Made by a program: the position numbers and the translations under genes. From Acidobacteriota bacterium (GTDB lineage: Bacteria; Acidobacteriota; UBA890; WLXD01): DNA of 64,000 bases. Location: the NCBI GenBank assembly GCA_965205505.1, contig CBDBHB010000008.1, positions 256,001-320,000 on the forward strand, in the 5' to 3' direction. The notes under the pieces are model-generated. The model searched no databases. It worked only from the letters and a program-made list of their open reading frames with translations, and was not told where the DNA came from. Of the stretch, positions 1 to 64,000 are shown one piece after another; the stretch's first letter is position 1; every line of letters starts with the position of its first letter.

Positions 1-901
1 TCTTCCACATCAGCGGCCGGCCGCCATGCGCGGCGATGTCATCGTCGAGCAGCTTGGAGCACTTCACGTCGAAGATCACTGTCGCTCCGGGGTTCCGGGA
101 CAACATGTCGCGCGCCAAGAGAATTGTCAGACGATCGCCCCACACGATCTCGCCGCGCTGGTCGATCACCCCGACACGGTCGCCGTCTCCGTCGAACCCC
201 AGGCCGAGATCGAAACCGCCCTCGACCACGCGGCGACTCAGGTCGGCCACGGCTTCGGGCACGGTGGGGTCGGGGTGATGGTTCGGGAACGTACCGTCGA
301 CGTCGCAGTACATCTCCTCGACCTCGCAGCCGAGCTCACGGTACATGCGCGGCGCGATCATTCCGGCAACGCCGTTGCCGGCGTCGACCACGACACGCAC
401 CGGACGCGCGAGATGCACGCGCTCCTTGACCATGTCGACATACGGCTGCACCAGGTCGACCGTCTCGACACCGCGACTACCGCTATCCAGATCGTTCGCT
501 TCGATCGCCTGTCGCAGTGCCTGGATATCGTCGCCGAAAAGTGTGCGCGTTCCCAGACACAACTTGAGACCGTTGTAGTCGCCAGGGTTGTGGCTCGCGG
601 TAACCACCACGCCACCATCGGCGCGCAGATGATGGATCCCGAAGTACAGCATCGGCGTCGGCACCAGGCCGGCGTCGAGAACCGCACAACCAGCATCGTT
701 CACACCGGCTGAGAAGGCACCGGCAAGCTCCGGGCTCGAAAGGCGGCCGTCGCGTCCCACCACCACACGGGTACCGCTGTGCCGGCAAACAAGGGTGCCG
801 AAGGCCTGCCCGATACGCCGGAACACATCGGCGTTGACATCGTCTCCGACGATGCCCCGGATGTCGTAGGCGCGGAAGATTCCCGCTGGTACGGCAGACA
901 T
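1..901 (-). CDS. Phosphomannomutase/phosphoglucomutase (runs off the window start)
   Basis: Read manually from ATG 901: MSAVPAGIFRAYDIRGIVG...VTASHNP (catalytic Ser loop)...GFDGDGDR (metal loop). Absent from the ORF track because it has no stop in the window. Confidence 0.93.
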   Translation of the reverse strand, partial: MSAVPAGIFRAYDIRGIVGDDVNADVFRRIGQAFGTLVCRHSGTRVVVGRDGRLSSPELAGAFSAGVNDAGCAVLDAGLVPTPMLYFGIHHLRADGGVVVTASHNPGDYNGLKLCLGTRTLFGDDIQALRQAIEANDLDSGSRGVETVDLVQPYVDMVKERVHLARPVRVVVDAGNGVAGMIAPRMYRELGCEVEEMYCDVDGTFPNHHPDPTVPEAVADLSRRVVEGGFDLGLGFDGDGDRVGVIDQRGEIVWGDRLTILLARDMLSRNPGATVIFDVKCSKLLDDDIAAHGGRPLMWK

Positions 902-1037
902 GGGCGAGATCCTCTGACTGGTTGCGGCGGTGCCGGGGCGTTTGATGGACAAGGTGAAACCGCGGCCGAGTGGCGGCGGTCGGCCGCCTGCGCCGCCTCT
1001 AATTCTTCCACATCTTCCGTACCGACGGCGGCCTTCG

Positions 1038-1073
1038 CTAGCAGGCCGTGGTGGGCCTGGCGCCAGGGTTGCG
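1038..1073 (+). repeat. Degenerate copy of the CTAG-CAGGCCGTGGTG terminal repeat of the MITE-like element
   Basis: CTAGCAGGCCGTGGTG-GGCCTGGCGCCAGGG resembles the element end CTAGCAGGCCGTGGTGAAAGTGTGGTGGGTCTGGCGACAGGG with 11 nt lost between two GTGGTG repeats. Confidence 0.6.
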
Positions 1074-1100
1074 ACGAGATCGCCCCGCGCCTCCAGCGGG

Positions 1101-2228
1101 CTACGCTCGCAGGGTCCGTCGGTCGACCAGATAGCGCTCGATGCGACTCTCACAGACGTCGTGGCCTATTCCTGGGCCCTGTGGCACGCACACGTGCCCA
1201 TCGCCGTCGAGCTCGACCTCGGGATCGATGATGTCCTGCTCCCAGTAACGTCGCGACGCCGACAAGTCGTTGGACAACGTGAAGTTGGGAAGCGCCGCGA
1301 CGGCGATGTTGTGCAGCCTGCCCACTCCCGACTCCAGCATTCCACCGCACCACACGGGAATCTGACGCCGCTCGCACAGGTCATGCACGGCGACTCCGGC
1401 CGAACGGCCACCAAGCCGCGAGCACTTGATGTTGATGATGCGCGCCGCCTTCGCCTCCAGTGCCCGTTCTGTGACCTCTACCGTCTTGGCAGATTCGTCC
1501 AGGCATATCGGCGTAGCGATTTGCTCCTGAAACTCGGCGTGCAACTCGAGCTCGTCGTATTCAAACGGCTGTTCGATCATCTCCATATCGAAGCGATCGA
1601 GCTCGACAATGTGCGGGATGTCCTCGCGCCGATACGCGCAGTTGGCATCGACCATGAGCGGAATGTCTCCGAATCGGTTTCGTACCTTGTCGATGACGCC
1701 AACGTCTTTCCCCTTGGCGATCTTCAGCTTGATTCGCCGGTAGCCCTGAGCGAGCGCCGTCTCGATTTGGTCGGCCAGCACCTCGAAGTCCTGCTGAATA
1801 CCTAGCGAAATGCCCACCATGATGCGGTCGCGCACCGGCCTGTCGCCGGCGTACAGGCGGTGCACAGGCAACCCGCGTCGGCGAGCCTCGAGGTCCCAGA
1901 CAGCCTCCTCGATCGCTGCCTTTGCCATCGGGTGCCAAGGCCACTTGGCCATGTGGGCAGCGACAGCAGTTGCGGCACCCGCTTCCGGCAGATCGAGCTC
2001 GAACAGCTCTGGTGCCAGCAGGTCCTCGATGATGTGTCGACAGGTCCCGACAGTCTCGTAGGTATAGAAGGGCATGCGATCGGCCCCCGACTCGCCCCAC
2101 CCGAACGCCCCCTCGGAATGCACGCGCACCAGCAGGATGTTGCGCTCGCCGAAGCGACCGCGCGAGATCTCGAACCAACCGACGAGCGGAATACGGATTT
2201 GAATCAAGTCCAACGCGTCGATCTTCAA
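1101..2228 (-). CDS. menC: o-Succinylbenzoate synthase / N-succinylamino acid racemase (enolase superfamily)
   Basis: RIKLKI (KxK), MVDAN, IEQP, ICLDES, NIK, WCGGMLESGVG and DLSASRRYW match the NSAR/OSBS subfamily. Confidence 0.88.
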   Translation of the reverse strand: MKIDALDLIQIRIPLVGWFEISRGRFGERNILLVRVHSEGAFGWGESGADRMPFYTYETVGTCRHIIEDLLAPELFELDLPEAGAATAVAAHMAKWPWHPMAKAAIEEAVWDLEARRRGLPVHRLYAGDRPVRDRIMVGISLGIQQDFEVLADQIETALAQGYRRIKLKIAKGKDVGVIDKVRNRFGDIPLMVDANCAYRREDIPHIVELDRFDMEMIEQPFEYDELELHAEFQEQIATPICLDESAKTVEVTERALEAKAARIINIKCSRLGGRSAGVAVHDLCERRQIPVWCGGMLESGVGRLHNIAVAALPNFTLSNDLSASRRYWEQDIIDPEVELDGDGHVCVPQGPGIGHDVCESRIERYLVDRRTLRA

Positions 2229-2288
2229 TGCGCTCTCCGATGTTCTTTGTCGATGCGAATCAAGCGTCCGCTGATCTCCTCGCCGTTA

Positions 2289-3227
2289 CTACAAATCGCC
2301 CCGGTCGCGCTCTCCACAAACGTCACCATACTCATGATCCGGAGCACCTGTGGCCTCCGGACTGCCGCGCTCGAAAACGAACAGGGTCCGCGGCGCCGGG
2401 GCACTGAAGCGTACGCACTCGCGCACAAAGTAGCCGCGGCCCAGGTAATGCTGAAAGACCTCCCGCGTCGCCATCCTCCAGGCCAAGACGGCGGCAGGGT
2501 CAACTTTCATGACCTCCTGAATCGACGTTGGAATCTCGCAGGCAACATGCGGCGCATCGAGATGCAGCTTCGGCCTCCCGGGTATCGAAACCGCGTCGCC
2601 GGACTCAACACCCGACAGAGCCTCGGAGACACTGACCCGGCCGGCGGCGATCTCCTGTGCCAGCACGCCACGCTCGCCGCGCTCGCGGGCCGCGACCCGC
2701 GCGGTGTCCAAATGCCACGCTGCCAGCAACCGATCCGTTGGTGATCCTTGATGCAGGAGGCTGGTCGTCTCGCCATAGAGGTTTTCGAAGTAGGTCTCGG
2801 CGACGACCCCCAGCTTGCCGAAGTTAAAGTGAGAATTCAGCGATTGCAGTGGATCGAACGTCCAGGCTATGAGATGCAGTCCTTGCTGCAACGCAACCTC
2901 TCGCTGGGTCCATTTGAGACGCGCCCCGAGCCCCGTGGAACGAAACGAAACATCCACCGCCAGCATGTGCGAGTAGTGCAGCGCGCGACCGCGATCGTCC
3001 TCGCCGCGAAACCCGTAGCAAAACCCCACTAGCTGACCGCCTGCGTCAAACGCCCCGAGCACAATCCCGCCGGCTTTCTGTGCCGCCACCAGCTGGGTCC
3101 GCGGGATAACGTCGAGGTCACCGCGGAAGTGCCACACGCGGCGCTGAAGCTCCTCGCATTGGATATAGTCGTCGACGCCTGCCAGTCGGCGGATCGGACA
3201 TTCGGCGCGGCGTGCCGTGTCGCTCAT
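2289..3227 (-). CDS. GNAT-family acyltransferase (putative amino-acid N-succinyltransferase)
   Basis: HYSHMLAV, GLGARLKWTQRE, WTFDPLQSLNSHFNFGKLG and PTDRLLAAW; adjacent to the NSAR/OSBS gene. Start taken at ATG 3227. Confidence 0.8.
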   Translation of the reverse strand: MSDTARRAECPIRRLAGVDDYIQCEELQRRVWHFRGDLDVIPRTQLVAAQKAGGIVLGAFDAGGQLVGFCYGFRGEDDRGRALHYSHMLAVDVSFRSTGLGARLKWTQREVALQQGLHLIAWTFDPLQSLNSHFNFGKLGVVAETYFENLYGETTSLLHQGSPTDRLLAAWHLDTARVAARERGERGVLAQEIAAGRVSVSEALSGVESGDAVSIPGRPKLHLDAPHVACEIPTSIQEVMKVDPAAVLAWRMATREVFQHYLGRGYFVRECVRFSAPAPRTLFVFERGSPEATGAPDHEYGDVCGERDRGDL

Positions 3228-3228
3228 C

Positions 3229-3987
3229 TCAGACGCCGGTCGGTAGGTCGATCCAACGCGCTTCGATGCCGAACCGCTCCGCCACCAGGTCGCCCACCGC
3301 CCGTACGCCGAACGTCTCGGTCGCATAATGTCCTGCAAAGATGCAGTTGAGCCTCGCCTCACGGGCATCGTGGTAGGCGGAATGGCGCGGCTCGCCGGTG
3401 ATGAAACAATCAGCGCCGAGCGCCACAACATCGTCGAGGGCGCCGCAGCCACTGCCGGTTACCACGGCGATCGTGCTCACCTCCTCGGCCCCAAACGCCC
3501 ACATAAGCTGATCGTCACAGCCGACAGCGGCCAACCGACCGGCTAGTGTCGCCAGCGGAATCGCCTCGGGCAGGCGAGCCAGGGTACCCACCTGCACACC
3601 GTTGTGGTCGCCGAAGCGCGACTCGGGTACCGCCTGCAAGGCGCCGGCGAGCAACGCGTTGTTGCCCACCTCGGGGTGCAGGTCCAAAGGTAGATGGGCC
3701 GCGTAGATCGACACTCCGCTGGCGTAGCACTGAGCGACGCGGGCACCCAGGCGACCGCTGAGCGGCGCGCGATCGCCCCAGAGCAGCCCGTGGTGGACGA
3801 TCATCAGCTGACACCCGGCGTCGGCGGCCATCGTGATCGTCTCAGCAGCCGCATCGACCGCCACGGCAAAGCGCTCTACCTGCTCGGAAGCCTCGACCTG
3901 AAGACCGTTCAGCGAGACGTCAGGGACCGCGTCGACGTCGAGGTACGCGTTCAGAAAGGCGGCGATGTCGCCGAGCGACTCTGCCAT
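3229..3987 (-). CDS. Nif3-like dinuclear metal-centre protein
   Basis: NGLQVE, IVHHGLLW, YAAHLPLDLHPEVGNN, FITGE and AGHYATE motifs. Confidence 0.92.
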   Translation of the reverse strand: MAESLGDIAAFLNAYLDVDAVPDVSLNGLQVEASEQVERFAVAVDAAAETITMAADAGCQLMIVHHGLLWGDRAPLSGRLGARVAQCYASGVSIYAAHLPLDLHPEVGNNALLAGALQAVPESRFGDHNGVQVGTLARLPEAIPLATLAGRLAAVGCDDQLMWAFGAEEVSTIAVVTGSGCGALDDVVALGADCFITGEPRHSAYHDAREARLNCIFAGHYATETFGVRAVGDLVAERFGIEARWIDLPTGV

Positions 3988-4025
3988 GCGGGTCTCCGGG
4001 TGTCGGGGCTCGCGGGTACCTTACT

Positions 4026-5318
4026 TCAAGAACCGTCAGCCGACGGAGACCATGGTCCGGCAATCGCCAGGGCGTAGGCGTCGGGGTACAGCAACTCCCG
4101 TGCCGCAGCCTGCACGGCTTCTGTATCGACGCGATTCACATAGCCCACCAGTCGCTCCAGATAGTCGAGACCAAGATCGAACATCTCGATCTCATGCAGT
4201 AACCCGGCCACTCCCTCGTTGCTTTCGAGCGCCCGCGGCAAGGCCCGAATGGTCGCGGCCTTGGCGTTGTCGAGCTCGTCGGCGGTGACCGGCTCGGCAC
4301 GGATGCGCCGGATCTCCGCAAGCACCGCCTCGACGGCGGCCTCGACATGCTGTGGCTGAACTCCGGCGCGAACCACGAACGGCCCTGGGCCCAGGCCGGC
4401 AGCGAAGGCACTGTAGGTGTAGTACGCCATGCCCTGCTCCTCGCGTACCGAGCGCCCCAACCTGCCGCCCATTGCGAATCGACCGAGGATCGTGTTCATC
4501 AGGGCAGCGGCGTAGTAACGGTCGTCACTACGCCGGATGGAAGCATGGCCGAGGGCAATGTCGACCTGCGCCTTGTCGGGCATCGCCGCGACGTGACGTC
4601 GGACCTCTTGCGGCGGCGCCACGTCGGCAACCGCGCATTGCGCCTGTCGGTACCCGCCGCGAGGCGCCTCGTCCATCCAGCCGTCAAACGCATCATGCGC
4701 GATTGCCAAGGCCGCGTCGGCATCGACGTTGCCGGCGACAACCAGCAGCGCCGCCGACGGACCGAAGAACCGTGCGTGGAATGCTCTTAGATCCTCCCCC
4801 CGGATCCCCTCGACCGTCGCCGGCGTCCCTCGCGTGCGAACCGCGTACGCGTGTCCGTCAGGGTAGGCCAGCTCGCGCAGCGCGTGCATTGCCACGACGG
4901 CCGGGTCATCGCAATCTTCTCGCAGCGCCGTCAGACGGTCGCCGACGAGCTTGGAGACCTCGGTATCGGGGAAAGTAGGATGCTGCGCACACTCTGCTAG
5001 CAGGCCCATGACCTCGGGCATGTCCTCAGCGCGTGACTTGGCTACCAAGCCGGCCGTATGCCGTCCCCCAGTGCCGCCAAGGTGGGCGCCTCGGAAGTCG
5101 AGCACCTCGCCTACCGCGGCCTTGTCGCGCATCTCGGTGCCACGCGTGAGCCCCCTCGCCATGAGCGTCGCGAGCCCCGCCTGCGCTGCCGGCTCGAAAC
5201 ACGCACCGGCAGCAATGCTGAGGCTGAGGGTCACCGCCGACGACGCATGGTTGGACTGGTGCATCACCACCAGCCCGTTGTCGAGCTGGGTCCGGGTGGG
5301 GGCAAATCCGGCGGTCAC
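4026..5318 (-). CDS. M16 peptidase, non-catalytic subunit
   Basis: LDNGL start and GRLGRSVREEQGMAYY; no HxxEH. The GTG start overlaps the upstream stop (GTGA). Confidence 0.88.
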   Translation of the reverse strand: MTAGFAPTRTQLDNGLVVMHQSNHASSAVTLSLSIAAGACFEPAAQAGLATLMARGLTRGTEMRDKAAVGEVLDFRGAHLGGTGGRHTAGLVAKSRAEDMPEVMGLLAECAQHPTFPDTEVSKLVGDRLTALREDCDDPAVVAMHALRELAYPDGHAYAVRTRGTPATVEGIRGEDLRAFHARFFGPSAALLVVAGNVDADAALAIAHDAFDGWMDEAPRGGYRQAQCAVADVAPPQEVRRHVAAMPDKAQVDIALGHASIRRSDDRYYAAALMNTILGRFAMGGRLGRSVREEQGMAYYTYSAFAAGLGPGPFVVRAGVQPQHVEAAVEAVLAEIRRIRAEPVTADELDNAKAATIRALPRALESNEGVAGLLHEIEMFDLGLDYLERLVGYVNRVDTEAVQAAARELLYPDAYALAIAGPWSPSADGS

Positions 5319-6607
5319 GAGTTTCTCCGCGGCACGAACCAACCCACTGTTCTCGCCTCGGGTCGCAGAAACCGTGCTGCGGCGCGTCGAACATCTGCGG
5401 CAGTTGTGGCCTCTACGGCGCTCGGCACCGCATCCAGCGCATCGATTGTGGCGATCGTCGCAAAGTAACCGAGTTGATGTGCCACGTCGGTGACGCGTTC
5501 GGACTCGAACGCCAGCGCCGACAACACCTGGTTCTTCGCCTTGCGGAGGGCTCGGTCGTCGACATCCTGCGTCGCCAACCCCTCCACCGATTCGGTCAGC
5601 GCTTCTTCGGCGCACCGAGGCTCCACCCCCTCACGCAGTGTCGCCGAAAAGCCATAGAGGTAAGGCTCTTCGGTAGGCAGCACGGCCGAGCTGATCGACA
5701 CCACCAGCTCGCTGTCGACGAGCGCCCCGTAGAGCGGCGACGTGACCCGCGCGCTGCGGCCAAAGCCGCCGCTCCAGAGGTTGATTCCCTTGCCGCCCGA
5801 CAACAGCGCGTCGGCTACCAGCAAGGGCACGAAGTCAGTGTCCGAGAATGCCGGTGCTCCATAGACGATCTGCAAGTACGCGGCCGTGCCCGGTCGCTCG
5901 AGCACGACACGGCGCTCGCCGTCCTGCTGAGGCTCACGCACGTACTGGTATGAAGTGATCTCGGCGGCCGGAATGCCACCGAATCGGCGCCGGGCGGCAT
6001 CGACCGCCGCGTTTGCATCGACATCGCCAGCAATCACCAGGGTCGCGTTGCCCGGGTTGTAGTACCGCCTGTAGTGAAGAAACAGATCGTCTCGCGTCAT
6101 CGCCTCCAGATCGCTCTGCCAGCCGATGGTCGGCCACCGGTAGGGGTGCATCCGCAGCGCCGCTGCAGTCACATCGATATCGAGCAGGTACTGCGGGCTG
6201 TTGCTGTTGCCGTGCATCTCGGCAAGCACGACCGTACGCTCAGATTCGAACTCTTTCGGCTCGTAGAGGCACTCCGTCATGCGATCGGATTCGATCCGCA
6301 AGGCGAGGTCGAGCTCGTCTGCGGCCAGGGTCTCGAAGTAAGTCGTCTGGTCGATCCATGTGTAGCCGTTCCAGCTACCGCCGGCGCGCTCGATCCACAC
6401 TTTCAGGTCCTCGCGAGAAACGTTCGCCGTGCCCTTGAAATTCATGTGCTCCGCGAAGTGTGACGCTCCGGTCAGCCCCGGCGCCTCGTTCTTCGAGCCC
6501 ACGTGGTACCAGCACCAGACCGACACCAACGGCGCACTGTCTAGCGGCTGCACGACGACTCGAAGGCCGTTGTCGAGCGTCGCCTGGACCCGCCGATCAG
6601 CGGCCAT
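5315..6607 (-). CDS. M16 zinc peptidase, catalytic subunit
   Basis: LDNGL, HVGSKNE, GASHFAEHMNFKGT (HxxEH) and YYNPGNATLVIAGD. Confidence 0.92.
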   Translation of the reverse strand: MAADRRVQATLDNGLRVVVQPLDSAPLVSVWCWYHVGSKNEAPGLTGASHFAEHMNFKGTANVSREDLKVWIERAGGSWNGYTWIDQTTYFETLAADELDLALRIESDRMTECLYEPKEFESERTVVLAEMHGNSNSPQYLLDIDVTAAALRMHPYRWPTIGWQSDLEAMTRDDLFLHYRRYYNPGNATLVIAGDVDANAAVDAARRRFGGIPAAEITSYQYVREPQQDGERRVVLERPGTAAYLQIVYGAPAFSDTDFVPLLVADALLSGGKGINLWSGGFGRSARVTSPLYGALVDSELVVSISSAVLPTEEPYLYGFSATLREGVEPRCAEEALTESVEGLATQDVDDRALRKAKNQVLSALAFESERVTDVAHQLGYFATIATIDALDAVPSAVEATTAADVRRAAARFLRPEARTVGWFVPRRNS

Positions 6608-7004
6608 CTCTTCCCTCCTCGTCGGAATCCGCCGCGAAGATCTCAGGGGCATATCGCCGCATGAGCGCCTTCGTACCACCGTTGATCGGCGCGAACGCTC
6701 GCTGCCCTACGTGTACCCGCCAGCGGTAGTTGATGCCCGTGTCACGCGGGACGCAATGAACGTCGAGGGTTCCGTAGAAGCTCGAAAGCACCTCCGCCGT
6801 GCAGCTGAGTTCACCCTCGTCATCGGCGATGAACTCCCCCAACCGCGGCTGCCCACCCGCCTCGAAGCTCGTCACCACCTCGATCGAGCGACGAATGTCG
6901 CCCGCCCGATACATCCGGTTCAGCGTGTAGAGCGTCGCTAGACCGAGGATCGCCATGGGGATCACCAGGAACCAGTTGTCGCGTCCGATATGAAAGCGTG
7001 CCAT
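6597..7004 (-). CDS. Hypothetical membrane-anchored protein
   Basis: 135 aa with an N-terminal hydrophobic helix; fills the gap between co-oriented genes. Confidence 0.7.
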   Translation of the reverse strand: MARFHIGRDNWFLVIPMAILGLATLYTLNRMYRAGDIRRSIEVVTSFEAGGQPRLGEFIADDEGELSCTAEVLSSFYGTLDVHCVPRDTGINYRWRVHVGQRAFAPINGGTKALMRRYAPEIFAADSDEEGRDGR

Positions 7005-7011
7005 CTAGTGT

Positions 7012-8406
7012 CTAGACGACCAGGCCGGCCACGAGGTAAAGCAGAGTCGCGAGACCTCCGCCTGCAAGCGCGTACGGAATCTGGGTCGTGACGTGCTCTA
7101 TGTGGTCACATCCAGCCGACATAGACGAGACCACGGTGGTATCGGAGATCGGTGAGCAGTGGTCGCCGAAGATCCCGCCACCCATCACTGCCGCTACGGC
7201 CAGTGGCACCGAAGAGCCGCTCTGAAGCGCCAGCGGAACGGCGATCGGTATGAGGATGGCGAAGGTGCCCCACGAGCTGCCGGTGGAGAAGGCAATCACA
7301 CATCCGGTGCCGAAGACGACCGGCGCCACGGTAACCGGTGTCAAGAGCGGCGCCGCGATCGACGCCACCCAGGGTCCCGTGCCGAGCGCCCGACAGACGG
7401 CTCCGATCCCCAGCGCAAGCGCCAGAATCGCGGCAACAGGTACAAGCTCCTGAAAACCCCGTATGGCCGAATTAGTCATCTCGGCGAACGAGAACAGCCC
7501 CTGCGCGCGATACAGCAGCATCGCTACCAGCACGCCGCTCGACGTTGCCAGCAACACGGCGGTCGAGGCCGAGCCCCGTAGCCATTCGCCGTCTCCGGTG
7601 ATGTACAGGACGACCGGCACCATGACTACCGTGACCACCACCGGCAAGATCAGATTACGCGCCTTCTTGCCCGCCTCGGGCGCGTTCTCGCCGAGGTCTG
7701 ATGTCGGGCCATCGACGCGGCCGGCGCCCTCCGCCGCAGCGGCCTCGGCTCTCGCCATGGGGCCGTAGTCGCGTCCGCTCAGCGCCACCAGGAACACCGT
7801 CGCAAGTGCCAGCAGCGCATAGAAGTTCAGTGGGATGGCTGCAATCAGCACGCCCAGGGGGTCGGCGAGCCCCTCGGCAGCGAGCAAGCTGATGATCAAC
7901 GCACCCCACGCGTTGATCGGGATCAGCATACATATAGGTGCCGATGTCGAGTCACACACGTACGCTAGCTTGGCGCGCGAAAGACCGACGCGATCGTAGA
8001 GCGGACGCGACACAGTGCCGGTTACAAGGCACGTGATGTTCGACTCGATGAAGATCGCTATTCCCAGAAACGCCGAGATCAGCTGGGCGGAGCGCTTGTC
8101 GCGTACCCAGCCGCGCGTTATCGCCCATTCGGCAAAGCCAGCTACGCCACCGGACTCGCGCAACAGCACGATCAAGGCACCCACCATCAAGGTGAACATC
8201 AGCGTACGTGCGTTATCGCCATTGGAAACCACGCCGACGAGCTGATCGATGGCCGCGGCGGCGCCGGCCAGCGGATTGAACCCGGCAAGGATCGTGGTAC
8301 CGATCCAGATCCCGGCGAACAGCGACAGGTGCACCTGGCGGGTCCGCAAGGCCATGACGATGGCCAGGATCGGCGGCACTATCGACAGCCAGCCGTACGT
8401 TGACAT
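7012..8406 (-). CDS. Na+/H+ antiporter NhaC-family / amino-acid transporter
   Basis: LSIVPPILAI, LAYVCDSTSAP, FSTGSSWGTFAI and FGDHCSPISDTT motifs. Confidence 0.9.
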   Translation of the reverse strand: MSTYGWLSIVPPILAIVMALRTRQVHLSLFAGIWIGTTILAGFNPLAGAAAAIDQLVGVVSNGDNARTLMFTLMVGALIVLLRESGGVAGFAEWAITRGWVRDKRSAQLISAFLGIAIFIESNITCLVTGTVSRPLYDRVGLSRAKLAYVCDSTSAPICMLIPINAWGALIISLLAAEGLADPLGVLIAAIPLNFYALLALATVFLVALSGRDYGPMARAEAAAAEGAGRVDGPTSDLGENAPEAGKKARNLILPVVVTVVMVPVVLYITGDGEWLRGSASTAVLLATSSGVLVAMLLYRAQGLFSFAEMTNSAIRGFQELVPVAAILALALGIGAVCRALGTGPWVASIAAPLLTPVTVAPVVFGTGCVIAFSTGSSWGTFAILIPIAVPLALQSGSSVPLAVAAVMGGGIFGDHCSPISDTTVVSSMSAGCDHIEHVTTQIPYALAGGGLATLLYLVAGLVV

Positions 8407-8516
8407 GGATCTGCTGGGTAGGGGCCCCATTTTCGGGGCCGGGAGGGCTCATATGTTACCCCGGTGTCCGTGGCCCTGCCGAAATCGCGCTGGCCACGCT
8501 GCTACACTCGCCGACC

Positions 8517-9269
8517 ATGACCACACCCGCCGCACAGCTGGGCTATTACCACGGCGCCGAGCGCATTCGGTACATCGGTAGCTGGGCGGTCACGATGACG
8601 GCGACGATCGTTCTCGGCACGGCGGGAATCCTGGTCTCCTTCCTCGCTGCGCGCGGCACCGTGACACACGCCTGTGCCCGGATTTGGGGACGGGCACTCC
8701 TCTGGATCAACGGTGTCGTGGTGCAAACCGAAGGCGGCGAGAATCTCGACCCCGACGCAGCCTACGTGCTCGTCGGCACCCACCAGTCGGCCCTCGACAT
8801 CCCGGCCTTGCTGGTGGGATTGCCGGTGCCCTTCCGTTTGCCCGCCAAGGCGTCGCTGTTCCGCATCCCGTTCGTCGGCTGGTACATGCGACGCGTCGGG
8901 TGCGTGCCGCTGGACGCGGGCGCCGACGACTCGGTCGTCGAGGCGCTTTGGAGTCCCCGGCGGCGAGCCGCCGGGTCGATGTCCACCGTCATCTTTGCCG
9001 CGGGCACCCGCGCCGCCGAAGGAGAGTTGTCGTGCTCTTGCGTAAACGGCGTCGACCTCGCACGCGCTGCTGGCGTACCGATCGTGCCGATCGTGCTGGT
9101 GAACAGCCGCGCCCTCATGCCGATCGGCAGGCGCTTCGCGGATCCCGGCAGCATTCAGGTTCGGATCGGTACGCCGCTGGAGCCTGATCCTGACGTCTCC
9201 ACGGGCGATGATGTGGCCACCGCGGTCCGTGATGCCGTTGCCGCGCTCAGGTTGGCGCACGCCCGATGA
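8517..9269 (+). CDS. Lysophospholipid acyltransferase family protein (PlsC-like)
   Basis: HQSALD (HX4D), AKASLFRIPFVGW and VPIVPI; the FPEGTR block reads FAAGTR. Confidence 0.8.
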   Translation: MTTPAAQLGYYHGAERIRYIGSWAVTMTATIVLGTAGILVSFLAARGTVTHACARIWGRALLWINGVVVQTEGGENLDPDAAYVLVGTHQSALDIPALLVGLPVPFRLPAKASLFRIPFVGWYMRRVGCVPLDAGADDSVVEALWSPRRRAAGSMSTVIFAAGTRAAEGELSCSCVNGVDLARAAGVPIVPIVLVNSRALMPIGRRFADPGSIQVRIGTPLEPDPDVSTGDDVATAVRDAVAALRLAHAR

Positions 9270-9976
9270 TTCCACTGCGCGATGACAACCCGACTGATAG
9301 CACACCTTGGGTGACCTACCTGCTATTCGGCGCCAACCTGGCCGTCTTCGCCTTCCAGCTGCAGGTGCGCATGACGGGCGGCGACCAGGCGTATTTGGCA
9401 CTGGTCACACAGCTGGGGCTGGTTCCCGTCGCCCTGACTTCGCCGACGCTTTGGATGCAGATGCCCATCCCGGCACCACTGACACTGCTGACCTCGATGT
9501 TCGTGCACGGTGACCTGTTCCACTTGGGCGGCAACATGCTCTACCTGTGGGTCTTCGCCGACAACGTCGAGGACAGACTCGGATCGGTTCGCTTTCTGGC
9601 CTTCTACCTGCTGTGCGGACTCAGCGCAGCGGGCGCGCAGGTGGCTCTCATGCCCGAGAGCACCATTCCGATGGTAGGCGCGAGCGGCGCCATCGCCGGG
9701 GTCTTGGGCGCCTACATGCTCCTGTACCCGACCGCCCGGGTGTTGACGCTCGTAGTCCTGGTGATCTTCATCCGCATCATGTACCTGCCGTCTGTCCTCC
9801 TGCTGGGGATTTGGTTCCTTATTCAGCTTTGGTCGGCAGGCAGCGGTGGCACGGTGGGGGTGGCGTGGTACGCACATGTCGGCGGGTTCGTGGCCGGCCT
9901 CGTGCTCGTCGGAGTCTTCGCGAAGCGGATGCGACACCGGCGGCCGAGAGTCGAGACCTATCGACAACGCCCGTAG
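9266..9976 (+). CDS. Rhomboid-family intramembrane serine protease
   Basis: MIPLRDDNP, SMFVHGDLFHLGGNM, VGASGAIAG and AWYAHVGG. Confidence 0.95.
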   Translation: MIPLRDDNPTDSTPWVTYLLFGANLAVFAFQLQVRMTGGDQAYLALVTQLGLVPVALTSPTLWMQMPIPAPLTLLTSMFVHGDLFHLGGNMLYLWVFADNVEDRLGSVRFLAFYLLCGLSAAGAQVALMPESTIPMVGASGAIAGVLGAYMLLYPTARVLTLVVLVIFIRIMYLPSVLLLGIWFLIQLWSAGSGGTVGVAWYAHVGGFVAGLVLVGVFAKRMRHRRPRVETYRQRP

Positions 9977-9983
9977 CAGGCCG

Positions 9984-10859
9984 TTAGCTCGAAAGCACCT
10001 CGAGAGCCTTGGTGCCAATTTCCGACGGGCTGGCCACAACGTGGGCACCAGCATCCCGCAGTGCCTTCATCTTCTCCGCAGCCGTCCCCTTGCCGCCCGC
10101 GATGATGGCGCCCGCGTGCCCCATGCGCTTACCGGGAGGGGCCGTCTGTCCGGCGATAAAAGAAACCACCGGGAGCGCGTAGTCGTCGGCAATGTACTCT
10201 GCCGCCTCCTCCTCACCGCTGCCACCGATCTCGCCGATCAACACCACGGCCTCCGTCTGCTCGTCCTCAACAAACAGTTCCAGGCAGTCGCGGAACGTCG
10301 TGCCGATCACAGGGTCGCCACCGATGCCGATGCACGTCGATTGGCCGAGGCCTGCACGTGTCAGCTGGTCTACCGCCTCGTAGGTAAGCGTGCCGGAACG
10401 TGAGATCACCCCGACACGCCCTTGCTGATGCACGAACCCCGGCATGATGCCGACCTTGCACCTACCCGGCGAGATCACTCCAGGACAGTTGGGACCAATG
10501 AGCCTGGTACCCCGGCCGTTGCAGTAGCCGACAACGTCGACCATGTCGAGCGTCGGAATACCCTCGGTGATGCAGATGACCAATCGCATACCGGCATCAG
10601 CCGCCTCCATGACCGCGTCGGGAGCGAACGGCGGCGGGACGAACACCAGCGAGATCTCCGCTTCGGTCTCGCGCACCGCATCGAGCACCGTGTCGTATAC
10701 CGGTACCGAGTCGTCGAAGCGGGTGCCACCTTTCCCGGGAGTCACTCCGGCGACAATGCACGTACCGTACTCGATGCATTGGCGGCTATGGAACGAGCCT
10801 TCCGTACCGGTAATCCCTTGGACGAGGACGCGCGTGTCAGCGTCAACCAGGATGCTCAA
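9984..10859 (-). CDS. sucD: Succinyl-CoA ligase alpha subunit
   Basis: [31 protein letters not shown] and MGHAGA. Confidence 0.98.
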
Positions 10860-12037
10860 CCAGATCCTCCGCCGGCCGCATCCACAGCCTTCCGCGCCGC
10901 CTCTTGAAGGGTTTCAGCAACCATGAACTCGAGCTCCGAGCTGCGTAGGATCTCGCGCCCCTCCTCAGCATTGGTGCCTTGTAGTCGAACCACGACGGGA
11001 ACCTTCACCTCGACCGTGTCCAACGCCTCGATCACACCCTGCGCTACTCGATCGCCCCGCACGATGCCGCCGAAGATGTTGATCAACACCGCCTTCACCT
11101 GCTCGCCCTTCATCAGGATTCGAAACGCGTTGGCCACGCGCTCGACCGACGCGCCGCCGCCCACATCCAGAAAGTTGGCGGGGAATCCTCCGGCGTTGCT
11201 AATCTCGTCCATGGTGCCCATCGCCAACCCGGCGCCGTTCACCATGCAGCCCACGGTGCCATCGAGCGCTACGTAGCTCAGAGAATGCTCCGATGCTTCG
11301 AGCTCGAGCGGATCCTCCTCGCTGCGATCGCGTAGTTCGGCCAGGTCTGCATGGCGGTACAAGGCATTCTCGTCGAGCACGATCTTGGCATCGAGCACGA
11401 TGACCTCGCCGTCCGGCCCGATCGCCAGCGGGTTGATCTCGGCGAGCGCAGCATCGAGCTCGTCATAGGCGCGCGCTAGCTTCATGATCGTGGCAGCCAC
11501 TCGGCGAGCCACACGACCCTCGAGGCCAAGCCGGTAGGCGAGGCGCGCCGCCTGGAACGGACGTAACCCCCATCCGGGAACGCAGGGCTCCTTGAGAATC
11601 GCCTCCGGGTTGCGCTCGGCGACCTCCTCGATCTCGACGCCGCCCTCGGCGGACGCGATCACCACCGGGCAGCGAGCCGATCGGTCGATGGTAAGCGCGA
11701 GGTAGAGCTCGTCGACAATATCGGCGCCGGCCTCGATCAATAGCTGGCGCACGACCACCCCTTGGGATCCGGTCTGTGGCGTGATCAGCGCGTTCCCCAG
11801 CATGGCTCCGGCGAATTCACCCGCCTGTTGCGGGGTGTCGGCAAGCTTGATGCCGCCGCCCTTGCCACGCCCGCCGGCGTGCACCTGCGCCTTCACCGCA
11901 AAGCGCGTTGCCCCCTCGGCGGCGAGGTTCTCGGCGACCTCGCGGGCCTCGTCGGCACTCGTCGCCACCGCACTCGCGAGAACGTTCAACCCGCGCTGAC
12001 GCAGCAGCTCTTTGGACTGATACTCGTGCAGCTTCAA
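10856..12037 (-). CDS. sucC: Succinyl-CoA ligase beta subunit
   Basis: [33 protein letters not shown] and NFLDVGGG; the TTG start overlaps the bioY stop. Confidence 0.97.
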
Positions 12038-12609
12038 CGCGTCGACAACGGATTGGGCCAACGCCGTACAGCGGCCGAAACCAGCAGGATCTTCAGGGAG
12101 TCGCCGGGGATGAACGGCGCCGCGCCCATCAGAAACGCCTGTCCAGGCGACAGGTCAAGCAGCAGCGCGAGGTGGAGAGCCCCGCACGTGAGGACGATGA
12201 CGGACGCCACCACCATCGAGCCCGCCGTGCGCAGCCAGGATCGTGTGCGCCCGTCGAGAAGCGTGGAGAGCACGATAGCCGCCACGAACCAGCCGAGAAC
12301 GTAGCCGCCAGTCGCACCCGTGAACGCCGCCAGCCCGCCGCGCAAGCCAGACAGGATCGGTACCCCCAGAATCGCCAGACCGACATACAGCGCCAGGCCT
12401 GAAAGCGCCGCACGCCGCCCGAGCCAGGCCGCACCGACGTAGAGCACCAGGGTTTGCAGGGTGATCGGCACCGGGGTGAACGGCAGCGGAATGCGAATCT
12501 GCGCGGCCACTGCCAGGGCCGCGGCGAACGCAACCGAGAGTGCCAGCAAACGAGCCACCGAAACCACGTCGTCACGAGCTCCGAGCACACTGGATTCAGC
12601 GGTGTTCAC
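12034..12609 (-). CDS. bioY: Biotin transporter BioY
   Basis: PFTPVPITLQTL, GATGGYVLG and PFIPGD; GTG start with GGAGG upstream. Confidence 0.92.
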   Translation of the reverse strand: MNTAESSVLGARDDVVSVARLLALSVAFAAALAVAAQIRIPLPFTPVPITLQTLVLYVGAAWLGRRAALSGLALYVGLAILGVPILSGLRGGLAAFTGATGGYVLGWFVAAIVLSTLLDGRTRSWLRTAGSMVVASVIVLTCGALHLALLLDLSPGQAFLMGAAPFIPGDSLKILLVSAAVRRWPNPLSTR

Positions 12610-12725
12610 GGCGGTACCTCCAACGGTTTCAACGGTAGCAAACGCACCGATCAGCGTGGCTACTACGGACAAGCAGCGAGGCTACCATGGCCGGATAGCG
12701 GGTCAAGCAGCCCCTGGTCCCCGGC

Positions 12726-13754
12726 TCATGGGGCCGCCGCGATGGTGCGCTCGACCGCCGGTGCGATGAGACGCAGCCGGCCCATGAGCCGTTCGAATTG
12801 CTCCGGAAACAGCGACTGCGGACCGTCCGACAGCGCCGCATCGGGGTCGTGATGCACCTCGACCAACAGCCCGTCCGCCCCGGCGGCCAACGCAGCGCAC
12901 GCCAACGGCGGCACCTTGTCGCGGATGCCGATCGCGTGACTCGGATCGCCGATGATCGGCAGGTGAGACAGCTTCTGCACGATCGGGAACGCCGAGACGT
13001 CGAAGGTATTGCGGCTGTACACCTCGAACGTCCGGATGCCCCGCTCGCACAAAATGACGTTCTGGTTACCACCCGCCATGATGTACTCGGCAGACATGAG
13101 CCATTCCTCGATGGTCGCCGACAGACCCCGCTTCAGAAGCACTGGCGTCTGCTGCCGACCGAGCGCCTTGAGCAACGCGAAGTTCTGCATGTTGCGCGCC
13201 CCGACTTGAAAGATGTCGACATATTCGGACATGAGCTCAATCTGCGGTGCGTCCATCACCTCGGAGATGGTCTTCAGACCGTGTGCGTCGGCGGCAGCAC
13301 GCAGAAAGCGCAGCCCATCACCACCCAGGCCCTGAAACGAGTACGGCGAGGAGCGAGGCTTGAAGGCGCCGCCACGCAGCACCTGAGCCCCAGCGCGCGC
13401 CACGCACTCAGCGACCTTGTGGATCTGCTCCTCGCTCTCGACGCCGCAGGGGCCTGCCATCATCACCACCTGCTCGCCACCGATCACGACATCGCCGAGC
13501 CGGATTCGGGTCCCCTCCGGTTTGAACGAGTGCCCGACAAGCTTGTACGGCTTGGAGATCTTGAGAACCTCTTTGACGCCAGTGAGAACCTCCAGCTCGC
13601 GAGGGTCGACCTCGACCGCCTTGCCACCGACCGCGCCGACGACCGTGCGCTCGACGCCAGTCGAACGGTGCGCGTCGAACCCCAGCGCCGTAAGCCGCTC
13701 GATGACGCGCTCGATTTGGAGCTCATCGGCCCCTGACTCCATGATGATTACCAT
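12726..13754 (-). CDS. aroF: 3-deoxy-7-phosphoheptulonate (DAHP) synthase, type I-beta with N-terminal regulatory domain
   Basis: MAGPC, RGGAFKPRSSPYSFQG, QVGARNMQNF, LLKRG and DPSH. Confidence 0.95.
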   Translation of the reverse strand: MVIIMESGADELQIERVIERLTALGFDAHRSTGVERTVVGAVGGKAVEVDPRELEVLTGVKEVLKISKPYKLVGHSFKPEGTRIRLGDVVIGGEQVVMMAGPCGVESEEQIHKVAECVARAGAQVLRGGAFKPRSSPYSFQGLGGDGLRFLRAAADAHGLKTISEVMDAPQIELMSEYVDIFQVGARNMQNFALLKALGRQQTPVLLKRGLSATIEEWLMSAEYIMAGGNQNVILCERGIRTFEVYSRNTFDVSAFPIVQKLSHLPIIGDPSHAIGIRDKVPPLACAALAAGADGLLVEVHHDPDAALSDGPQSLFPEQFERLMGRLRLIAPAVERTIAAAP

Positions 13755-13862
13755 ACCGACTCCTGCAGCGATCACGCTGGCTAGATCTGCCGCTACCGTT
13801 GACATCTTAGTGTCCTATAAGAGTTGTGTTGCGTTTCGCGAGCTCGTTGCATTGCGTCAACC

Positions 13863-14150
13863 CTACTTGACCCTCTGAAGACGGCGAGTCTCGTCGAGGA
13901 TGCGCTCGAATACGCGGCGGACTGCGGCGTCGTCTAGCGGTCCGCGGTTCGCTTCTACGGCGCGCCTGAAGATCTCCTCTTCACGGCGAGGCTGGTAGGT
14001 GGGCTCGTTCAGCACTTCCTTCGCTGCGCCGATAAGGCGAGCATACTCGGCGCGACGGTTCAGCAACGCCACAAGTTCGGGATCGATCTCGTCGATGCGC
14101 TGCCGAGACTCGAGCATCGTGTTGCGGGCATGCTCCGAGCCGCTAGTCAT
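13863..14150 (-). CDS. Chorismate mutase (AroQ type)
   Basis: RQRIDEIDPELVALLNRRA and PRREEEI. Confidence 0.9.
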   Translation of the reverse strand: MTSGSEHARNTMLESRQRIDEIDPELVALLNRRAEYARLIGAAKEVLNEPTYQPRREEEIFRRAVEANRGPLDDAAVRRVFERILDETRRLQRVK

Positions 14151-14974
14151 TCGCCCTCCCGCTTCTCGGTGCCCGGCACCGCCAGCTCGTCGGCGGCGAC
14201 ACGTAGCTCCTTGACGGTCGCGCCCACCGCGGCCGCCGGGTCGGTAGCGGCGTCAATCGCATCGATCAACGCGCTGCCAACCACGACGCCATCGGCCAAC
14301 GGACCGAGCCGCGTGACGTGCTCCGGCTGCTTGACGCCGAAGCCGACTACGAAAGGCTTGCGCGCCTGGCGGCGCACGCGGCCGAGAAACTCGATCGTGC
14401 GCGCCTGCACATCGCCACGCGCTCCGGTGACACCCGTCACGCTGACGCAATACGAAAAATGAGTCGAGGCTTCGTCGACGATGCCGATACGCTCATCCGT
14501 AGCGTTGGGCGCCATGAGAAACACCGCGGCCAGGCCGCATTGCATGCACCCGTTGCGATACTCGGCGGCCTCCTCGGGCGGCAAGTCCGGAACGATCAGC
14601 CCGTCGACGCCAGTCTCCGCGGCGGTGCGCAGGAACTCCTCGAGGCCAAAATGCAAGATCGGGTTGCAGTAGCCCATGAGCACCAACGGTAGGTCCGCTA
14701 TATTCGAATCCGCGCGCAGCTCCGCCACTACCGACAACACCCGCTTCACCGTCATGCCGTTGGACAGCGCGCGCTCACTAGATCGTTGGATGGTGGGCCC
14801 GTCCGCCAGCGGGTCGGAGAACGGCATGCCGATCTCCACCAAGTCCGCTCCAGCCATCGTCATCGCATGCACCAGCGATACGGTCGAATCGAGTTGCGGG
14901 TATCCGGCCGTCACAAACGGGATGATCAGCGGCCTGGCGCCGCGACCGGCGAAGACTCGATCGATCCGGCTCAC
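14147..14974 (-). CDS. trpA: Tryptophan synthase alpha chain
   Basis: [25 protein letters not shown] and GVTGAR. Confidence 0.97.
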
Positions 14975-16170
14975 TGGCCCACCTCCCCACGGTATTCGGC
15001 AATCGTAGCGACGTCCTTGTCGCCCCGCCCCGACAGGCACACGATGACGTGGTGCTCTGGAGGCAACTCCCCTCGCTCCGCCATGACGAACAGGTGCGCG
15101 ATGGCGTGTGCCGACTCCAACGCCGGGATGATCCCTTCAATCAGGCACACGCGATCGAACGCTGCCAGGGCCTGATCGTCGGTAATCGCCACGTACTGCG
15201 CACGCCCGCTGGCCTGCAGCGAGGCGTGTTCAGGGCCAACACCAGGGTAGTCGAGCCCGGCCGATATGGAGTGCGCGAGCTGCACCTGGCCGTCGTCATT
15301 CTGCAGCAACAGAGACCTGGCGCCGTGCAGCACTCCAGGCGTGCCGGCCGACAGCGTGGCGGAGTGCTCACCACTATCGATGCCGCGACCACCAGCCTCC
15401 ACGCCGATCAGACGGGCGTCGGTGTCGATGAAGGGGTGAAACAGCCCGATGGCGTTGCTGCCGCCGCCCACACAAGCCATCAGCAGGTCCGGCTGCTCGA
15501 CGCCGGCGCCGCGCAACTGCTCGGCGGCTTCGAGGCCGATGACGCGCTGGAAATCACGCACCATCGTCGGGTACGGGTGTGGGCCGACCACCGACCCGAT
15601 GATGTAGAAGGTCGTATCGACGTTGGTCACCCAGTCGCGGATCGCCTCGTTGGTAGCATCCTTGAGAGTACGGCTGCCCGAGGTCACCGGCACAACGCGC
15701 GCGCCGAGCAACTCCATCCGGAAGACGTTCAACGCCTGGCGACGGATGTCCTCCTCCCCCATGTAGACGACGCAGTCCATGCCGAACATCGCCGCCACGG
15801 TGGCGGCAGCCACGCCATGCTGGCCGGCGCCGGTCTCGGCGATGACGCGCCGCTTACCCATGCGGCGGGCTAGTAGCGCTTGCCCGACGGTGTTGTTGAT
15901 CTTGTGTGCCCCGGTATGAAGAAGGTCTTCCCGCTTCAACCAGATCGTCGCACCGCCGACTTCCTCCGAGAGGCGTCTCGCCCGGTACAAAGGTGTGGGC
16001 CGACCGCAATAGTCGGCGCGCAGGGCTTCCAGCTCGGCTCGAAATTCGCCATCGGCGCGCGCCTCGTCATAGGCCTGTTCCAGCTCGATCACCGCCGGCA
16101 TCAACGTTTCGGGAATGTACTGACCGCCGAACTCCCCGAAACGCCCCGCCGTGGTTGACGCCTCGCTCAT
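14971..16170 (-). CDS. trpB: Tryptophan synthase beta chain
   Basis: [24 protein letters not shown] and [13 protein letters not shown]. Confidence 0.99.
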
Positions 16171-16799
16171 TGAAAGGGCTCCAATGCCCGCGCGAAGGCG
16201 CGGATCAGTCGTGGATCCTTGAGTCCTGGTCGCGACTCCACACCCGACGACACGTCCACCGCCCAGGGCCCGACCCGTTTCACCGCCGCCGCCACCGTGT
16301 GCGGCGTCAGACCGCCAGCGAGCATGATGCGTTGCCGCTGCGCCAACGCGGCCGCAGCCGACCAGTTGGCCCGCATGCCGGTGCCACCGTAGGCACCCTC
16401 GACGGCGGCGTCGATCAGCAGGGAGCAGTCAGAATACCGATCGGCTAGCTGCTGAGCCTGCGCCCCGGTTGTTTGCTCCTCCAGTCGCAACGCCTTGAAC
16501 GCATGGCGTGGCAGGCGCGCACAGATCTCCGGGTCCTCGTCACCAGACAGCTGCACGAAGTCGACACCGACACGATCCACGACGGCGGCCACCTCGACCG
16601 GATCCGGGTCGACGAACACCGCGAACCGCCACGTCTCCTCGGGCAACGCACCCGCGATCGCAGCGGCTCGATCGACCGACACCGAGCGTGGGCTCGGCGG
16701 ATAGAAGACGAATCCGATGGCGTCAGCGCCGGCTTCCACCGCGGCCAGCGCTCCGACCTCTTCAGTAATTCCGCACACCTTCCAGCGCAGCGGCATCAT
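16167..16799 (-). CDS. trpF: Phosphoribosylanthranilate isomerase
   Basis: [21 protein letters not shown] and VDVSSGVE. Confidence 0.96.
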
Positions 16800-17590
16800 C
16801 TCGCTCCTTGCAGCAGACGTTGCAGCGCGATCGCGGGATCGGTGGCGCGCACCAGGCTCGTACCCACCAGCACGGCGTCATAGCCGGCAGCTCCGAGCTG
16901 GTGTAGCTCTGTAGCCGACTGGATGCCGCTCTCGCTCACCCGCACGGTAGCGGAGGGAAGCTGCTCGGCGAGTTGGAGGGAGTAGCGCCAGTCGACCCGC
17001 ATCGAGCGCAGGTCACGGTTGTTGATTCCAATCAGACCGCTTCCGGCGGCCACAGCGGCGCCGATCGAATCTGCATCGTGCAGCTCCACGAGCGCATCGA
17101 GTCGCACCTGATGCGCAAGCGCCACCAGTTCCTGCAGCTCCGAAGGCTCCAAGGCTTCGGCGATCAGCAGTACCGCTGCCGCGCCGGCAAGAGCCGCCTG
17201 CTCGATCTGATACGCGTCGATGATGAAGTCCTTGCGAAGCACCGGCAGCTCGACTGCCGCCGCCACGCTGGCCAGGTGCGATAGGCTGCCGCCGAAGAAC
17301 GTCTCCTCGGTCAGCACCGATATCGCGGCGGCGCCGGCGCCGGCGTACTGTCGCGCCAGGTCCACCGGGTCGAACGGCGTCCGTAGCGGCCCCGACAGAG
17401 GGCTGGCGCCCTTGACCTCGGCAATAACCGACACCCCTTCGCCGCGAAGCGCCCGGCGCAACCGCCCAGCTGGGCGGACTAGCGCGCCGCTATCACGAAG
17501 CTTTGCCTGCAACTCTGCCTGCGGCGTCGCTGCCCGGTCCGCGACTGCCTTCTGGCGCGCTGTCTCGACGAGGCGCTCAAGGGTGATCAT
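16796..17590 (-). CDS. trpC: Indole-3-glycerol phosphate synthase
   Basis: IAEVKGASP, SVLTE, LRKDFI, GINNRDL and SESGI. Confidence 0.97.
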   Translation of the reverse strand: MITLERLVETARQKAVADRAATPQAELQAKLRDSGALVRPAGRLRRALRGEGVSVIAEVKGASPLSGPLRTPFDPVDLARQYAGAGAAAISVLTEETFFGGSLSHLASVAAAVELPVLRKDFIIDAYQIEQAALAGAAAVLLIAEALEPSELQELVALAHQVRLDALVELHDADSIGAAVAAGSGLIGINNRDLRSMRVDWRYSLQLAEQLPSATVRVSESGIQSATELHQLGAAGYDAVLVGTSLVRATDPAIALQRLLQGAR

Positions 17591-18609
17591 GGCGCCGGCT
17601 CGCCGCTCGTCGCGGCCACTAGTCGCTTCAGGGTCGTCGATGCCGCCCCGGTGTCGATCGCATTGGCGGCGGCATCCACTCCTTGCACCAACGTGCCGGC
17701 AACGCCGCCCACCTGCAGCGCCGCACCGGCGTTCAGCAACACGATGTCGCGCCGCGGCCCGGGCTCACCCGCCAGTACGGAGCGAACGATCGTGGCGTTG
17801 TCTGCCGCCGAGCCGCCGGCGAGGTCCTGCGCGCGAGCGCCTGTAAGGCCCACTTCCTCGGGCGTCACCGAGTACATCCGTACCTGGTCACCATCCCATT
17901 CTGCCACCTCGGTAGCGCCCAGCAGCGACAGTTCGTCCATGTTCCCGGCACCGTGCACCACCATGGCGTGCGCGGCGCCGAGTTGTCCAAGCACCTCCGC
18001 CAACGGCCGAACCAGCGCGGAGTCGTACACGCCCACCACCTGGCGCCGCGCCCCGGCGGGATTGGTGAGGGGCCCGAGCAGGTTGAAGACGGTGCGCAGG
18101 CCGAGCTCACGTCGCGGTCCCACTGCATGCTTCATGGCGGGATGCTGTGAGGGGGCAAACAGGAACGCGATACCGGCATCGGCGAGACTACGCCGGAGAC
18201 TCGCCTGGTCGGCGACGAGCGTCACACCCAGCGCTTCTAGCACATCGGCGCTGCCACACGCGCTGGACACGGCGCGATTGCCATGCTTGGCGATGGGCAC
18301 GCCGGCGGCGGCCGCCACCAGTGCCGCCGCGGTTGAGATGTTGAACGTATCCGCGCCGTCGCCGCCAGTTCCGCAAGTGTCGACCAAGCCGCGCGTCTCC
18401 AGGTCGACGGGATTCGCGGCGCCGCGCATCGCAGCCGCGAAACCGGCGATCTCATCGACCGTCTCTCCGCGGATCCGCAGCGCCACCAAGAAGCCGGCGA
18501 TCTGTGCCGGCGTTGCCTCGCCGCGCATGATGAGTCGCATGGCCGAATGCGCCTCTTCGTGGTCCAGCTTCTCACCGTCGACGACTCGCGCCAGCAGTTC
18601 CTTGATCAC
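17587..18609 (-). CDS. trpD: Anthranilate phosphoribosyltransferase
   Basis: DTCGTGGDG, NIST, KHGNRAVSS and FNLLGPLTNP. Confidence 0.98.
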   Translation of the reverse strand: MIKELLARVVDGEKLDHEEAHSAMRLIMRGEATPAQIAGFLVALRIRGETVDEIAGFAAAMRGAANPVDLETRGLVDTCGTGGDGADTFNISTAAALVAAAAGVPIAKHGNRAVSSACGSADVLEALGVTLVADQASLRRSLADAGIAFLFAPSQHPAMKHAVGPRRELGLRTVFNLLGPLTNPAGARRQVVGVYDSALVRPLAEVLGQLGAAHAMVVHGAGNMDELSLLGATEVAEWDGDQVRMYSVTPEEVGLTGARAQDLAGGSAADNATIVRSVLAGEPGPRRDIVLLNAGAALQVGGVAGTLVQGVDAAANAIDTGAASTTLKRLVAATSGEPAP

Positions 18610-19208
18610 CCCGGCTCCTCCACGCAGGTGCGCGCCGACCCGGAGACCAAGGCCAGGAAGTTGCGCAGCAACCTCGGTCCCTCGTGCGTCGCGATCGACT
18701 CGGGGTGGAACTGCACGCCGAACAGCGGCCTGCTTCGATGGCGCATCGCCATGATCAGGCCTCCGGGTGCCGTCGCGGTGACCTCGAGCTGCTCGGGAAA
18801 ATCACGCGACGACACCACCAGCGAATGGTATCTGGCCGCTTTGAGCGGCAACGAGAGGCCCTCGAAAAGCGCCTCGCCATCGTGCTGAACTAGCGTCGTC
18901 TTGCCGTGAACGACCTCCGGTGCCAGCTCGATTCCGGCACCGAACGCGGCGCCCAGCGCCTGATGCCCGAGGCACACCCCGAGCACCGGTGTCCCTTCGT
19001 CGATCCCCTGCACCAAATCGATACAACAGCCCGCGGTCTCTGGGCGCCCGGGGCCCGGCGAGAGCACGACGCCAGCGGGATCCATCATCCGCACCGCCTG
19101 GACGTCGATCTCGTCGTTGCGCCGCACCTGCAAATCTGCACCGAGGGCGCCCAGCGCCTGTACGAGGTTATAGGTGAACGAGTCGTAGTTGTCGACGACC
19201 AGAATCAC
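18606..19208 (-). CDS. trpG: Anthranilate synthase component II (glutamine amidotransferase)
   Basis: DNYDSFTYNL, SPGPGRP, GVCLGHQ and GVQFHPES. Confidence 0.96.
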   Translation of the reverse strand: MILVVDNYDSFTYNLVQALGALGADLQVRRNDEIDVQAVRMMDPAGVVLSPGPGRPETAGCCIDLVQGIDEGTPVLGVCLGHQALGAAFGAGIELAPEVVHGKTTLVQHDGEALFEGLSLPLKAARYHSLVVSSRDFPEQLEVTATAPGGLIMAMRHRSRPLFGVQFHPESIATHEGPRLLRNFLALVSGSARTCVEEPG

Positions 19209-20755
19209 GAGACCACCTCCGAATCGGCGCGGCTACGCGATCGCTGCGCAACGGTGGCGGCGTCAGCCCAGGCCAGCGCCTGTAGCGGAGCCGCCGCCTT
19301 CTCATCGGTCTCGACCAACTCGCGCTCGGCGCGCGAATCGATCACCAGCCCAGCACCTGCCTGCACGCGGGCGACGCCGTCCTGCATGACGATAGTCCGA
19401 ATCGCTATGCACGAGTTGAGGTTGCCAGCGAAGTCGCTGTAAAGCACTGCACCGGCATAGACCCCACGAGCATGCTCCTCGAGCTCGTTGATGATCTCCA
19501 TGGCGCGGATCTTCGGCGCCCCCGACACCGTGCCTGCGGGAAAGCCGGCGAACAGGGCTTCAGTGGGCGACACGTCGGCGCGCAGAACACCGCGCACCGA
19601 AGAAACGATGTGCATCACATGCGAGTAGCGCTCGACGCGCATGAACTCCGGCACCTCGACGGCGCCGTACTCCGCCACCCGCCCGATGTCGTTGCGTCCG
19701 AGGTCCACGAGCATCAGGTGCTCGGCGCACTCCTTCTCGTCGGAAAGAAGCTCTTCCTCCAGGCGCCGGTCGATCTCAGGATCGGCGTCGCGGCGTCTCG
19801 TACCGGCGATCGGCCGATTCTCGACCACACCGTCCTCGACCCGTACGAGCATCTCCGGCGAGGAGCCGACGATCGCTGCCGCACCGGTGTCCAGACAGAA
19901 CATGTAGGGCGAGGGATTGATGGCGCGCAGGGCCCGATAGACAGTCAAGGGCGAAGCATCGGTGTGGCACTCGAGCCGCCGCGACAGGACCACCTGGAAC
20001 ACGTCGCCAGCACGAATATAGTCGCGCGCCCGTTCGACCCCCTCACAGAAGCGCTCGCGGGAAGGCTCCTCGGTCGTCGGCAGCGGCGGTGCCTCGGCCG
20101 GCGCCACCGTGTCGAGTGGCGCGCAATCGGGCGCCTCTGCATCAAGGAGCGCCGCGAGTCGGGTCAGGCGCTCGACCGCATCGTCGTAGGCTCGCCGCAG
20201 GCCGTCGGCGTTGTTCGGGTCCTGCACGTGGGCGTTGGCCACCAGCTTGATGCGGTGCTTCAGGTGGTCGAACGCCAGCAGTGTGTCGTAGAACCCCATG
20301 TACAGCCAGGGCAGCTCGTCTCCCCTCCGTGGGTACGGCACGCGTTCTGCCCAGCGCACCGCGTCGTAGCCGATATAGCCGACGCCGCCACCCGAGAAGG
20401 GAGGCGCTCCCGCCACTTCGGCGCCTCGATAGCGCGCTTGGACCGCCGCCAGGTTGGCCACCGGATCGCCCTCGAGCCGCTGCTCGGGGCCGTCGGCGGG
20501 GCGCAAGACGAGCCCATCGGCGTCACCCAGCAGCTCCAGGAACGGATCGCCGCCCAGGTACGAGTAGCGGCCGATGTGCTCGCCACCCTCGGCACTCTCG
20601 AGCAGAAAGGGTCTGCGCACGTGCCCGGCCAACCGCAGAGCGGCCGACACCGGCGTCAACAGATCGCCGATGCGCTCCATGTAGACCGGTACAACCGTGG
20701 CATCGGCGGACGCCGCCACGAACCCCTCGAAGGCGGGATACGCAGTTAGCGGCAT
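19205..20755 (-). CDS. trpE: Anthranilate synthase component I
   Basis: FLLESAEGG, GDVFQVVLS, NPSPYM, PIAGTR, EHLMLVDLGRND and PAGTVSGAPK. Confidence 0.97.
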   Translation of the reverse strand: MPLTAYPAFEGFVAASADATVVPVYMERIGDLLTPVSAALRLAGHVRRPFLLESAEGGEHIGRYSYLGGDPFLELLGDADGLVLRPADGPEQRLEGDPVANLAAVQARYRGAEVAGAPPFSGGGVGYIGYDAVRWAERVPYPRRGDELPWLYMGFYDTLLAFDHLKHRIKLVANAHVQDPNNADGLRRAYDDAVERLTRLAALLDAEAPDCAPLDTVAPAEAPPLPTTEEPSRERFCEGVERARDYIRAGDVFQVVLSRRLECHTDASPLTVYRALRAINPSPYMFCLDTGAAAIVGSSPEMLVRVEDGVVENRPIAGTRRRDADPEIDRRLEEELLSDEKECAEHLMLVDLGRNDIGRVAEYGAVEVPEFMRVERYSHVMHIVSSVRGVLRADVSPTEALFAGFPAGTVSGAPKIRAMEIINELEEHARGVYAGAVLYSDFAGNLNSCIAIRTIVMQDGVARVQAGAGLVIDSRAERELVETDEKAAAPLQALAWADAATVAQRSRSRADSEVVS

Positions 20756-20833
20756 AGCCTGCGCTCGCGGGCGCACATACACGAGGACCGTCGCCTCACG
20801 GCCAGCCTCCGGTTCGTTTCCGTTGGGGTGGAG

Positions 20834-20968
20834 CTACGCGCCGCAGGCGGGCCGCCGGTATCGCCAATACCAGTAGCCATCGCGCCAAGCGTGCGGTGCG
20901 GTGCGGACGAGGTTCGGCGGAGAGCCCGCGCAAAGCTCGCGGGTCAGGTTCGCAATGTTAGAACTCAT
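20834..20968 (-). promoter_or_regulatory. Putative trp operon leader peptide (44 aa, ...HAWRDGYWYWRYRR...)
   Basis: ATG at 20968 preceded by GGAG; 3 Trp and 3 Tyr codons within 10 codons; stop about 80 nt upstream of trpE. Confidence 0.7.
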
Positions 20969-21137
20969 CGCGCTCTCCGTCGTCATGGCTTCCGGGCACC
21001 CCGGGCGATCCTGCACGGATGTCGTCCCGGGACGCTTGTCTCGCCCCAGTGCGAACGAGCCTAGCAACCGGGTCGGGCCGCGGTCAATCGCGGCGCCGCA
21101 GTCGCGGCTCGTGTTCGATAGACGGGTGCTGCTTGGC

Positions 21138-21896
21138 TCAGGAGCCGAGGCTCGTCCAGAACGCCACCAGCACCAGCGACAGACCCCATAGCACGATCGC
21201 CAACGTCATCGCCGAGCCGCGTTTCAGACCGAGTAGCTGCTCTCCGCCGATCACGACCACGGCCATCCACCAGAAGTTGAACACGTCGACACGCGCCGCC
21301 ACCTGAGCCATCGCCGGGGACAGCTCGGTGGTATCGAGCAGGAGGCTGAGTCCCAGCGAGGGCATCGACTGCACGAAGTCAGCCGTGCGCCGGATCTCGG
21401 GCGGGTCAAGACGCCAGACCAGGGTCACGAAGGCGGTGGCCAGCAGCGGGTGGATCACGGAGGCAACCGAGGCAACCGCAAAGCTATGGGAGAACTTGGT
21501 CGATCCCCCCATCATGCTGGCAGCAATCCAGATCAACGCCGCGAAAGCGCCGGCAGCGAGGATGAAGAGCAGATTGAACGCGGTCGCCCAGACCGGCGCC
21601 CACTTGTCCATCGTCTCGACGATGGTGCGAACCTGCTCGACATCGATCTTCTGACCTTGCTGCGCCATTCCCTCGATCATCCCTACCCACATGATCTGAC
21701 GAGTGATGTCCAGATTTACCGCCCCGAGCGCCATCATCAGCACGGTCACCCAGAGAATTGGCCAGCAGGCCAGCAACGGGCGCTGCGCAAGCGCCTCGAA
21801 CGCCTTCGTCGGAGCGAAGATAGCGTTGAGCGTGGGGCTGAAGACCGCCGCCGCGCCGCGCCCCAGCTCGGTCGAGTCCACCGTGTCGGTCATCAT
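21138..21896 (-). CDS. Yip1-domain membrane protein
   Basis: IFAPTKAFEAL start, MGGSTKFSHSFAV, DVFNFW and several TM segments. Confidence 0.8.
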   Translation of the reverse strand: MMTDTVDSTELGRGAAAVFSPTLNAIFAPTKAFEALAQRPLLACWPILWVTVLMMALGAVNLDITRQIMWVGMIEGMAQQGQKIDVEQVRTIVETMDKWAPVWATAFNLLFILAAGAFAALIWIAASMMGGSTKFSHSFAVASVASVIHPLLATAFVTLVWRLDPPEIRRTADFVQSMPSLGLSLLLDTTELSPAMAQVAARVDVFNFWWMAVVVIGGEQLLGLKRGSAMTLAIVLWGLSLVLVAFWTSLGS

Positions 21897-21906
21897 CTCC
21901 CCCCCT

Positions 21907-23400
21907 TCAAGCCGCACCGGGTCGGGGCGCTCCGAGCGCGCTCAACGCTGCGGCCCGCATCCGATCGGTGGGCGCCAGGCTGCCGGTCCATATCTCGTGC
22001 TGCGCCGCAGCCTGCCGCAGGAACATTTCCAGGCCGGAGATCGTCGGACAGCCGCGCGCGCGCGCCTGTCGCAGCAACTCTGTCTCCGGCGGACGGTAGA
22101 CCATATCCAGCACCACCTCATCTCCTCGCAACCAGGCGGTCGGAATGGGCGATTGAGCGGTTCCGTTCATCCCCACCGGCGTGGCGTTGACGATCATCTG
22201 GGCGCCGATCGTGGCAATCTCCTCGAGGCTCGCCGCCTCGCAGGCAAGTGCCGCGGCGGCCTTACGGGCGCGCTCAACCGAGCGCCCCAGCAAGATCACG
22301 TGCGCGCCTGCTTGTTGCAATGCGACGGCTGCGGCAGCAGCTGCGCCCCCCGCACCCAGTACCGCGATGAGCTTGTGCTTCACAGGGGCGACCGTGCCCA
22401 GTGCCTCGACGAGGGCCGCGCCGTCGGTGTTGTGACCCTCCCAGCGTCCCGCGCGTAGCACCAGTGTGTTCACCGCTTCCATGCGCTCGGCCTCGGCCGA
22501 GAGGACGTCGGCGAAATCCGCTGCATGGCGCTTGTAGGGCATGGTCACGCTCAGGCCGACTACGTCGGCGGCGATGGCCATGCGCATGACCGACGCGAAA
22601 TCGTCTCCCGGCAGAGGCAAGTAGAGCGCCTCGCGCTCTTCGTGCTCGAAAGCGGCGTTGAACACCACCGGTGACAACGAGTGGGTGATCGGATCGCCGA
22701 TGACCGCATAACGGGCATGGGTGGAACGCCAGCGCTCGACGCGAAGCTGGCGGCGCAACAAGCGTGCAAGCCACTGTCCCGGCGCGGTCGGATGGCCAAC
22801 CCGCGCCAAAGCGTACGACCACACGCCGCCGCGAGACAGATCGACCAGCCGGCTGCCGGCACCGGCTGGTCCCATACAGAAGCAAGTGCAGTCGATCCCG
22901 GCGGCTCGCAAGGCGTCGCCCGCAGCGAGCATCGGCAGAGCGTCATCCGGCGTCTGCGCCGCAGTTACCAGCTTGGCCACGGCGGGACGCAGCTCCACAA
23001 TACGGCCAACTTGCTGGTCAACGTCATCCGGCCGTGCCTGTGTCCAATGGTGCGACAACACGACGCGCTCGCGCGCCTCGATAAGCACCTCCGGTGCCCA
23101 CTCAGCATCGAGCTCGACATCGACATACCTCGCACCAGCTCCAAGCGCCGCGCTGATGAGCTCGCGCCGCGCCTGCTCGTCGCCGTCGAAGCCACCACCG
23201 TCCGAGCGCCGGCGGCAAGTCGCCACCACATCGACCGGCGCACCCTCCATCACCCGGACCACATCGGACGCGGTCACTATCGGTACGAGCGCATCCAGGC
23301 GAACCTCGACGAGATCGGCGTCTTCAAGCTGATCGTACGCCGCGAGCACGTCGGCGAGCTCAGCCGCCGCCAGGCTCACGCAAATCCGTGGCCCGCTCAT
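21907..23400 (-). CDS. aroE: Fused type I 3-dehydroquinate dehydratase / shikimate dehydrogenase (AroD-AroE)
   Basis: N-half VEVRLD, ATCRR, YVDVEL, TAPGQ; C-half GDPITHSLSP, SVTMPYK, AVNT, HNTD, LGAGGAA and NATPVGM. Confidence 0.93.
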   Translation of the reverse strand: MSGPRICVSLAAAELADVLAAYDQLEDADLVEVRLDALVPIVTASDVVRVMEGAPVDVVATCRRRSDGGGFDGDEQARRELISAALGAGARYVDVELDAEWAPEVLIEARERVVLSHHWTQARPDDVDQQVGRIVELRPAVAKLVTAAQTPDDALPMLAAGDALRAAGIDCTCFCMGPAGAGSRLVDLSRGGVWSYALARVGHPTAPGQWLARLLRRQLRVERWRSTHARYAVIGDPITHSLSPVVFNAAFEHEEREALYLPLPGDDFASVMRMAIAADVVGLSVTMPYKRHAADFADVLSAEAERMEAVNTLVLRAGRWEGHNTDGAALVEALGTVAPVKHKLIAVLGAGGAAAAAAVALQQAGAHVILLGRSVERARKAAAALACEAASLEEIATIGAQMIVNATPVGMNGTAQSPIPTAWLRGDEVVLDMVYRPPETELLRQARARGCPTISGLEMFLRQAAAQHEIWTGSLAPTDRMRAAALSALGAPRPGAA

Positions 23401-23415
23401 TCGGCGAGCCCGCGC

Positions 23416-24222
23416 TCAGCGGCTCGCCGGCTCACAGACCGCAACCGCGGTGGGTCTGTCGATGCTGGGCGCCTGTCCGCACAGCGGACATTCCGGATCG
23501 CGGCGCAACTGCACCGTCCGGAAACTCATCTGCTGGGTGTCCACAAGCAGCAGACGCCCCATGAGCGTGGTCACCTGGTAGCCGAGTAGCTTGAGGCCTT
23601 CCGCTGCCTGGATGCTACCGACGATGCCGGCAAGCGCACCCAGCAAGCCGGCATCGTGGCACGGTGGCTGCTCGCTTGGCGCACCGCGAAACACGCATCG
23701 GTAGCAAGGGGTCGTCGGCGGAGCTATGACGGTGACCTGGCCTTCGAAGCGGTACAGGCTGCCGGTGACCAACGGGACCGCTGCCAGTACGCATGCATCG
23801 TTGACCACGTAGCGGGTGGCAAAATTGTCGCTCCCGTCCAACACCAAGTCGTACTCGCGGACGAGCTCGAGCACGTTGGCGGCGGTAACTCGCACCGCGT
23901 GCTCTCGAATATGCACGGAGGGGTTCTGCGCTCGGAGACGCACCGCCGCAACTTCCACCTTGCCGCGACCGCGATCATTGTCGTCGAACAGCACCTGCCG
24001 CTGCAGGTTGGATGCTTCGACGATGTCGTCGTCGGCCAGACCGACGGTGCCAACTCCGGCGGCGACGAGATACTGGGCGACGGGGCACCCGAGGCCACCC
24101 ACGCCGATCACCAGAGCTCGCGCCGCCATGAGGCGACGCTGCGCCGCGACGTCGAACCCCGGAAGCTGCAGGTGGGCCGCATAGCGTTCCATCTGCTCCG
24201 ACGAGAGCCGGTCAGGTGACAT
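23416..24222 (-). CDS. MoeB/ThiF/HesA-family adenylyltransferase
   Basis: IGVGGLG, SNLQRQ, DGSDNF, CYRC and CPLC; the real start is at MSPDRLS (ATG 24222). Confidence 0.92.
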   Translation of the reverse strand: MSPDRLSSEQMERYAAHLQLPGFDVAAQRRLMAARALVIGVGGLGCPVAQYLVAAGVGTVGLADDDIVEASNLQRQVLFDDNDRGRGKVEVAAVRLRAQNPSVHIREHAVRVTAANVLELVREYDLVLDGSDNFATRYVVNDACVLAAVPLVTGSLYRFEGQVTVIAPPTTPCYRCVFRGAPSEQPPCHDAGLLGALAGIVGSIQAAEGLKLLGYQVTTLMGRLLLVDTQQMSFRTVQLRRDPECPLCGQAPSIDRPTAVAVCEPASR

Positions 24223-25156
24223 GGCTTCCCTCGGACACCTGCCAGCGTATCGGCTGGCGGCTCTTGTAGTGCTCCGGTTCGATCTGCACGGTCGTGTGGT
24301 CGATCGCGAAGCGCTCCCGCACCACCAGTCGGACTGCGTCCAGGATCCCCTCGCACTCGACCAGCCGCTCCCGCTTGACCTCGACGTGGCAAGAGAGGGC
24401 GTAGATTCCCGATGTGAGGCTCCAGATGTGTAGATCGTGCACGCCCTCGACGCCAGGGAGCGCCGAGATCGCCCCTTCCACCTCGCTGTATTCGATGCCG
24501 GCTGGCGTAGCTTCGAGCAGCACGTCGACAGACTCGCGCAACAGCCGCCAGGCGCCGACGACGATGACTGCCGAGATAAGCGCCGATAGTGCCGGGTCGA
24601 TCCAGTAGGCGCCGGTGGCAAGCATCACCACGCCACCGACGACGACGGCAACGGACGACAACAGGTCGCCGAGCACATGGAGATAGGCGCTGCGCAGGTT
24701 GAGGCTGTGAGTGTGGCCTGACAGGAAGAACAGCCCGAGGCCGTTGGCTATCAATCCGATCACCGCGACGCCCATCATCAGCGGAGCGTCGACAGTCGGA
24801 GGCTCGAGCAGCCGCTCGTACGCCTCCCAGCCTATGAATCCGGAGATCGCCACCAGCACAACGCCGTTTACCAGCGCCGCGAGGATCTCGAGTCGGTGCC
24901 AACCGTAGGTCTTGCTTCGGGTCGCCGGACGCGACGCGAAGCTAACCGCCAGGTAGGCGAGCAACAGCGCCAGCGCATCCGACAGCATGTGGCCGGCGTC
25001 CGCCAGCAGCGCCAGGCTGTTGCTCAGCCAACCGCCGACGAACTCTGCCACGAGGATGACGCTGGTGGTGACCAGCGCCAGCATGAGGCCGCGTCGCTCG
25101 CTCGCACGCCGCCGGCCGGAGCCGTGGGCGTGACCGGGGTGATGAGAATGCGCCAT
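24212..25156 (-). CDS. Cation diffusion facilitator (CzcD/ZitB-like Zn/Co/Cd efflux)
   Basis: His-rich N-terminus, SLALLADAGHMLSD, HVLGDLLSS and HDLHIW. Confidence 0.95.
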   Translation of the reverse strand: MAHSHHPGHAHGSGRRRASERRGLMLALVTTSVILVAEFVGGWLSNSLALLADAGHMLSDALALLLAYLAVSFASRPATRSKTYGWHRLEILAALVNGVVLVAISGFIGWEAYERLLEPPTVDAPLMMGVAVIGLIANGLGLFFLSGHTHSLNLRSAYLHVLGDLLSSVAVVVGGVVMLATGAYWIDPALSALISAVIVVGAWRLLRESVDVLLEATPAGIEYSEVEGAISALPGVEGVHDLHIWSLTSGIYALSCHVEVKRERLVECEGILDAVRLVVRERFAIDHTTVQIEPEHYKSRQPIRWQVSEGSHVT

Positions 25157-25166
25157 GCTGGAGAGT

Positions 25167-26057
25167 CTACTCCGACTGTCCCGCTCCCCGACGCGAGATG
25201 TGCGCTAGCATTTGGAGCAGGATATGCGCGGCCACGGCGGCGGTGCTGTCGCTCGGATCGAGCGCTGGTGCCACCTCGACCAGGTCCATACCGACGACAC
25301 GCGTCCCACCCCACAGCGACGCGAGCAGGTCGAGAACTGCCCGGCAATCGGGTCCGCCAGCAATCGGGTAGCCGGTTCCCGGTGCGGCGGCCGGATCCAA
25401 GACGTCGATGTCCAGCGACACGTACAGGGGGCGGTCCCCGACTACCTCGGCGATCTGTCGGGCCAACTCCTCGCTTCCGGCGGCGCTCCAGGCTGCCGCG
25501 GTAACGACGAGGCCGGCTTCGCGGATCGACTCGAGCTCGGCGTGAGCAAACGACCGCAGGCCGACGAGGCAGGTCGAAGCCGGCTCCACCCCGACCGTGT
25601 CCCAGACCCTGCGAACGACACAAGCGTGCGAGTTTCGATCGCCGTCGTATGTATCGAAGCAATCCGCGTGGGCGTCGAGCATAAGGAAGGCGAGATCCGA
25701 GTATCGGTCGGCTACCGCCGCTACCAGCGGCGGAGTAACCGAATGGTCCCCTCCCAGGCCAATGAGGAATCCGTTGGGCTCCTGGCACAGCGCCTCGCGC
25801 CCGGCGGCCTCGATCGTCGGCCATGCGGGCGCGGCGGGCGTCACATCACCCAGATCACGGACCTGTATGCCGGTGACCAGATGCCCGCTCTCGTCGATCG
25901 CCTCGGCACTCTCCCCCCAGCGTCGGATGGCGACGGGACCCGCCGAAGCTCCCGACCGACCGGTAGCGGCGTCGTCTACCGGACATCCGAGAATCAACGC
26001 CGTTTGCTGCTCGCCATCCCTTTTCGTCAGCCCGAACCAGCTACCAATGTCACGCAT
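25167..26057 (-). CDS. Agmatinase/ureohydrolase family protein
   Basis: LGGDHS, LDAHAD, SLDIDVLDP, PGTG and DLVEVAP. Confidence 0.9.
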   Translation of the reverse strand: MRDIGSWFGLTKRDGEQQTALILGCPVDDAATGRSGASAGPVAIRRWGESAEAIDESGHLVTGIQVRDLGDVTPAAPAWPTIEAAGREALCQEPNGFLIGLGGDHSVTPPLVAAVADRYSDLAFLMLDAHADCFDTYDGDRNSHACVVRRVWDTVGVEPASTCLVGLRSFAHAELESIREAGLVVTAAAWSAAGSEELARQIAEVVGDRPLYVSLDIDVLDPAAAPGTGYPIAGGPDCRAVLDLLASLWGGTRVVGMDLVEVAPALDPSDSTAAVAAHILLQMLAHISRRGAGQSE

Positions 26058-26174
26058 CCCACGAGGCTCGCGCGAGCTATGGCGCGAGTCAAGGCGGTGT
26101 CGGTGACACAACCAGCGGGCCGCCGCCGCAGGGGGCGTTTTGACCAGGTCACCTCCTCCGTCTAGGCTGCTCGC

Positions 26175-28674
<2,500 letters not shown>

Positions 28675-28683
28675 CGGGTGAAC

Positions 28684-29088
28684 ATGGGCATTCGGATTCT
28701 GATTCCGAAGCCACGACGCAAGCGCGGCACGAAACCGACGCGGCGATTCGTGTGGGTGGCAGCAGGGCTCGGGATGTGGGGCGTCGCCTACTCCTTCTTC
28801 GGCGCTGGCGGCATGGTCGGCGTCTATCGCGCGCGCGCCGATGTGCAAGGACTGAAACAGGAGATCGTCGCCGCCGAGCACGTCAACCAGGCCCTTCGCG
28901 AGCGAATTCAAGCGCTTCGCAGCGAGCGGATGACCATCGAGCGCGAAGCTCGCGAGCGCCTAGGTCTGGTGAAACCTGGCGAGAAAGTTTACCTTCTCCG
29001 CCCGCCGCCTCCGGAAAACGAGGCAAGCACGGACGAAGACGATCGCCTGGCTGAGGAATCCTCGGCCAGCCGTGCCCTCCCACAGTAA
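28684..29088 (+). CDS. ftsB: Septum formation initiator (FtsB/DivIC family)
   Basis: TM segment plus coiled coil and IEREARERLGLVKPGE; conserved position after eno. Confidence 0.88.
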   Translation: MGIRILIPKPRRKRGTKPTRRFVWVAAGLGMWGVAYSFFGAGGMVGVYRARADVQGLKQEIVAAEHVNQALRERIQALRSERMTIEREARERLGLVKPGEKVYLLRPPPPENEASTDEDDRLAEESSASRALPQ

Positions 29089-29383
29089 GTCTGCCGCCCT
29101 TCGACCCGTGGCCTGTAACAGATATCCGTTACGTATCGCAGATGGGACTTGCGGGTGAGATCAAGGCGCGGCGAAGAAGTGGATACAGTGGGCATCGTCG
29201 ACGAGGCGCAACGCCGAGATCGCCTGCAACTGCCCATCTGCCCGCAGGATGGTGGCGAGACAGCCCCGTCCGCGGCGTTGCCGCTCCTCCACGATGGGCC
29301 AACATCGTCTCGTCGGAGCGCCTGGTATCCGGGGCCGTTTCACCGCCACGATACGCAACGACCTGTTGCAGGAAACTAGCCAC

Positions 29384-30976
29384 ATGACCCGCATCGGAAT
29401 CTACGGGTGGGGTGTGGTTGCGCCACGCTCTCCCGATGTGGCCGCGTTCGCCGCCAACCTCGGGAAATCCGATACCTGGCTAGCACCGTTCTCTGACCCC
29501 GACAGGTCGAACTTCCTCGCCGGCACGCCGGAGTTCGACCTAGCTGCTTACCGAGCCTGGATCGACGAGCGTTTCGCACCCACCAAGTTCGCCCAGCTGC
29601 GCCAGAAGATGGGCTTCACGACGCAGTACGCGATCGGAGCGTTCATCCAATCTCTCGGGCAGAACCCGGGGATCGAGGCAACGCTGCAATCGCTTGGCGC
29701 CGACGCCCAGGTACTGATCACCACGGGGCTCGGTGACCTTCCCACTTTCTACGATTGTTCGGTCAGCTTGTACCGGGCGCGTCGCCGATGGGATGAGTTC
29801 TGGGCCCAACCCGAGCGCAACGCCGATCGAGCCACCTTCGACTCGAGCAGCATCGAGCACCGTGCCGATCTGAGCCGACACTGGGGCGCGCCGATGAGCC
29901 CTGAGAGAATCGACGACGCGGGATCGCGCGACGACGCCACCGAGGCCTGGAATCATTTCTGGGCAGCCAGGTCTGACGGATTGACCTCGTTCCTGGAGCG
30001 CCTCAATACGATCGAGGCGCAAGGCGTTCAGGGCGAAGTCGAACAAGGCAAGCTACGACTACTGCGCCGCAAGCGAACGGAAACCGGACGGCTGCAGAAA
30101 GAGGTCGGTTGCCCCACGCCGCCCTGGCTGGCCGTGTCGGCGAACCTGCTGTGGAACATCTCCAACATCCCGGCCTCCCAGGTGTCGATGCTGGGCCGTA
30201 TCACCGGCGCCGCCTACGCGCCGGTGGCGGCCTGCTCGGGCTTCGGCGTGGCCCTGCACCTGGCGATGCAGGCCATTCGCACCGGAGCAGCAAAGGCAGT
30301 GGTGGTGGGTGCGACCGACCCGCCGCCGCACATGTTGAGCGTCGGAACCTTTTACAAGGCCCGCGTGCTGGCTTCCGACCAGGCGCCCTCCGTGCCGCTC
30401 ACGGATCTCCGCGGCACCCACGTGGCCGGCGGAGCGTGCGTTTGGATCGTCGGGGACCGTGACTTCATGGAGGGTCAGGGTTTTACACCGGTAGGGCTGG
30501 AGCTCCTCGGCGTGGGCGTTACCTCGGATGCCGACCACATCATCACACCGTCAACGGAAGGGCCGCAGGACTCGATCCGGCGCGCCCTCGAGGACGCCGG
30601 CATCTCGGCCGACGAGATCTCCAACTGGGATCTGCACGCCACGGCCACACCTGGCGACTACCAAGAAGTCGCCAACCTGAGCGCGATGGTTCGCGACGGC
30701 GTGGTGGTCACCGCAAGGAAAGGCACCTTTGGCCACGGCATGTCGTGCTGTGGCGGCTGGGAGCTGATGGCGCAGCATCTCGGTCTCGCTGAAGGCCGGA
30801 TTCATCCGACGCCGCTGACCGCGGAACGGTTGAACCCGAGCGTGGCAAGCGCCCGGCTGCGCTACGTGCTCGACGAGAGCTACGAGCCTGGACCCGGCGC
30901 GGCCGGCAAGCTCTCGATGGGTGTCGGGGGCATAAACGCCTGCGTCATCTCGAGGCCCTGGGGCACCCGCGACTGA
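29384..30976 (+). CDS. Beta-ketoacyl synthase (FabF/FabB-like fold) with a large internal insertion
   Basis: IYGWGVVAP, VAACSG (Cys), SDADHI, LHATATP (His), KGTFGHG (His) and SMGVGGINA. Confidence 0.82.
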   Translation: MTRIGIYGWGVVAPRSPDVAAFAANLGKSDTWLAPFSDPDRSNFLAGTPEFDLAAYRAWIDERFAPTKFAQLRQKMGFTTQYAIGAFIQSLGQNPGIEATLQSLGADAQVLITTGLGDLPTFYDCSVSLYRARRRWDEFWAQPERNADRATFDSSSIEHRADLSRHWGAPMSPERIDDAGSRDDATEAWNHFWAARSDGLTSFLERLNTIEAQGVQGEVEQGKLRLLRRKRTETGRLQKEVGCPTPPWLAVSANLLWNISNIPASQVSMLGRITGAAYAPVAACSGFGVALHLAMQAIRTGAAKAVVVGATDPPPHMLSVGTFYKARVLASDQAPSVPLTDLRGTHVAGGACVWIVGDRDFMEGQGFTPVGLELLGVGVTSDADHIITPSTEGPQDSIRRALEDAGISADEISNWDLHATATPGDYQEVANLSAMVRDGVVVTARKGTFGHGMSCCGGWELMAQHLGLAEGRIHPTPLTAERLNPSVASARLRYVLDESYEPGPGAAGKLSMGVGGINACVISRPWGTRD

Positions 30977-30997
30977 CTTCTGCGGTCAATACAAGCC

Positions 30998-31085
30998 CTG
31001 GTTTATTCAAAAGTGTGTTTATTTGTTTTTTAGTGCATTTTTGGTCTCTTATACTACCTTTTAGGTGTTTTTGATTAGCGATAAT
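30998..31085 (+). promoter_or_regulatory. AT/T-rich putative promoter region
   Basis: An abruptly T-rich tract in a GC-rich background; TATACT at 31050-31055. Confidence 0.45.
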
Positions 31086-31589
31086 ATGGCCTTCGTGAGA
31101 CGTCCTCGTCATGACAACCAAAGAGCGCGGCCGATGATCGACTTAGTGGCCGCGATGGCGATGATCGCCGTCCTGTCGACGGTCGTCGTACCGCAGCTGC
31201 TGCTGGCCCGCGACCGTGGCCGTCTGCGCCGTAGCTTGGGCGACATGCGCAAGCTTTCGATCGCGTTGTCGACGTATCAGTCGGACAACGGCGGACTGTT
31301 CCCCAGCCGCGCGCAGGGTCTGGCCGCCCTGCAACCCGATTACTTCTCGGTGGTTCCAGATGACGGTTGGGGTACGAGCTACCTGTACGACGGCATCAAC
31401 ACCGGCTGCGCCTACCTGCTGATGGGCCTGGGATCCAACGCGCTGATCGGGCCCAACCCGCCCGATCCGTGGCTGGGCGATCACTTCGAGCCGGATATCT
31501 GGCTGTCCAACGGCGTGTTTCTCCGAGCGCCCGGACGGCCGGACGAGACCGCCAAGTTTCCCCGCATCGTTGCCGATTCCTGCAGCTAG
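31086..31589 (+). CDS. Pilin/pseudopilin-like (GspG-like) protein with a degenerate prepilin site
   Basis: Hydrophobic helix, then LLLARDRGR..SLGDMRKLSIALSTYQSDNG.FP and DGWG..YLY, as in GspG-like proteins. Confidence 0.7.
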   Translation: MAFVRRPRHDNQRARPMIDLVAAMAMIAVLSTVVVPQLLLARDRGRLRRSLGDMRKLSIALSTYQSDNGGLFPSRAQGLAALQPDYFSVVPDDGWGTSYLYDGINTGCAYLLMGLGSNALIGPNPPDPWLGDHFEPDIWLSNGVFLRAPGRPDETAKFPRIVADSCS

Positions 31590-31593
31590 GAAC

Positions 31594-31935
31594 ATGCACC
31601 GAACACTCTTGCGCACCGCGTTGGCAATGGGGCTACTGGCCGTCATGCTCGGCTGTGGCGACAGCGAACGCTCCCTGAGGCTACGCATCACCGGCACGGA
31701 GGGCCTCCGCTTTGCCGGCCACTACGTCCTCCATACCGCTGGTCAAGAGTCGCGGCAGGCGCTCGATCAGACAGTACCGTTCGAGATCGATCTGCTCGGC
31801 ACCGACGTCTCCTGCATGGCTCAAAAGATGGGCGGGGACGGTACCTTGCGCGTCGAGATTCTCGTCGACGGAGAGGCGGTGGCGTTTGACTGGACGCGAG
31901 ATCAGTACGGCCATGTGAGCGCCGTCACCCCCTGA
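31594..31935 (+). CDS. Hypothetical lipoprotein
   Basis: Signal peptide ending in lipobox MLGC; beta-rich body. Confidence 0.7.
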   Translation: MHRTLLRTALAMGLLAVMLGCGDSERSLRLRITGTEGLRFAGHYVLHTAGQESRQALDQTVPFEIDLLGTDVSCMAQKMGGDGTLRVEILVDGEAVAFDWTRDQYGHVSAVTP

Positions 31936-32120
31936 CCTGACGGGGGAGCGCGCCGGGCGCAGCGATCGTCCCCCGGTGCCGACAGTCGTTGTCGCTCCGA
32001 TCTTCTCGGGTTCTGTGCCTCGCAAACCTTTGCCCTGGCGTCCGACAAAGGGCAAGGTGAGCCCGGCACGTAGTGATCGCCAACCCGAGAATACGTCTAC
32101 GAATTCCTTCTGGAGGCGAA

Positions 32121-32450
32121 ATGGCGTACGTCTATCTAGCCATCGCAATCGTGGCCGAGGTGTTCGGAACCACCTCGTTGAAGGCATCTGAGGAGTTCAC
32201 GCGACTGGCGCCCAGCCTGGCCGTGGCGACTGGCTATAGTGTCTCCTTCTACTTCCTCTCGTTGGTCCTGCGGAGCATCCCGCTGGGGGTCACGTACGCG
32301 GTGTGGTCCGGGATGGGCGTTGTACTGGTGGCGATCGCGGGGGCGGTCGTCTACAAGGAGGTTCCGGATGCCCCCGCCCTGCTCGGCATGACGATGATCG
32401 TCGGCGGCGTAGTCGTCATGAACCTGTTTTCGAAGACCGTGATCCACTGA
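32121..32450 (+). CDS. SMR-family multidrug efflux transporter (EmrE/Qac-like)
   Basis: AIVAEVFGTTSLKAS (membrane Glu), YAVWSGMG and 4 TM segments; GGAGG RBS. Confidence 0.93.
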   Translation: MAYVYLAIAIVAEVFGTTSLKASEEFTRLAPSLAVATGYSVSFYFLSLVLRSIPLGVTYAVWSGMGVVLVAIAGAVVYKEVPDAPALLGMTMIVGGVVVMNLFSKTVIH

Positions 32451-32462
32451 CGCGGCGGCAGG

Positions 32463-33503
32463 TCAGCGGACTGTCAAGGGCTTCGATACGCGTTCCGCGA
32501 ACATCTCGATGAAGCGCGGCCAATCGAGATCGTACTGAACCTCCATGCGCTGAGCTCCCTCTGCTCCCGGCCAGATGCGATCGCCTCCGACCGAGGTGCC
32601 ATAGCTGATTCCGCGATTGATATCGACATCGACAAGAAGCTCACGCGTGGTTACCAGCGACGGATCGATCAGGCTCGCCACCGCCACCTGGTCGTACATT
32701 AACCACACCGTCGACGGATGCTCCTCGAAGATCGGCCCCATCTCGCGGCGAAGCAGCCTCGTGATCGGCGTGTCGGAGGCTACGACGCGTTCGTAAGCAT
32801 CTCGATCAAACGAGGTCTTGCGCGACACGTTCAGCGGCGACAGAACGGTAGGGATCCCCGCGCGCAGCACCGCGCGGGCCGCTTCTGGATCGACCCAGAA
32901 GTTGAACTCGGCGTTCGGCGTGACGTTGCCGTGCCCGTCGGGAAGGGTGGCGACGGCGCCTCCCATGATGACCAGCTTCTTCACGTGCCGCGCGAAGTCC
33001 GCGTCCTGTCGTATGGCGATTGCCACGTTGGTCAGCGGGCCGATGGCCAGGATGGTGATTCCCCCGGGCTGCTGGCGCACCGTCGCGAGCATGAACTCGA
33101 CCGCACCGGTGACTTCCAGGGTCTTCGCGGCGAAGCCTCCGGACGGCTCGCGGGGCGCATCGTTCGACCACCACTCCCCGTGGTTCTGGGTCGCGTAGTC
33201 CGACTTCTCGTGCACGAGCGGCATATCGGCGCCGGAGTAGACGGGAATGTCGGTACGCGCCGCGATCTCGAGCAGTCGCAGCACGTCGGCGTTTGCCTGC
33301 TCGAGCGAGAAATTCCCCGCCACCGTGGTGATGCCAACGATCTCCAACTCCGGAGACTGCAACGCCAGCAGCAACGCCATGCCATCGTCCTGTGGCGGCA
33401 TGGCGAAATCGGTGTCGAAGATCACCCGGTGCGATTGAGCGGAGACAACCTCGGCTACCAGCAACGCCATCGTGACAACGACGCTGAGACCAACCACACG
33501 CAC
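32463..33503 (-). CDS. Nucleoside hydrolase with signal peptide
   Basis: DTDFAMPPQDD, TTVAGN, IGPLTN and AEFNFWVDPEAA. Confidence 0.92.
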   Translation of the reverse strand: MRVVGLSVVVTMALLVAEVVSAQSHRVIFDTDFAMPPQDDGMALLLALQSPELEIVGITTVAGNFSLEQANADVLRLLEIAARTDIPVYSGADMPLVHEKSDYATQNHGEWWSNDAPREPSGGFAAKTLEVTGAVEFMLATVRQQPGGITILAIGPLTNVAIAIRQDADFARHVKKLVIMGGAVATLPDGHGNVTPNAEFNFWVDPEAARAVLRAGIPTVLSPLNVSRKTSFDRDAYERVVASDTPITRLLRREMGPIFEEHPSTVWLMYDQVAVASLIDPSLVTTRELLVDVDINRGISYGTSVGGDRIWPGAEGAQRMEVQYDLDWPRFIEMFAERVSKPLTVR

Positions 33504-33507
33504 GTCG

Positions 33508-35202
33508 CTACATCCTTGAACCGGTCAGGGTCACATCGGCTAGCGACCAAATCTGGTTGAACCTGTCGAGCTCGTCGGCAGCGTCCTTACCCTGCGCCTC
33601 GAGGCTCTGGACGAGCCCGAACATCGACCAGCCGTTGCGCGGGTAAACAGCCAGATCGTCGCGATAGACTTGCTCGGCTGCGATCACGTCTCCCGCAGCC
33701 AGCAGTGCCCGGCCGAGCGACTGTCTGGTCGGGTAGTACCAGAACGGTGGCTCCATATACGGCAGCTCGTCCTGTGCGCCGACGGCGCGCTCGAAGTGTC
33801 TGATCGCCACGTCGAGGTCGCCCTCCGCCATGGCGATGTCGCCGAGAACCAGAGCGTCGGCGATCGACAGCAATATGCTGGCCGGATAGTCGGCCGAGTC
33901 GATCTGGTGGATCTTGTCAGTCTGCTGCAGCTGTACGAGGGTTAGCCGCTCGTCCCTCGCCGCTTCTAAGTTCCCCTGCGCCGCATAGGCAGTGGCGCGC
34001 GCGTAACGCCAGATTGCGTTCGAGAAATCGAGGTGCTCGGCTGGTTGGGGCTCGTTCAATACCTCGTCCCATCGTCCGAATCGCGTCAGCGCGAGCATCG
34101 GGATGGTATGAAAGAACTCCACGCCCGGGAACTCCTCGATCATCTCCAGCCGGATGTTGGCGGCCACCCGCCGGCCCGCGTCGATGGCTACCTCGCTGCG
34201 TCCTTCCATGGTCGAGGCGGCCCATAGGAAGTGAATGTTGTGGGGGTAGTACGCGGCCGGGTAGAAACCCTGAGCATTGCACGCGGCAATGTAGGCCTCG
34301 TCCACGGCTGCGGCGCGCACGTTCACCTCGGAAGCATCATGGTAGCGACCCACGCGCCAGTAAATGTGCGCCGGCATGTGCACGAGGTGCCCGGCTCCCG
34401 GCACCAACTCGGCCAATATGTCGGCGCCCGGCTCGGCGCGCTCGGGAGCGGATGAAGCCTCGACCGCGTGGATATATAGATGTATCGCCAGTGGGTGATC
34501 CGGGGTGCGCGCCAGTACCGTTTCCAACACGCTGATCACCTCCACCGTCTCGGGCTTCGGGCTCTCCGGGTCGAGCCAGTAGTCCCAAGGCATGTTGTTC
34601 ATCAGCGACTCAGCGAACAGCGCCGCCAGGTCATCGTCGTCGGGATACTTCTGATGCAGCTGGCGCATGGCACCGGCGTATGCCAGATCGAGCGGTCCCC
34701 GCTCGGTCGTCGGGTCGCCGTTGTAGCGAACCGCGAGCGCATCGATGAGATCCTGCTCCTTCGGCGTCGCGCTGCCGTACCTAGCAACCGCCTCCTGGAT
34801 CGCTGCGTGGGCGGCGAGGCGATCTTCGTCGGCCATCACGACCTTTCCATTGAAGGTCACGTTGATGTTCGGACCCAGTGCCAGCGCCTCCCCCCAGTAG
34901 CACATGGCGCAGTCGTCATCGAGGCGCTGCGCGGCTTGAAACGACCGCACCGACTCCGCGTGGTTGAAGGCGAAGTCGATCACCAGCCCCTGGTTGAAGT
35001 AGCGCTGGGCGTCGGGGTCGTTGGTCGTGATCGGGTGATTGTGGTCGCCCATGCCATCGAACAGCGGCGCCCCGGCGCGAGCCGCGAGCGTGTTGCGCTC
35101 GGCGCGAGCCAGCTCCGGATCCGGCGCCTGGTTTCCCGAGCAGGCGGATGACAAGAGCGAACCAAGCATGGCCGCAGACAACAGAACTCGAGACGACCTC
35201 AT
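33508..35202 (-). CDS. TPR-repeat lipoprotein
   Basis: Lipobox SSAC, AQRYFNQGL, HPLAIHLYIH, GHLVHMPAHIY and PRNGWS. Confidence 0.85.
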   Translation of the reverse strand: MRSSRVLLSAAMLGSLLSSACSGNQAPDPELARAERNTLAARAGAPLFDGMGDHNHPITTNDPDAQRYFNQGLVIDFAFNHAESVRSFQAAQRLDDDCAMCYWGEALALGPNINVTFNGKVVMADEDRLAAHAAIQEAVARYGSATPKEQDLIDALAVRYNGDPTTERGPLDLAYAGAMRQLHQKYPDDDDLAALFAESLMNNMPWDYWLDPESPKPETVEVISVLETVLARTPDHPLAIHLYIHAVEASSAPERAEPGADILAELVPGAGHLVHMPAHIYWRVGRYHDASEVNVRAAAVDEAYIAACNAQGFYPAAYYPHNIHFLWAASTMEGRSEVAIDAGRRVAANIRLEMIEEFPGVEFFHTIPMLALTRFGRWDEVLNEPQPAEHLDFSNAIWRYARATAYAAQGNLEAARDERLTLVQLQQTDKIHQIDSADYPASILLSIADALVLGDIAMAEGDLDVAIRHFERAVGAQDELPYMEPPFWYYPTRQSLGRALLAAGDVIAAEQVYRDDLAVYPRNGWSMFGLVQSLEAQGKDAADELDRFNQIWSLADVTLTGSRM

Positions 35203-35463
35203 GACCACCCCCCCTCGGCTGGCGTTGCGGGGACCCGTACGCGGGTTCGGCTACTCTGTCGGCAGACTAGTCCGCGCGGCGCATCGAATCCAATCCGGCG
35301 CCACATCGCACAGGGGAGCTCGCCAATACCACCCCGCCAGCCGCTACAACGACGGCTGTCGCGCCGATCGCCCCGCCGAGGCTGACCGCGCCCAACGCCA
35401 CGACTACGAATACGCCATGGCGCATGACGCGTTCCCGTTTGGCACCGCGCACCATACGCCGGC

Positions 35464-37158
35464 TCAACCTCTTCCTGCTTGCCGCAGCTGACGCGTCTCG
35501 GCCTCGTTCAGCAGCATCGTTTTCGCGTCGATCACCACGCGGTAATCATCGCGAGCTCGATCTAGCGACACGTAGCCATTGCGCACGTCCTCGAGCACGC
35601 GGGCGGGGTCGCGCTTCTCGGGCGGACCGTAGCCGCCACCACCGGGCAACTCCAGCGTGACCTCCGTGCCGGGCTCCAACTGCGCGCGGATCTTCGGATA
35701 TACCGATACGTCGTTGTTCGCGTACACGGCACCCGCGGCACCTGGTCGCCCGCCGGCCAGACCCGGGGCCGGGAACTGTACGCGCTCGTAGAGGCCCGAG
35801 AACATGTAGGGGCGATCGGTGCGTACAGCGATCTGCATCACCTGTCCGAGGCCGCCGCGAAACCGCCCTGGTCCGCCGGAGTCGCGTATCAGCGCACGCT
35901 GCGTGAGCATCACCGGCGAGACCGACTCGATGACCTCCACCGGCACACCGGCGATGCCGCTCGGGAAGGCGGTGGCTGACAGGCCGTCGCGATCGGCCAT
36001 GGCGCCGGTACCGCCGGAGGAAAACCAAACATAGCTGAACGGCTCATCGGTGCGCGTATCGTGCCCGAAGATCTGCGTGTCCCAAAGGCTGTCGAAGCCC
36101 GGCGCCGAGATGTGGTCGGGGAGCACGTCCGCCAGTGCGATAAAGATGGCGCCGGGCAAGTAGTGGCCGATCAGATGTCGCCCACCGATGGCCGCCGGGA
36201 ACTGGGCGTTGAGGATGCACCCGGCTGGTGCGGTCACCCCCACCGGCCGGAAGCTCCCCTCGTTGTTGGGCACGTCAGGCGCGATCGCGCACTTCACGCC
36301 GTAGGTGGTATAGGCGTGACTGTAGTTAAACGCTACGTTGATACCCCAGCTGACCTCGGGCGAGGTTCCGACGTAGTCGACCTGCAGAGAGTCCCCGTCG
36401 ACGACGACCGTGGTGCAGATGCGGATCGGCTCCTCGAACCCGTCGCACATCACCTCCGAGCGATACTCGCCGTCGGGGATCGTCGCAATGCGCTCGCGCA
36501 TAGCCGCCTCGGAGCGCTCGACAACCAGATCCGACAGAGCCTCGATGTCGGGAAGGTCAAACTCCGCCAGGCTCTTGAGGAGCTGATCGCCTCCTACCTC
36601 ATTCGCCACTACCTGAGCGTGAATGTCGCCGAGCACCTCGTCGGGGGTACGTACGTTGGCGCGGAGAAGGGCCAGCAGCGTGTCGTTCGGCAACCCTGCG
36701 TCGTGCAATTTCATGATCGGGATGAAGATCCCCTCCTCGTACACCTGGCGGGAGTCGGCAGACAGGCCACGGCCTCCGATGTCGAGCGCGTGGCAGGTAT
36801 TCCCAAAAAAGGCGACGACGCGCGATCGGTGGAAGATCGGCGTAATGACCGTGATGTCGTTGAGCTGCGAGGCCGTCTTCCAGGGATCATTGGTGGCCAG
36901 CACGTCGCCGGGCTGCAGCGAATCAATGGGGAAGGCGCCGAGGAAGTGGCCCATGCTCGTAGCCATGGAGTTGATGTGCCCGGGGGTCCCGGTCACCGCC
37001 TGGGCAATCATGCGGCCACGGCGATCGAAGATGCCTGCCGACAGGTCACCGGCCTCGCGCAGCACCGAGGTAAACGAGGTGCGCATCAGGGCCGCCGCCT
37101 GCTCGTTGACCACGCCGACGAGGCGATTCCACAGCACGTCGAGAAGGATGGCATCCAT
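35464..37158 (-). CDS. Hydantoinase B / 5-oxoprolinase subunit
   Basis: LMRTSFTSVLRE, NDPW, EEGIFIP, DSGGPGRFRGGLG and PGGGGYG. Confidence 0.93.
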   Translation of the reverse strand: MDAILLDVLWNRLVGVVNEQAAALMRTSFTSVLREAGDLSAGIFDRRGRMIAQAVTGTPGHINSMATSMGHFLGAFPIDSLQPGDVLATNDPWKTASQLNDITVITPIFHRSRVVAFFGNTCHALDIGGRGLSADSRQVYEEGIFIPIMKLHDAGLPNDTLLALLRANVRTPDEVLGDIHAQVVANEVGGDQLLKSLAEFDLPDIEALSDLVVERSEAAMRERIATIPDGEYRSEVMCDGFEEPIRICTTVVVDGDSLQVDYVGTSPEVSWGINVAFNYSHAYTTYGVKCAIAPDVPNNEGSFRPVGVTAPAGCILNAQFPAAIGGRHLIGHYLPGAIFIALADVLPDHISAPGFDSLWDTQIFGHDTRTDEPFSYVWFSSGGTGAMADRDGLSATAFPSGIAGVPVEVIESVSPVMLTQRALIRDSGGPGRFRGGLGQVMQIAVRTDRPYMFSGLYERVQFPAPGLAGGRPGAAGAVYANNDVSVYPKIRAQLEPGTEVTLELPGGGGYGPPEKRDPARVLEDVRNGYVSLDRARDDYRVVIDAKTMLLNEAETRQLRQAGRG

Positions 37159-37198
37159 CAGCCTACCCCCACTGCCGCTCTCTGCGGCTGAGCTGGTC

Positions 37199-39298
37199 TC
37201 ATGACAGCTCCACCACGAGATTGAGCGACTCGTCCACATGGGCACGGGTGTCGGGTCCGAGCACGGCGGTCGACTCGCGCTCCTCCACCACTGCCGGGCC
37301 GTCGAATCGTGCTCCGACCGCCAGCGCGTAGCGATCGTATACGGGCACCGACAGGAGGCCGGATTCCTCGGGGAGGTAAATCGGCCGGTGCCCCTTGATC
37401 GGACTCACTGCTTGAGCAGAGCTCCCCGGCTGATCGACCGCGTCGGTCGGTGCTTCGGGTAAGTGCAGCTCGGGCAGCGGGCCGACGCACGACACGCGCC
37501 AACTCACCACCTCGATCTCCGGACCGGGAGGAGTGCGCCCGTAGATCGACTCATACTCGGTCTCGAAAGCAGCCCTGATCTCCGGTTCGCTAGCATGGCC
37601 CAGATTGTCGCCCGGAACGGGGATGCGCATCTCGTGCCCCTGTAGGCTGTAGCGAAGGTCGGCCCAGCGTCGAACCGAGATCTGCTCCGCCGGCAGCGTC
37701 GCCTCGAGAACCGAACGGCCCTCGTGCTCCATCTCCGCCAGGCAGTCGGTGACCGCCGACCAGTCAAGCGCTGCCAGCTTGCCGGGCAACGTGCGCACCG
37801 ACTCGGTCGACAGTGGAGCGGCCAGGAAGCCGACCGCCGAGGTCACCCCGGCGCCACGCGGGCAGACAAACCGCGGACAACCAAGAATCCGCGCTACCCG
37901 GTCGGCGTGTACGGGGCCAGCGCCCCCGAACGCGAACAGCGGAAACCGACGCAAGTCCTTGCCCCGCTCTACCGCGTGCACCCGGGCCGCCGCTGCCATG
38001 CTCTCGTTGACCACCTGGTGGATTCCCCAGGCGGCGCGCAATGGGTCCAGATCGAGCGGCTCGGCGACATGCGCGGCGATGGCGTCGTGAGCAGCTGCGC
38101 GATCGAGCGTCATGGCGCCGCCTAGGAAGAAGTCTGGGTCGAGATAGCCGAGGACGAGGTCGGCGTCGGTCACCGTGGGCGCAGTGCCGCCGCGGCCGTA
38201 ACAGGCAGGACCGGGATCCGACCCGGCGCTGTCTGGGCCTACCGCCAGCAGGCCCAGAGAGCTCAGCCTTGCGATACTGCCGCCGCCTGCTCCGATCTCG
38301 ATCATCTCGATAACCGGCGCCTTGATCGGCAGGCCGCTGCCGCGCTTGAAAAGATAGACACGCGCAACCTCGAACTCCCGGGTGATCAGCGGCTCGCCCG
38401 CCTCGATCACACCCGCCTTCGCGGTCGTACCACCCATGTCGAACGACAGCAGATCCGGCTGCCCCATGCGCTCACCGTAGTAGGCGGCCGCCAGCGCCCC
38501 GGCCGCGGGTCCCGACTCGACGATATGAATCGGCAGCCGGCAAGCCAGATCGACCGTACAAATACCGCCGTTGGATTGCATGACGAACAGCGTCCCGACG
38601 ATACCGAGCTCCCGTAACCGCTCGACCAGACGGTTGAGGTAGCTTTCCGCCAACCGCTGGATAAAGACGTTGGCCACGGTCGTCGAAGTGCGTTCGTACT
38701 CACGAATCTCCGGTGCCACATCGCACGACAACGAGCAGGCGATCTCGGGGGCGCGCTCGCGCAGCAGCTGCCCGATCGCCCGCTCGTGATCCGAGTTCGC
38801 GTAGCCGTGCAGCAGGCAAACCGCTACCGCCTCGACCGACTGCGCGCGCAGCTCGTCGACAACTCGCGCCGCCCCATCGAGATCGAGCGCCCGACGAACG
38901 GAACCGTCCTCGAGCACGCGCTCATCGACCTCGTAGCGAAGATAGCGAGGCACCAGAGGGGCCGCCCGCTCCAGCCGCAGATCGTACATGTCGTAGCGAT
39001 GTTCGCGGGCGATCTCCAGAGCATCGCGGAACCCGGCGGTCGTGATGAGGGCGGTCCGCGCCCCCTTGCGCTCGATCAGCGCGTTGGCGAACAGCGTCGT
39101 GCCATGAACGACGTGCGAGATTTCCTCGGCCGGCACCCCGGTAGCACTCAGCAGCGCCTCTATCCCCTCTCCCGCAGCGCGGGCCGGGTCGGTCGAGGTG
39201 GTCAGCACCTTCACCACTTCGAAGACCGTTCCGGCGTCGTCGACCAGCACCAGATCGGTGAAGGTGCCGCCGATGTCGACTCCGATCCGGTAGCTCAT
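37199..39298 (-). CDS. Hydantoinase A / 5-oxoprolinase ATP-binding subunit
   Basis: GVDIGGTFTD, HGTT, REYER, SGPAAG, DMGGTT and GAGGGS. Confidence 0.94.
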   Translation of the reverse strand: MSYRIGVDIGGTFTDLVLVDDAGTVFEVVKVLTTSTDPARAAGEGIEALLSATGVPAEEISHVVHGTTLFANALIERKGARTALITTAGFRDALEIAREHRYDMYDLRLERAAPLVPRYLRYEVDERVLEDGSVRRALDLDGAARVVDELRAQSVEAVAVCLLHGYANSDHERAIGQLLRERAPEIACSLSCDVAPEIREYERTSTTVANVFIQRLAESYLNRLVERLRELGIVGTLFVMQSNGGICTVDLACRLPIHIVESGPAAGALAAAYYGERMGQPDLLSFDMGGTTAKAGVIEAGEPLITREFEVARVYLFKRGSGLPIKAPVIEMIEIGAGGGSIARLSSLGLLAVGPDSAGSDPGPACYGRGGTAPTVTDADLVLGYLDPDFFLGGAMTLDRAAAHDAIAAHVAEPLDLDPLRAAWGIHQVVNESMAAAARVHAVERGKDLRRFPLFAFGGAGPVHADRVARILGCPRFVCPRGAGVTSAVGFLAAPLSTESVRTLPGKLAALDWSAVTDCLAEMEHEGRSVLEATLPAEQISVRRWADLRYSLQGHEMRIPVPGDNLGHASEPEIRAAFETEYESIYGRTPPGPEIEVVSWRVSCVGPLPELHLPEAPTDAVDQPGSSAQAVSPIKGHRPIYLPEESGLLSVPVYDRYALAVGARFDGPAVVEERESTAVLGPDTRAHVDESLNLVVELS

Positions 39299-39516
39299 CG
39301 GGAGCCGGGAGTCTCGTACGCGCATGCATCTTGGCCGCCGCACTTCGGCCTCTCGGCGTTGTCGATGCCGGTTGCTCCGCAGAAGGAGTGTGCGCTGAAG
39401 AAGCTGTTGTCGAACACGTGATCATGTTACCCGGGCAAGCAACCAGCATGATTGCACATGCTCGCCTGCAGCGACGGAGCCCCTGTGCGACGGCGTCGGG
39501 GTCAGGACCGTCGCTT

Positions 39517-42500
39517 CTATTGGTCGCCGCGCCCGGCACGTAGCGGCCGAGGACGGACGGTTGCCAGGCGCACACCGGCGCCTGTCTCACCCTCGAGACG
39601 GTACAGCTCGTACTCGGCGTCGGCGATGAAGCGGACCGAGGCCATCAGGTAGCCGAAGCCCATCCATGTTTCCAGATCGAGCCAGTCACCCTGCGCTGTC
39701 TCGTCCATGGCCTCGGTACCGCCCGAGAAGATCGTCGGGTTGACGAGCTGCTGCGCACGGGCCAGCGACGCAGCGCCGTTGCGGCGCTCGTTGTAGATCG
39801 CCGTGTCGTTGTAGATGTCGAGATTGTAGACATGCGGTTGCCAGCGGATCGTCCAGCGCTCGTAGCGATCGTAGATACGCAGGTTCGTGGCACGTGACTC
39901 GGCGTCGCGCGATACCTCCTCGGCGATGTAGTCGAGCATGGCCCGTGCCGCGTCGCGGTAGTCGCTCAGTCGCGGATCCTCTGGGACCCTCACGCTCGTG
40001 TACCAGCCGCGCGGAATCCAGTACGAACGGAACGACTTGGGGTTGTAGTTGGCGAACTGGTGCACCCACTCGTGTGAGGGGTAGCCATGCGGATTCAGTC
40101 GGATGTCGGCAAGCCAGCGAGCGCTGACGTCGCGCAGCACATGCGCTTCGGTAACCAGGGTGTCCGGCTCGTTGGCTTGACCTGGGACGTCGGGCCCGAG
40201 GGCCCTGTAGCGCCCGGCGTGCAGGCAATGGGTCGGCGTGAGCTTTTGAAGCTCGTAGGCGAGCGCCGCGCCGTCGGGGTTGACGACCGGCTGGATCACG
40301 ACGTTCATGCCGTTCAGGTAGCGACGGTAGCTCGGATCAGTGGCCAGCAGCTCGGCGAGCCGGAGGATGTGCGACGTCGACGAGACTTCGTTGGCATGTT
40401 GCCTCCCGACGATCGAAAGCACCGGCTTCCAGGCGTTGAGCTTCGCCTGCGACACCAGGTCGGCCTCCATCGGTAGCCGGATCTCCATCACGGACACCGG
40501 GCGGCCCTGGTACGAATGACCGGCCACATACGTGGTCACCGCGTCGAGCGTGCCCAACTGGTGTGCAATGCGCTCGCTCTCGTCCGGGCTGATCACATGA
40601 TCCCAGGTAACGACTGGCCCTCCCGTCGACGGGTACGGCTCGACAACCGTTGCAGGCTCCGCCACGTCCGGCGAAGCAAAAGTGCGCTCGCTCAGCGCCC
40701 CCTCCGCCTCGATGCGCACCGACACCTGCTCGACGCCGTCGAACGCGAAGACGTCGGCGAAAAGGCCGTCGGCACGCAGCCGCTCCAGGTTGCTGAGCAA
40801 CGCGGCGAGCCGTGCGAGCTCGTCGTCGTCGTCGAGCTGCACCAGAATGCCGATGCGCTCGAGCGTGTCGGCGCCCGACTCGACGTCGACAGCGTAGAGG
40901 TAGGGCTCCGGGATCTCGATGGGTGTGAGGGTGCGCGTTTCGGTCTCCCCGCCGGTCTCCTCATCCTCATCCTCGGCGGAAGGCTCGGCTTCGGACTCTG
41001 CGGTCTCGCCCTCGGCGGCACCATCGCCCTCGTCGTCCGTTTCGCGATAACGCACTACGAGTTTCGCCTCTTTAGAGGCGAAGCCCGCGTACGAGATCTT
41101 CAACGCCGGCGCCTGACCGCGACGCTCGGGGTGAATCCACGGCAGCACGTTACCCGCCGCCAGTGAGCGCGAGACCGACTCCTCGCCCGAAGCCTGTAAC
41201 GCCACCTCGTAGAAGAAGTCGAGCGCATCGAAGTAGAAGTCGTCGTGTAGCGACTCGAGAACCGACACGTGCTCCTCATCCACACCAAGACGGAAATCGG
41301 GCTCGGAGGCCTGCAAATCGATCCGTAGCGTGTGAAAGAAGGGGGCCTTGTCGGCGGTCGGCCGGTTGCCGGTAGTTTTCTTGATGTGCTCGTACACGCG
41401 GTCGAGCGTGTCGCTTTGGAAGTAATCCCAGATGCGGTCCGAGTCGGTGGGAATGCGCTCGTCGACGACGACGTTGTCGCCGACGCGCGCGGTCAACCAA
41501 CCGGTGGCCACAGTCACAGTGGCGTAATCCTGGAAGGCATCGAAGTAGGGACGCTCGTAGGCGTGGGGTGAGAACGATTCCTGCAACAGGATCGAGCCGG
41601 CCGCGTCGCGGGCCGTCGCCGTGTAGATGTCGTCGCCCGCGTCGTCGAGACGAAAGGAGAAGGCGTCCAGCGGCAGGCCCATTGAGCCCGCCAGCACATC
41701 GTCGGCGGGATACAGCTCGTTGAGCCATCGCTCGGTTCGTTCTGAAAGCGTTCTTTGGTGTCCGGGTCGACGGGGAACGGTTTCCAGGCGATGTCCAGCG
41801 CCGCGACGCTCTGCCCCGCCAGGGCAGGAGCGACGCGATCCATGAGCCATGACAGACCCTGCTTGTATGCCGACAGCACTCTGATATCGCCGGGCTCGCC
41901 GCCCGCAGCGCTGATCTCCGCACGCACCTGGTCGGCCAGCTCAGCACGCAGCTCCGGCGCCTCACTCACGCGGGCCTCCAGCGACACCGTGTCGCCCGGC
42001 TGGATCGCAGACACGACCTGCTCACGGAACACACGTCGGAGATGGTCGACCTCCCACTCGATCTCGGGCTCGTCGGTGAAGACTTCCTCAGGATCCATCC
42101 GCGCCCGGCTGCCGACCTCGACGTCCGTAACAGCGAGCCGGCTGGCGATCTGCGACAACACCCAATCGTCGAACTCCGGCGACGCCTCCTCGAAGAACGC
42201 CTCTACCGATACGGACTCGAGCTCCTTGTCCTCGAGGTCTGCGAGGATGCCCTCGAGCTCTTCTGCTGCAAGTGCCGCTTGCGCCGCCGTAGTTCGCGCC
42301 GACAAGAGACGGCGCACGGTGTTCTTGACGGTGTCGAGGCTCGCCTCGCCCAGCCCTGTGCTCCAGACGTGCGGCGCTCGCCGCGCCAGGTAGGCCGACG
42401 CTGCCTCCTCACCGGCACGATCGCCACCGTGCACAACGACGGCCGAGTTGGCATTGAAGGCTTCCGGCACCATCTCGACCCTGCCCAGACCGGCGCGCGG

Positions 42501-43793
42501 GACCGCGCCACGCAGCTTGCCCTGACGCTTCAGCTCACGCACGTAGCGATTGTTGCGCCCCATCAACACGAGGGGCCTGGTCTCCTCGTCGGGCTTCTCC
42601 AGCTGACTATCGAATCCCACCAGCGGGAAGGTGAGCCCGGTCGACTCGAGCCCGATGCGCGCGGCGAGCTCGGCAACACCGACGGCCGCGTAGTCGGCCT
42701 CCCGCACCCGCGCCGCCGGGATGACGATCATGGTGTCGGAGTCGTCCGGAACCTGATCGCCGTCGTCATCAGCAAGGAGTCCGTCCCGGGCAGTAAAGAG
42801 CTCCGTCAGGTCGAACGTCCGGCCACGTGCAGGTCCGCGCGGCGCGCCGGCGGGCGGGCCGGGAGGACCTCGCCGACGCGCCCGGCTCGACTCGCTGGTC
42901 TGGAAGCGCTGCGCCACCACGCGCGGCGGATTGAGGACACGACCGGGGACGCCGCGACGCGGCAGCTCGACATCGGCGCCGCCGTCGCCGAGGCGCACCA
43001 CGAGGCTACGAACACTGGCATAGCTGAGCCGGTCGGAATCGAGGCCCTGCAGATGACGGGCCCGTAGCCGCTCGAGCTCTCGGCGGGCCGTTGCGGCGTT
43101 CACACCCGCGTCAATGGTCATGACGAGACGTGCTGCCTCGGCGGCTCCTGTGGCGTATACCACCTCGTCGAAGGAGATCGATCCGGCCTCGACCGCCACT
43201 CCTTGATCCGCGAGCCAGCTCACCGCCTGGGCAGCGATCCGCCCATACATGTCGCCGTTCTGACGCCCGATCACCCTCCAGGTGTACGGGCTGCGGGAAG
43301 CAAAGGCCTCGGCGGCTAACTGCGTACCTTCGGGGTCCTTGCCGGCGATAACGACGAGGCTGTCGATGCGCGTGACGAGCCCCTCACCCTCTCCGAGCCG
43401 CGCGATCCGTGTGGCGACGCTCTCTGGTATTCCGGGGTGATCCCCGATGAGAAAGACCAGGCCAGTCGAGCCTGGGCTGGGGACGTTGCCCTGGGCTACG
43501 AGCGGGAAGCTGAGGCCAGCAGTCTCCAAGCCGAGCCGCGCGGCAACCGCAGCAGCAGCGGCAACCTCGCCGGAAGCCGGCTCGTCAGGAAGGAGGATCC
43601 GAGCGGAAACGAAGTCGACCTGATCGTCGCCGTTGCGATCCTGCAGTGCTAATCCGGGCTCGAACACAGCGGCGATGCCCCCGACCACCGTCGTTTGCGC
43701 CACGGCTTCAACCACCACCGCAGCGGACGTATGAGGAGGAACTCCGGCCATGACCGTCGGACCCGCCACGAACATGAGGAACAGGAGAGCCAT
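39517..43793 (-). pseudogene. Very large secreted M14 zinc carboxypeptidase-like protein interrupted by one frameshift near 41731
   Basis: Two overlapping ORFs join at ..FQNEP / RWLNELYP; the C-terminal part has RQHANE (HxxE), NPDG and NPHGY. May be an intact gene with a sequencing indel. Confidence 0.78.
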
Positions 43794-44006
43794 GGGCCTG
43801 GTCTTCGTGTGCTCCCCCCGCCGACGCGCTCTGAGCCAGACCTTCACCCGCAATTCCCCAGATGGACGCTGTCGGGTCACCCTACCCTCCTAAGTGTCGG
43901 AGAATACGCACGGCTGCGAACACCGAGACACTGCTTTCTCCAGGGCTCCCTGTCCAGTCGCCTAGCGATCAAGGTTCGCGACGTCAGATCGAGGCTCCGC
44001 CTGAGG

Positions 44007-46844
44007 CTACCAGTCGAACGAACGCGTGACCTTGAGGGTGAGCGAGCGGTCGTGGCGTCCGAAGCGGAGCCCATCGTAGGCGCCCGCCTGACGGTAGACG
44101 AGATAGATATCGTCGCCGATACGGTAGATGTAGCGCAGCCGGGCGAACACCGAGAGCCCGTTTGAAACGTTGCCGTACTGCACCAGCCCGTCGGTGAGCC
44201 AGCGATCCGAAAAGCTGTAGCTGGCACGCGCGTTGAGCACGTTGCTCGTGAAGCTGCCACCCGGCAGGTCGATCTTGTTGTAGCTGAAGGTGGGGGCGAT
44301 GAGCAGCCTCTCGCTGAGGCGAAACGTCAGCCCGGGCGACACCGTGACAATCGTACCGTCGTAGAACTCCCCGATATTTGCGTCGCCGCTCACGCTGATC
44401 CAGCGACCGCCAAAGGTGAAATAGAAAAGGTACAGGGTGTCGAATGTGTACTCGCCCGGCGCAATCGTCACGTCGGGGTGGATCTGGAAGGGAAAGTCGA
44501 GCCGCTCGAACGTGTTCGAGTAATAGGCGCCTATGCCGTCCCCCGACTCGGTGTTGAGGAAGCCGCCGTACCACGACTCGCGGCTGACGAGGTCGCCCCT
44601 GGTGTCGTGGAAGGTCGTGTAGTTGATATCGAAGTTCACCGACCGCAGCCAGGAGATATCGGGCCGTGGATTCCACGCGCCGCGGAAGGCTCGCTGCACG
44701 ACGTCGTCGCGCAGGACGAAGCCCAGATCGCTGCGGAAGTCGGGGTCGACGCGGATGACGTCGAAGCTGGCGCGCCACAGATCGCTCTGCCAGCCGACGC
44801 CGAACTGACCGGCGAACTTACCTTCCTCGACATCGTCGTCGCTAGCCCGGGCGCCGAAAGCGGAGATGTTGAGGTTGTCGAAGAAGGTAAAGCTGGCGTC
44901 GGCGCCGACAACCGTGTTGGTGGCCCCGTCCGGACCTTCGACGTTGGTTACCAGCGCACCCACGCTCGACCGGGCCAGCACGTCCTGACGCCAGCGCAAT
45001 GCCGTGAACCCCTGTCCGGTGCCAAACCCGGAGTCGTCCGTACGGACGTGGAGGAAGCCAACGCTGCCGCCGCCGATCTTGCCGGTCATCTTAGTGCCGA
45101 AGTCGATCGGGATCGGGACGCCCGAGGGCGACAGCCCGATGTTGCGCGAGTGGAAAAGCCGCAGCAACGGCGCGCCGAAGCCACCTCCACCGCTCGGCCC
45201 GAAACTGAAGTTGTTGGCGCCCTCGAGGAAGAAGTCGCGCTTCTCCGGGAAGAATAGTGAGAACCGCGTCAGGTTGACGCGCTGGTCGTCAAGCTCGACC
45301 TCGGCGAAATCGGTGTTGTAGGTCAGGTCAGCGGTCAAGTTCGAGGTGAGCTGAATCTTGAGATCGTCGATGCCGAACTGCTCGTCGACGTCGTTCGTAC
45401 GGCCGGGATCCTCGAAGAGCGAGGTAGCTGTGCCAAGGAAGTACGGCCGCAGCCGGAACCGCTGGGTCACCGAGAGATTCTGGAAGCCGCGCAGGTCGCC
45501 GGCCTGCGACACGGCGATGAAACGGAAGTCGCGCCGGTAATTGCTCCAGGCAACCTGCTCGTTCTTGCGGCGGATCTGGCGCTCGAAATCGACGCCCCAA
45601 TCGGCCAGGCCGGTGGAGAAGCGCAAGATCCTGAGAGGAATCACCAGCTCCGCCTCCCAGCCGCGTGAGGTGACTTGCGCGGCCGCCTCCCAAGCCTCGT
45701 CCCATTCGGAGTTGATCTGACTTTCGTTGCGGATGGTGGCGTCATAGCGAGCACCCAGCGGATTGACCGTGAACAGGAAGGCGCTGCGTCCGTCGTGGAA
45801 GGTATCCAGCACGACGCTGAACGTGTCATCCGAGCCGCCGCCACCTCCACCGCCGCCGAAAAACCCTCCGCCGCCGCCAAGCGCGTCGCGTCGCAGCTCA
45901 CTGGCAAGAATACCGCTCGGGTTCGTGTCGTAGGCGATCAGCCCGACGTAAAGGTTCTGGTCGTCGTACAGAATGCGCACCTCGGTGCGCTCGGACGCCG
46001 GCTGTCCTTCCCGCGGCTCGCGTTGCAGGAAGTCGGTGGCGACGTCGGCCAGGGCCCAACTGGCGTCGTCGACGATGCCGTCCATCACCGGAGCCTCAAC
46101 GGTACGTGTCACGGTCAGGTCGGGCGCCACACCGGGTGCTCGCGCCGATCGGGGTCGCGCCACTCCGAACGCCATCTCAGGAGCGCTGGGTGTGGGAATG
46201 CCGGTGTCTCCCGGGGCAGTCGAAAGCCTGGGAACGACGGCCGCCAAACTCCTTGGTCCCGTCGGGCGCCTGATGGAGTCGCTGGGAATGCTCGGCTGTA
46301 CTAGGAGGTACCCGGGACGGGGCGGCCCGACCGGCGGGTCGCTCGCAACGAACGGAGCTGGTGCCAGCGGCGGCACACGACCGGGATCCATGACCGGAGC
46401 ACCGGCGACCCGAACCGGAGTGTTCAGCGCATTCGTCACCACCATACGAACCGGGATGTATCTCCTCGGTGCCCGCGCAACCACGCTCAGAGGCGCTCGA
46501 CGGCCGCCGCCAGCCCCGGTCCCGGTCGGCCGCACCCTCGACGAACTGGCACGCGTGCTCGGTGCCACCATGCGGACCGGAATCGCACGCCGCCCGGCCA
46601 CCCGCTGCGTCGCGGGGGCCTCGGTCTTGGCCGAGTCGTCCGTGGCCAGCTCAAGCTTGGCGGATTCTGGCCTGGCCCGTTTTGGCCGCCCGGGTTCCCC
46701 CTTGGCAGATGCAGCTCGGGCGGACTGAGCCTGGCGCTTGCCTCCTCCGGAACCAGAGCCAGACGGGGTCGAAGCCTGCAGACGCGGACCCGCTCCGACC
46801 ACCAGCGCAATGCAGACGACAAGAACGAGTCTGGGCTTGTGCAC
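44007..46844 (-). CDS. DUF5916-like outer-membrane protein with a carbohydrate-binding family 9-like domain and a long low-complexity N-terminal extension
   Basis: APVMDGIVDD..W, TEVRILYD, WEAELVIP, NTDFAEVE, NLTRFSLFFPEKRDFFLEG and a C-terminal aromatic residue (SFDW). Start uncertain. Confidence 0.82.
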   Translation of the reverse strand: MHKPRLVLVVCIALVVGAGPRLQASTPSGSGSGGGKRQAQSARAASAKGEPGRPKRARPESAKLELATDDSAKTEAPATQRVAGRRAIPVRMVAPSTRASSSRVRPTGTGAGGGRRAPLSVVARAPRRYIPVRMVVTNALNTPVRVAGAPVMDPGRVPPLAPAPFVASDPPVGPPRPGYLLVQPSIPSDSIRRPTGPRSLAAVVPRLSTAPGDTGIPTPSAPEMAFGVARPRSARAPGVAPDLTVTRTVEAPVMDGIVDDASWALADVATDFLQREPREGQPASERTEVRILYDDQNLYVGLIAYDTNPSGILASELRRDALGGGGGFFGGGGGGGGSDDTFSVVLDTFHDGRSAFLFTVNPLGARYDATIRNESQINSEWDEAWEAAAQVTSRGWEAELVIPLRILRFSTGLADWGVDFERQIRRKNEQVAWSNYRRDFRFIAVSQAGDLRGFQNLSVTQRFRLRPYFLGTATSLFEDPGRTNDVDEQFGIDDLKIQLTSNLTADLTYNTDFAEVELDDQRVNLTRFSLFFPEKRDFFLEGANNFSFGPSGGGGFGAPLLRLFHSRNIGLSPSGVPIPIDFGTKMTGKIGGGSVGFLHVRTDDSGFGTGQGFTALRWRQDVLARSSVGALVTNVEGPDGATNTVVGADASFTFFDNLNISAFGARASDDDVEEGKFAGQFGVGWQSDLWRASFDVIRVDPDFRSDLGFVLRDDVVQRAFRGAWNPRPDISWLRSVNFDINYTTFHDTRGDLVSRESWYGGFLNTESGDGIGAYYSNTFERLDFPFQIHPDVTIAPGEYTFDTLYLFYFTFGGRWISVSGDANIGEFYDGTIVTVSPGLTFRLSERLLIAPTFSYNKIDLPGGSFTSNVLNARASYSFSDRWLTDGLVQYGNVSNGLSVFARLRYIYRIGDDIYLVYRQAGAYDGLRFGRHDRSLTLKVTRSFDW

Positions 46845-47102
46845 GACGAGAGATTTCCGGGACCGTGTGGCGGCGACGAGGCTCTGCGTCACTACACTAC
46901 ATCGCGGGTGTGAGGGCACACACGACCTCATCTCGAGCGAAGAGCGAGCGGACGGCCAGATGCGGCCCCACTTGACCGCTGGGCTGCGGAGGCGGAATGT
47001 GCGAAGGGTCCGTAGTGTCCTCCGTCGTGCTTTCCGTCGGGTATGGTGAAGGCGGTCACTGGCTGCGTCGCGGTGGCACTCTGGTCGCTGCGACCAGGCA
47101 CC

Positions 47103-47451
47103 ACTTACCCGGAGACGAAGGACCCTGACTTTTATCTCGAGCGAGGCATCGACGTCGATCGGAAGCTCCACGAGCTACTGGTGAGGAACGGGCTCGACAA
47201 TCCTGAGCGACGAGGGGCTCGACCATGTGGCCGGGTACGCTCAGGGCGTCAGCCTGTTCCTTACCTTCGTTCTCGGCGATCCGACGCTCGTCGATAGGGC
47301 TCACGACCGGGGCCTCGCCGTTCACGCCTGGCAGGCATTCGAGGCGTTTCCACCGAGCGATTTCATTGATGAAGCGGCCTACATTCGGCACCTTCTGAAC
47401 GACATCGGGCTCGACGCCCTCTTCGTTCACGATCCCGGACTCTGTCCATGA
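47103..47451 (+). pseudogene. Glycerophosphodiester phosphodiesterase (GlpQ-like) remnant
   Basis: YPETKDP in one frame; LVDRAHDRGLAVHAW and IGLDALF in another. The N-terminus and middle are missing. Confidence 0.6.
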
Positions 47452-47551
47452 GCCTCGAGGGTACCGGAGAGGCGACCGCCTGAAACGCCGCTTGCATGGC
47501 CTTCCAACGGGAGCAGTACTCGTTTTTGTTCACCCGTTTTGGGAGGTAAGA

Positions 47552-47875
47552 ATGGGCCAAGCTTCTTGGGAGCGCGGGATCCGAGAATCCAAGCGCCGTG
47601 CTGCTAGCTGTTTTCTCGTACTTCTACTGAGCCTCGTGGTTCTGTCTGTACCCGCGACGTCCTCGCTGGCGGGCACAGAATTGGCGCCGACGATGATTGC
47701 CAACGAGCAAAGCAGCTTGTTCTGGGTCGGGCTCGCTTACCTGACGGAGGACCGACGGGCGAGCGCCATGGTGGGCGTCGTGGGTGCGGTCCAGACGTCG
47801 ATCAACTCGGCGATCATCGGAGCCGTCTTCGGCGGCCCGGCGGGTTTCGCCGCGGGCGTGGGTTACGGGCTCTAG
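47552..47875 (+). CDS. Putative circular bacteriocin precursor (107 aa)
   Basis: GGGAGGT RBS; signal-peptide-like N-terminus; Gly/Ala-rich hydrophobic C-terminal half ending GGPAGFAAGVGYGL; directly upstream of SpoIIM-Yip1-ABC genes. Confidence 0.72.
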   Translation: MGQASWERGIRESKRRAASCFLVLLLSLVVLSVPATSSLAGTELAPTMIANEQSSLFWVGLAYLTEDRRASAMVGVVGAVQTSINSAIIGAVFGGPAGFAAGVGYGL

Positions 47876-47904
47876 CAGGCCGTGGTGAAAGTGTGGTGGG
47901 TCTG
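47872..47904 (+). repeat. Solo copy of the MITE terminal repeat on the precursor stop codon
   Basis: CTAG + CAGGCCGTGGTGAAAGTGTGGTGGGTCTG, identical to 51380-51412. Confidence 0.9.
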
Positions 47905-47963
47905 TAACAGATCCGACTCAGGGGCGGAGCTCATCACCTGTGAGCCCGCCCCGAGGAGATTCC

Positions 47964-48560
47964 ATGGGGTGGCGTGGAACTCTAACTACAACAGCGAGAT
48001 CGTTGACCATGCCTGCAGTGACTGCGGCGCTACTCTGGGGAGCGTCAGCGACCGTCGGGGCAGGTCTCCTCATTGACTCGATCCCGATGGCTCAGAGCTC
48101 CGATTCAGCCACCGTGCTCGGCTTAGAGCGAGCCACCGTGTCGTTCCGGGTGATCCTGAAGCGCAACTTGTGGGTCTTCGGGATCAATATCGCAGGTGTG
48201 GCCAGTTTGGGAATCAGCACCCTTGGCTCTGTCGTTGCGAACGGGCTTCAAACAGGCATGGCGCTTGCCCAGGCGCACCGAGAAAATGTCGGCCTTCGGT
48301 CACTCGTCGCAGTGACTCTTCCCCATAGCCTCGAGCTTGTCGCGCTGTGGCTTTCAGCAGCTGTCGGGTTCCTCGGCCCTCGCCTGACGATGTCGTTTGT
48401 GAACAACAGCGAGCTGCCAACCTCACCCACGCCACAAACTCTTGCCCTGGTCGTGCTCGCACTGGCGGGGCTGATAGTCACGGCGGCCGCCTTGGAGGTA
48501 GGCGTGTCGTTGCCCGTAGCGGAGCTTCTTCGAAGCGCGGCGTCCGGGATCGGCTGGTGA
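47964..48560 (+). CDS. Stage II sporulation protein M / DUF95 membrane protein
   Basis: ILKRNLWV, VVANGLQTG and TLPHSLELVALWLSAAVG (PHxxxE-type SpoIIM motif); GAGGAG RBS. Confidence 0.82.
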   Translation: MGWRGTLTTTARSLTMPAVTAALLWGASATVGAGLLIDSIPMAQSSDSATVLGLERATVSFRVILKRNLWVFGINIAGVASLGISTLGSVVANGLQTGMALAQAHRENVGLRSLVAVTLPHSLELVALWLSAAVGFLGPRLTMSFVNNSELPTSPTPQTLALVVLALAGLIVTAAALEVGVSLPVAELLRSAASGIGW

Positions 48561-49114
48561 CTTTCGACGACGGGACCGACAGATTGCTATCCACACTCCT
48601 CGTTGTTGGCACAGCGCTCGTACAAGGTCAGATCTCAGCGACCGTCGCCAGCAGTGTCACCACTGTCGTGATTCCGGCCTGGGCGGCGCTCTTCGCGGGC
48701 TTCAACGGACTGATGACATGCGCTCTGGCGATCGTTTTCTGGCTACTCATAACCACCATCGCTCACATCATCTGCCTGGTCATGGATGGCCGCGGCGCTT
48801 ACGGTCGTTTCGTAGTATGCGCTGGCTACGGTTATCTCCCCTACTTCCTGACGACACTGATCACACTCGTGGCGGTGATCGACATCTCACCTCAGATCTC
48901 TGCGGCCCTAGAGTCGGGTGAGATGATCGGGGCTCCGTTACGCGCGCGGCTACGTTGGTACGGAGCACTCAACAACGCGGCGCAGGTGCTGTTGTTCGGC
49001 TGGGTGATAGCCGCGGCGCGGCGCGTCCACGGCGTCACGATGATTACGGGCGTGGTGAGCGTGCTGGTACCTGTCGGGGCTGTCCTTCTGGCCCGTGGCG
49101 TGCTCATCGCATGA
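48557..49114 (+). CDS. Yip1-domain membrane protein
   Basis: AHIICLVMDGRGAYGRFVVCAGYGYLPYFL matches the Yip1 pattern; GTGA coupling to the SpoIIM gene. Confidence 0.75.
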   Translation: MTFDDGTDRLLSTLLVVGTALVQGQISATVASSVTTVVIPAWAALFAGFNGLMTCALAIVFWLLITTIAHIICLVMDGRGAYGRFVVCAGYGYLPYFLTTLITLVAVIDISPQISAALESGEMIGAPLRARLRWYGALNNAAQVLLFGWVIAAARRVHGVTMITGVVSVLVPVGAVLLARGVLIA

Positions 49115-49824
49115 GCGTCATCGCTCGGGCAGACACGACGCTTCGCTGTACGGACCTATCTCGGACCTATTGCAGGCGAGAGGTACTGCGCATCGACGAT
49201 CTGGTTATCAAGCCTGGCGAACGGGTCGCCGTCGTTGGTCCGAACGGCGCCGGGAAGACCACCTGGCTGCGGATACTCCTCGATCTGGTCCGACCAACCA
49301 GCGGAACAACCACCTTTGGTCTTCTCTCGCCGGAGCAGGCACGGCGCCAAGGCCTGGTAAGCGGGTACCTGGGCGAGGATTTTCTGATCCCCTATCTGAC
49401 GGCGGAGGAGTACCTGGCGTTCGTCGGCCGGTCCTTCGGATTGAGGACGGATGAGATTTCCACCGCCAGACAAGAGCTCGACGACCTCATCGGCTTCGTC
49501 GGGTCGACGAAGCTGATCCGCCAGCTCTCCACCGGTATGGGCCAGAAAATCGGCATCGCTGGTGCGCTGTTGGCTAACTCGCCGATCCTGATACTCGACG
49601 AGCCGTTTGCCAACCTTGATCCGCCATCTTGCTTGTCACTCATACGCCAGCTCAAGACACGCCACGCATCAGCGCACGCCACGCACATCGTGTCGAGCCA
49701 CAACCTCGAGTACGTTGCCGACATCGCAGACCGCGTCCTCCTGTTGGAGGAAGGTCGCATTACCTGGGACGAGACCGAGCACACCCAAGCCAGCTTGCGC
49801 CGGCACTTCATCCGGAACGCCTAG
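49111..49824 (+). CDS. ABC transporter ATP-binding protein
   Basis: GPNGAGKTT, LSTGMGQK, ILDEPFANLD and SSH; ATGA coupling. Confidence 0.95.
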   Translation: MSVIARADTTLRCTDLSRTYCRREVLRIDDLVIKPGERVAVVGPNGAGKTTWLRILLDLVRPTSGTTTFGLLSPEQARRQGLVSGYLGEDFLIPYLTAEEYLAFVGRSFGLRTDEISTARQELDDLIGFVGSTKLIRQLSTGMGQKIGIAGALLANSPILILDEPFANLDPPSCLSLIRQLKTRHASAHATHIVSSHNLEYVADIADRVLLLEEGRITWDETEHTQASLRRHFIRNA

Positions 49825-49860
49825 CAGGCCGTGGTGAAAGGGTGGTGGGTCTGGCGACAG
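49821..49860 (+). repeat. Solo copy of the MITE terminal repeat on the ABC ATPase stop codon
   Basis: CTAG + CAGGCCGTGGTGAAAGGGTGGTGGGTCTGGCGACAG; one mismatch to the reverse complement of 51619-51654. Confidence 0.9.
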
Positions 49861-49878
49861 CGTCTTGCGAGGCGATGG

Positions 49879-51357
49879 TTGATCGAATCGCTCCTGCGGC
49901 ACGAGGCTACTCGTATTCGCCGAGGCGTCGGTTTCAACGCAATACGCCTCGTCATCCGGATCGGCCTGGCCGCGCTGCTGCTTCCACTCGTCGGGATGTG
50001 CTTCGCACTGGGGCTGGTGTGGGTTAAGGCGACATCTGAGCTTGGAATCGACGGAATCGCGTTTCTTTCCAAGTACGCCCTACCGTTCTTGACGATCTTG
50101 ACAACCGTTCGTGTGGCCTTCGACCGCGGCGTCGCACTCAACCCGCTTCCATATGTGGCATTGGCCCATTCGCGCCGCAGTTTGACGGGATTCGTGATCG
50201 TCCGATCACTGTTCAACAGGTACGCGTTGATTGTCTGTCTGTTCGCCGGCGGTTTGCTGATTGCGCCCCAGCTGGCAACGGGGAGCAGTCGGCAGGTGCC
50301 ACCGAGCTGGTTCATTGCGCTGGCCACAATCTGGATCGTTGGCGATCTCGCTGTGCACACACTGAGAACATGGCTCTTTCGGAGGTCCGTCGGCTACGTG
50401 ATTCTTACGGGGCTGGGTCTCGCGGCGGCATCGCTGGGCTGGCTATCGAATCTCTCGAGCGCCTACTTTGCCTGGGCAGAGACATCTCCAACGGCGGCAA
50501 TCTCAACGGGGCTCGCGGCCCTGGGCGCAGCTGTTTGGGCGGCGTACCTGAGCCTTGCAGAGTCGACCTATCTGGATACCGTAGCCATGACCGACGGTCG
50601 GCGGCCGTGGCCCTTCGCGGTTCATTTGTTGAGATCGGCCAACCCCGCAACTCGCTCCGCAGCGCTCTTGCTCTGCCTGCTTGCCCGGGTTCCCAAGGCC
50701 CGGACCACCATACTGGGCGGCGCCGTGATGACCGGAGCCGCTGTCTTCATCTATTGGCTCAACCCCGGCTACGGCGACAACAAGCTCATCGGCATGGGCG
50801 TCCTCGCAGGGTTCTACAGCAGCGGCAGCTTGGCCTTTTTCGTCGGGCAGCTGGGATTGAGCTGGCAGAGCAGCTTCTATGACCTTCTGGCGTACGCCGA
50901 GCGCGACGAGCGCGACGTCATCCGCGGGCAAATCGTGAGCCTTCGATCACTCGTGCTCATGCAGTACGCGCTCGCAGCGCTCCTGTTCACCGCAATCATC
51001 GACGGTGGACTCTTCGTCGTGACCAGCTTCGCGATCTTCAATATTGGCTGTGTGCCCCCGGTTTGTGTGTGGATCTCCCTCAGCAACTCTCGGCGAATCG
51101 ACCCCTACGAATCTTCTTTCTTCTCCCAGGAAGGAAGCTCCAGCGCCGTTGAATCGTCGCTGGGGACCGCTGTTCTCGTAGCGATTCCGCTTCTGCTGAG
51201 CTTCGCGGCGATCTCTTCGGAGATCGGGGGCCTCGTTGCCATCGCCGCCGCAGGCGCCGCCGGTATCGCCATAGGCCCCGCGATTGAACGGCGCCTCGCA
51301 TCGCTCTACAGGTCGCGGCGACACGTCCTCGCCCACCAGCTGAGACAGCGTTCCTGA
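49879..51357 (+). CDS. Large multi-pass membrane protein / ABC permease (resembles DUF5687 proteins)
   Basis: Many TM segments; PYVAL..SR..L..F...RSLF, GQLGLSWQSSFYD and FNIG...N.RRID. Start is TTG 49879, or GTG 49831 inside the repeat. Confidence 0.72.
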   Translation: MIESLLRHEATRIRRGVGFNAIRLVIRIGLAALLLPLVGMCFALGLVWVKATSELGIDGIAFLSKYALPFLTILTTVRVAFDRGVALNPLPYVALAHSRRSLTGFVIVRSLFNRYALIVCLFAGGLLIAPQLATGSSRQVPPSWFIALATIWIVGDLAVHTLRTWLFRRSVGYVILTGLGLAAASLGWLSNLSSAYFAWAETSPTAAISTGLAALGAAVWAAYLSLAESTYLDTVAMTDGRRPWPFAVHLLRSANPATRSAALLLCLLARVPKARTTILGGAVMTGAAVFIYWLNPGYGDNKLIGMGVLAGFYSSGSLAFFVGQLGLSWQSSFYDLLAYAERDERDVIRGQIVSLRSLVLMQYALAALLFTAIIDGGLFVVTSFAIFNIGCVPPVCVWISLSNSRRIDPYESSFFSQEGSSSAVESSLGTAVLVAIPLLLSFAAISSEIGGLVAIAAAGAAGIAIGPAIERRLASLYRSRRHVLAHQLRQRS

Positions 51358-51383
51358 GACGGGCGCTCGCCCGACCCCCCTAG

Positions 51384-51654
51384 CAGGCCGTGGTGAAAGT
51401 GTGGTGGGTCTGGTTACGGCGAGTTGGGGCCAGGTGCAAGGCGGCCTGACACAGGCGATGCCCTAGCCATCGTCGAGGAAGGCCAACGCCGCAAATGGCC
51501 CCAAATCGCCGTAACCCTTCGGGCAACAGGGGGTTGCGCGCGTATGCTGCGTCGTTCCTCGTCAACGATGGGGTTACCATCGTCTCCTCCTCTCTCCTTG
51601 CCTCCACTTCGCAAGTCCCTGTCGCCAGACCCACCACACTTTCACCACGGCCTG
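51384..51654. mobile_element. MITE-like non-autonomous element, 271 bp, with 30-bp perfect terminal inverted repeats and CTAG flanks
   Basis: 51384-51413 CAGGCCGTGGTGAAAGTGTGGTGGGTCTGG is the exact reverse complement of 51625-51654; CTAG at 51380-51383 and 51655-51658; no transposase inside. Confidence 0.88.
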
Positions 51655-51663
51655 CTAGTGTCC

Positions 51664-53004
51664 TTACTCAGGACGCTTTTCTCGAAGCCGCCTTCGGACG
51701 TCCTCGTAGTAGGGCTCGTTCTTCTGCGCGATGACGATCTGATGCCCATCCGGATCGGAGATGGTGAAGAAGTGCAGCCACGGCCGAATCTCGACCTCGT
51801 TGGGCTCGGGTACGAGGCCGTTCGCCGTCGCTCTCGCGAAGTGCCTCTCGACATCGTCCACCATGAAGTAGTGGCGCACACCGCCTCCGTAAACTGGCTC
51901 GGCGTCGTCCGATGTGGTCAGCGCGAGGCGTCGTCCCGCGCTCAGAAGCTCTGCATACTCGGGAGAATAGGGTCTGTCCCACGACAGCTCGTAGCTGTCT
52001 TCCTGGTAGTCGTAGTAGTACTGATGTTCGAAGCCGAGGCTCTCGTAGAAGGTCGTGCTCTTTCGAACGTCGGTTACGTAGAGGGCAGTGAGGGTCTCTC
52101 CGGTGAAATCGGCGGGGGGCGTTGCGGGCCCGCCGCAACTTGTCAGCAGGGCCGGCAACGCGACCACCTGAAGGAGCGAGAACCGGAGGGCCGATGAAGC
52201 CCCGCTGGCGCCTTGTTGACGAGTCGTGCTAGCCGCCAACGGCGAGTCCGAGGCGCGGGATACGAGCGCGATGGCCAGGCTGATCGGGATCGCTCCCAAG
52301 AGCAGGTTCCATGCCTGCGGCTGTCCGAATAGCAGCCCCCGCGAGCCGAGCTCAGCGATGACGCCGGCGGTCCACATGGTAGCCACGACCAACGGCAGGT
52401 GCGCGGCGCAACGCACGGCGCGATCGGCGCGGACTAGGCGCACAACAAAAACGACGGCCGCCAAGACGGAAAACAGATTGGCGATCAGCAGCACGAGTCC
52501 GCCGATGATCTGCAACGTCGCCTGCGGAACCATGCCTGCGATCGCCGCCACCAGCCAGGCAACGGCCGGCGGCGCATAGAGCGCGACCCGGACAACTCGT
52601 GCCACCGACCCGCCGCTCGGAAAGATCAGCGCAAGGTGCAAGAATGCGGCCTCGGCCAGTGCACTGAATCCCAGGTACACGAAGAGGAGGCTGAGCTCGA
52701 TCCCGGCGTGCGCGGCGCCGATGGTTCCACCCCAGTGGATTCCACCACCCACGCCGTACAGCAGTAGGACGACCGTGAATCGTCCGGGACGCAGCCTCCA
52801 CGCCGCCGCCCCGCACACCAGAAACAGCACTCCCAGCAAGGTGATCGGCAGACGAAGGCTGTCGGGTATGCTGACCAGCGAGGACGGCCACAGCAGTGCC
52901 GTCGCCCGCCAGAGCAAAACGGCGACCGTCGCCAAGACGACCCATCTCCGGCCTTCGTAGCCGGTTTCAACAGCAGAACGACTCATTCCATGGTCCTCAC
53001 TCAT
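51664..53004 (-). CDS. Multi-TM membrane protein fused to a VOC/glyoxalase-family domain
   Basis: Hydrophobic N-terminal region; C-terminal LYVTDVRKSTTFYESLGF, YFMVDDVE and FTISDPDGH. Confidence 0.72.
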   Translation of the reverse strand: MSEDHGMSRSAVETGYEGRRWVVLATVAVLLWRATALLWPSSLVSIPDSLRLPITLLGVLFLVCGAAAWRLRPGRFTVVLLLYGVGGGIHWGGTIGAAHAGIELSLLFVYLGFSALAEAAFLHLALIFPSGGSVARVVRVALYAPPAVAWLVAAIAGMVPQATLQIIGGLVLLIANLFSVLAAVVFVVRLVRADRAVRCAAHLPLVVATMWTAGVIAELGSRGLLFGQPQAWNLLLGAIPISLAIALVSRASDSPLAASTTRQQGASGASSALRFSLLQVVALPALLTSCGGPATPPADFTGETLTALYVTDVRKSTTFYESLGFEHQYYYDYQEDSYELSWDRPYSPEYAELLSAGRRLALTTSDDAEPVYGGGVRHYFMVDDVERHFARATANGLVPEPNEVEIRPWLHFFTISDPDGHQIVIAQKNEPYYEDVRRRLREKRPE

Positions 53005-53078
53005 CCGGCGAGTGTGGACGATCAGCGCTGAACAGGGGCTGAACGCGCTGCCGAGCGCACGCTGAGGGTGCCAGCGCT

Positions 53079-54065
53079 CTATGCGGTACCTGTTGCGGGC
53101 AATTCGAGGGTCACCTGCAGGCCGCGCTTCGCTGACCCGTCCAGCCTCAGCCCGCCGCCGTATAGCTCGACCAGGGCCTTGACGATCCGAAGCCCGACGC
53201 CACGACGCCGGCTGTGCGCCGACTCGGGTTGCCCGGTGGCCAATATCTGGTCTCGCACCGCTTCGCTGAGCCCCGGTCCGTCGTCCTCGACGACGATGAG
53301 CAACCTGTCCTCGGCGGCATGCGCCCGCACCTCGACGCTACCTCGACACCACTTGCAAGCGTTCTCGAGCACGTTGCCGAGCATCTCCTCGAGATCTTCC
53401 GGATTGCCATGAAAGTTCAGGTCCGGAGGCACCTCGCAACGAATCTCGAGCCGGCGGCCGACGTGCAGCTGGCGCATCGCACGCACCAGCCGATCGACGC
53501 TCGGAGCGACGGGACAGGACCCTGTGGGGGGCTGGGCGAGCCGGGCCGCGGCGGCACTGGCCCTGGACAAGTGCAGCGTCACTCGGTCGCTCATTGCCTC
53601 GACCTGTTCGCGCAGGCCCTCGGCTGCGGGGTGGTCGTCCTTTCGCAGCCGCTCGATCTCGTTGGTGAGAATTGTCAGCGGCGTCTTCAGGCCATGCGCC
53701 AAGCTGTCTGCTTCCAGGTGCGATCGCCGAAGGGCCTCTTGATTGCGCCGCAACAGGTCGTTGACCTCGTCCACCAGGGGATGCACCTCTGCCGGATACT
53801 CGCCTTCGAGCCGGGCAGCCGATCCGTCCCGCACCGGCGCCAGGCGCTGGCCCAGTCGAGTCAGTGGAAGGAGGCTCGCGGCGACCCGGAGGGCACCGCC
53901 CAGCATCAAGCCGAACGCCAGCAGGCAGATAACGCCGACCCAAAAGCCTTCGACTTCCAGAAAACCCACGGCGCCGAGCGCCAAGGCGCCGACGGCCCAC
54001 AGCAGGCCACCGGAAATGATCGCGGAACGGAGTGTGGTGGCGCGCGTCAGGCTCCTCACGTTCAC
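53079..54065 (-). CDS. Sensor histidine kinase with two closely spaced TM helices
   Basis: LAHGLKTPL (H-box), GNVLENACKW, EDDGPG and GVGL. Confidence 0.92.
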   Translation of the reverse strand: MNVRSLTRATTLRSAIISGGLLWAVGALALGAVGFLEVEGFWVGVICLLAFGLMLGGALRVAASLLPLTRLGQRLAPVRDGSAARLEGEYPAEVHPLVDEVNDLLRRNQEALRRSHLEADSLAHGLKTPLTILTNEIERLRKDDHPAAEGLREQVEAMSDRVTLHLSRASAAAARLAQPPTGSCPVAPSVDRLVRAMRQLHVGRRLEIRCEVPPDLNFHGNPEDLEEMLGNVLENACKWCRGSVEVRAHAAEDRLLIVVEDDGPGLSEAVRDQILATGQPESAHSRRRGVGLRIVKALVELYGGGLRLDGSAKRGLQVTLELPATGTA

Positions 54066-54769
54066 ACCGTGCGGCCTCGAGCGAGTCCAGCGCCCGGGTG
54101 GTCAGAACCCGTCTGCTCGGGCACTTGATAGCCCAGGCCACTCAGCGTGCGGATCAGATCGCGGCCCAGCTTCCGGCGCAGCCGGGCGATGAACACCTCG
54201 ATGGTGTTGGAGTCGCGCTCCCAATCCTGCGCGTAGACATGCTCGACGAGCTCCGACACCGACACCACCCGGCCCTGATTGTGCAGCAGGTAGCGCAGCA
54301 CCTTGAGCTCGTACGCGGTCAGATGAACGCGCTCGCCTTCGAGCCTGACCTTGAGCGACCCCGTATCGAGAGTCACAGCCCCGTGCCGGAGCACCGGCGA
54401 CGCACGTCCTGCAGAACGTCGCAGTAGCGCCCGTAACCTCGCGAGAAGCTCCTCCATGCGAAACGGCTTGGGGAGGTAGTCGTCCGCACCCGCGTCTATC
54501 CCCGCCACTCTCTCGTACCATCGGCCGCGCACGGTGAGCACGAGGACCGGTGTTGCCACTCCCTCCGCGCGCAGCTTCTCGAGCACCTGCAGGCCATCGA
54601 TTCCTGGAAGCCCCAAATCCAGGACGATCGCGTCGTGGGTCTGCATGCAGGCTAGCTCGAGTGCCTCCTCGCCGTTCGACGCGAGATCGACCGAATAGCC
54701 CCCCGACCGAATGTCCTCCGCCAGCTGCCTGGCGAGATCGGCCTCATCCTCAACAACGAGTACCCGCAT
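54062..54769 (-). CDS. OmpR/PhoP-family response regulator
   Basis: VLVVEDE, LDLGLP, GADDYLPKPF and NTIEVFIARLRRKLG. Confidence 0.96.
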   Translation of the reverse strand: MRVLVVEDEADLARQLAEDIRSGGYSVDLASNGEEALELACMQTHDAIVLDLGLPGIDGLQVLEKLRAEGVATPVLVLTVRGRWYERVAGIDAGADDYLPKPFRMEELLARLRALLRRSAGRASPVLRHGAVTLDTGSLKVRLEGERVHLTAYELKVLRYLLHNQGRVVSVSELVEHVYAQDWERDSNTIEVFIARLRRKLGRDLIRTLSGLGYQVPEQTGSDHPGAGLARGRTV

Positions 54770-54822
54770 ACGGTCGGCTCCCGGAGCCTATTCTACGAGC
54801 AGGCCGTCGGTTGTTCTTCCGG

Positions 54823-54870
54823 TTGCGCTACCTCACCTGGTGAGGTATGTTCGCCTCACTTGGTTAGGTA
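54823..54870 (+). promoter_or_regulatory. Sigma70-type promoter (TTGCGC-17 bp-TATGTT) overlapped by tandem palindromic operators
   Basis: Perfect inverted repeat TACCTCACC-T-GGTGAGGTA at 54829-54847; a second 15/19 copy at 54852-54870; upstream of padR. Confidence 0.7.
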
Positions 54871-54897
54871 AGAAAGAACCCCGCCGGAGTAGCTCCC

Positions 54898-55215
54898 TTG
54901 AGCCTGTTGCAAGGAACGCTCGACATCTTGATTCTGACCGCTGTGCGCAGCACCCCGTTGCATGGCTACGCAATCGCCCAAGAGATCGGCTCACGAACGG
55001 CCGGTGAGATCGAGGTAGAAGACGCGGCGCTCTACAAGGCACTGCATCGTTTGGAGGCTCGTGCGCTCATCGATGCCGAATGGGGCATGTCGGAGTCACG
55101 TCGCCGCGCCAAGTTTTACCGAATAACGCCGCAAGGCGCCGAAGTTCTGGAGTCCGAAACCGACGCTTGGCAGCGCTACGTTGACGCCGTCGCCAAGGTC
55201 ATCGATCCCCAGTAG
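54898..55215 (+). CDS. PadR-family transcriptional regulator (acidobacterial type)
   Basis: LLQGTLDILIL, LHGYAI, LYKALHRLE and W..SE..RRAKFY. Confidence 0.93.
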   Translation: MSLLQGTLDILILTAVRSTPLHGYAIAQEIGSRTAGEIEVEDAALYKALHRLEARALIDAEWGMSESRRRAKFYRITPQGAEVLESETDAWQRYVDAVAKVIDPQ

Positions 55216-55219
55216 CACC

Positions 55220-57899
55220 ATGAATGACCCGCGGCCTCGCGACGCGGTCGACGAGGAGCTCGAGTTCCACCTCGCCCGCCGTGCCGAAGAGCACGAGCGC
55301 CACGGCCTGTCCCCTAAGGAAGCGCGCCGCCGTGCGCTGCGCGCCTTCGGCGACCTCGAGGGTACCCGCCGTTACTGCCGCCGCCACTCGCGCCGCTCGT
55401 GGCGCCGACGCAGGACACGTCAAATGTTCGAACACTCGGTTCAGGACGTGAAGTTCGCGCTTTGCCAGATGCAGCGGAGCCCGACCACCGTGGCGGTCAT
55501 CGTCGCAACCCTGGCACTTGGGATCGGGGCGAACACGGCGATCTTCAGCCTCGTGCAAGCAACATTGCTGCAGGCCACTCCGGTCGAGGATCCGGGCACC
55601 CTCGTGGCCCTGTGGACCACCTGCCGGCGGGGCGATCCACGCTGCTCCTCCTCATACCCCGACATCGTCGACTACCGAGAGCGATCGTCGACTCTCACAG
55701 ATCTCGGCGCGTACACGATGGAACGCGCGAGCCTGGGCGACGACGCTGGGAGCCGCGTGGTTACAGTGCAGCTGTCGACCGGGAACCTCTTTCCGTTGCT
55801 CGGCGTCGTACCCAGGCTGGGGCGACTGCTATCACCGAGCGACGATGTGCCTGGTGGAGCGGCCGTTGCGGTACTGTCATACGACCTGTGGCGTGATCAC
55901 TTTGCCGCCAACAACACCGTCGTCGGCCGTACCGTCCGCCTGAACGGCAACCCGTTCGAAGTTATCGGCGTGGGGCCCCAGAGCTTCCGCGGTATCACCG
56001 TCGGCGACGGCCCCGACATCTATATTCCGTTGCTGGTGGGCCCGAGCATGGCCTCCGGCTTCGTGGTGGACGACTCGCGCTTCAGCCGGCGTAATTCTCG
56101 TTGGATCGGTCAGCTGGTGGGACGCATGGCTCCCGACTCGACCCTCGAGCAGGTGCGCAGCGAGATGTCAGCCATCTCGGATCAGCTCGCCGCCGAAGAC
56201 CCGGACGCGCGGGGACCGCGCCGAATAACCGTAGATCACGCCCATCGGCTGATCTTGCCGATCGCCAGCGAGGCTAGCTTCTCGCGTTTTCTGCTGCTGT
56301 TGTTGGTTGTCGTCGGCCTGACCCTGCTCCTCGCCTGTGCCAATCTCGCCAACCTACAACTCGCTCGCGCTGCGAACCGGCGACAGGAATTGGCCATCCG
56401 CGCCGCCATCGGTGCGGGACGCGGTCGGTTGATCCGTCAGACGCTCACCGAAAGCCTGGTGCTGTCCATGCTCGGCGGCATCGCCGGCTTGGCGCTCGGA
56501 CCGTTCCTGCTGGTTGCCCTTGCCGGCTACCAACTTCCGGGACGAATCGATATCGCTGGTCTTCAGGCCGGCCTCAACGTGCCCGTGCTCCTGTTCACGT
56601 TCGCCCTCGCTGTGACGACGGGCATGCTTTTCGGCATCGGACCGGCAGTGAGCAGCGGCAGAAGCAACAGCATGCAGGCGCTGGCCGCCGGTGTGCGCAC
56701 GACCACGCTGCGTTCTGCGTGGGTTCGAGGCGGGTTAGTCGCAGTACAGGTCGGCGTATCGCTGGTTCTGCTGGTGGGTGCCACCCTCTTCTTGCGGGCG
56801 TTGCAAGCCGGGCTCAATGTTGATCTCGGCTTCCTTGGCGACAATGATCTGGTGCTCACGACCATCGATCTGTCGCTGTTGCAGTATGGGGCCGGGGATG
56901 CTGAGGCGCTGCTGCAGGAAGATCGAGCAGAGGATGATCACCACCCCCGGAGTCGTCTCCTTTGCGGCCGCCGCACGGGTACCGTTGATGACCGGAGGCA
57001 CGGCTACCATGCTCGACTCGGTCGTCGACTACCAACCCGCAGCAGACGAAGAGCTGCGGCTCGAGTACAACGTCGTCACGCCAGATTTCTTCACCGCTCT
57101 CGGACTGCCGCTGGTAGCCGGGCGTGTGTTCGAACAGGGCGACCTGGTGGAGGGCGCTCCCGTTGCGCTGGTGATCAATCAGGACATGGCCGACAGATGG
57201 TGGCCGGGACGTTCTGCTGTCGGCGGCACGATGCGGTTCTTCGGCGGCGAGCAGAGCGCAAGAGTCGTGGGGATCGCGACCAACACCAAGTGGGACGACG
57301 GCATGCTCACCGACGACTATCCGTTCGCCTACATGCCGATGACCGGAAGCCGAGCGGCGGATCGGCCGATTACCCTGCTAGTGCGCACCCAGCGCGCAGA
57401 GACCACCATGGCAACGCTCCGACAACAGCTACTGGAGCTCGACAGCGACATGCCCATCCTGCAGGCATCGACCTTCGATTCTCTCCGGCAGACAGTGCTG
57501 ATGCCGCAACGTATGGGAGCAGCACTGCTGGGCGTCTTTGCGCTGTTGGCGCTGCTGCTGTCGGCGGTCGGGATCTACGGGGTGGTCGGACACAGCGTCA
57601 GCCAACGTACCCGCGAGATCGGTATCCGCATGGCGTTGGGTGCGGATCGACATCGCATCGTCGGGATGGTGGCGCGTGGCGTGTTCGTTCCAGTGGTCGC
57701 CGGAGTCGCTGCCGGACTTGGCGGCGCCCTGCTGCTTTCCGGCGCGGTGCGCTCGTTCCTCTACGGGGTAAGCCCCGCCGATCCGATGTCGTTTGTCCTC
57801 GTCGTCGCCGTACTTGCCTCCATCACCGCACTGGCGGCTTGGCTGCCGGCGCGCCGAGCGGCACGAGTCGACCCCGTCCGGGCACTGAATCTGGATTGA
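55220..57899 (+). pseudogene. ADOP-type duplicated ABC permease (MacB/FtsX domains) with one frameshift near 56918
   Basis: DEELEFHL, LALGIGANTAIFS, LACANLANL and ELAIRAAIGAGR in the first frame; GIYGVV..SVSQRTREIGIRMALGA and PARRAARVDP in the second. Possibly an assembly indel. Confidence 0.85.
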
Positions 57900-58108
57900 T
57901 CGCTGGATCTTCGAGATCAGCGCTGCTCGCCCGTCCCAATCTCTGCCGAAGACCCATATCGGCCCAGCCTTCCGTGTGGCGGCGGGACCGGCCGCCTCGG
58001 GCGTCGGCCCTCATCGACGATGCTCATTGACACGAGGCCCGGCACTACGTGTACGGTGACGATCTGGAGGCGACGCCTTGAGGCGCTTCCCGCAAACGGA
58101 GGAAGCCC

Positions 58109-59419
58109 ATGGGTCAGGACAGCTTGACGATCACCGACAACCGCACCGGAAAAATCTTCGAGATACCCATCCACTATGGGACCTATGCTACCTACGGAGC
58201 GACCATCAACGCCTCCGATCTGCGCCAGATCAAGGCCTCCGAAGATGACTTCGGGCTCCTCACATACGATCCGGGTTTCGGCAACACCGCTTCTTGTCGT
58301 AGCACGATCACCTTCATCGACGGTGAGCAGGGGATCCTGCGTTACCGGGGCTATCCCATCGATGAGCTAGCGAGCGAGAGCACGTACCTCGAGACCGCCT
58401 ACCTGCTACTGAATGGCGAGCTGCCTACCAACAAAGAGCTCGACGAGTGGATCTGGGACATTACCCACCACACGATGCTGCACGAGAACATCAAGAAATT
58501 CATCGATGGCTTCCGCTACGACGCCCACCCGATGGGAATGCTGGTTAGCACGGTCGGCGCCCTCTCTACGTTCTACCCGGGAGCCAAGGACGTCTTTGAC
58601 GAAGCGGCTCGCCAGAAACAGATCTCGAGACTCATCGCCAAAATACCGACCCTGGCGGCCTTTGCCTACCGACACAGCCGCGGCCTTCCGTACGCCTACC
58701 CCGACAACGACCTCTCCTACGTCGGCAACTTCCTCGGCATGATGTTCAACGTCGCCGACGCCAAGTTCGAACCGGATCCGATCCTGGAGAAGGCAGTGGA
58801 AGTGCTCTTCATCCTGCACGCTGATCACGAGCAGAACTGCAGCACCAGCGCCATGCGCGGTGTGGGAAGTTCTCAATCCGACCCCTTCTCTGCCACGGCA
58901 GCGGCAGCGGCGGCGCTTTACGGACCTCTTCACGGCGGCGCCAACGAATCGGTTCTACGCATGCTGAGTCAGATCGGTGCGCGGGAGAACGTTGCCGCTT
59001 TCGTCGAGAAGGTGAAAACGGGTGACGCTGGGCGCCTGATGGGGTTCGGTCACCGCGTCTACAAGAACTACGACCCGCGAGCCGCGGTGATCAAGACGCT
59101 AGCTCACCAGGTCTTCGCGGTCACCGGCGTGAACCCTCTGCTGGAGATCGCGTTAGAACTGGAGCGGATCGCTCTGGAGGACGACTATTTCATCTCCCGT
59201 AAGCTCTATCCCAATGTCGATTTCTACTCCGGCATCATTTACCAGGCGATGGGGTTTCCGACGGCGATGTTTCCGGTGCTGTTCGCCATCCCACGCACCG
59301 CCGGTTGGCTGGCCCAATGGCAGGAGATGCTGCTGGATTCCGACCAGAGGATCGCGCGTCCACGGCAAGTCTACGCAGGGCTCGATCAGCGAGCCTTCGT
59401 TCCTGTCGATCAACGATGA
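58109..59419 (+). CDS. gltA: Citrate synthase
   Basis: YDPGFGNTASC, LHADHEQNCST, GPLHGGAN, GFGHRVYK and YPNVDFYSG. Confidence 0.98.
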   Translation: MGQDSLTITDNRTGKIFEIPIHYGTYATYGATINASDLRQIKASEDDFGLLTYDPGFGNTASCRSTITFIDGEQGILRYRGYPIDELASESTYLETAYLLLNGELPTNKELDEWIWDITHHTMLHENIKKFIDGFRYDAHPMGMLVSTVGALSTFYPGAKDVFDEAARQKQISRLIAKIPTLAAFAYRHSRGLPYAYPDNDLSYVGNFLGMMFNVADAKFEPDPILEKAVEVLFILHADHEQNCSTSAMRGVGSSQSDPFSATAAAAAALYGPLHGGANESVLRMLSQIGARENVAAFVEKVKTGDAGRLMGFGHRVYKNYDPRAAVIKTLAHQVFAVTGVNPLLEIALELERIALEDDYFISRKLYPNVDFYSGIIYQAMGFPTAMFPVLFAIPRTAGWLAQWQEMLLDSDQRIARPRQVYAGLDQRAFVPVDQR

Positions 59420-59768
59420 GTCGGCTTCGATTCAAACGTCTGACCGCAGCGGTGCGCTCGCAGCGGTAGAGCCCAGCTGAGCCACTCATCCACGCTCGAA
59501 GTCGGCTCGAGATGAGGCTTGCTGAGCGTTGATTCTGAACAGGATGCTCCGGCTCCGATAGGCATGGTTCGATGTCGATCCCTGCGCTGCTGAGGGCGTA
59601 CCTGGCCGCCGTAGTCCGCTCCAGACCGGCCCGTCTCCGCCCCGCAGTTCTGGATATGGACCCCTCTTGCCAGACGCCCGGACTCTCAGTAGCATCCGGG
59701 TCCGCCGGGAGTTCCCCCGCCCGATCCGGTCCCCTCTGCGAACCCTATCTCTGCGCTAGCCAACACCG

Positions 59769-62212
59769 ATGAGTCGCACCCGCCAAAGCACGAACGCGCC
59801 TTCGTTCGGTGTGGTGCAGACCACGCGCCGCTTGCGGTGTCGGCGACTGCGGCTAGCGTGCTTGGTGATACTCGGCCTATTGGCGCCGGGGGTCGGTGCC
59901 GGGCTGGCCTCGGGGCAAGAGCTCCGAGAACGGTTGATCGCAGGGCGCCCCGTGATGACGACGGGCCGCGCGGCGGCGCTGGTTTGGCGATCTACCGATG
60001 GCCCGGTGGGCGCCGGCGTGTATGCGGCCGTGCCACCAGAGATGCCCGCGCAACGCCTTGGTCCGGCGGCGTCCGGTGACGACGGCCAACCGGCGGGCGC
60101 CGCTCGAGCCGATGGGTCGACCTGGGTCATCGCGTCGCGCTCTGGCCCCTCGCGAAGCCGGCTCTGGGCGCAACAGTTTGACGGAGCGCGCTGGCTAGCG
60201 ACCGAGCGTGGTCCTTCGGCTGGACAATACAATCGCCACCCAGCGCTGGCCTCCGGCGGCGAGGCTATGTGGGCAGTGTGGATTGCGTCCGAGGATGTCG
60301 GCAGCAGCGGGCGCGCGGGGCTCTACGCCTCGCGCCGAGCGGGTGACGGCTGGACCGCGCCCGAGCGTTTGCCGCAACCGAGCGGGGAGCCCATGGCGCC
60401 GGCGATTGCCGTCGACGATGGCGGGTTGCCAGCTGTCGCCTGGGCCGCCGATGACGGTGGACACGCCGAGATCTGGGTCAGCTGGCGCGGACCAGCAGGG
60501 TGGAGTAATCCGCGTGCGCTGACCGACGACGAAACGCCCGATGTCTCGCCGAGCATCGCCGTGAGTGGCGATCGCTGGGTCATCGCGTGGAGCTCTTTCA
60601 GGCAGCACAGCTACTGGACGGAAGCTGCCGTCGGGCATCCCCGGCGAGGATGGGAAACGCCCCGTAGAATCTCACGCCGCGCTGGCAGCTCTCCGGTGGC
60701 GCTGGCCAGCGAGGGGCAGTTGAGTTTGGTTTGGGTGGAGCCCGAGAACTCTCCAGCATCGACGCGAAGCATCCTGCGGTGGAGTCGCCTTGTCGAGGAT
60801 TCGTGGCAACGGCCCCGCGATCTAGTGCTGTCTGCCAACGCCAATATTGCCGCCGCAGCCAGTGCCGACGGCCGACTCCGTTTGGGATGGACGAACCTGC
60901 GCGGTGGCGTGACTGTGGCCGAGAGTGCCGGCGCCCTGTTCCGAGATCGCGCGCCTGAGCTTCAGGTAGTCCTTGGGCTGACCGACGATGCGGCGCCAGT
61001 GAGCTCGTTCCCACCACCGCTCGTGCCCAAGATCTCCTCGGCAAACCGCTGGCTGGCTTTCGGCGACAGCATCACCGAGGGCTACACGTTCATCGGTGGC
61101 ATACCCGTAATCGATCCGGGCTACCCAGCAAACCTTCAGTGGCGGCTCGGTGCAGCGCTCCCGGGGGGGCTCAAGTCTTCAACCGCGGGGTCGGCGGCGA
61201 GATGACGCCAGCCGGCCTGAACCGCTTCGCTGGAACGCTCTCTGGCACCGCTGCCAATGGCGCGGTAATCATGGAAGGAACGAACGACGTCAGCCAGGGG
61301 CTCGCCGCTTCGCTGACGGCGTTCAATCTCCAGCAAATGGCGACCCTCGCCGTGGGGTTCGGAGCAACGACCCTGATCGCGAACGTCCTGCCGCGCGACG
61401 AACAAGGCTTCGGCGGCAGCGACAACGCCGCCACAAACGTTCTCAATGCCCGGATCCCCGCGGCGGCGGCCGCCGCAGGTGCGAGCTTGGTAGATGCGCA
61501 CGGCCCGTTCGTGGGGCGCGGTGATCTGTTCGCCGATCACACACACCCGACACCCGGCGGCTACGATTTTCTCGGCGGCCTGGTGTTCAACGCAATCAAT
61601 GCGCTGCCGGCGGAGGGCGCTGATAGCGCAACGACGGCCCCGGGTTCCCCCGGACAGCTGCAAGTGGTGGTCAACAACTCGACCGTAACCATGAGCTGGA
61701 ACGCGCCCGCCTCCGGAGGTACGCCGACCTCCTATCGGATCCAGGCGGGCTCCGTTCCCTTCGGCAACGATCTCGCAGACTTCAATACCGGTAATTCCAG
61801 CACGTCGTTCACGGCCACGAATGTTGGCAACGCGACCTTCAACATCACCGTGAGGGCGGTCAACGTGGTCGGCACGAGCGCGCAGTCCGATAACGTAGTA
61901 GTCACCGTTGGCGGTGGCACGAACGTATGCACGGCGACGGCCGGTGTACTGGGCGGCCTTACCGCATCATCCAACGGCTCCAGAGTAACCCTTAGGTGGA
62001 CGCCAGGGCCCGGTCAGAACGCCACTTCGTACAGGATCGAAGCGGGATCGGCGGCGGGGCAGTCCAACCTGGCCATCATCAACACCGGCAACTCGGCCAC
62101 CACATTCGTGGCCGACGGGGTCGCATCCGGCACGTATTTTGTGCGGGTGCGCGCCATCAACGCATGCGGGATCAGCGCTGCATCGGGGGAGGCGATCCTC
62201 ATCGTCTCCTGA
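59769..62212 (+). pseudogene. Secreted protein with beta-rich repeats, an SGNH/GDSL hydrolase domain and two Fn3-like domains, split at a G7 run (61163-61169)
   Basis: FGDSITEG (block I) in the first ORF; NRGVGG, EGTND and DHTHP in the second; two ...W..P....TSYRI.AGS...VRA.N repeats. Confidence 0.8.
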
Positions 62213-62551
62213 CGCTATTCCGCTGCGAACGCCCCAATCGCGGGCGTGCTCGGCGAACTCGAGCAGCGGTGGGATCGTCCCCAGAACAGCGAACCCGGCG
62301 GCCAGGGCCACGACAGTGGGGCGGAGCTCGCTGACGCCCTCGCCCTGGAGGGCGGGAAGTCCGACGATGCCGACGGCCAGCGGCGTACCGCTGGATTCCT
62401 CTCCGGGCTGATAGACGGCGTAGCGGAGACCGGTCTGCATTCCGAAGCGGGCGTCCAGCCAACCCCACGTAGCTGTGAGCGCCAGAGCGATGAGGAATGC
62501 GCCGAGCGTCCAACGGCGGCCCCGGGTCGACCAGAAGAACATCGGGTTCAT
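62213..62551 (-). pseudogene. Probable truncated membrane-protein remnant
   Basis: The ATG overlaps the EEP stop (ATGA); a TM segment follows; the frame has no stop until 61967, deep inside the convergent gene. Confidence 0.4.
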
Positions 62552-63555
62552 CCTACCGGCCTGCGCCGGCGGGATCCGTGATCGCTCGGAAAGACACGCC
62601 CCGCCTGGGGGATCGACGCATCCTCGAGAACCAGCGGGATGACGGTGGCTGCGATCGGTCGTAGCCGCCCTCCACCCGCGGGCTGATGGATGTAGAGCCG
62701 GTCGATACGATCGGCAGTCTCGGGCTTGTCGGCGGTTCCACGAAACAACGGTGACCAAGTGATGCCAGGAGTCTGAACCGGATCCCGATGCAACTGGCGA
62801 AAAGCATCGGCGAACCCTGCATCCGACATCGCTCGACTCACCGGAAGGTCGAGCGCCCGACGGAACCGGAAGACCTTCGCCGCGTCGACGGTCCAATCCA
62901 GGTGTGATGGAGAGTTCCAGTCACCGCCGACGAGCACCGGCACGTCGGCCGCCATGTGGCCCGAAGCGTCCAGGTGTTCGAGGATCGCCGTTGCCTGTCG
63001 CAGCCGCCCGGACCGCTCGGCCTCGTCCTTCAGCAGCGACTCGTCGGACACGTCGGGCTCGTCGCGCAGGTGATACGGCATGTACACGGCGGAGTCGATC
63101 CAGATCGAGTATACGACGAGCGCGCGTCCCCGATCGTCGACGATACGCGCACCGACGCCATGCCAATCATGGTGGAAAAACGTCTCCTCGATCTCGAACC
63201 GCGTAAGCACGCAGAGGTGTCGGCTTCCTCCCTGCCAGGCCTTCCAACCGAGCTCGGTCGCCAGCCAGCGACCGAGCGTCGGCCGACCACCGTCGATGTC
63301 GTAGCTCTCTTGCAGCAGCACAACGTCGGGTTGCACCGAACGGACAACGGCGAGAGTCTTCTCAGGCCCTCGCGTGAACCCGTTCGCGCCGCGCTGGACA
63401 TTCCACACCAACACACGCAAATCACCTTGGCGCGGAACCCTGGCGAGCATCTCGACCGCGGTGTCTGCTTGCCCGCCGGATCCATCGCGCGCAACGGCGG
63501 CGACGGCGACCAGCGCGAGCAACGTGCCCGGGACGATGATCGATCGGCTGAGCAT
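62548..63555 (-). CDS. Endonuclease/exonuclease/phosphatase (EEP) family secreted protein
   Basis: LVWNV, DVVLLQES, GGDWNSPSHLDW, DRIDRLY and FPSDH. Confidence 0.9.
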   Translation of the reverse strand: MLSRSIIVPGTLLALVAVAAVARDGSGGQADTAVEMLARVPRQGDLRVLVWNVQRGANGFTRGPEKTLAVVRSVQPDVVLLQESYDIDGGRPTLGRWLATELGWKAWQGGSRHLCVLTRFEIEETFFHHDWHGVGARIVDDRGRALVVYSIWIDSAVYMPYHLRDEPDVSDESLLKDEAERSGRLRQATAILEHLDASGHMAADVPVLVGGDWNSPSHLDWTVDAAKVFRFRRALDLPVSRAMSDAGFADAFRQLHRDPVQTPGITWSPLFRGTADKPETADRIDRLYIHQPAGGGRLRPIAATVIPLVLEDASIPQAGRVFPSDHGSRRRRPVG

Positions 63556-63641
63556 CTTCACGTACCCTTCGTGGAGGATGAAAGCTGTGCCCGAATGGTA
63601 GCGTCCCACGTTATCAATCACCCCGATGCCGGAGAACCCAC

Positions 63642-64000
63642 ATGCGCCGAGGCAAGAAGCTGACCCGTGTCTTAACCGCCATGCCCGCGTGGCTCTGCGT
63701 TACGGCGGTTCTGATGACCGGCTGCGCCGCTCCGGACGATGGCGGGGGCGCGGCGGTAACCGCGTTCCATGGAGCGCGCCTGATCACGGGAGATGGCGCA
63801 GTGATCGAGGACGCGGTGTTCCTGGTGGAGAACGACCGTTTCACGGACGTCGGCACGCCGGCGGACGTCGAGATTCCCACCGGTGCCACCCGTGTCGATC
63901 TCAGCGGCAACACCGTCATGCCAGCGATCGTCAACGCGCACATGCACTTGGCACCCGAGCGATCCGAACGCACCTCTCAGCTCCAGCACGTGGCGTACTA
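63642..64000 (+). CDS. Amidohydrolase-family lipoprotein (runs off the window end)
   Basis: Read manually: lipobox MTGC, GARLITG and VDLSGNTVMPAIVNAHMH (HxH). Confidence 0.85.
   Translation, partial: MRRGKKLTRVLTAMPAWLCVTAVLMTGCAAPDDGGGAAVTAFHGARLITGDGAVIEDAVFLVENDRFTDVGTPADVEIPTGATRVDLSGNTVMPAIVNAHMHLAPERSERTSQLQHVAY

Follow-up and report, generated by a model that had tools for sequence, protein, structure and literature searches.

The five genes located between positions 47552 and 51357 of the window (the whole stretch of 64,000 nucleotides of Acidobacteriota DNA analysed here) may make up a circular-bacteriocin-like cluster that matures a peptide in a SpoIIM-dependent manner and exports it from a diderm host, an explanation to which we give about even weight. 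All five open reading frames (ORFs) lie on the plus strand and encode, in this order, a 107-aa peptide, a SpoIIM/DUF95 protein, a Yip1-like protein, an ABC ATPase and a DUF5687 permease. The co-orientation of the genes and the translational coupling of the middle three, both part of the original prediction, were confirmed by reading the ORFs and the two overlaps directly (GTGA at 48557 between the SpoIIM and Yip1 genes, and ATGA at 49111 between the Yip1 and ABC ATPase genes). The diderm nature of the host, also predicted, was borne out by the presence of LpxC (357 bits) and four Omp85 matches in the same genome.

The precursor gene (47552..47875, plus strand), recognised through its homologues and their alignments, is preceded by a ribosome binding site (GGGAGG) 5 nt upstream. 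Residues 1-40 of the peptide make up a Sec-signal-like leader with a basic n-region, a hydrophobic stretch (residues 17-35, the only hydrophobic segment of the peptide) and the residues SLA preceding G41. This leader is followed by a variable linker (residues 41-53) and by a conserved glycine-zipper core (residues 54-107), which ends in GL without C-terminal extension. As far as the sequence can tell, this combination of a leader and a hydrophobic helical core fits the circular-bacteriocin reading. A family-wide motif (small-x-hydrophobic-aromatic) marks the start of the core and would place the cleavage site so as to release a minimal core of 51 aa (F57-L107, 47720..47872, plus strand). Among the 57 aligned members, the aromatic position was occupied by W in 35, by Y in 14 and by F in 7, the residue at position -3 was G, A, S or T in 51, and the penultimate residue was small in 54. 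The last two residues were GL in 47 members, and all 57 terminated within the conserved motif, with no extension. The small residues at position -3 and at the penultimate position are in keeping with the P2/Pn-1' mirroring that the available part of PMC13463998 proposes for one enzyme that both cleaves and ligates. From the aromatic residue to the C-terminus there were 54 residues in most members and 50 in the window's type. The core of the window peptide is neutral to acidic, its pI varying from 4.4 to 6.1 with the cut chosen. Characterised circular-bacteriocin cores have 58-70 aa, and the 51-55 aa deduced for this core fall below that range. Comparison with the G004 locus revealed 12 synonymous and 3 non-synonymous codon changes in the core, against 4 and 10, respectively, in the leader plus linker; judged by these changes, the core is under purifying selection. 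This contrast, together with the existence of 57 homologous clusters, indicates that the peptide is encoded by a real, selected gene.

The peptide did not match any known circular-bacteriocin family, either by sequence or by fold. Searches with the window peptide gave no Pfam match at E values up to 1, and the matches to NCBIfam were non-significant and corresponded to unrelated transporter models. The circular-bacteriocin Pfam models were unmatched by any of 40 family members scanned, and the profile of the peptide family retrieved none of the solved circular bacteriocins at E values up to 10. AlphaFold models of the peptide were poor (pLDDT 60.1 and 61.5), with three helices where the class usually has four to five, and Foldseek searches with these models returned nothing at an E value of 0.001 or better.

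The peptide family comprised 57 clusters (at 90% identity), which are not covered by any model in Pfam or NCBIfam. Only a few members carried a name, and these came from Prevotella/Segatella, Cyclobacteriaceae, Balneolales, Acidobacteriota, a 'Paenibacillus' MAG and an ANME-2c archaeon, and the core motif was strongly conserved from Bacteroidota through the archaeon. Within the Acidobacteriota the family was present in 6 of 401 genomes (three genera) and in three of the five genomes of the window's genus. It had been proposed that a similar small ORF should precede homologous loci, and this was the case: a homologue lay directly upstream of a short SpoIIM gene in all eight distinct family loci (G000, G004, G001, G151, G308, L007, L009 and G392, the last one split by an IS). 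Peptides of other families followed the pattern too: in 201 Acidobacteriota genomes, seven of eight short SpoIIM genes were preceded, either immediately or one membrane-protein gene away, by a small ORF whose product has an N-terminus resembling a signal and a C-terminus that is hydrophobic. In two of these loci there were, in addition, genes for an ABC ATPase and for ABC-2 permeases as well as a Yip1-like gene, which scored 22.8 and 13.2 bits, below the Pfam cut-off. A Yip1-like gene came after SpoIIM in the eight peptide-family loci (truncated in one), and this third gene was homologous along the chain window-L009-L057-L058-L043. The pair formed by the ABC ATPase and DUF5687 was restricted to the window's genus. 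No ATP-binding protein was encoded in the fetched flanks of four family loci (L009, G151, G308 and G392), the ATPase gene was deleted in G001, and the L007 contig was too short downstream to judge its presence. No DUF5687 gene was detected at any point in the genomes G151, G308, G392, G172 and G127. Both proteins are outside the conserved core of the cluster.

The SpoIIM/DUF95 protein (47964..48560, plus strand, 198 aa) is a membrane protein of the short type and matched PF01944 with 34 bits (cut-off 26.9). Its ORF is open from 47940, the likely start being the ATG at 47964, which is preceded by GAGGAG and yields the 198-aa form found in the database (P0006). When this protein was used as tblastn query against 72,556 plasmids, six matches were obtained, all of them weak (E 0.3-0.7) and annotated as 'stage II sporulation protein M' (four) or 'hypothetical protein' (two). 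Two of the six loci were inspected; both lay within clusters for which a circular bacteriocin is annotated, and one of them comprised the gene families seen in the window (precursor, Yip1, large membrane protein, ABC ATPase and SpoIIM). Over 120 aa, the window protein showed 28% identity (pairwise E 1e-8) to the SpoIIM encoded in the circular-bacteriocin cluster of B. thuringiensis, and residues N68, G78, G98, E124 and E178 were invariant, the two Bacillota examples included. In a tree that took in 14 of the 30 long-type Acidobacteriota domains, 12 short forms, among them the two Bacillota proteins, were split from those 14 with a support of 97/92. On the evidence of this phylogeny, the window SpoIIM groups with those of annotated Bacillota circular-bacteriocin clusters and apart from the long type that is common in the phylum.

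All four domain calls of the original prediction (SpoIIM, Yip1, ABC ATPase and DUF5687) held in HMM searches, although the Yip1-like polytopic membrane protein (48557..49114, plus strand, 185 aa) itself matched PF04893 with 25.6 bits, under the cut-off of 28.6. Its L009 homologue reached 29.0 bits, above the cut-off, and was related to the window protein with a phmmer E value of 1e-12. The ABC transporter ATP-binding protein (49111..49824, plus strand, 237 aa) lacks a membrane domain and matched ABC_tran with 79 bits. The last gene (49879..51357, plus strand) encodes a polytopic DUF5687 protein of 492 aa (PF18940, 96.8 bits) with at least seven hydrophobic segments. Its ORF is open from 49831, within a repeat copy, and the TTG at 49879 is the likelier start because the closest relative aligns from residue 17. 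Its Atlas neighbours were DUF5687 clusters at 0.97-0.98, and part of the further clusters carried 12TM_1 and ABC_export; this protein is likely the permease partner of the ABC ATPase.

The predicted resemblance of the gene set to circular-bacteriocin loci was upheld by annotated Bacillota clusters, for example the cerecyclin-type cluster on B. thuringiensis pYGD30 (NZ_CP019231.1), with genes for a precursor, a Yip1 protein, a 572-aa membrane protein, an ABC ATPase and SpoIIM, and the circularin/uberolysin-type cluster on a C. perfringens plasmid (NZ_CP102303.1). The window and the Bacillota clusters share a small leadered precursor whose core is hydrophobic and helical and has no extension at its C-terminus. 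They also share a SpoIIM/DUF95 of the short type (about 170-200 aa), in which N, G, G, E (the one in LPHxxE) and E are invariant, along with a member of the Yip1 family. An ABC ATPase that is soluble and has about 237 aa (30% identity, E 6e-29 to that of pYGD30) is found in both, and so is a membrane protein that is polytopic and spans about 500-570 aa. The window differs from them in its precursor, which is outside the known families and has a Sec-signal-like leader and a shorter core, in its DUF5687 protein, for which no similarity to the 'B' protein of Bacillota could be detected, in its diderm host and in the lack of the ATPase in most related loci. According to the accessible text of PMC8534725, the genes that define every circular-bacteriocin cluster reported are those for the precursor, for DUF95 and for an ATP-binding protein, and YIP1 is among the genes of the cerecyclin cluster. 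The literature, as far as available, places circular bacteriocins almost wholly in Bacillota; one predicted Gram-negative cluster, that of Novosphingobium sp. B-7, is already in print (PMC5695211, consulted in part).

Other known systems showed more limited likeness. The window peptide resembles subgroup ii circular bacteriocins (gassericin A, acidocin B and plantacyclin; BacteriocIIc_cy, PF12173) in being neutral, of low pI, hydrophobic and rich in Gly and Ala, a compositional likeness that draws partly on general background. A BacteriocIIc_cy cluster appeared at rank 21 (score 0.76) among the Atlas neighbours, which serves as a lead only, and the peptide has no significant sequence match to this family. 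Subgroup ii members are described as neutral and of low pI in the part of PMC8659200 available. In YknWXYZ of Bacillus, too, the gene for a membrane protein of the Yip1 family accompanies those for an ABC ATPase and a permease; in the window these genes lie beside a peptide gene, and the Yip1 gene is translationally coupled to that of the ATPase. The window, however, lacks a membrane-fusion protein and a MacB/FtsX-type permease, having DUF5687 instead, and the match of its Yip1 to Pfam is below the cut-off. YknW is reported, in the portion of PMC4887032 at hand, to be an accessory protein of an ABC pump whose action shields the cell from a peptide toxin (SDP).

Under the circular-bacteriocin explanation, the 107-aa precursor has a Sec-signal-like leader and a variable linker, both evident from its sequence, and the product is its hydrophobic glycine-zipper C-terminal part of about 51-55 residues, as conservation shows. 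The short SpoIIM/DUF95 and its constant Yip1-like partner would process the precursor at the inner membrane; by analogy with Bacillota, they would remove the leader and close the peptide into a ring, head to tail, by linking the new N-terminus with the invariant Gly-Leu at the C-terminus. The translationally coupled ABC ATPase would form, together with the DUF5687 permease, an exporter that is an add-on particular to the window's genus and that clears the peptide from the membrane of the producer, serving secretion, self-protection or both, and the product would be expected to target the membranes of competitors. The trio of peptide, SpoIIM and Yip1 is also found in other two-membrane bacteria, and this recurrence may point to an unrecognised branch of ring-shaped antibacterial peptides.

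The leader resembles an ordinary Sec signal (basic n-region, hydrophobic residues 17-35, small-x-small site), and therefore a linear exported peptide accounts for the gene equally well. Here a glycine-zipper, membrane-active bacteriocin-like peptide would be secreted through Sec and cut by signal peptidase at A40|G41, with no ring, and SpoIIM, Yip1, ABC and DUF5687 would provide only immunity or expulsion. We regard this as clearly less probable, at about half the weight of the cyclic reading. It agrees with the lack of the ATPase in most family loci, with the Yip1 precedent in a peptide-toxin efflux pump (PMC4887032), with the link of DUF95 to immunity elsewhere (PMC5695211, both sources seen in part) and with weak, non-significant Bacteriocin_IIc matches in 6 of 40 members (best E 0.13). 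The linker between signal and core, however, varies in length and sequence while the core start and the exact C-terminus are fixed, which points to processing at the core boundary and not at the signal-peptidase site; moreover, SpoIIM is strictly and directly coupled to the peptide gene (8/8 loci), whereas dedicated pumps are optional.

Slightly less probable still is a non-antimicrobial role, in which the small protein would be a resident inner-membrane or periplasmic subunit with an envelope function alongside SpoIIM and Yip1, the ABC/DUF5687 genes being unrelated or loosely related neighbours. The breadth of the SpoIIM family (62 of 201 Acidobacteriota genomes, and control genomes of Caulobacter, Bacteroides and archaea), a core motif conserved from Bacteroidota to an archaeon, which is unusual among fast-evolving toxins, the occurrence of the trio without DUF5687 and the lack of an evident small immunity gene within the window are compatible with this role. 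Against it, the cluster is sporadic among Acidobacteriota (6/401 genomes, 3/5 of the window's genus), it has decayed by deletion in G001 and by IS insertion in G392, and the G151 trio is flanked by a transposase and four copies (two partial) of a 130-aa membrane protein gene, traits of an accessory competition locus and not of a housekeeping one; the translational coupling of Yip1 and the ATPase argues for a single unit. Long chance ORFs are abundant in high-GC DNA, but a spurious small ORF or a chance grouping, highly improbable, was refuted by the 57 homologous clusters across phyla, the conserved position adjoining SpoIIM, the strong ribosome binding site and the codon changes in the core.

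Horizontal acquisition of the cluster had been proposed from its composition and flanks. The block is indeed less GC-rich (61.8%, whereas the genome averages 64.3% with an sd of 1.8), but the argument is weak, 8.3% of equal-sized genome windows being as low or lower. Both flanking elements are present. A C-terminal glpQ-like (glycerophosphodiester phosphodiesterase) remnant (47227..47451, plus strand) scored 22.8 bits against GDPD (PF03009), just under the cut-off of 23.6, and covers only positions 186-243 of the 244 of the profile; it is kept with the cluster in G004 (89% identity in the alignment) and G001. A complete MITE bounded by terminal inverted repeats lies at 51380..51660 (no strand assigned), but it is not an island marker because it is an abundant genome repeat: its 27-nt terminal repeat had four copies in the window (none expected) and 210 in the genome at up to three mismatches. 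Solo copies on the plus strand were found right after the TAG stop of the peptide gene (47878..47904, no mismatches) and after that of the ABC gene (49827..49853, one mismatch), the latter reaching into the initial codons of the DUF5687 ORF in its long form, and in G004 a MITE copy lies upstream of the peptide gene instead of at the window's position. The patchy distribution and the GC dip of 1.4 sd thus suggest horizontal acquisition weakly.

Beyond the MITE, a gene on the minus strand (51664..53004) encodes a 446-aa protein with a membrane domain and a C-terminal glyoxalase/bleomycin-resistance domain (PF00903, 39 bits). It shares genomes with the cluster (G001 and G004) and was not found in G002 or G003; a link to the peptide system is at most tentative. 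Between the peptide gene and the SpoIIM ribosome binding site there is a GC-rich stem-loop (47917..47955, plus strand; MFE -44.9 kcal/mol for 47866-47966, z -2.57), which is not followed by a T-tract and did not appear in the terminator scan, and which may act as a transcript-stabilising or attenuating hairpin.

The cluster at 47552-51357 was found to consist of five co-oriented genes on the forward strand, placed by the open reading frames of the window and a Pfam scan between a glpQ-like remnant and a MITE. The first gene (47552-47875, +) is preceded by a strong ribosome-binding site and encodes a precursor peptide of 107 aa. The second, with its likely start at 47964 (+), encodes a SpoIIM/DUF95 protein (PF01944, 34 bits against a cut-off of 26.9), and it is followed on the same strand by genes for a Yip1-like protein (PF04893), a soluble ABC ATPase (ABC_tran, 79 bits) and a DUF5687 membrane protein (PF18940, 96.8 bits against 33, profile positions 15-483 of 484). 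For this last gene the start at 49879 (+) is the likelier one, because the longer open reading frame opens within a repeat copy. The GTGA and ATGA overlaps were confirmed in the sequence, and the ATPase is translationally coupled to Yip1. The gene order, the coupling and the SpoIIM, ABC ATPase and DUF5687 assignments of the original prediction were thus borne out, as was its placing of the cluster in a diderm Acidobacteriota host: LpxC and four Omp85 matches are present in the same genome, and the closest GTDB record bears that title. For Yip1 the window protein scored 25.6 bits, below the cut-off of 28.6, and its homologue in the metagenome locus L009 reached 29.0; the two proteins match each other at E 1e-12.

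In the Atlas the DUF5687 protein is surrounded by DUF5687 clusters (scores 0.97-0.98), mostly from Rhodothermota and Bacteroidota; some of the more distant neighbours carry 12TM_1 or ABC_export, which would be consistent with DUF5687 being an exporter permease. PDB sequence searches with DUF5687 and with the SpoIIM profile gave no meaningful match, a tblastn search with DUF5687 against 72,556 plasmids gave no match, and no paper was found with DUF5687 as a literature search term. A GC-rich hairpin (z -2.57) lies between the peptide gene and SpoIIM and could, speculatively, shift the transcript balance from the enzyme towards the peptide. No sigma-70-like sites were detected in the promoter scan, and terminator-like sites numbered three against 3.2 expected.

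Four close relatives of the peptide were obtained by a word-based search, seven more distant ones (83-101 aa) by an exhaustive phmmer search, and 57 clusters of 45-130 aa by a profile search, none of them with a Pfam domain. The small ORF is a genuine gene, and its family has no name; the few members with a named source belong to Prevotella/Segatella salivae, Cyclobacteriaceae, Balneolales, Acidobacteriota, a MAG labelled Paenibacillus and an ANME-2c archaeon. In the alignments A3 and A5 every member has the same layout, namely a signal-peptide-like N-terminus, a short variable hydrophilic linker and a conserved core, which opens with small-x-hydrophobic-aromatic and closes with FGGPAGFxAGxGxGL at the extreme C-terminus. 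Among the 57 aligned members the aromatic column holds W in 35, Y in 14 and F in 7, position -3 is G, A, S or T in 51, and 47 finish with GL, the final pair being small-hydrophobic in nearly all. The stretch running from the aromatic residue to the C-terminus is exactly 54 residues long in most members and 50 in the type found in the window. All 57 stop inside the terminal motif, with no C-terminal extension; like a circular-bacteriocin precursor, the 107-aa peptide is thus a leader plus a hydrophobic core that ends the protein, the leader and linker being variable and the core conserved. Comparison with the congener G004 revealed 12 synonymous and 3 non-synonymous codon changes in the core, against 4 synonymous and 10 non-synonymous changes in leader and linker. 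This indicates that the selected product is the C-terminal part of the precursor. The best score of the peptide in the ESM Atlas was 0.81, to a 'secreted protein', and all scores were below 0.9 and serve as leads only; tblastn of the peptide against the 72,556 plasmids gave no match. A sub-group of members (P0047, P0054, P0058, P0017, P0078, P0086 and P0089) has a distinctive common leader, MRYITKEDRT..., and one member with this leader is assigned by UniRef to Candidatus Methanogaster sp. ANME-2c.

The peptide family was present in 6 of the 401 Acidobacteriota genomes searched, and a metagenome profile scan with A3 gave three loci from more than 585 pattern matches, L008 and L009 being the same sequence. 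A short SpoIIM gene lies directly downstream of the peptide gene in all eight distinct loci, a count that covers the two distinct metagenome loci and the six Acidobacteriota genomes. The gene after SpoIIM encodes a polytopic protein of ~190-210 aa, linked by a chain of phmmer homology from the window through L009, L057 and L058 to L043; it passes the Yip1 cut-off in L009, and the protein at this position in the metagenome locus L007 gave no match. The ATPase and DUF5687 accompany this trio only in the genus of the window. Of 61 relatives, 4 had DUF5687, one of them through a weak match elsewhere, and its scan of the genome contigs gave one locus; a genome search found it nowhere in the Acidobacteriota genomes G151, G308, G392, G172 and G127. 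No ATPase was seen within the fetched flanks of the peptide loci of L009, G151, G308 and G392.

Two of these loci are decaying, one by deletion and one by IS insertion. In the congener G001 (locus L045, around 4914-4924, corresponding to window 48953-50387) ~1.4 kb has been lost, including the end of Yip1, the entire ABC ATPase and the start of DUF5687, and the peptide and SpoIIM genes are intact. In G392 (L057 5496-7721) an IS element with a transposase ORF at 5991-7328 splits SpoIIM into halves at 7374-7721 and 5496-5930.

Genes of other kinds also lie around the trio. The G151 locus (L043) has four copies, two full and two partial, of a gene for a ~130-aa membrane protein (5555-5947, 7021-7641, 9093-9374 and 11033-11215), among which lies a mutator-type transposase (7741-9096). 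These copies look like an array of immunity-gene paralogues, and the protein belongs to no Pfam family. In the Bacteroidota-like loci L007 (7540-7860) and L009 (7541-7894) the peptide gene is immediately preceded by a gene whose product has 106-117 aa. In L007 this protein reads as a zinc ribbon at the N-terminus with hydrophobic segments behind it, and in L009 it gives weak zinc-ribbon Pfam hits; it is a candidate immunity or regulatory partner, and no counterpart was found in the window.

SpoIIM family proteins were detected in 62 of 201 Acidobacteriota genomes and form two populations. The long type is common (open frames of ~320-360 aa, 90-135 bits), and the short type is rare, occurring in eight genomes (~170-260 aa, 30-73 bits). 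Seven of the eight short SpoIIM genes have a small ORF upstream, directly or one membrane-protein gene away, whose N-terminus is signal-like and whose C-terminus is hydrophobic and Gly/Ala-rich. The original prediction had proposed checking that a small ORF always precedes this gene set, and it does so at these seven loci as at every peptide locus. Four of the seven ORFs belong to the peptide family of the window and three are other sequences (G172, G127 and G084), two of these last loci additionally having an ABC ATPase, ABC-2-type permeases and Yip1-like genes. The exception is G078 (L040 4285-6501), with a 183-aa short SpoIIM and no peptide gene; there the immediate upstream neighbour is an RtcB RNA ligase gene (599 bits), and IS3-like genes follow. 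Residues N68, G78, G98, E124 (in LPHxxE) and E178 are invariant in ten diderm and two Bacillota short SpoIIMs. A maximum-likelihood tree separated these 12 short proteins, Bacillota included, from 14 long-type Acidobacteriota proteins with branch support of 97/92, resolution within the short group being poor, with many long branches. The 14 were taken from 30 scanned long-type loci; locus L037 of G166, an unpublished genome among the 62 positive ones, was scanned and lies outside those 14.

The SpoIIM/DUF95 protein of the window, itself of the short type, is thus grouped with two SpoIIMs from Bacillota bacteriocin clusters. A search with it against the 72,556 plasmids retrieved no more than six matches, all weak (E 0.3-0.7); four of the genes hit are annotated as stage II sporulation protein M and two as hypothetical protein. 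The two matches that were inspected both lie within clusters with an annotated circular bacteriocin. Such a cluster on the B. thuringiensis plasmid pYGD30 (NZ_CP019231.1) contains a precursor, Yip1, a 572-aa membrane protein, an ABC ATPase and SpoIIM. The window proteins show 28% identity over 120 residues to its SpoIIM (E 1e-8) and 30% identity to its ATPase (E 6e-29), whereas the Yip1 proteins have no detectable similarity. DUF5687 (492-508 aa) stands in place of the large membrane protein, with a non-significant best BLASTP E of 1.3 to the 572-aa protein, which belongs to no Pfam family. In PMC13463998 the key components listed are a precursor, a large membrane protein, DUF95 and an ATPase, and an ATP-binding protein, described in PMC8534725 as required in all reported circular-bacteriocin clusters, is encoded in the window.

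The precursor did not fall into any known circular-bacteriocin family. The window peptide had no Pfam hit at E up to 1, 40 family members had none to PF09221, PF12173 and the NCBIfam circular-bacteriocin models at E up to 10, and the peptide profile retrieved none of the solved circular bacteriocins from the PDB. Circular bacteriocins typically fold into four to five helices packed compactly, with the two termini next to each other. AlphaFold2 predicted three helices in the core (pLDDT 61.5; 60.1 for the precursor), and Foldseek with both low-confidence models found no PDB match at E 0.001 or better, a result that weighs little because of that low confidence. Further points against membership are the ordinary-looking Sec signal of the leader, a putative core shorter than the characterised ones, and the lack of a nearby ATPase at most loci of the family.

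Since the key protein is shared but the precursor lies outside the known families, the locus cannot be filed as a plain circular-bacteriocin member. The original prediction of a circular bacteriocin was partly supported. The reading preferred here is a diderm variant of the circular-bacteriocin kind, whose precursor family is new and whose core comprises three genes. Whether the product is actually cyclised we regard as evenly balanced. A linear secreted peptide, to which the Sec-like leader and the missing ATPases would be no obstacle and against which the short SpoIIM at every peptide locus has to be set, appears unlikely. A membrane complex without antimicrobial function is held to be slightly less likely still. 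A joint prediction of SpoIIM (A4) and peptide (A3), run without controls, scored 0.01 and gave no verdict. An anti-phage defence system was rejected, as in PADLOC only the ATPase matched generic ATPase models and the other four proteins had no hits at E 0.001 or better.

On the reading as a diderm circular-bacteriocin variant, the system would, by analogy, work like those with which it shares the key protein. The proposed mechanism builds on what was observed: the gene order, the translational coupling, a conserved trio and a core under selection. The precursor would be inserted by Sec and cut just ahead of the hydrophobic-aromatic start of the core; SpoIIM with Yip1 would then ligate the new end to the invariant Gly-Leu, the ATPase and DUF5687 would act as a pump expelling the peptide, and its glycine zipper may attack the membranes of competitors. 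No ring-closing enzyme has yet been established; in PMC13463998 DUF95 is proposed to cut the leader and close the ring, the P2 residue mirroring the penultimate residue of the core. The small residue two before the putative cut and the small penultimate residue would fit this rule. A bolder possibility, which we hold to be rather doubtful, is that the trio is a minimal head-to-tail cyclisation machine and marks out a class of circular peptides so far overlooked in diderm bacteria (Acidobacteriota and Bacteroidota, human oral Prevotella/Segatella among them), and perhaps in ANME-2c archaea, with Sec carrying the precursor over the inner membrane and the ring being closed on its outer face without an ATPase; SpoIIM, with Yip1, would then be the long-sought cyclase.

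The conserved three-gene module of diderms retains SpoIIM and Yip1, often without the ATPase and the large 'B' protein. If the product is cyclic, the candidate cyclase is narrowed to two small membrane proteins and the class is extended to soil Acidobacteriota and host-associated Bacteroidota. If it is linear, SpoIIM is unreliable as a marker of cyclisation, which matters for mining rules that treat it as class-defining, the term used in PMC13289728. The mining papers searched report circular bacteriocins almost only from Bacillota, with 6,925 of 6,928 predicted precursors (PMC8534725) and one predicted Gram-negative cluster (PMC5695211). A literature search for circular bacteriocins or DUF95 in Acidobacteriota, Bacteroidota and Gram-negatives did not find the system of the window in print; diderm examples might appear in the cluster tables of PMC8534725, PMC7132975 and PMC5695211.

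For the suggested horizontal acquisition the evidence was weak. The cluster is present in three of the five genomes of the genus and was not found in the other families searched, two distant genera excepted, and this patchy distribution is consistent with an accessory, transferable locus. Neither the GC dip nor the MITE marks an island, because the dip amounts to no more than 1.4 sd and the MITE belongs to a repeat present ~210 times in the genome (counted as 210 copies of its terminal repeat at up to 3 mismatches). In the window, MITE-like repeat copies lie at 47878-47904, 49827-49853 and 51386-51412 (+) and at 51626-51652 (-). CTAGCA directly precedes each of the three forward-strand copies, and in two cases its TAG serves as a stop codon, once for the peptide gene and once for the ABC gene. 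A full MITE copy in G004 is located between the glpQ remnant and the peptide gene and not downstream. Upstream of the cluster lies a gene for a 1054-aa DUF5916 protein (44007-47171, -; 43.6 bits), which belongs to a large family of paralogues; four congeners have 17-24 matches each. In an empty-site test, its best orthologues in the congeners G002 and G003 had no similar DNA beyond the gene in 18 kb, so that the insertion boundary is not definable.

Beyond the downstream gene, the window encodes at 53079-55215 a putative histidine kinase and a putative response regulator (both -) and a small forward-strand ORF that is PadR-like by eye; the pYGD30 cluster also opens with a PadR regulator. The downstream gene itself (51664-53004, -) encodes a 446-aa protein that has a multi-pass membrane part and ends in a glyoxalase/bleomycin-resistance domain, and it was found only in congeners carrying the cluster. 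In G004 residues 1-347 alone of this protein match at the locus, so the fusion may be specific to the genome of the window.
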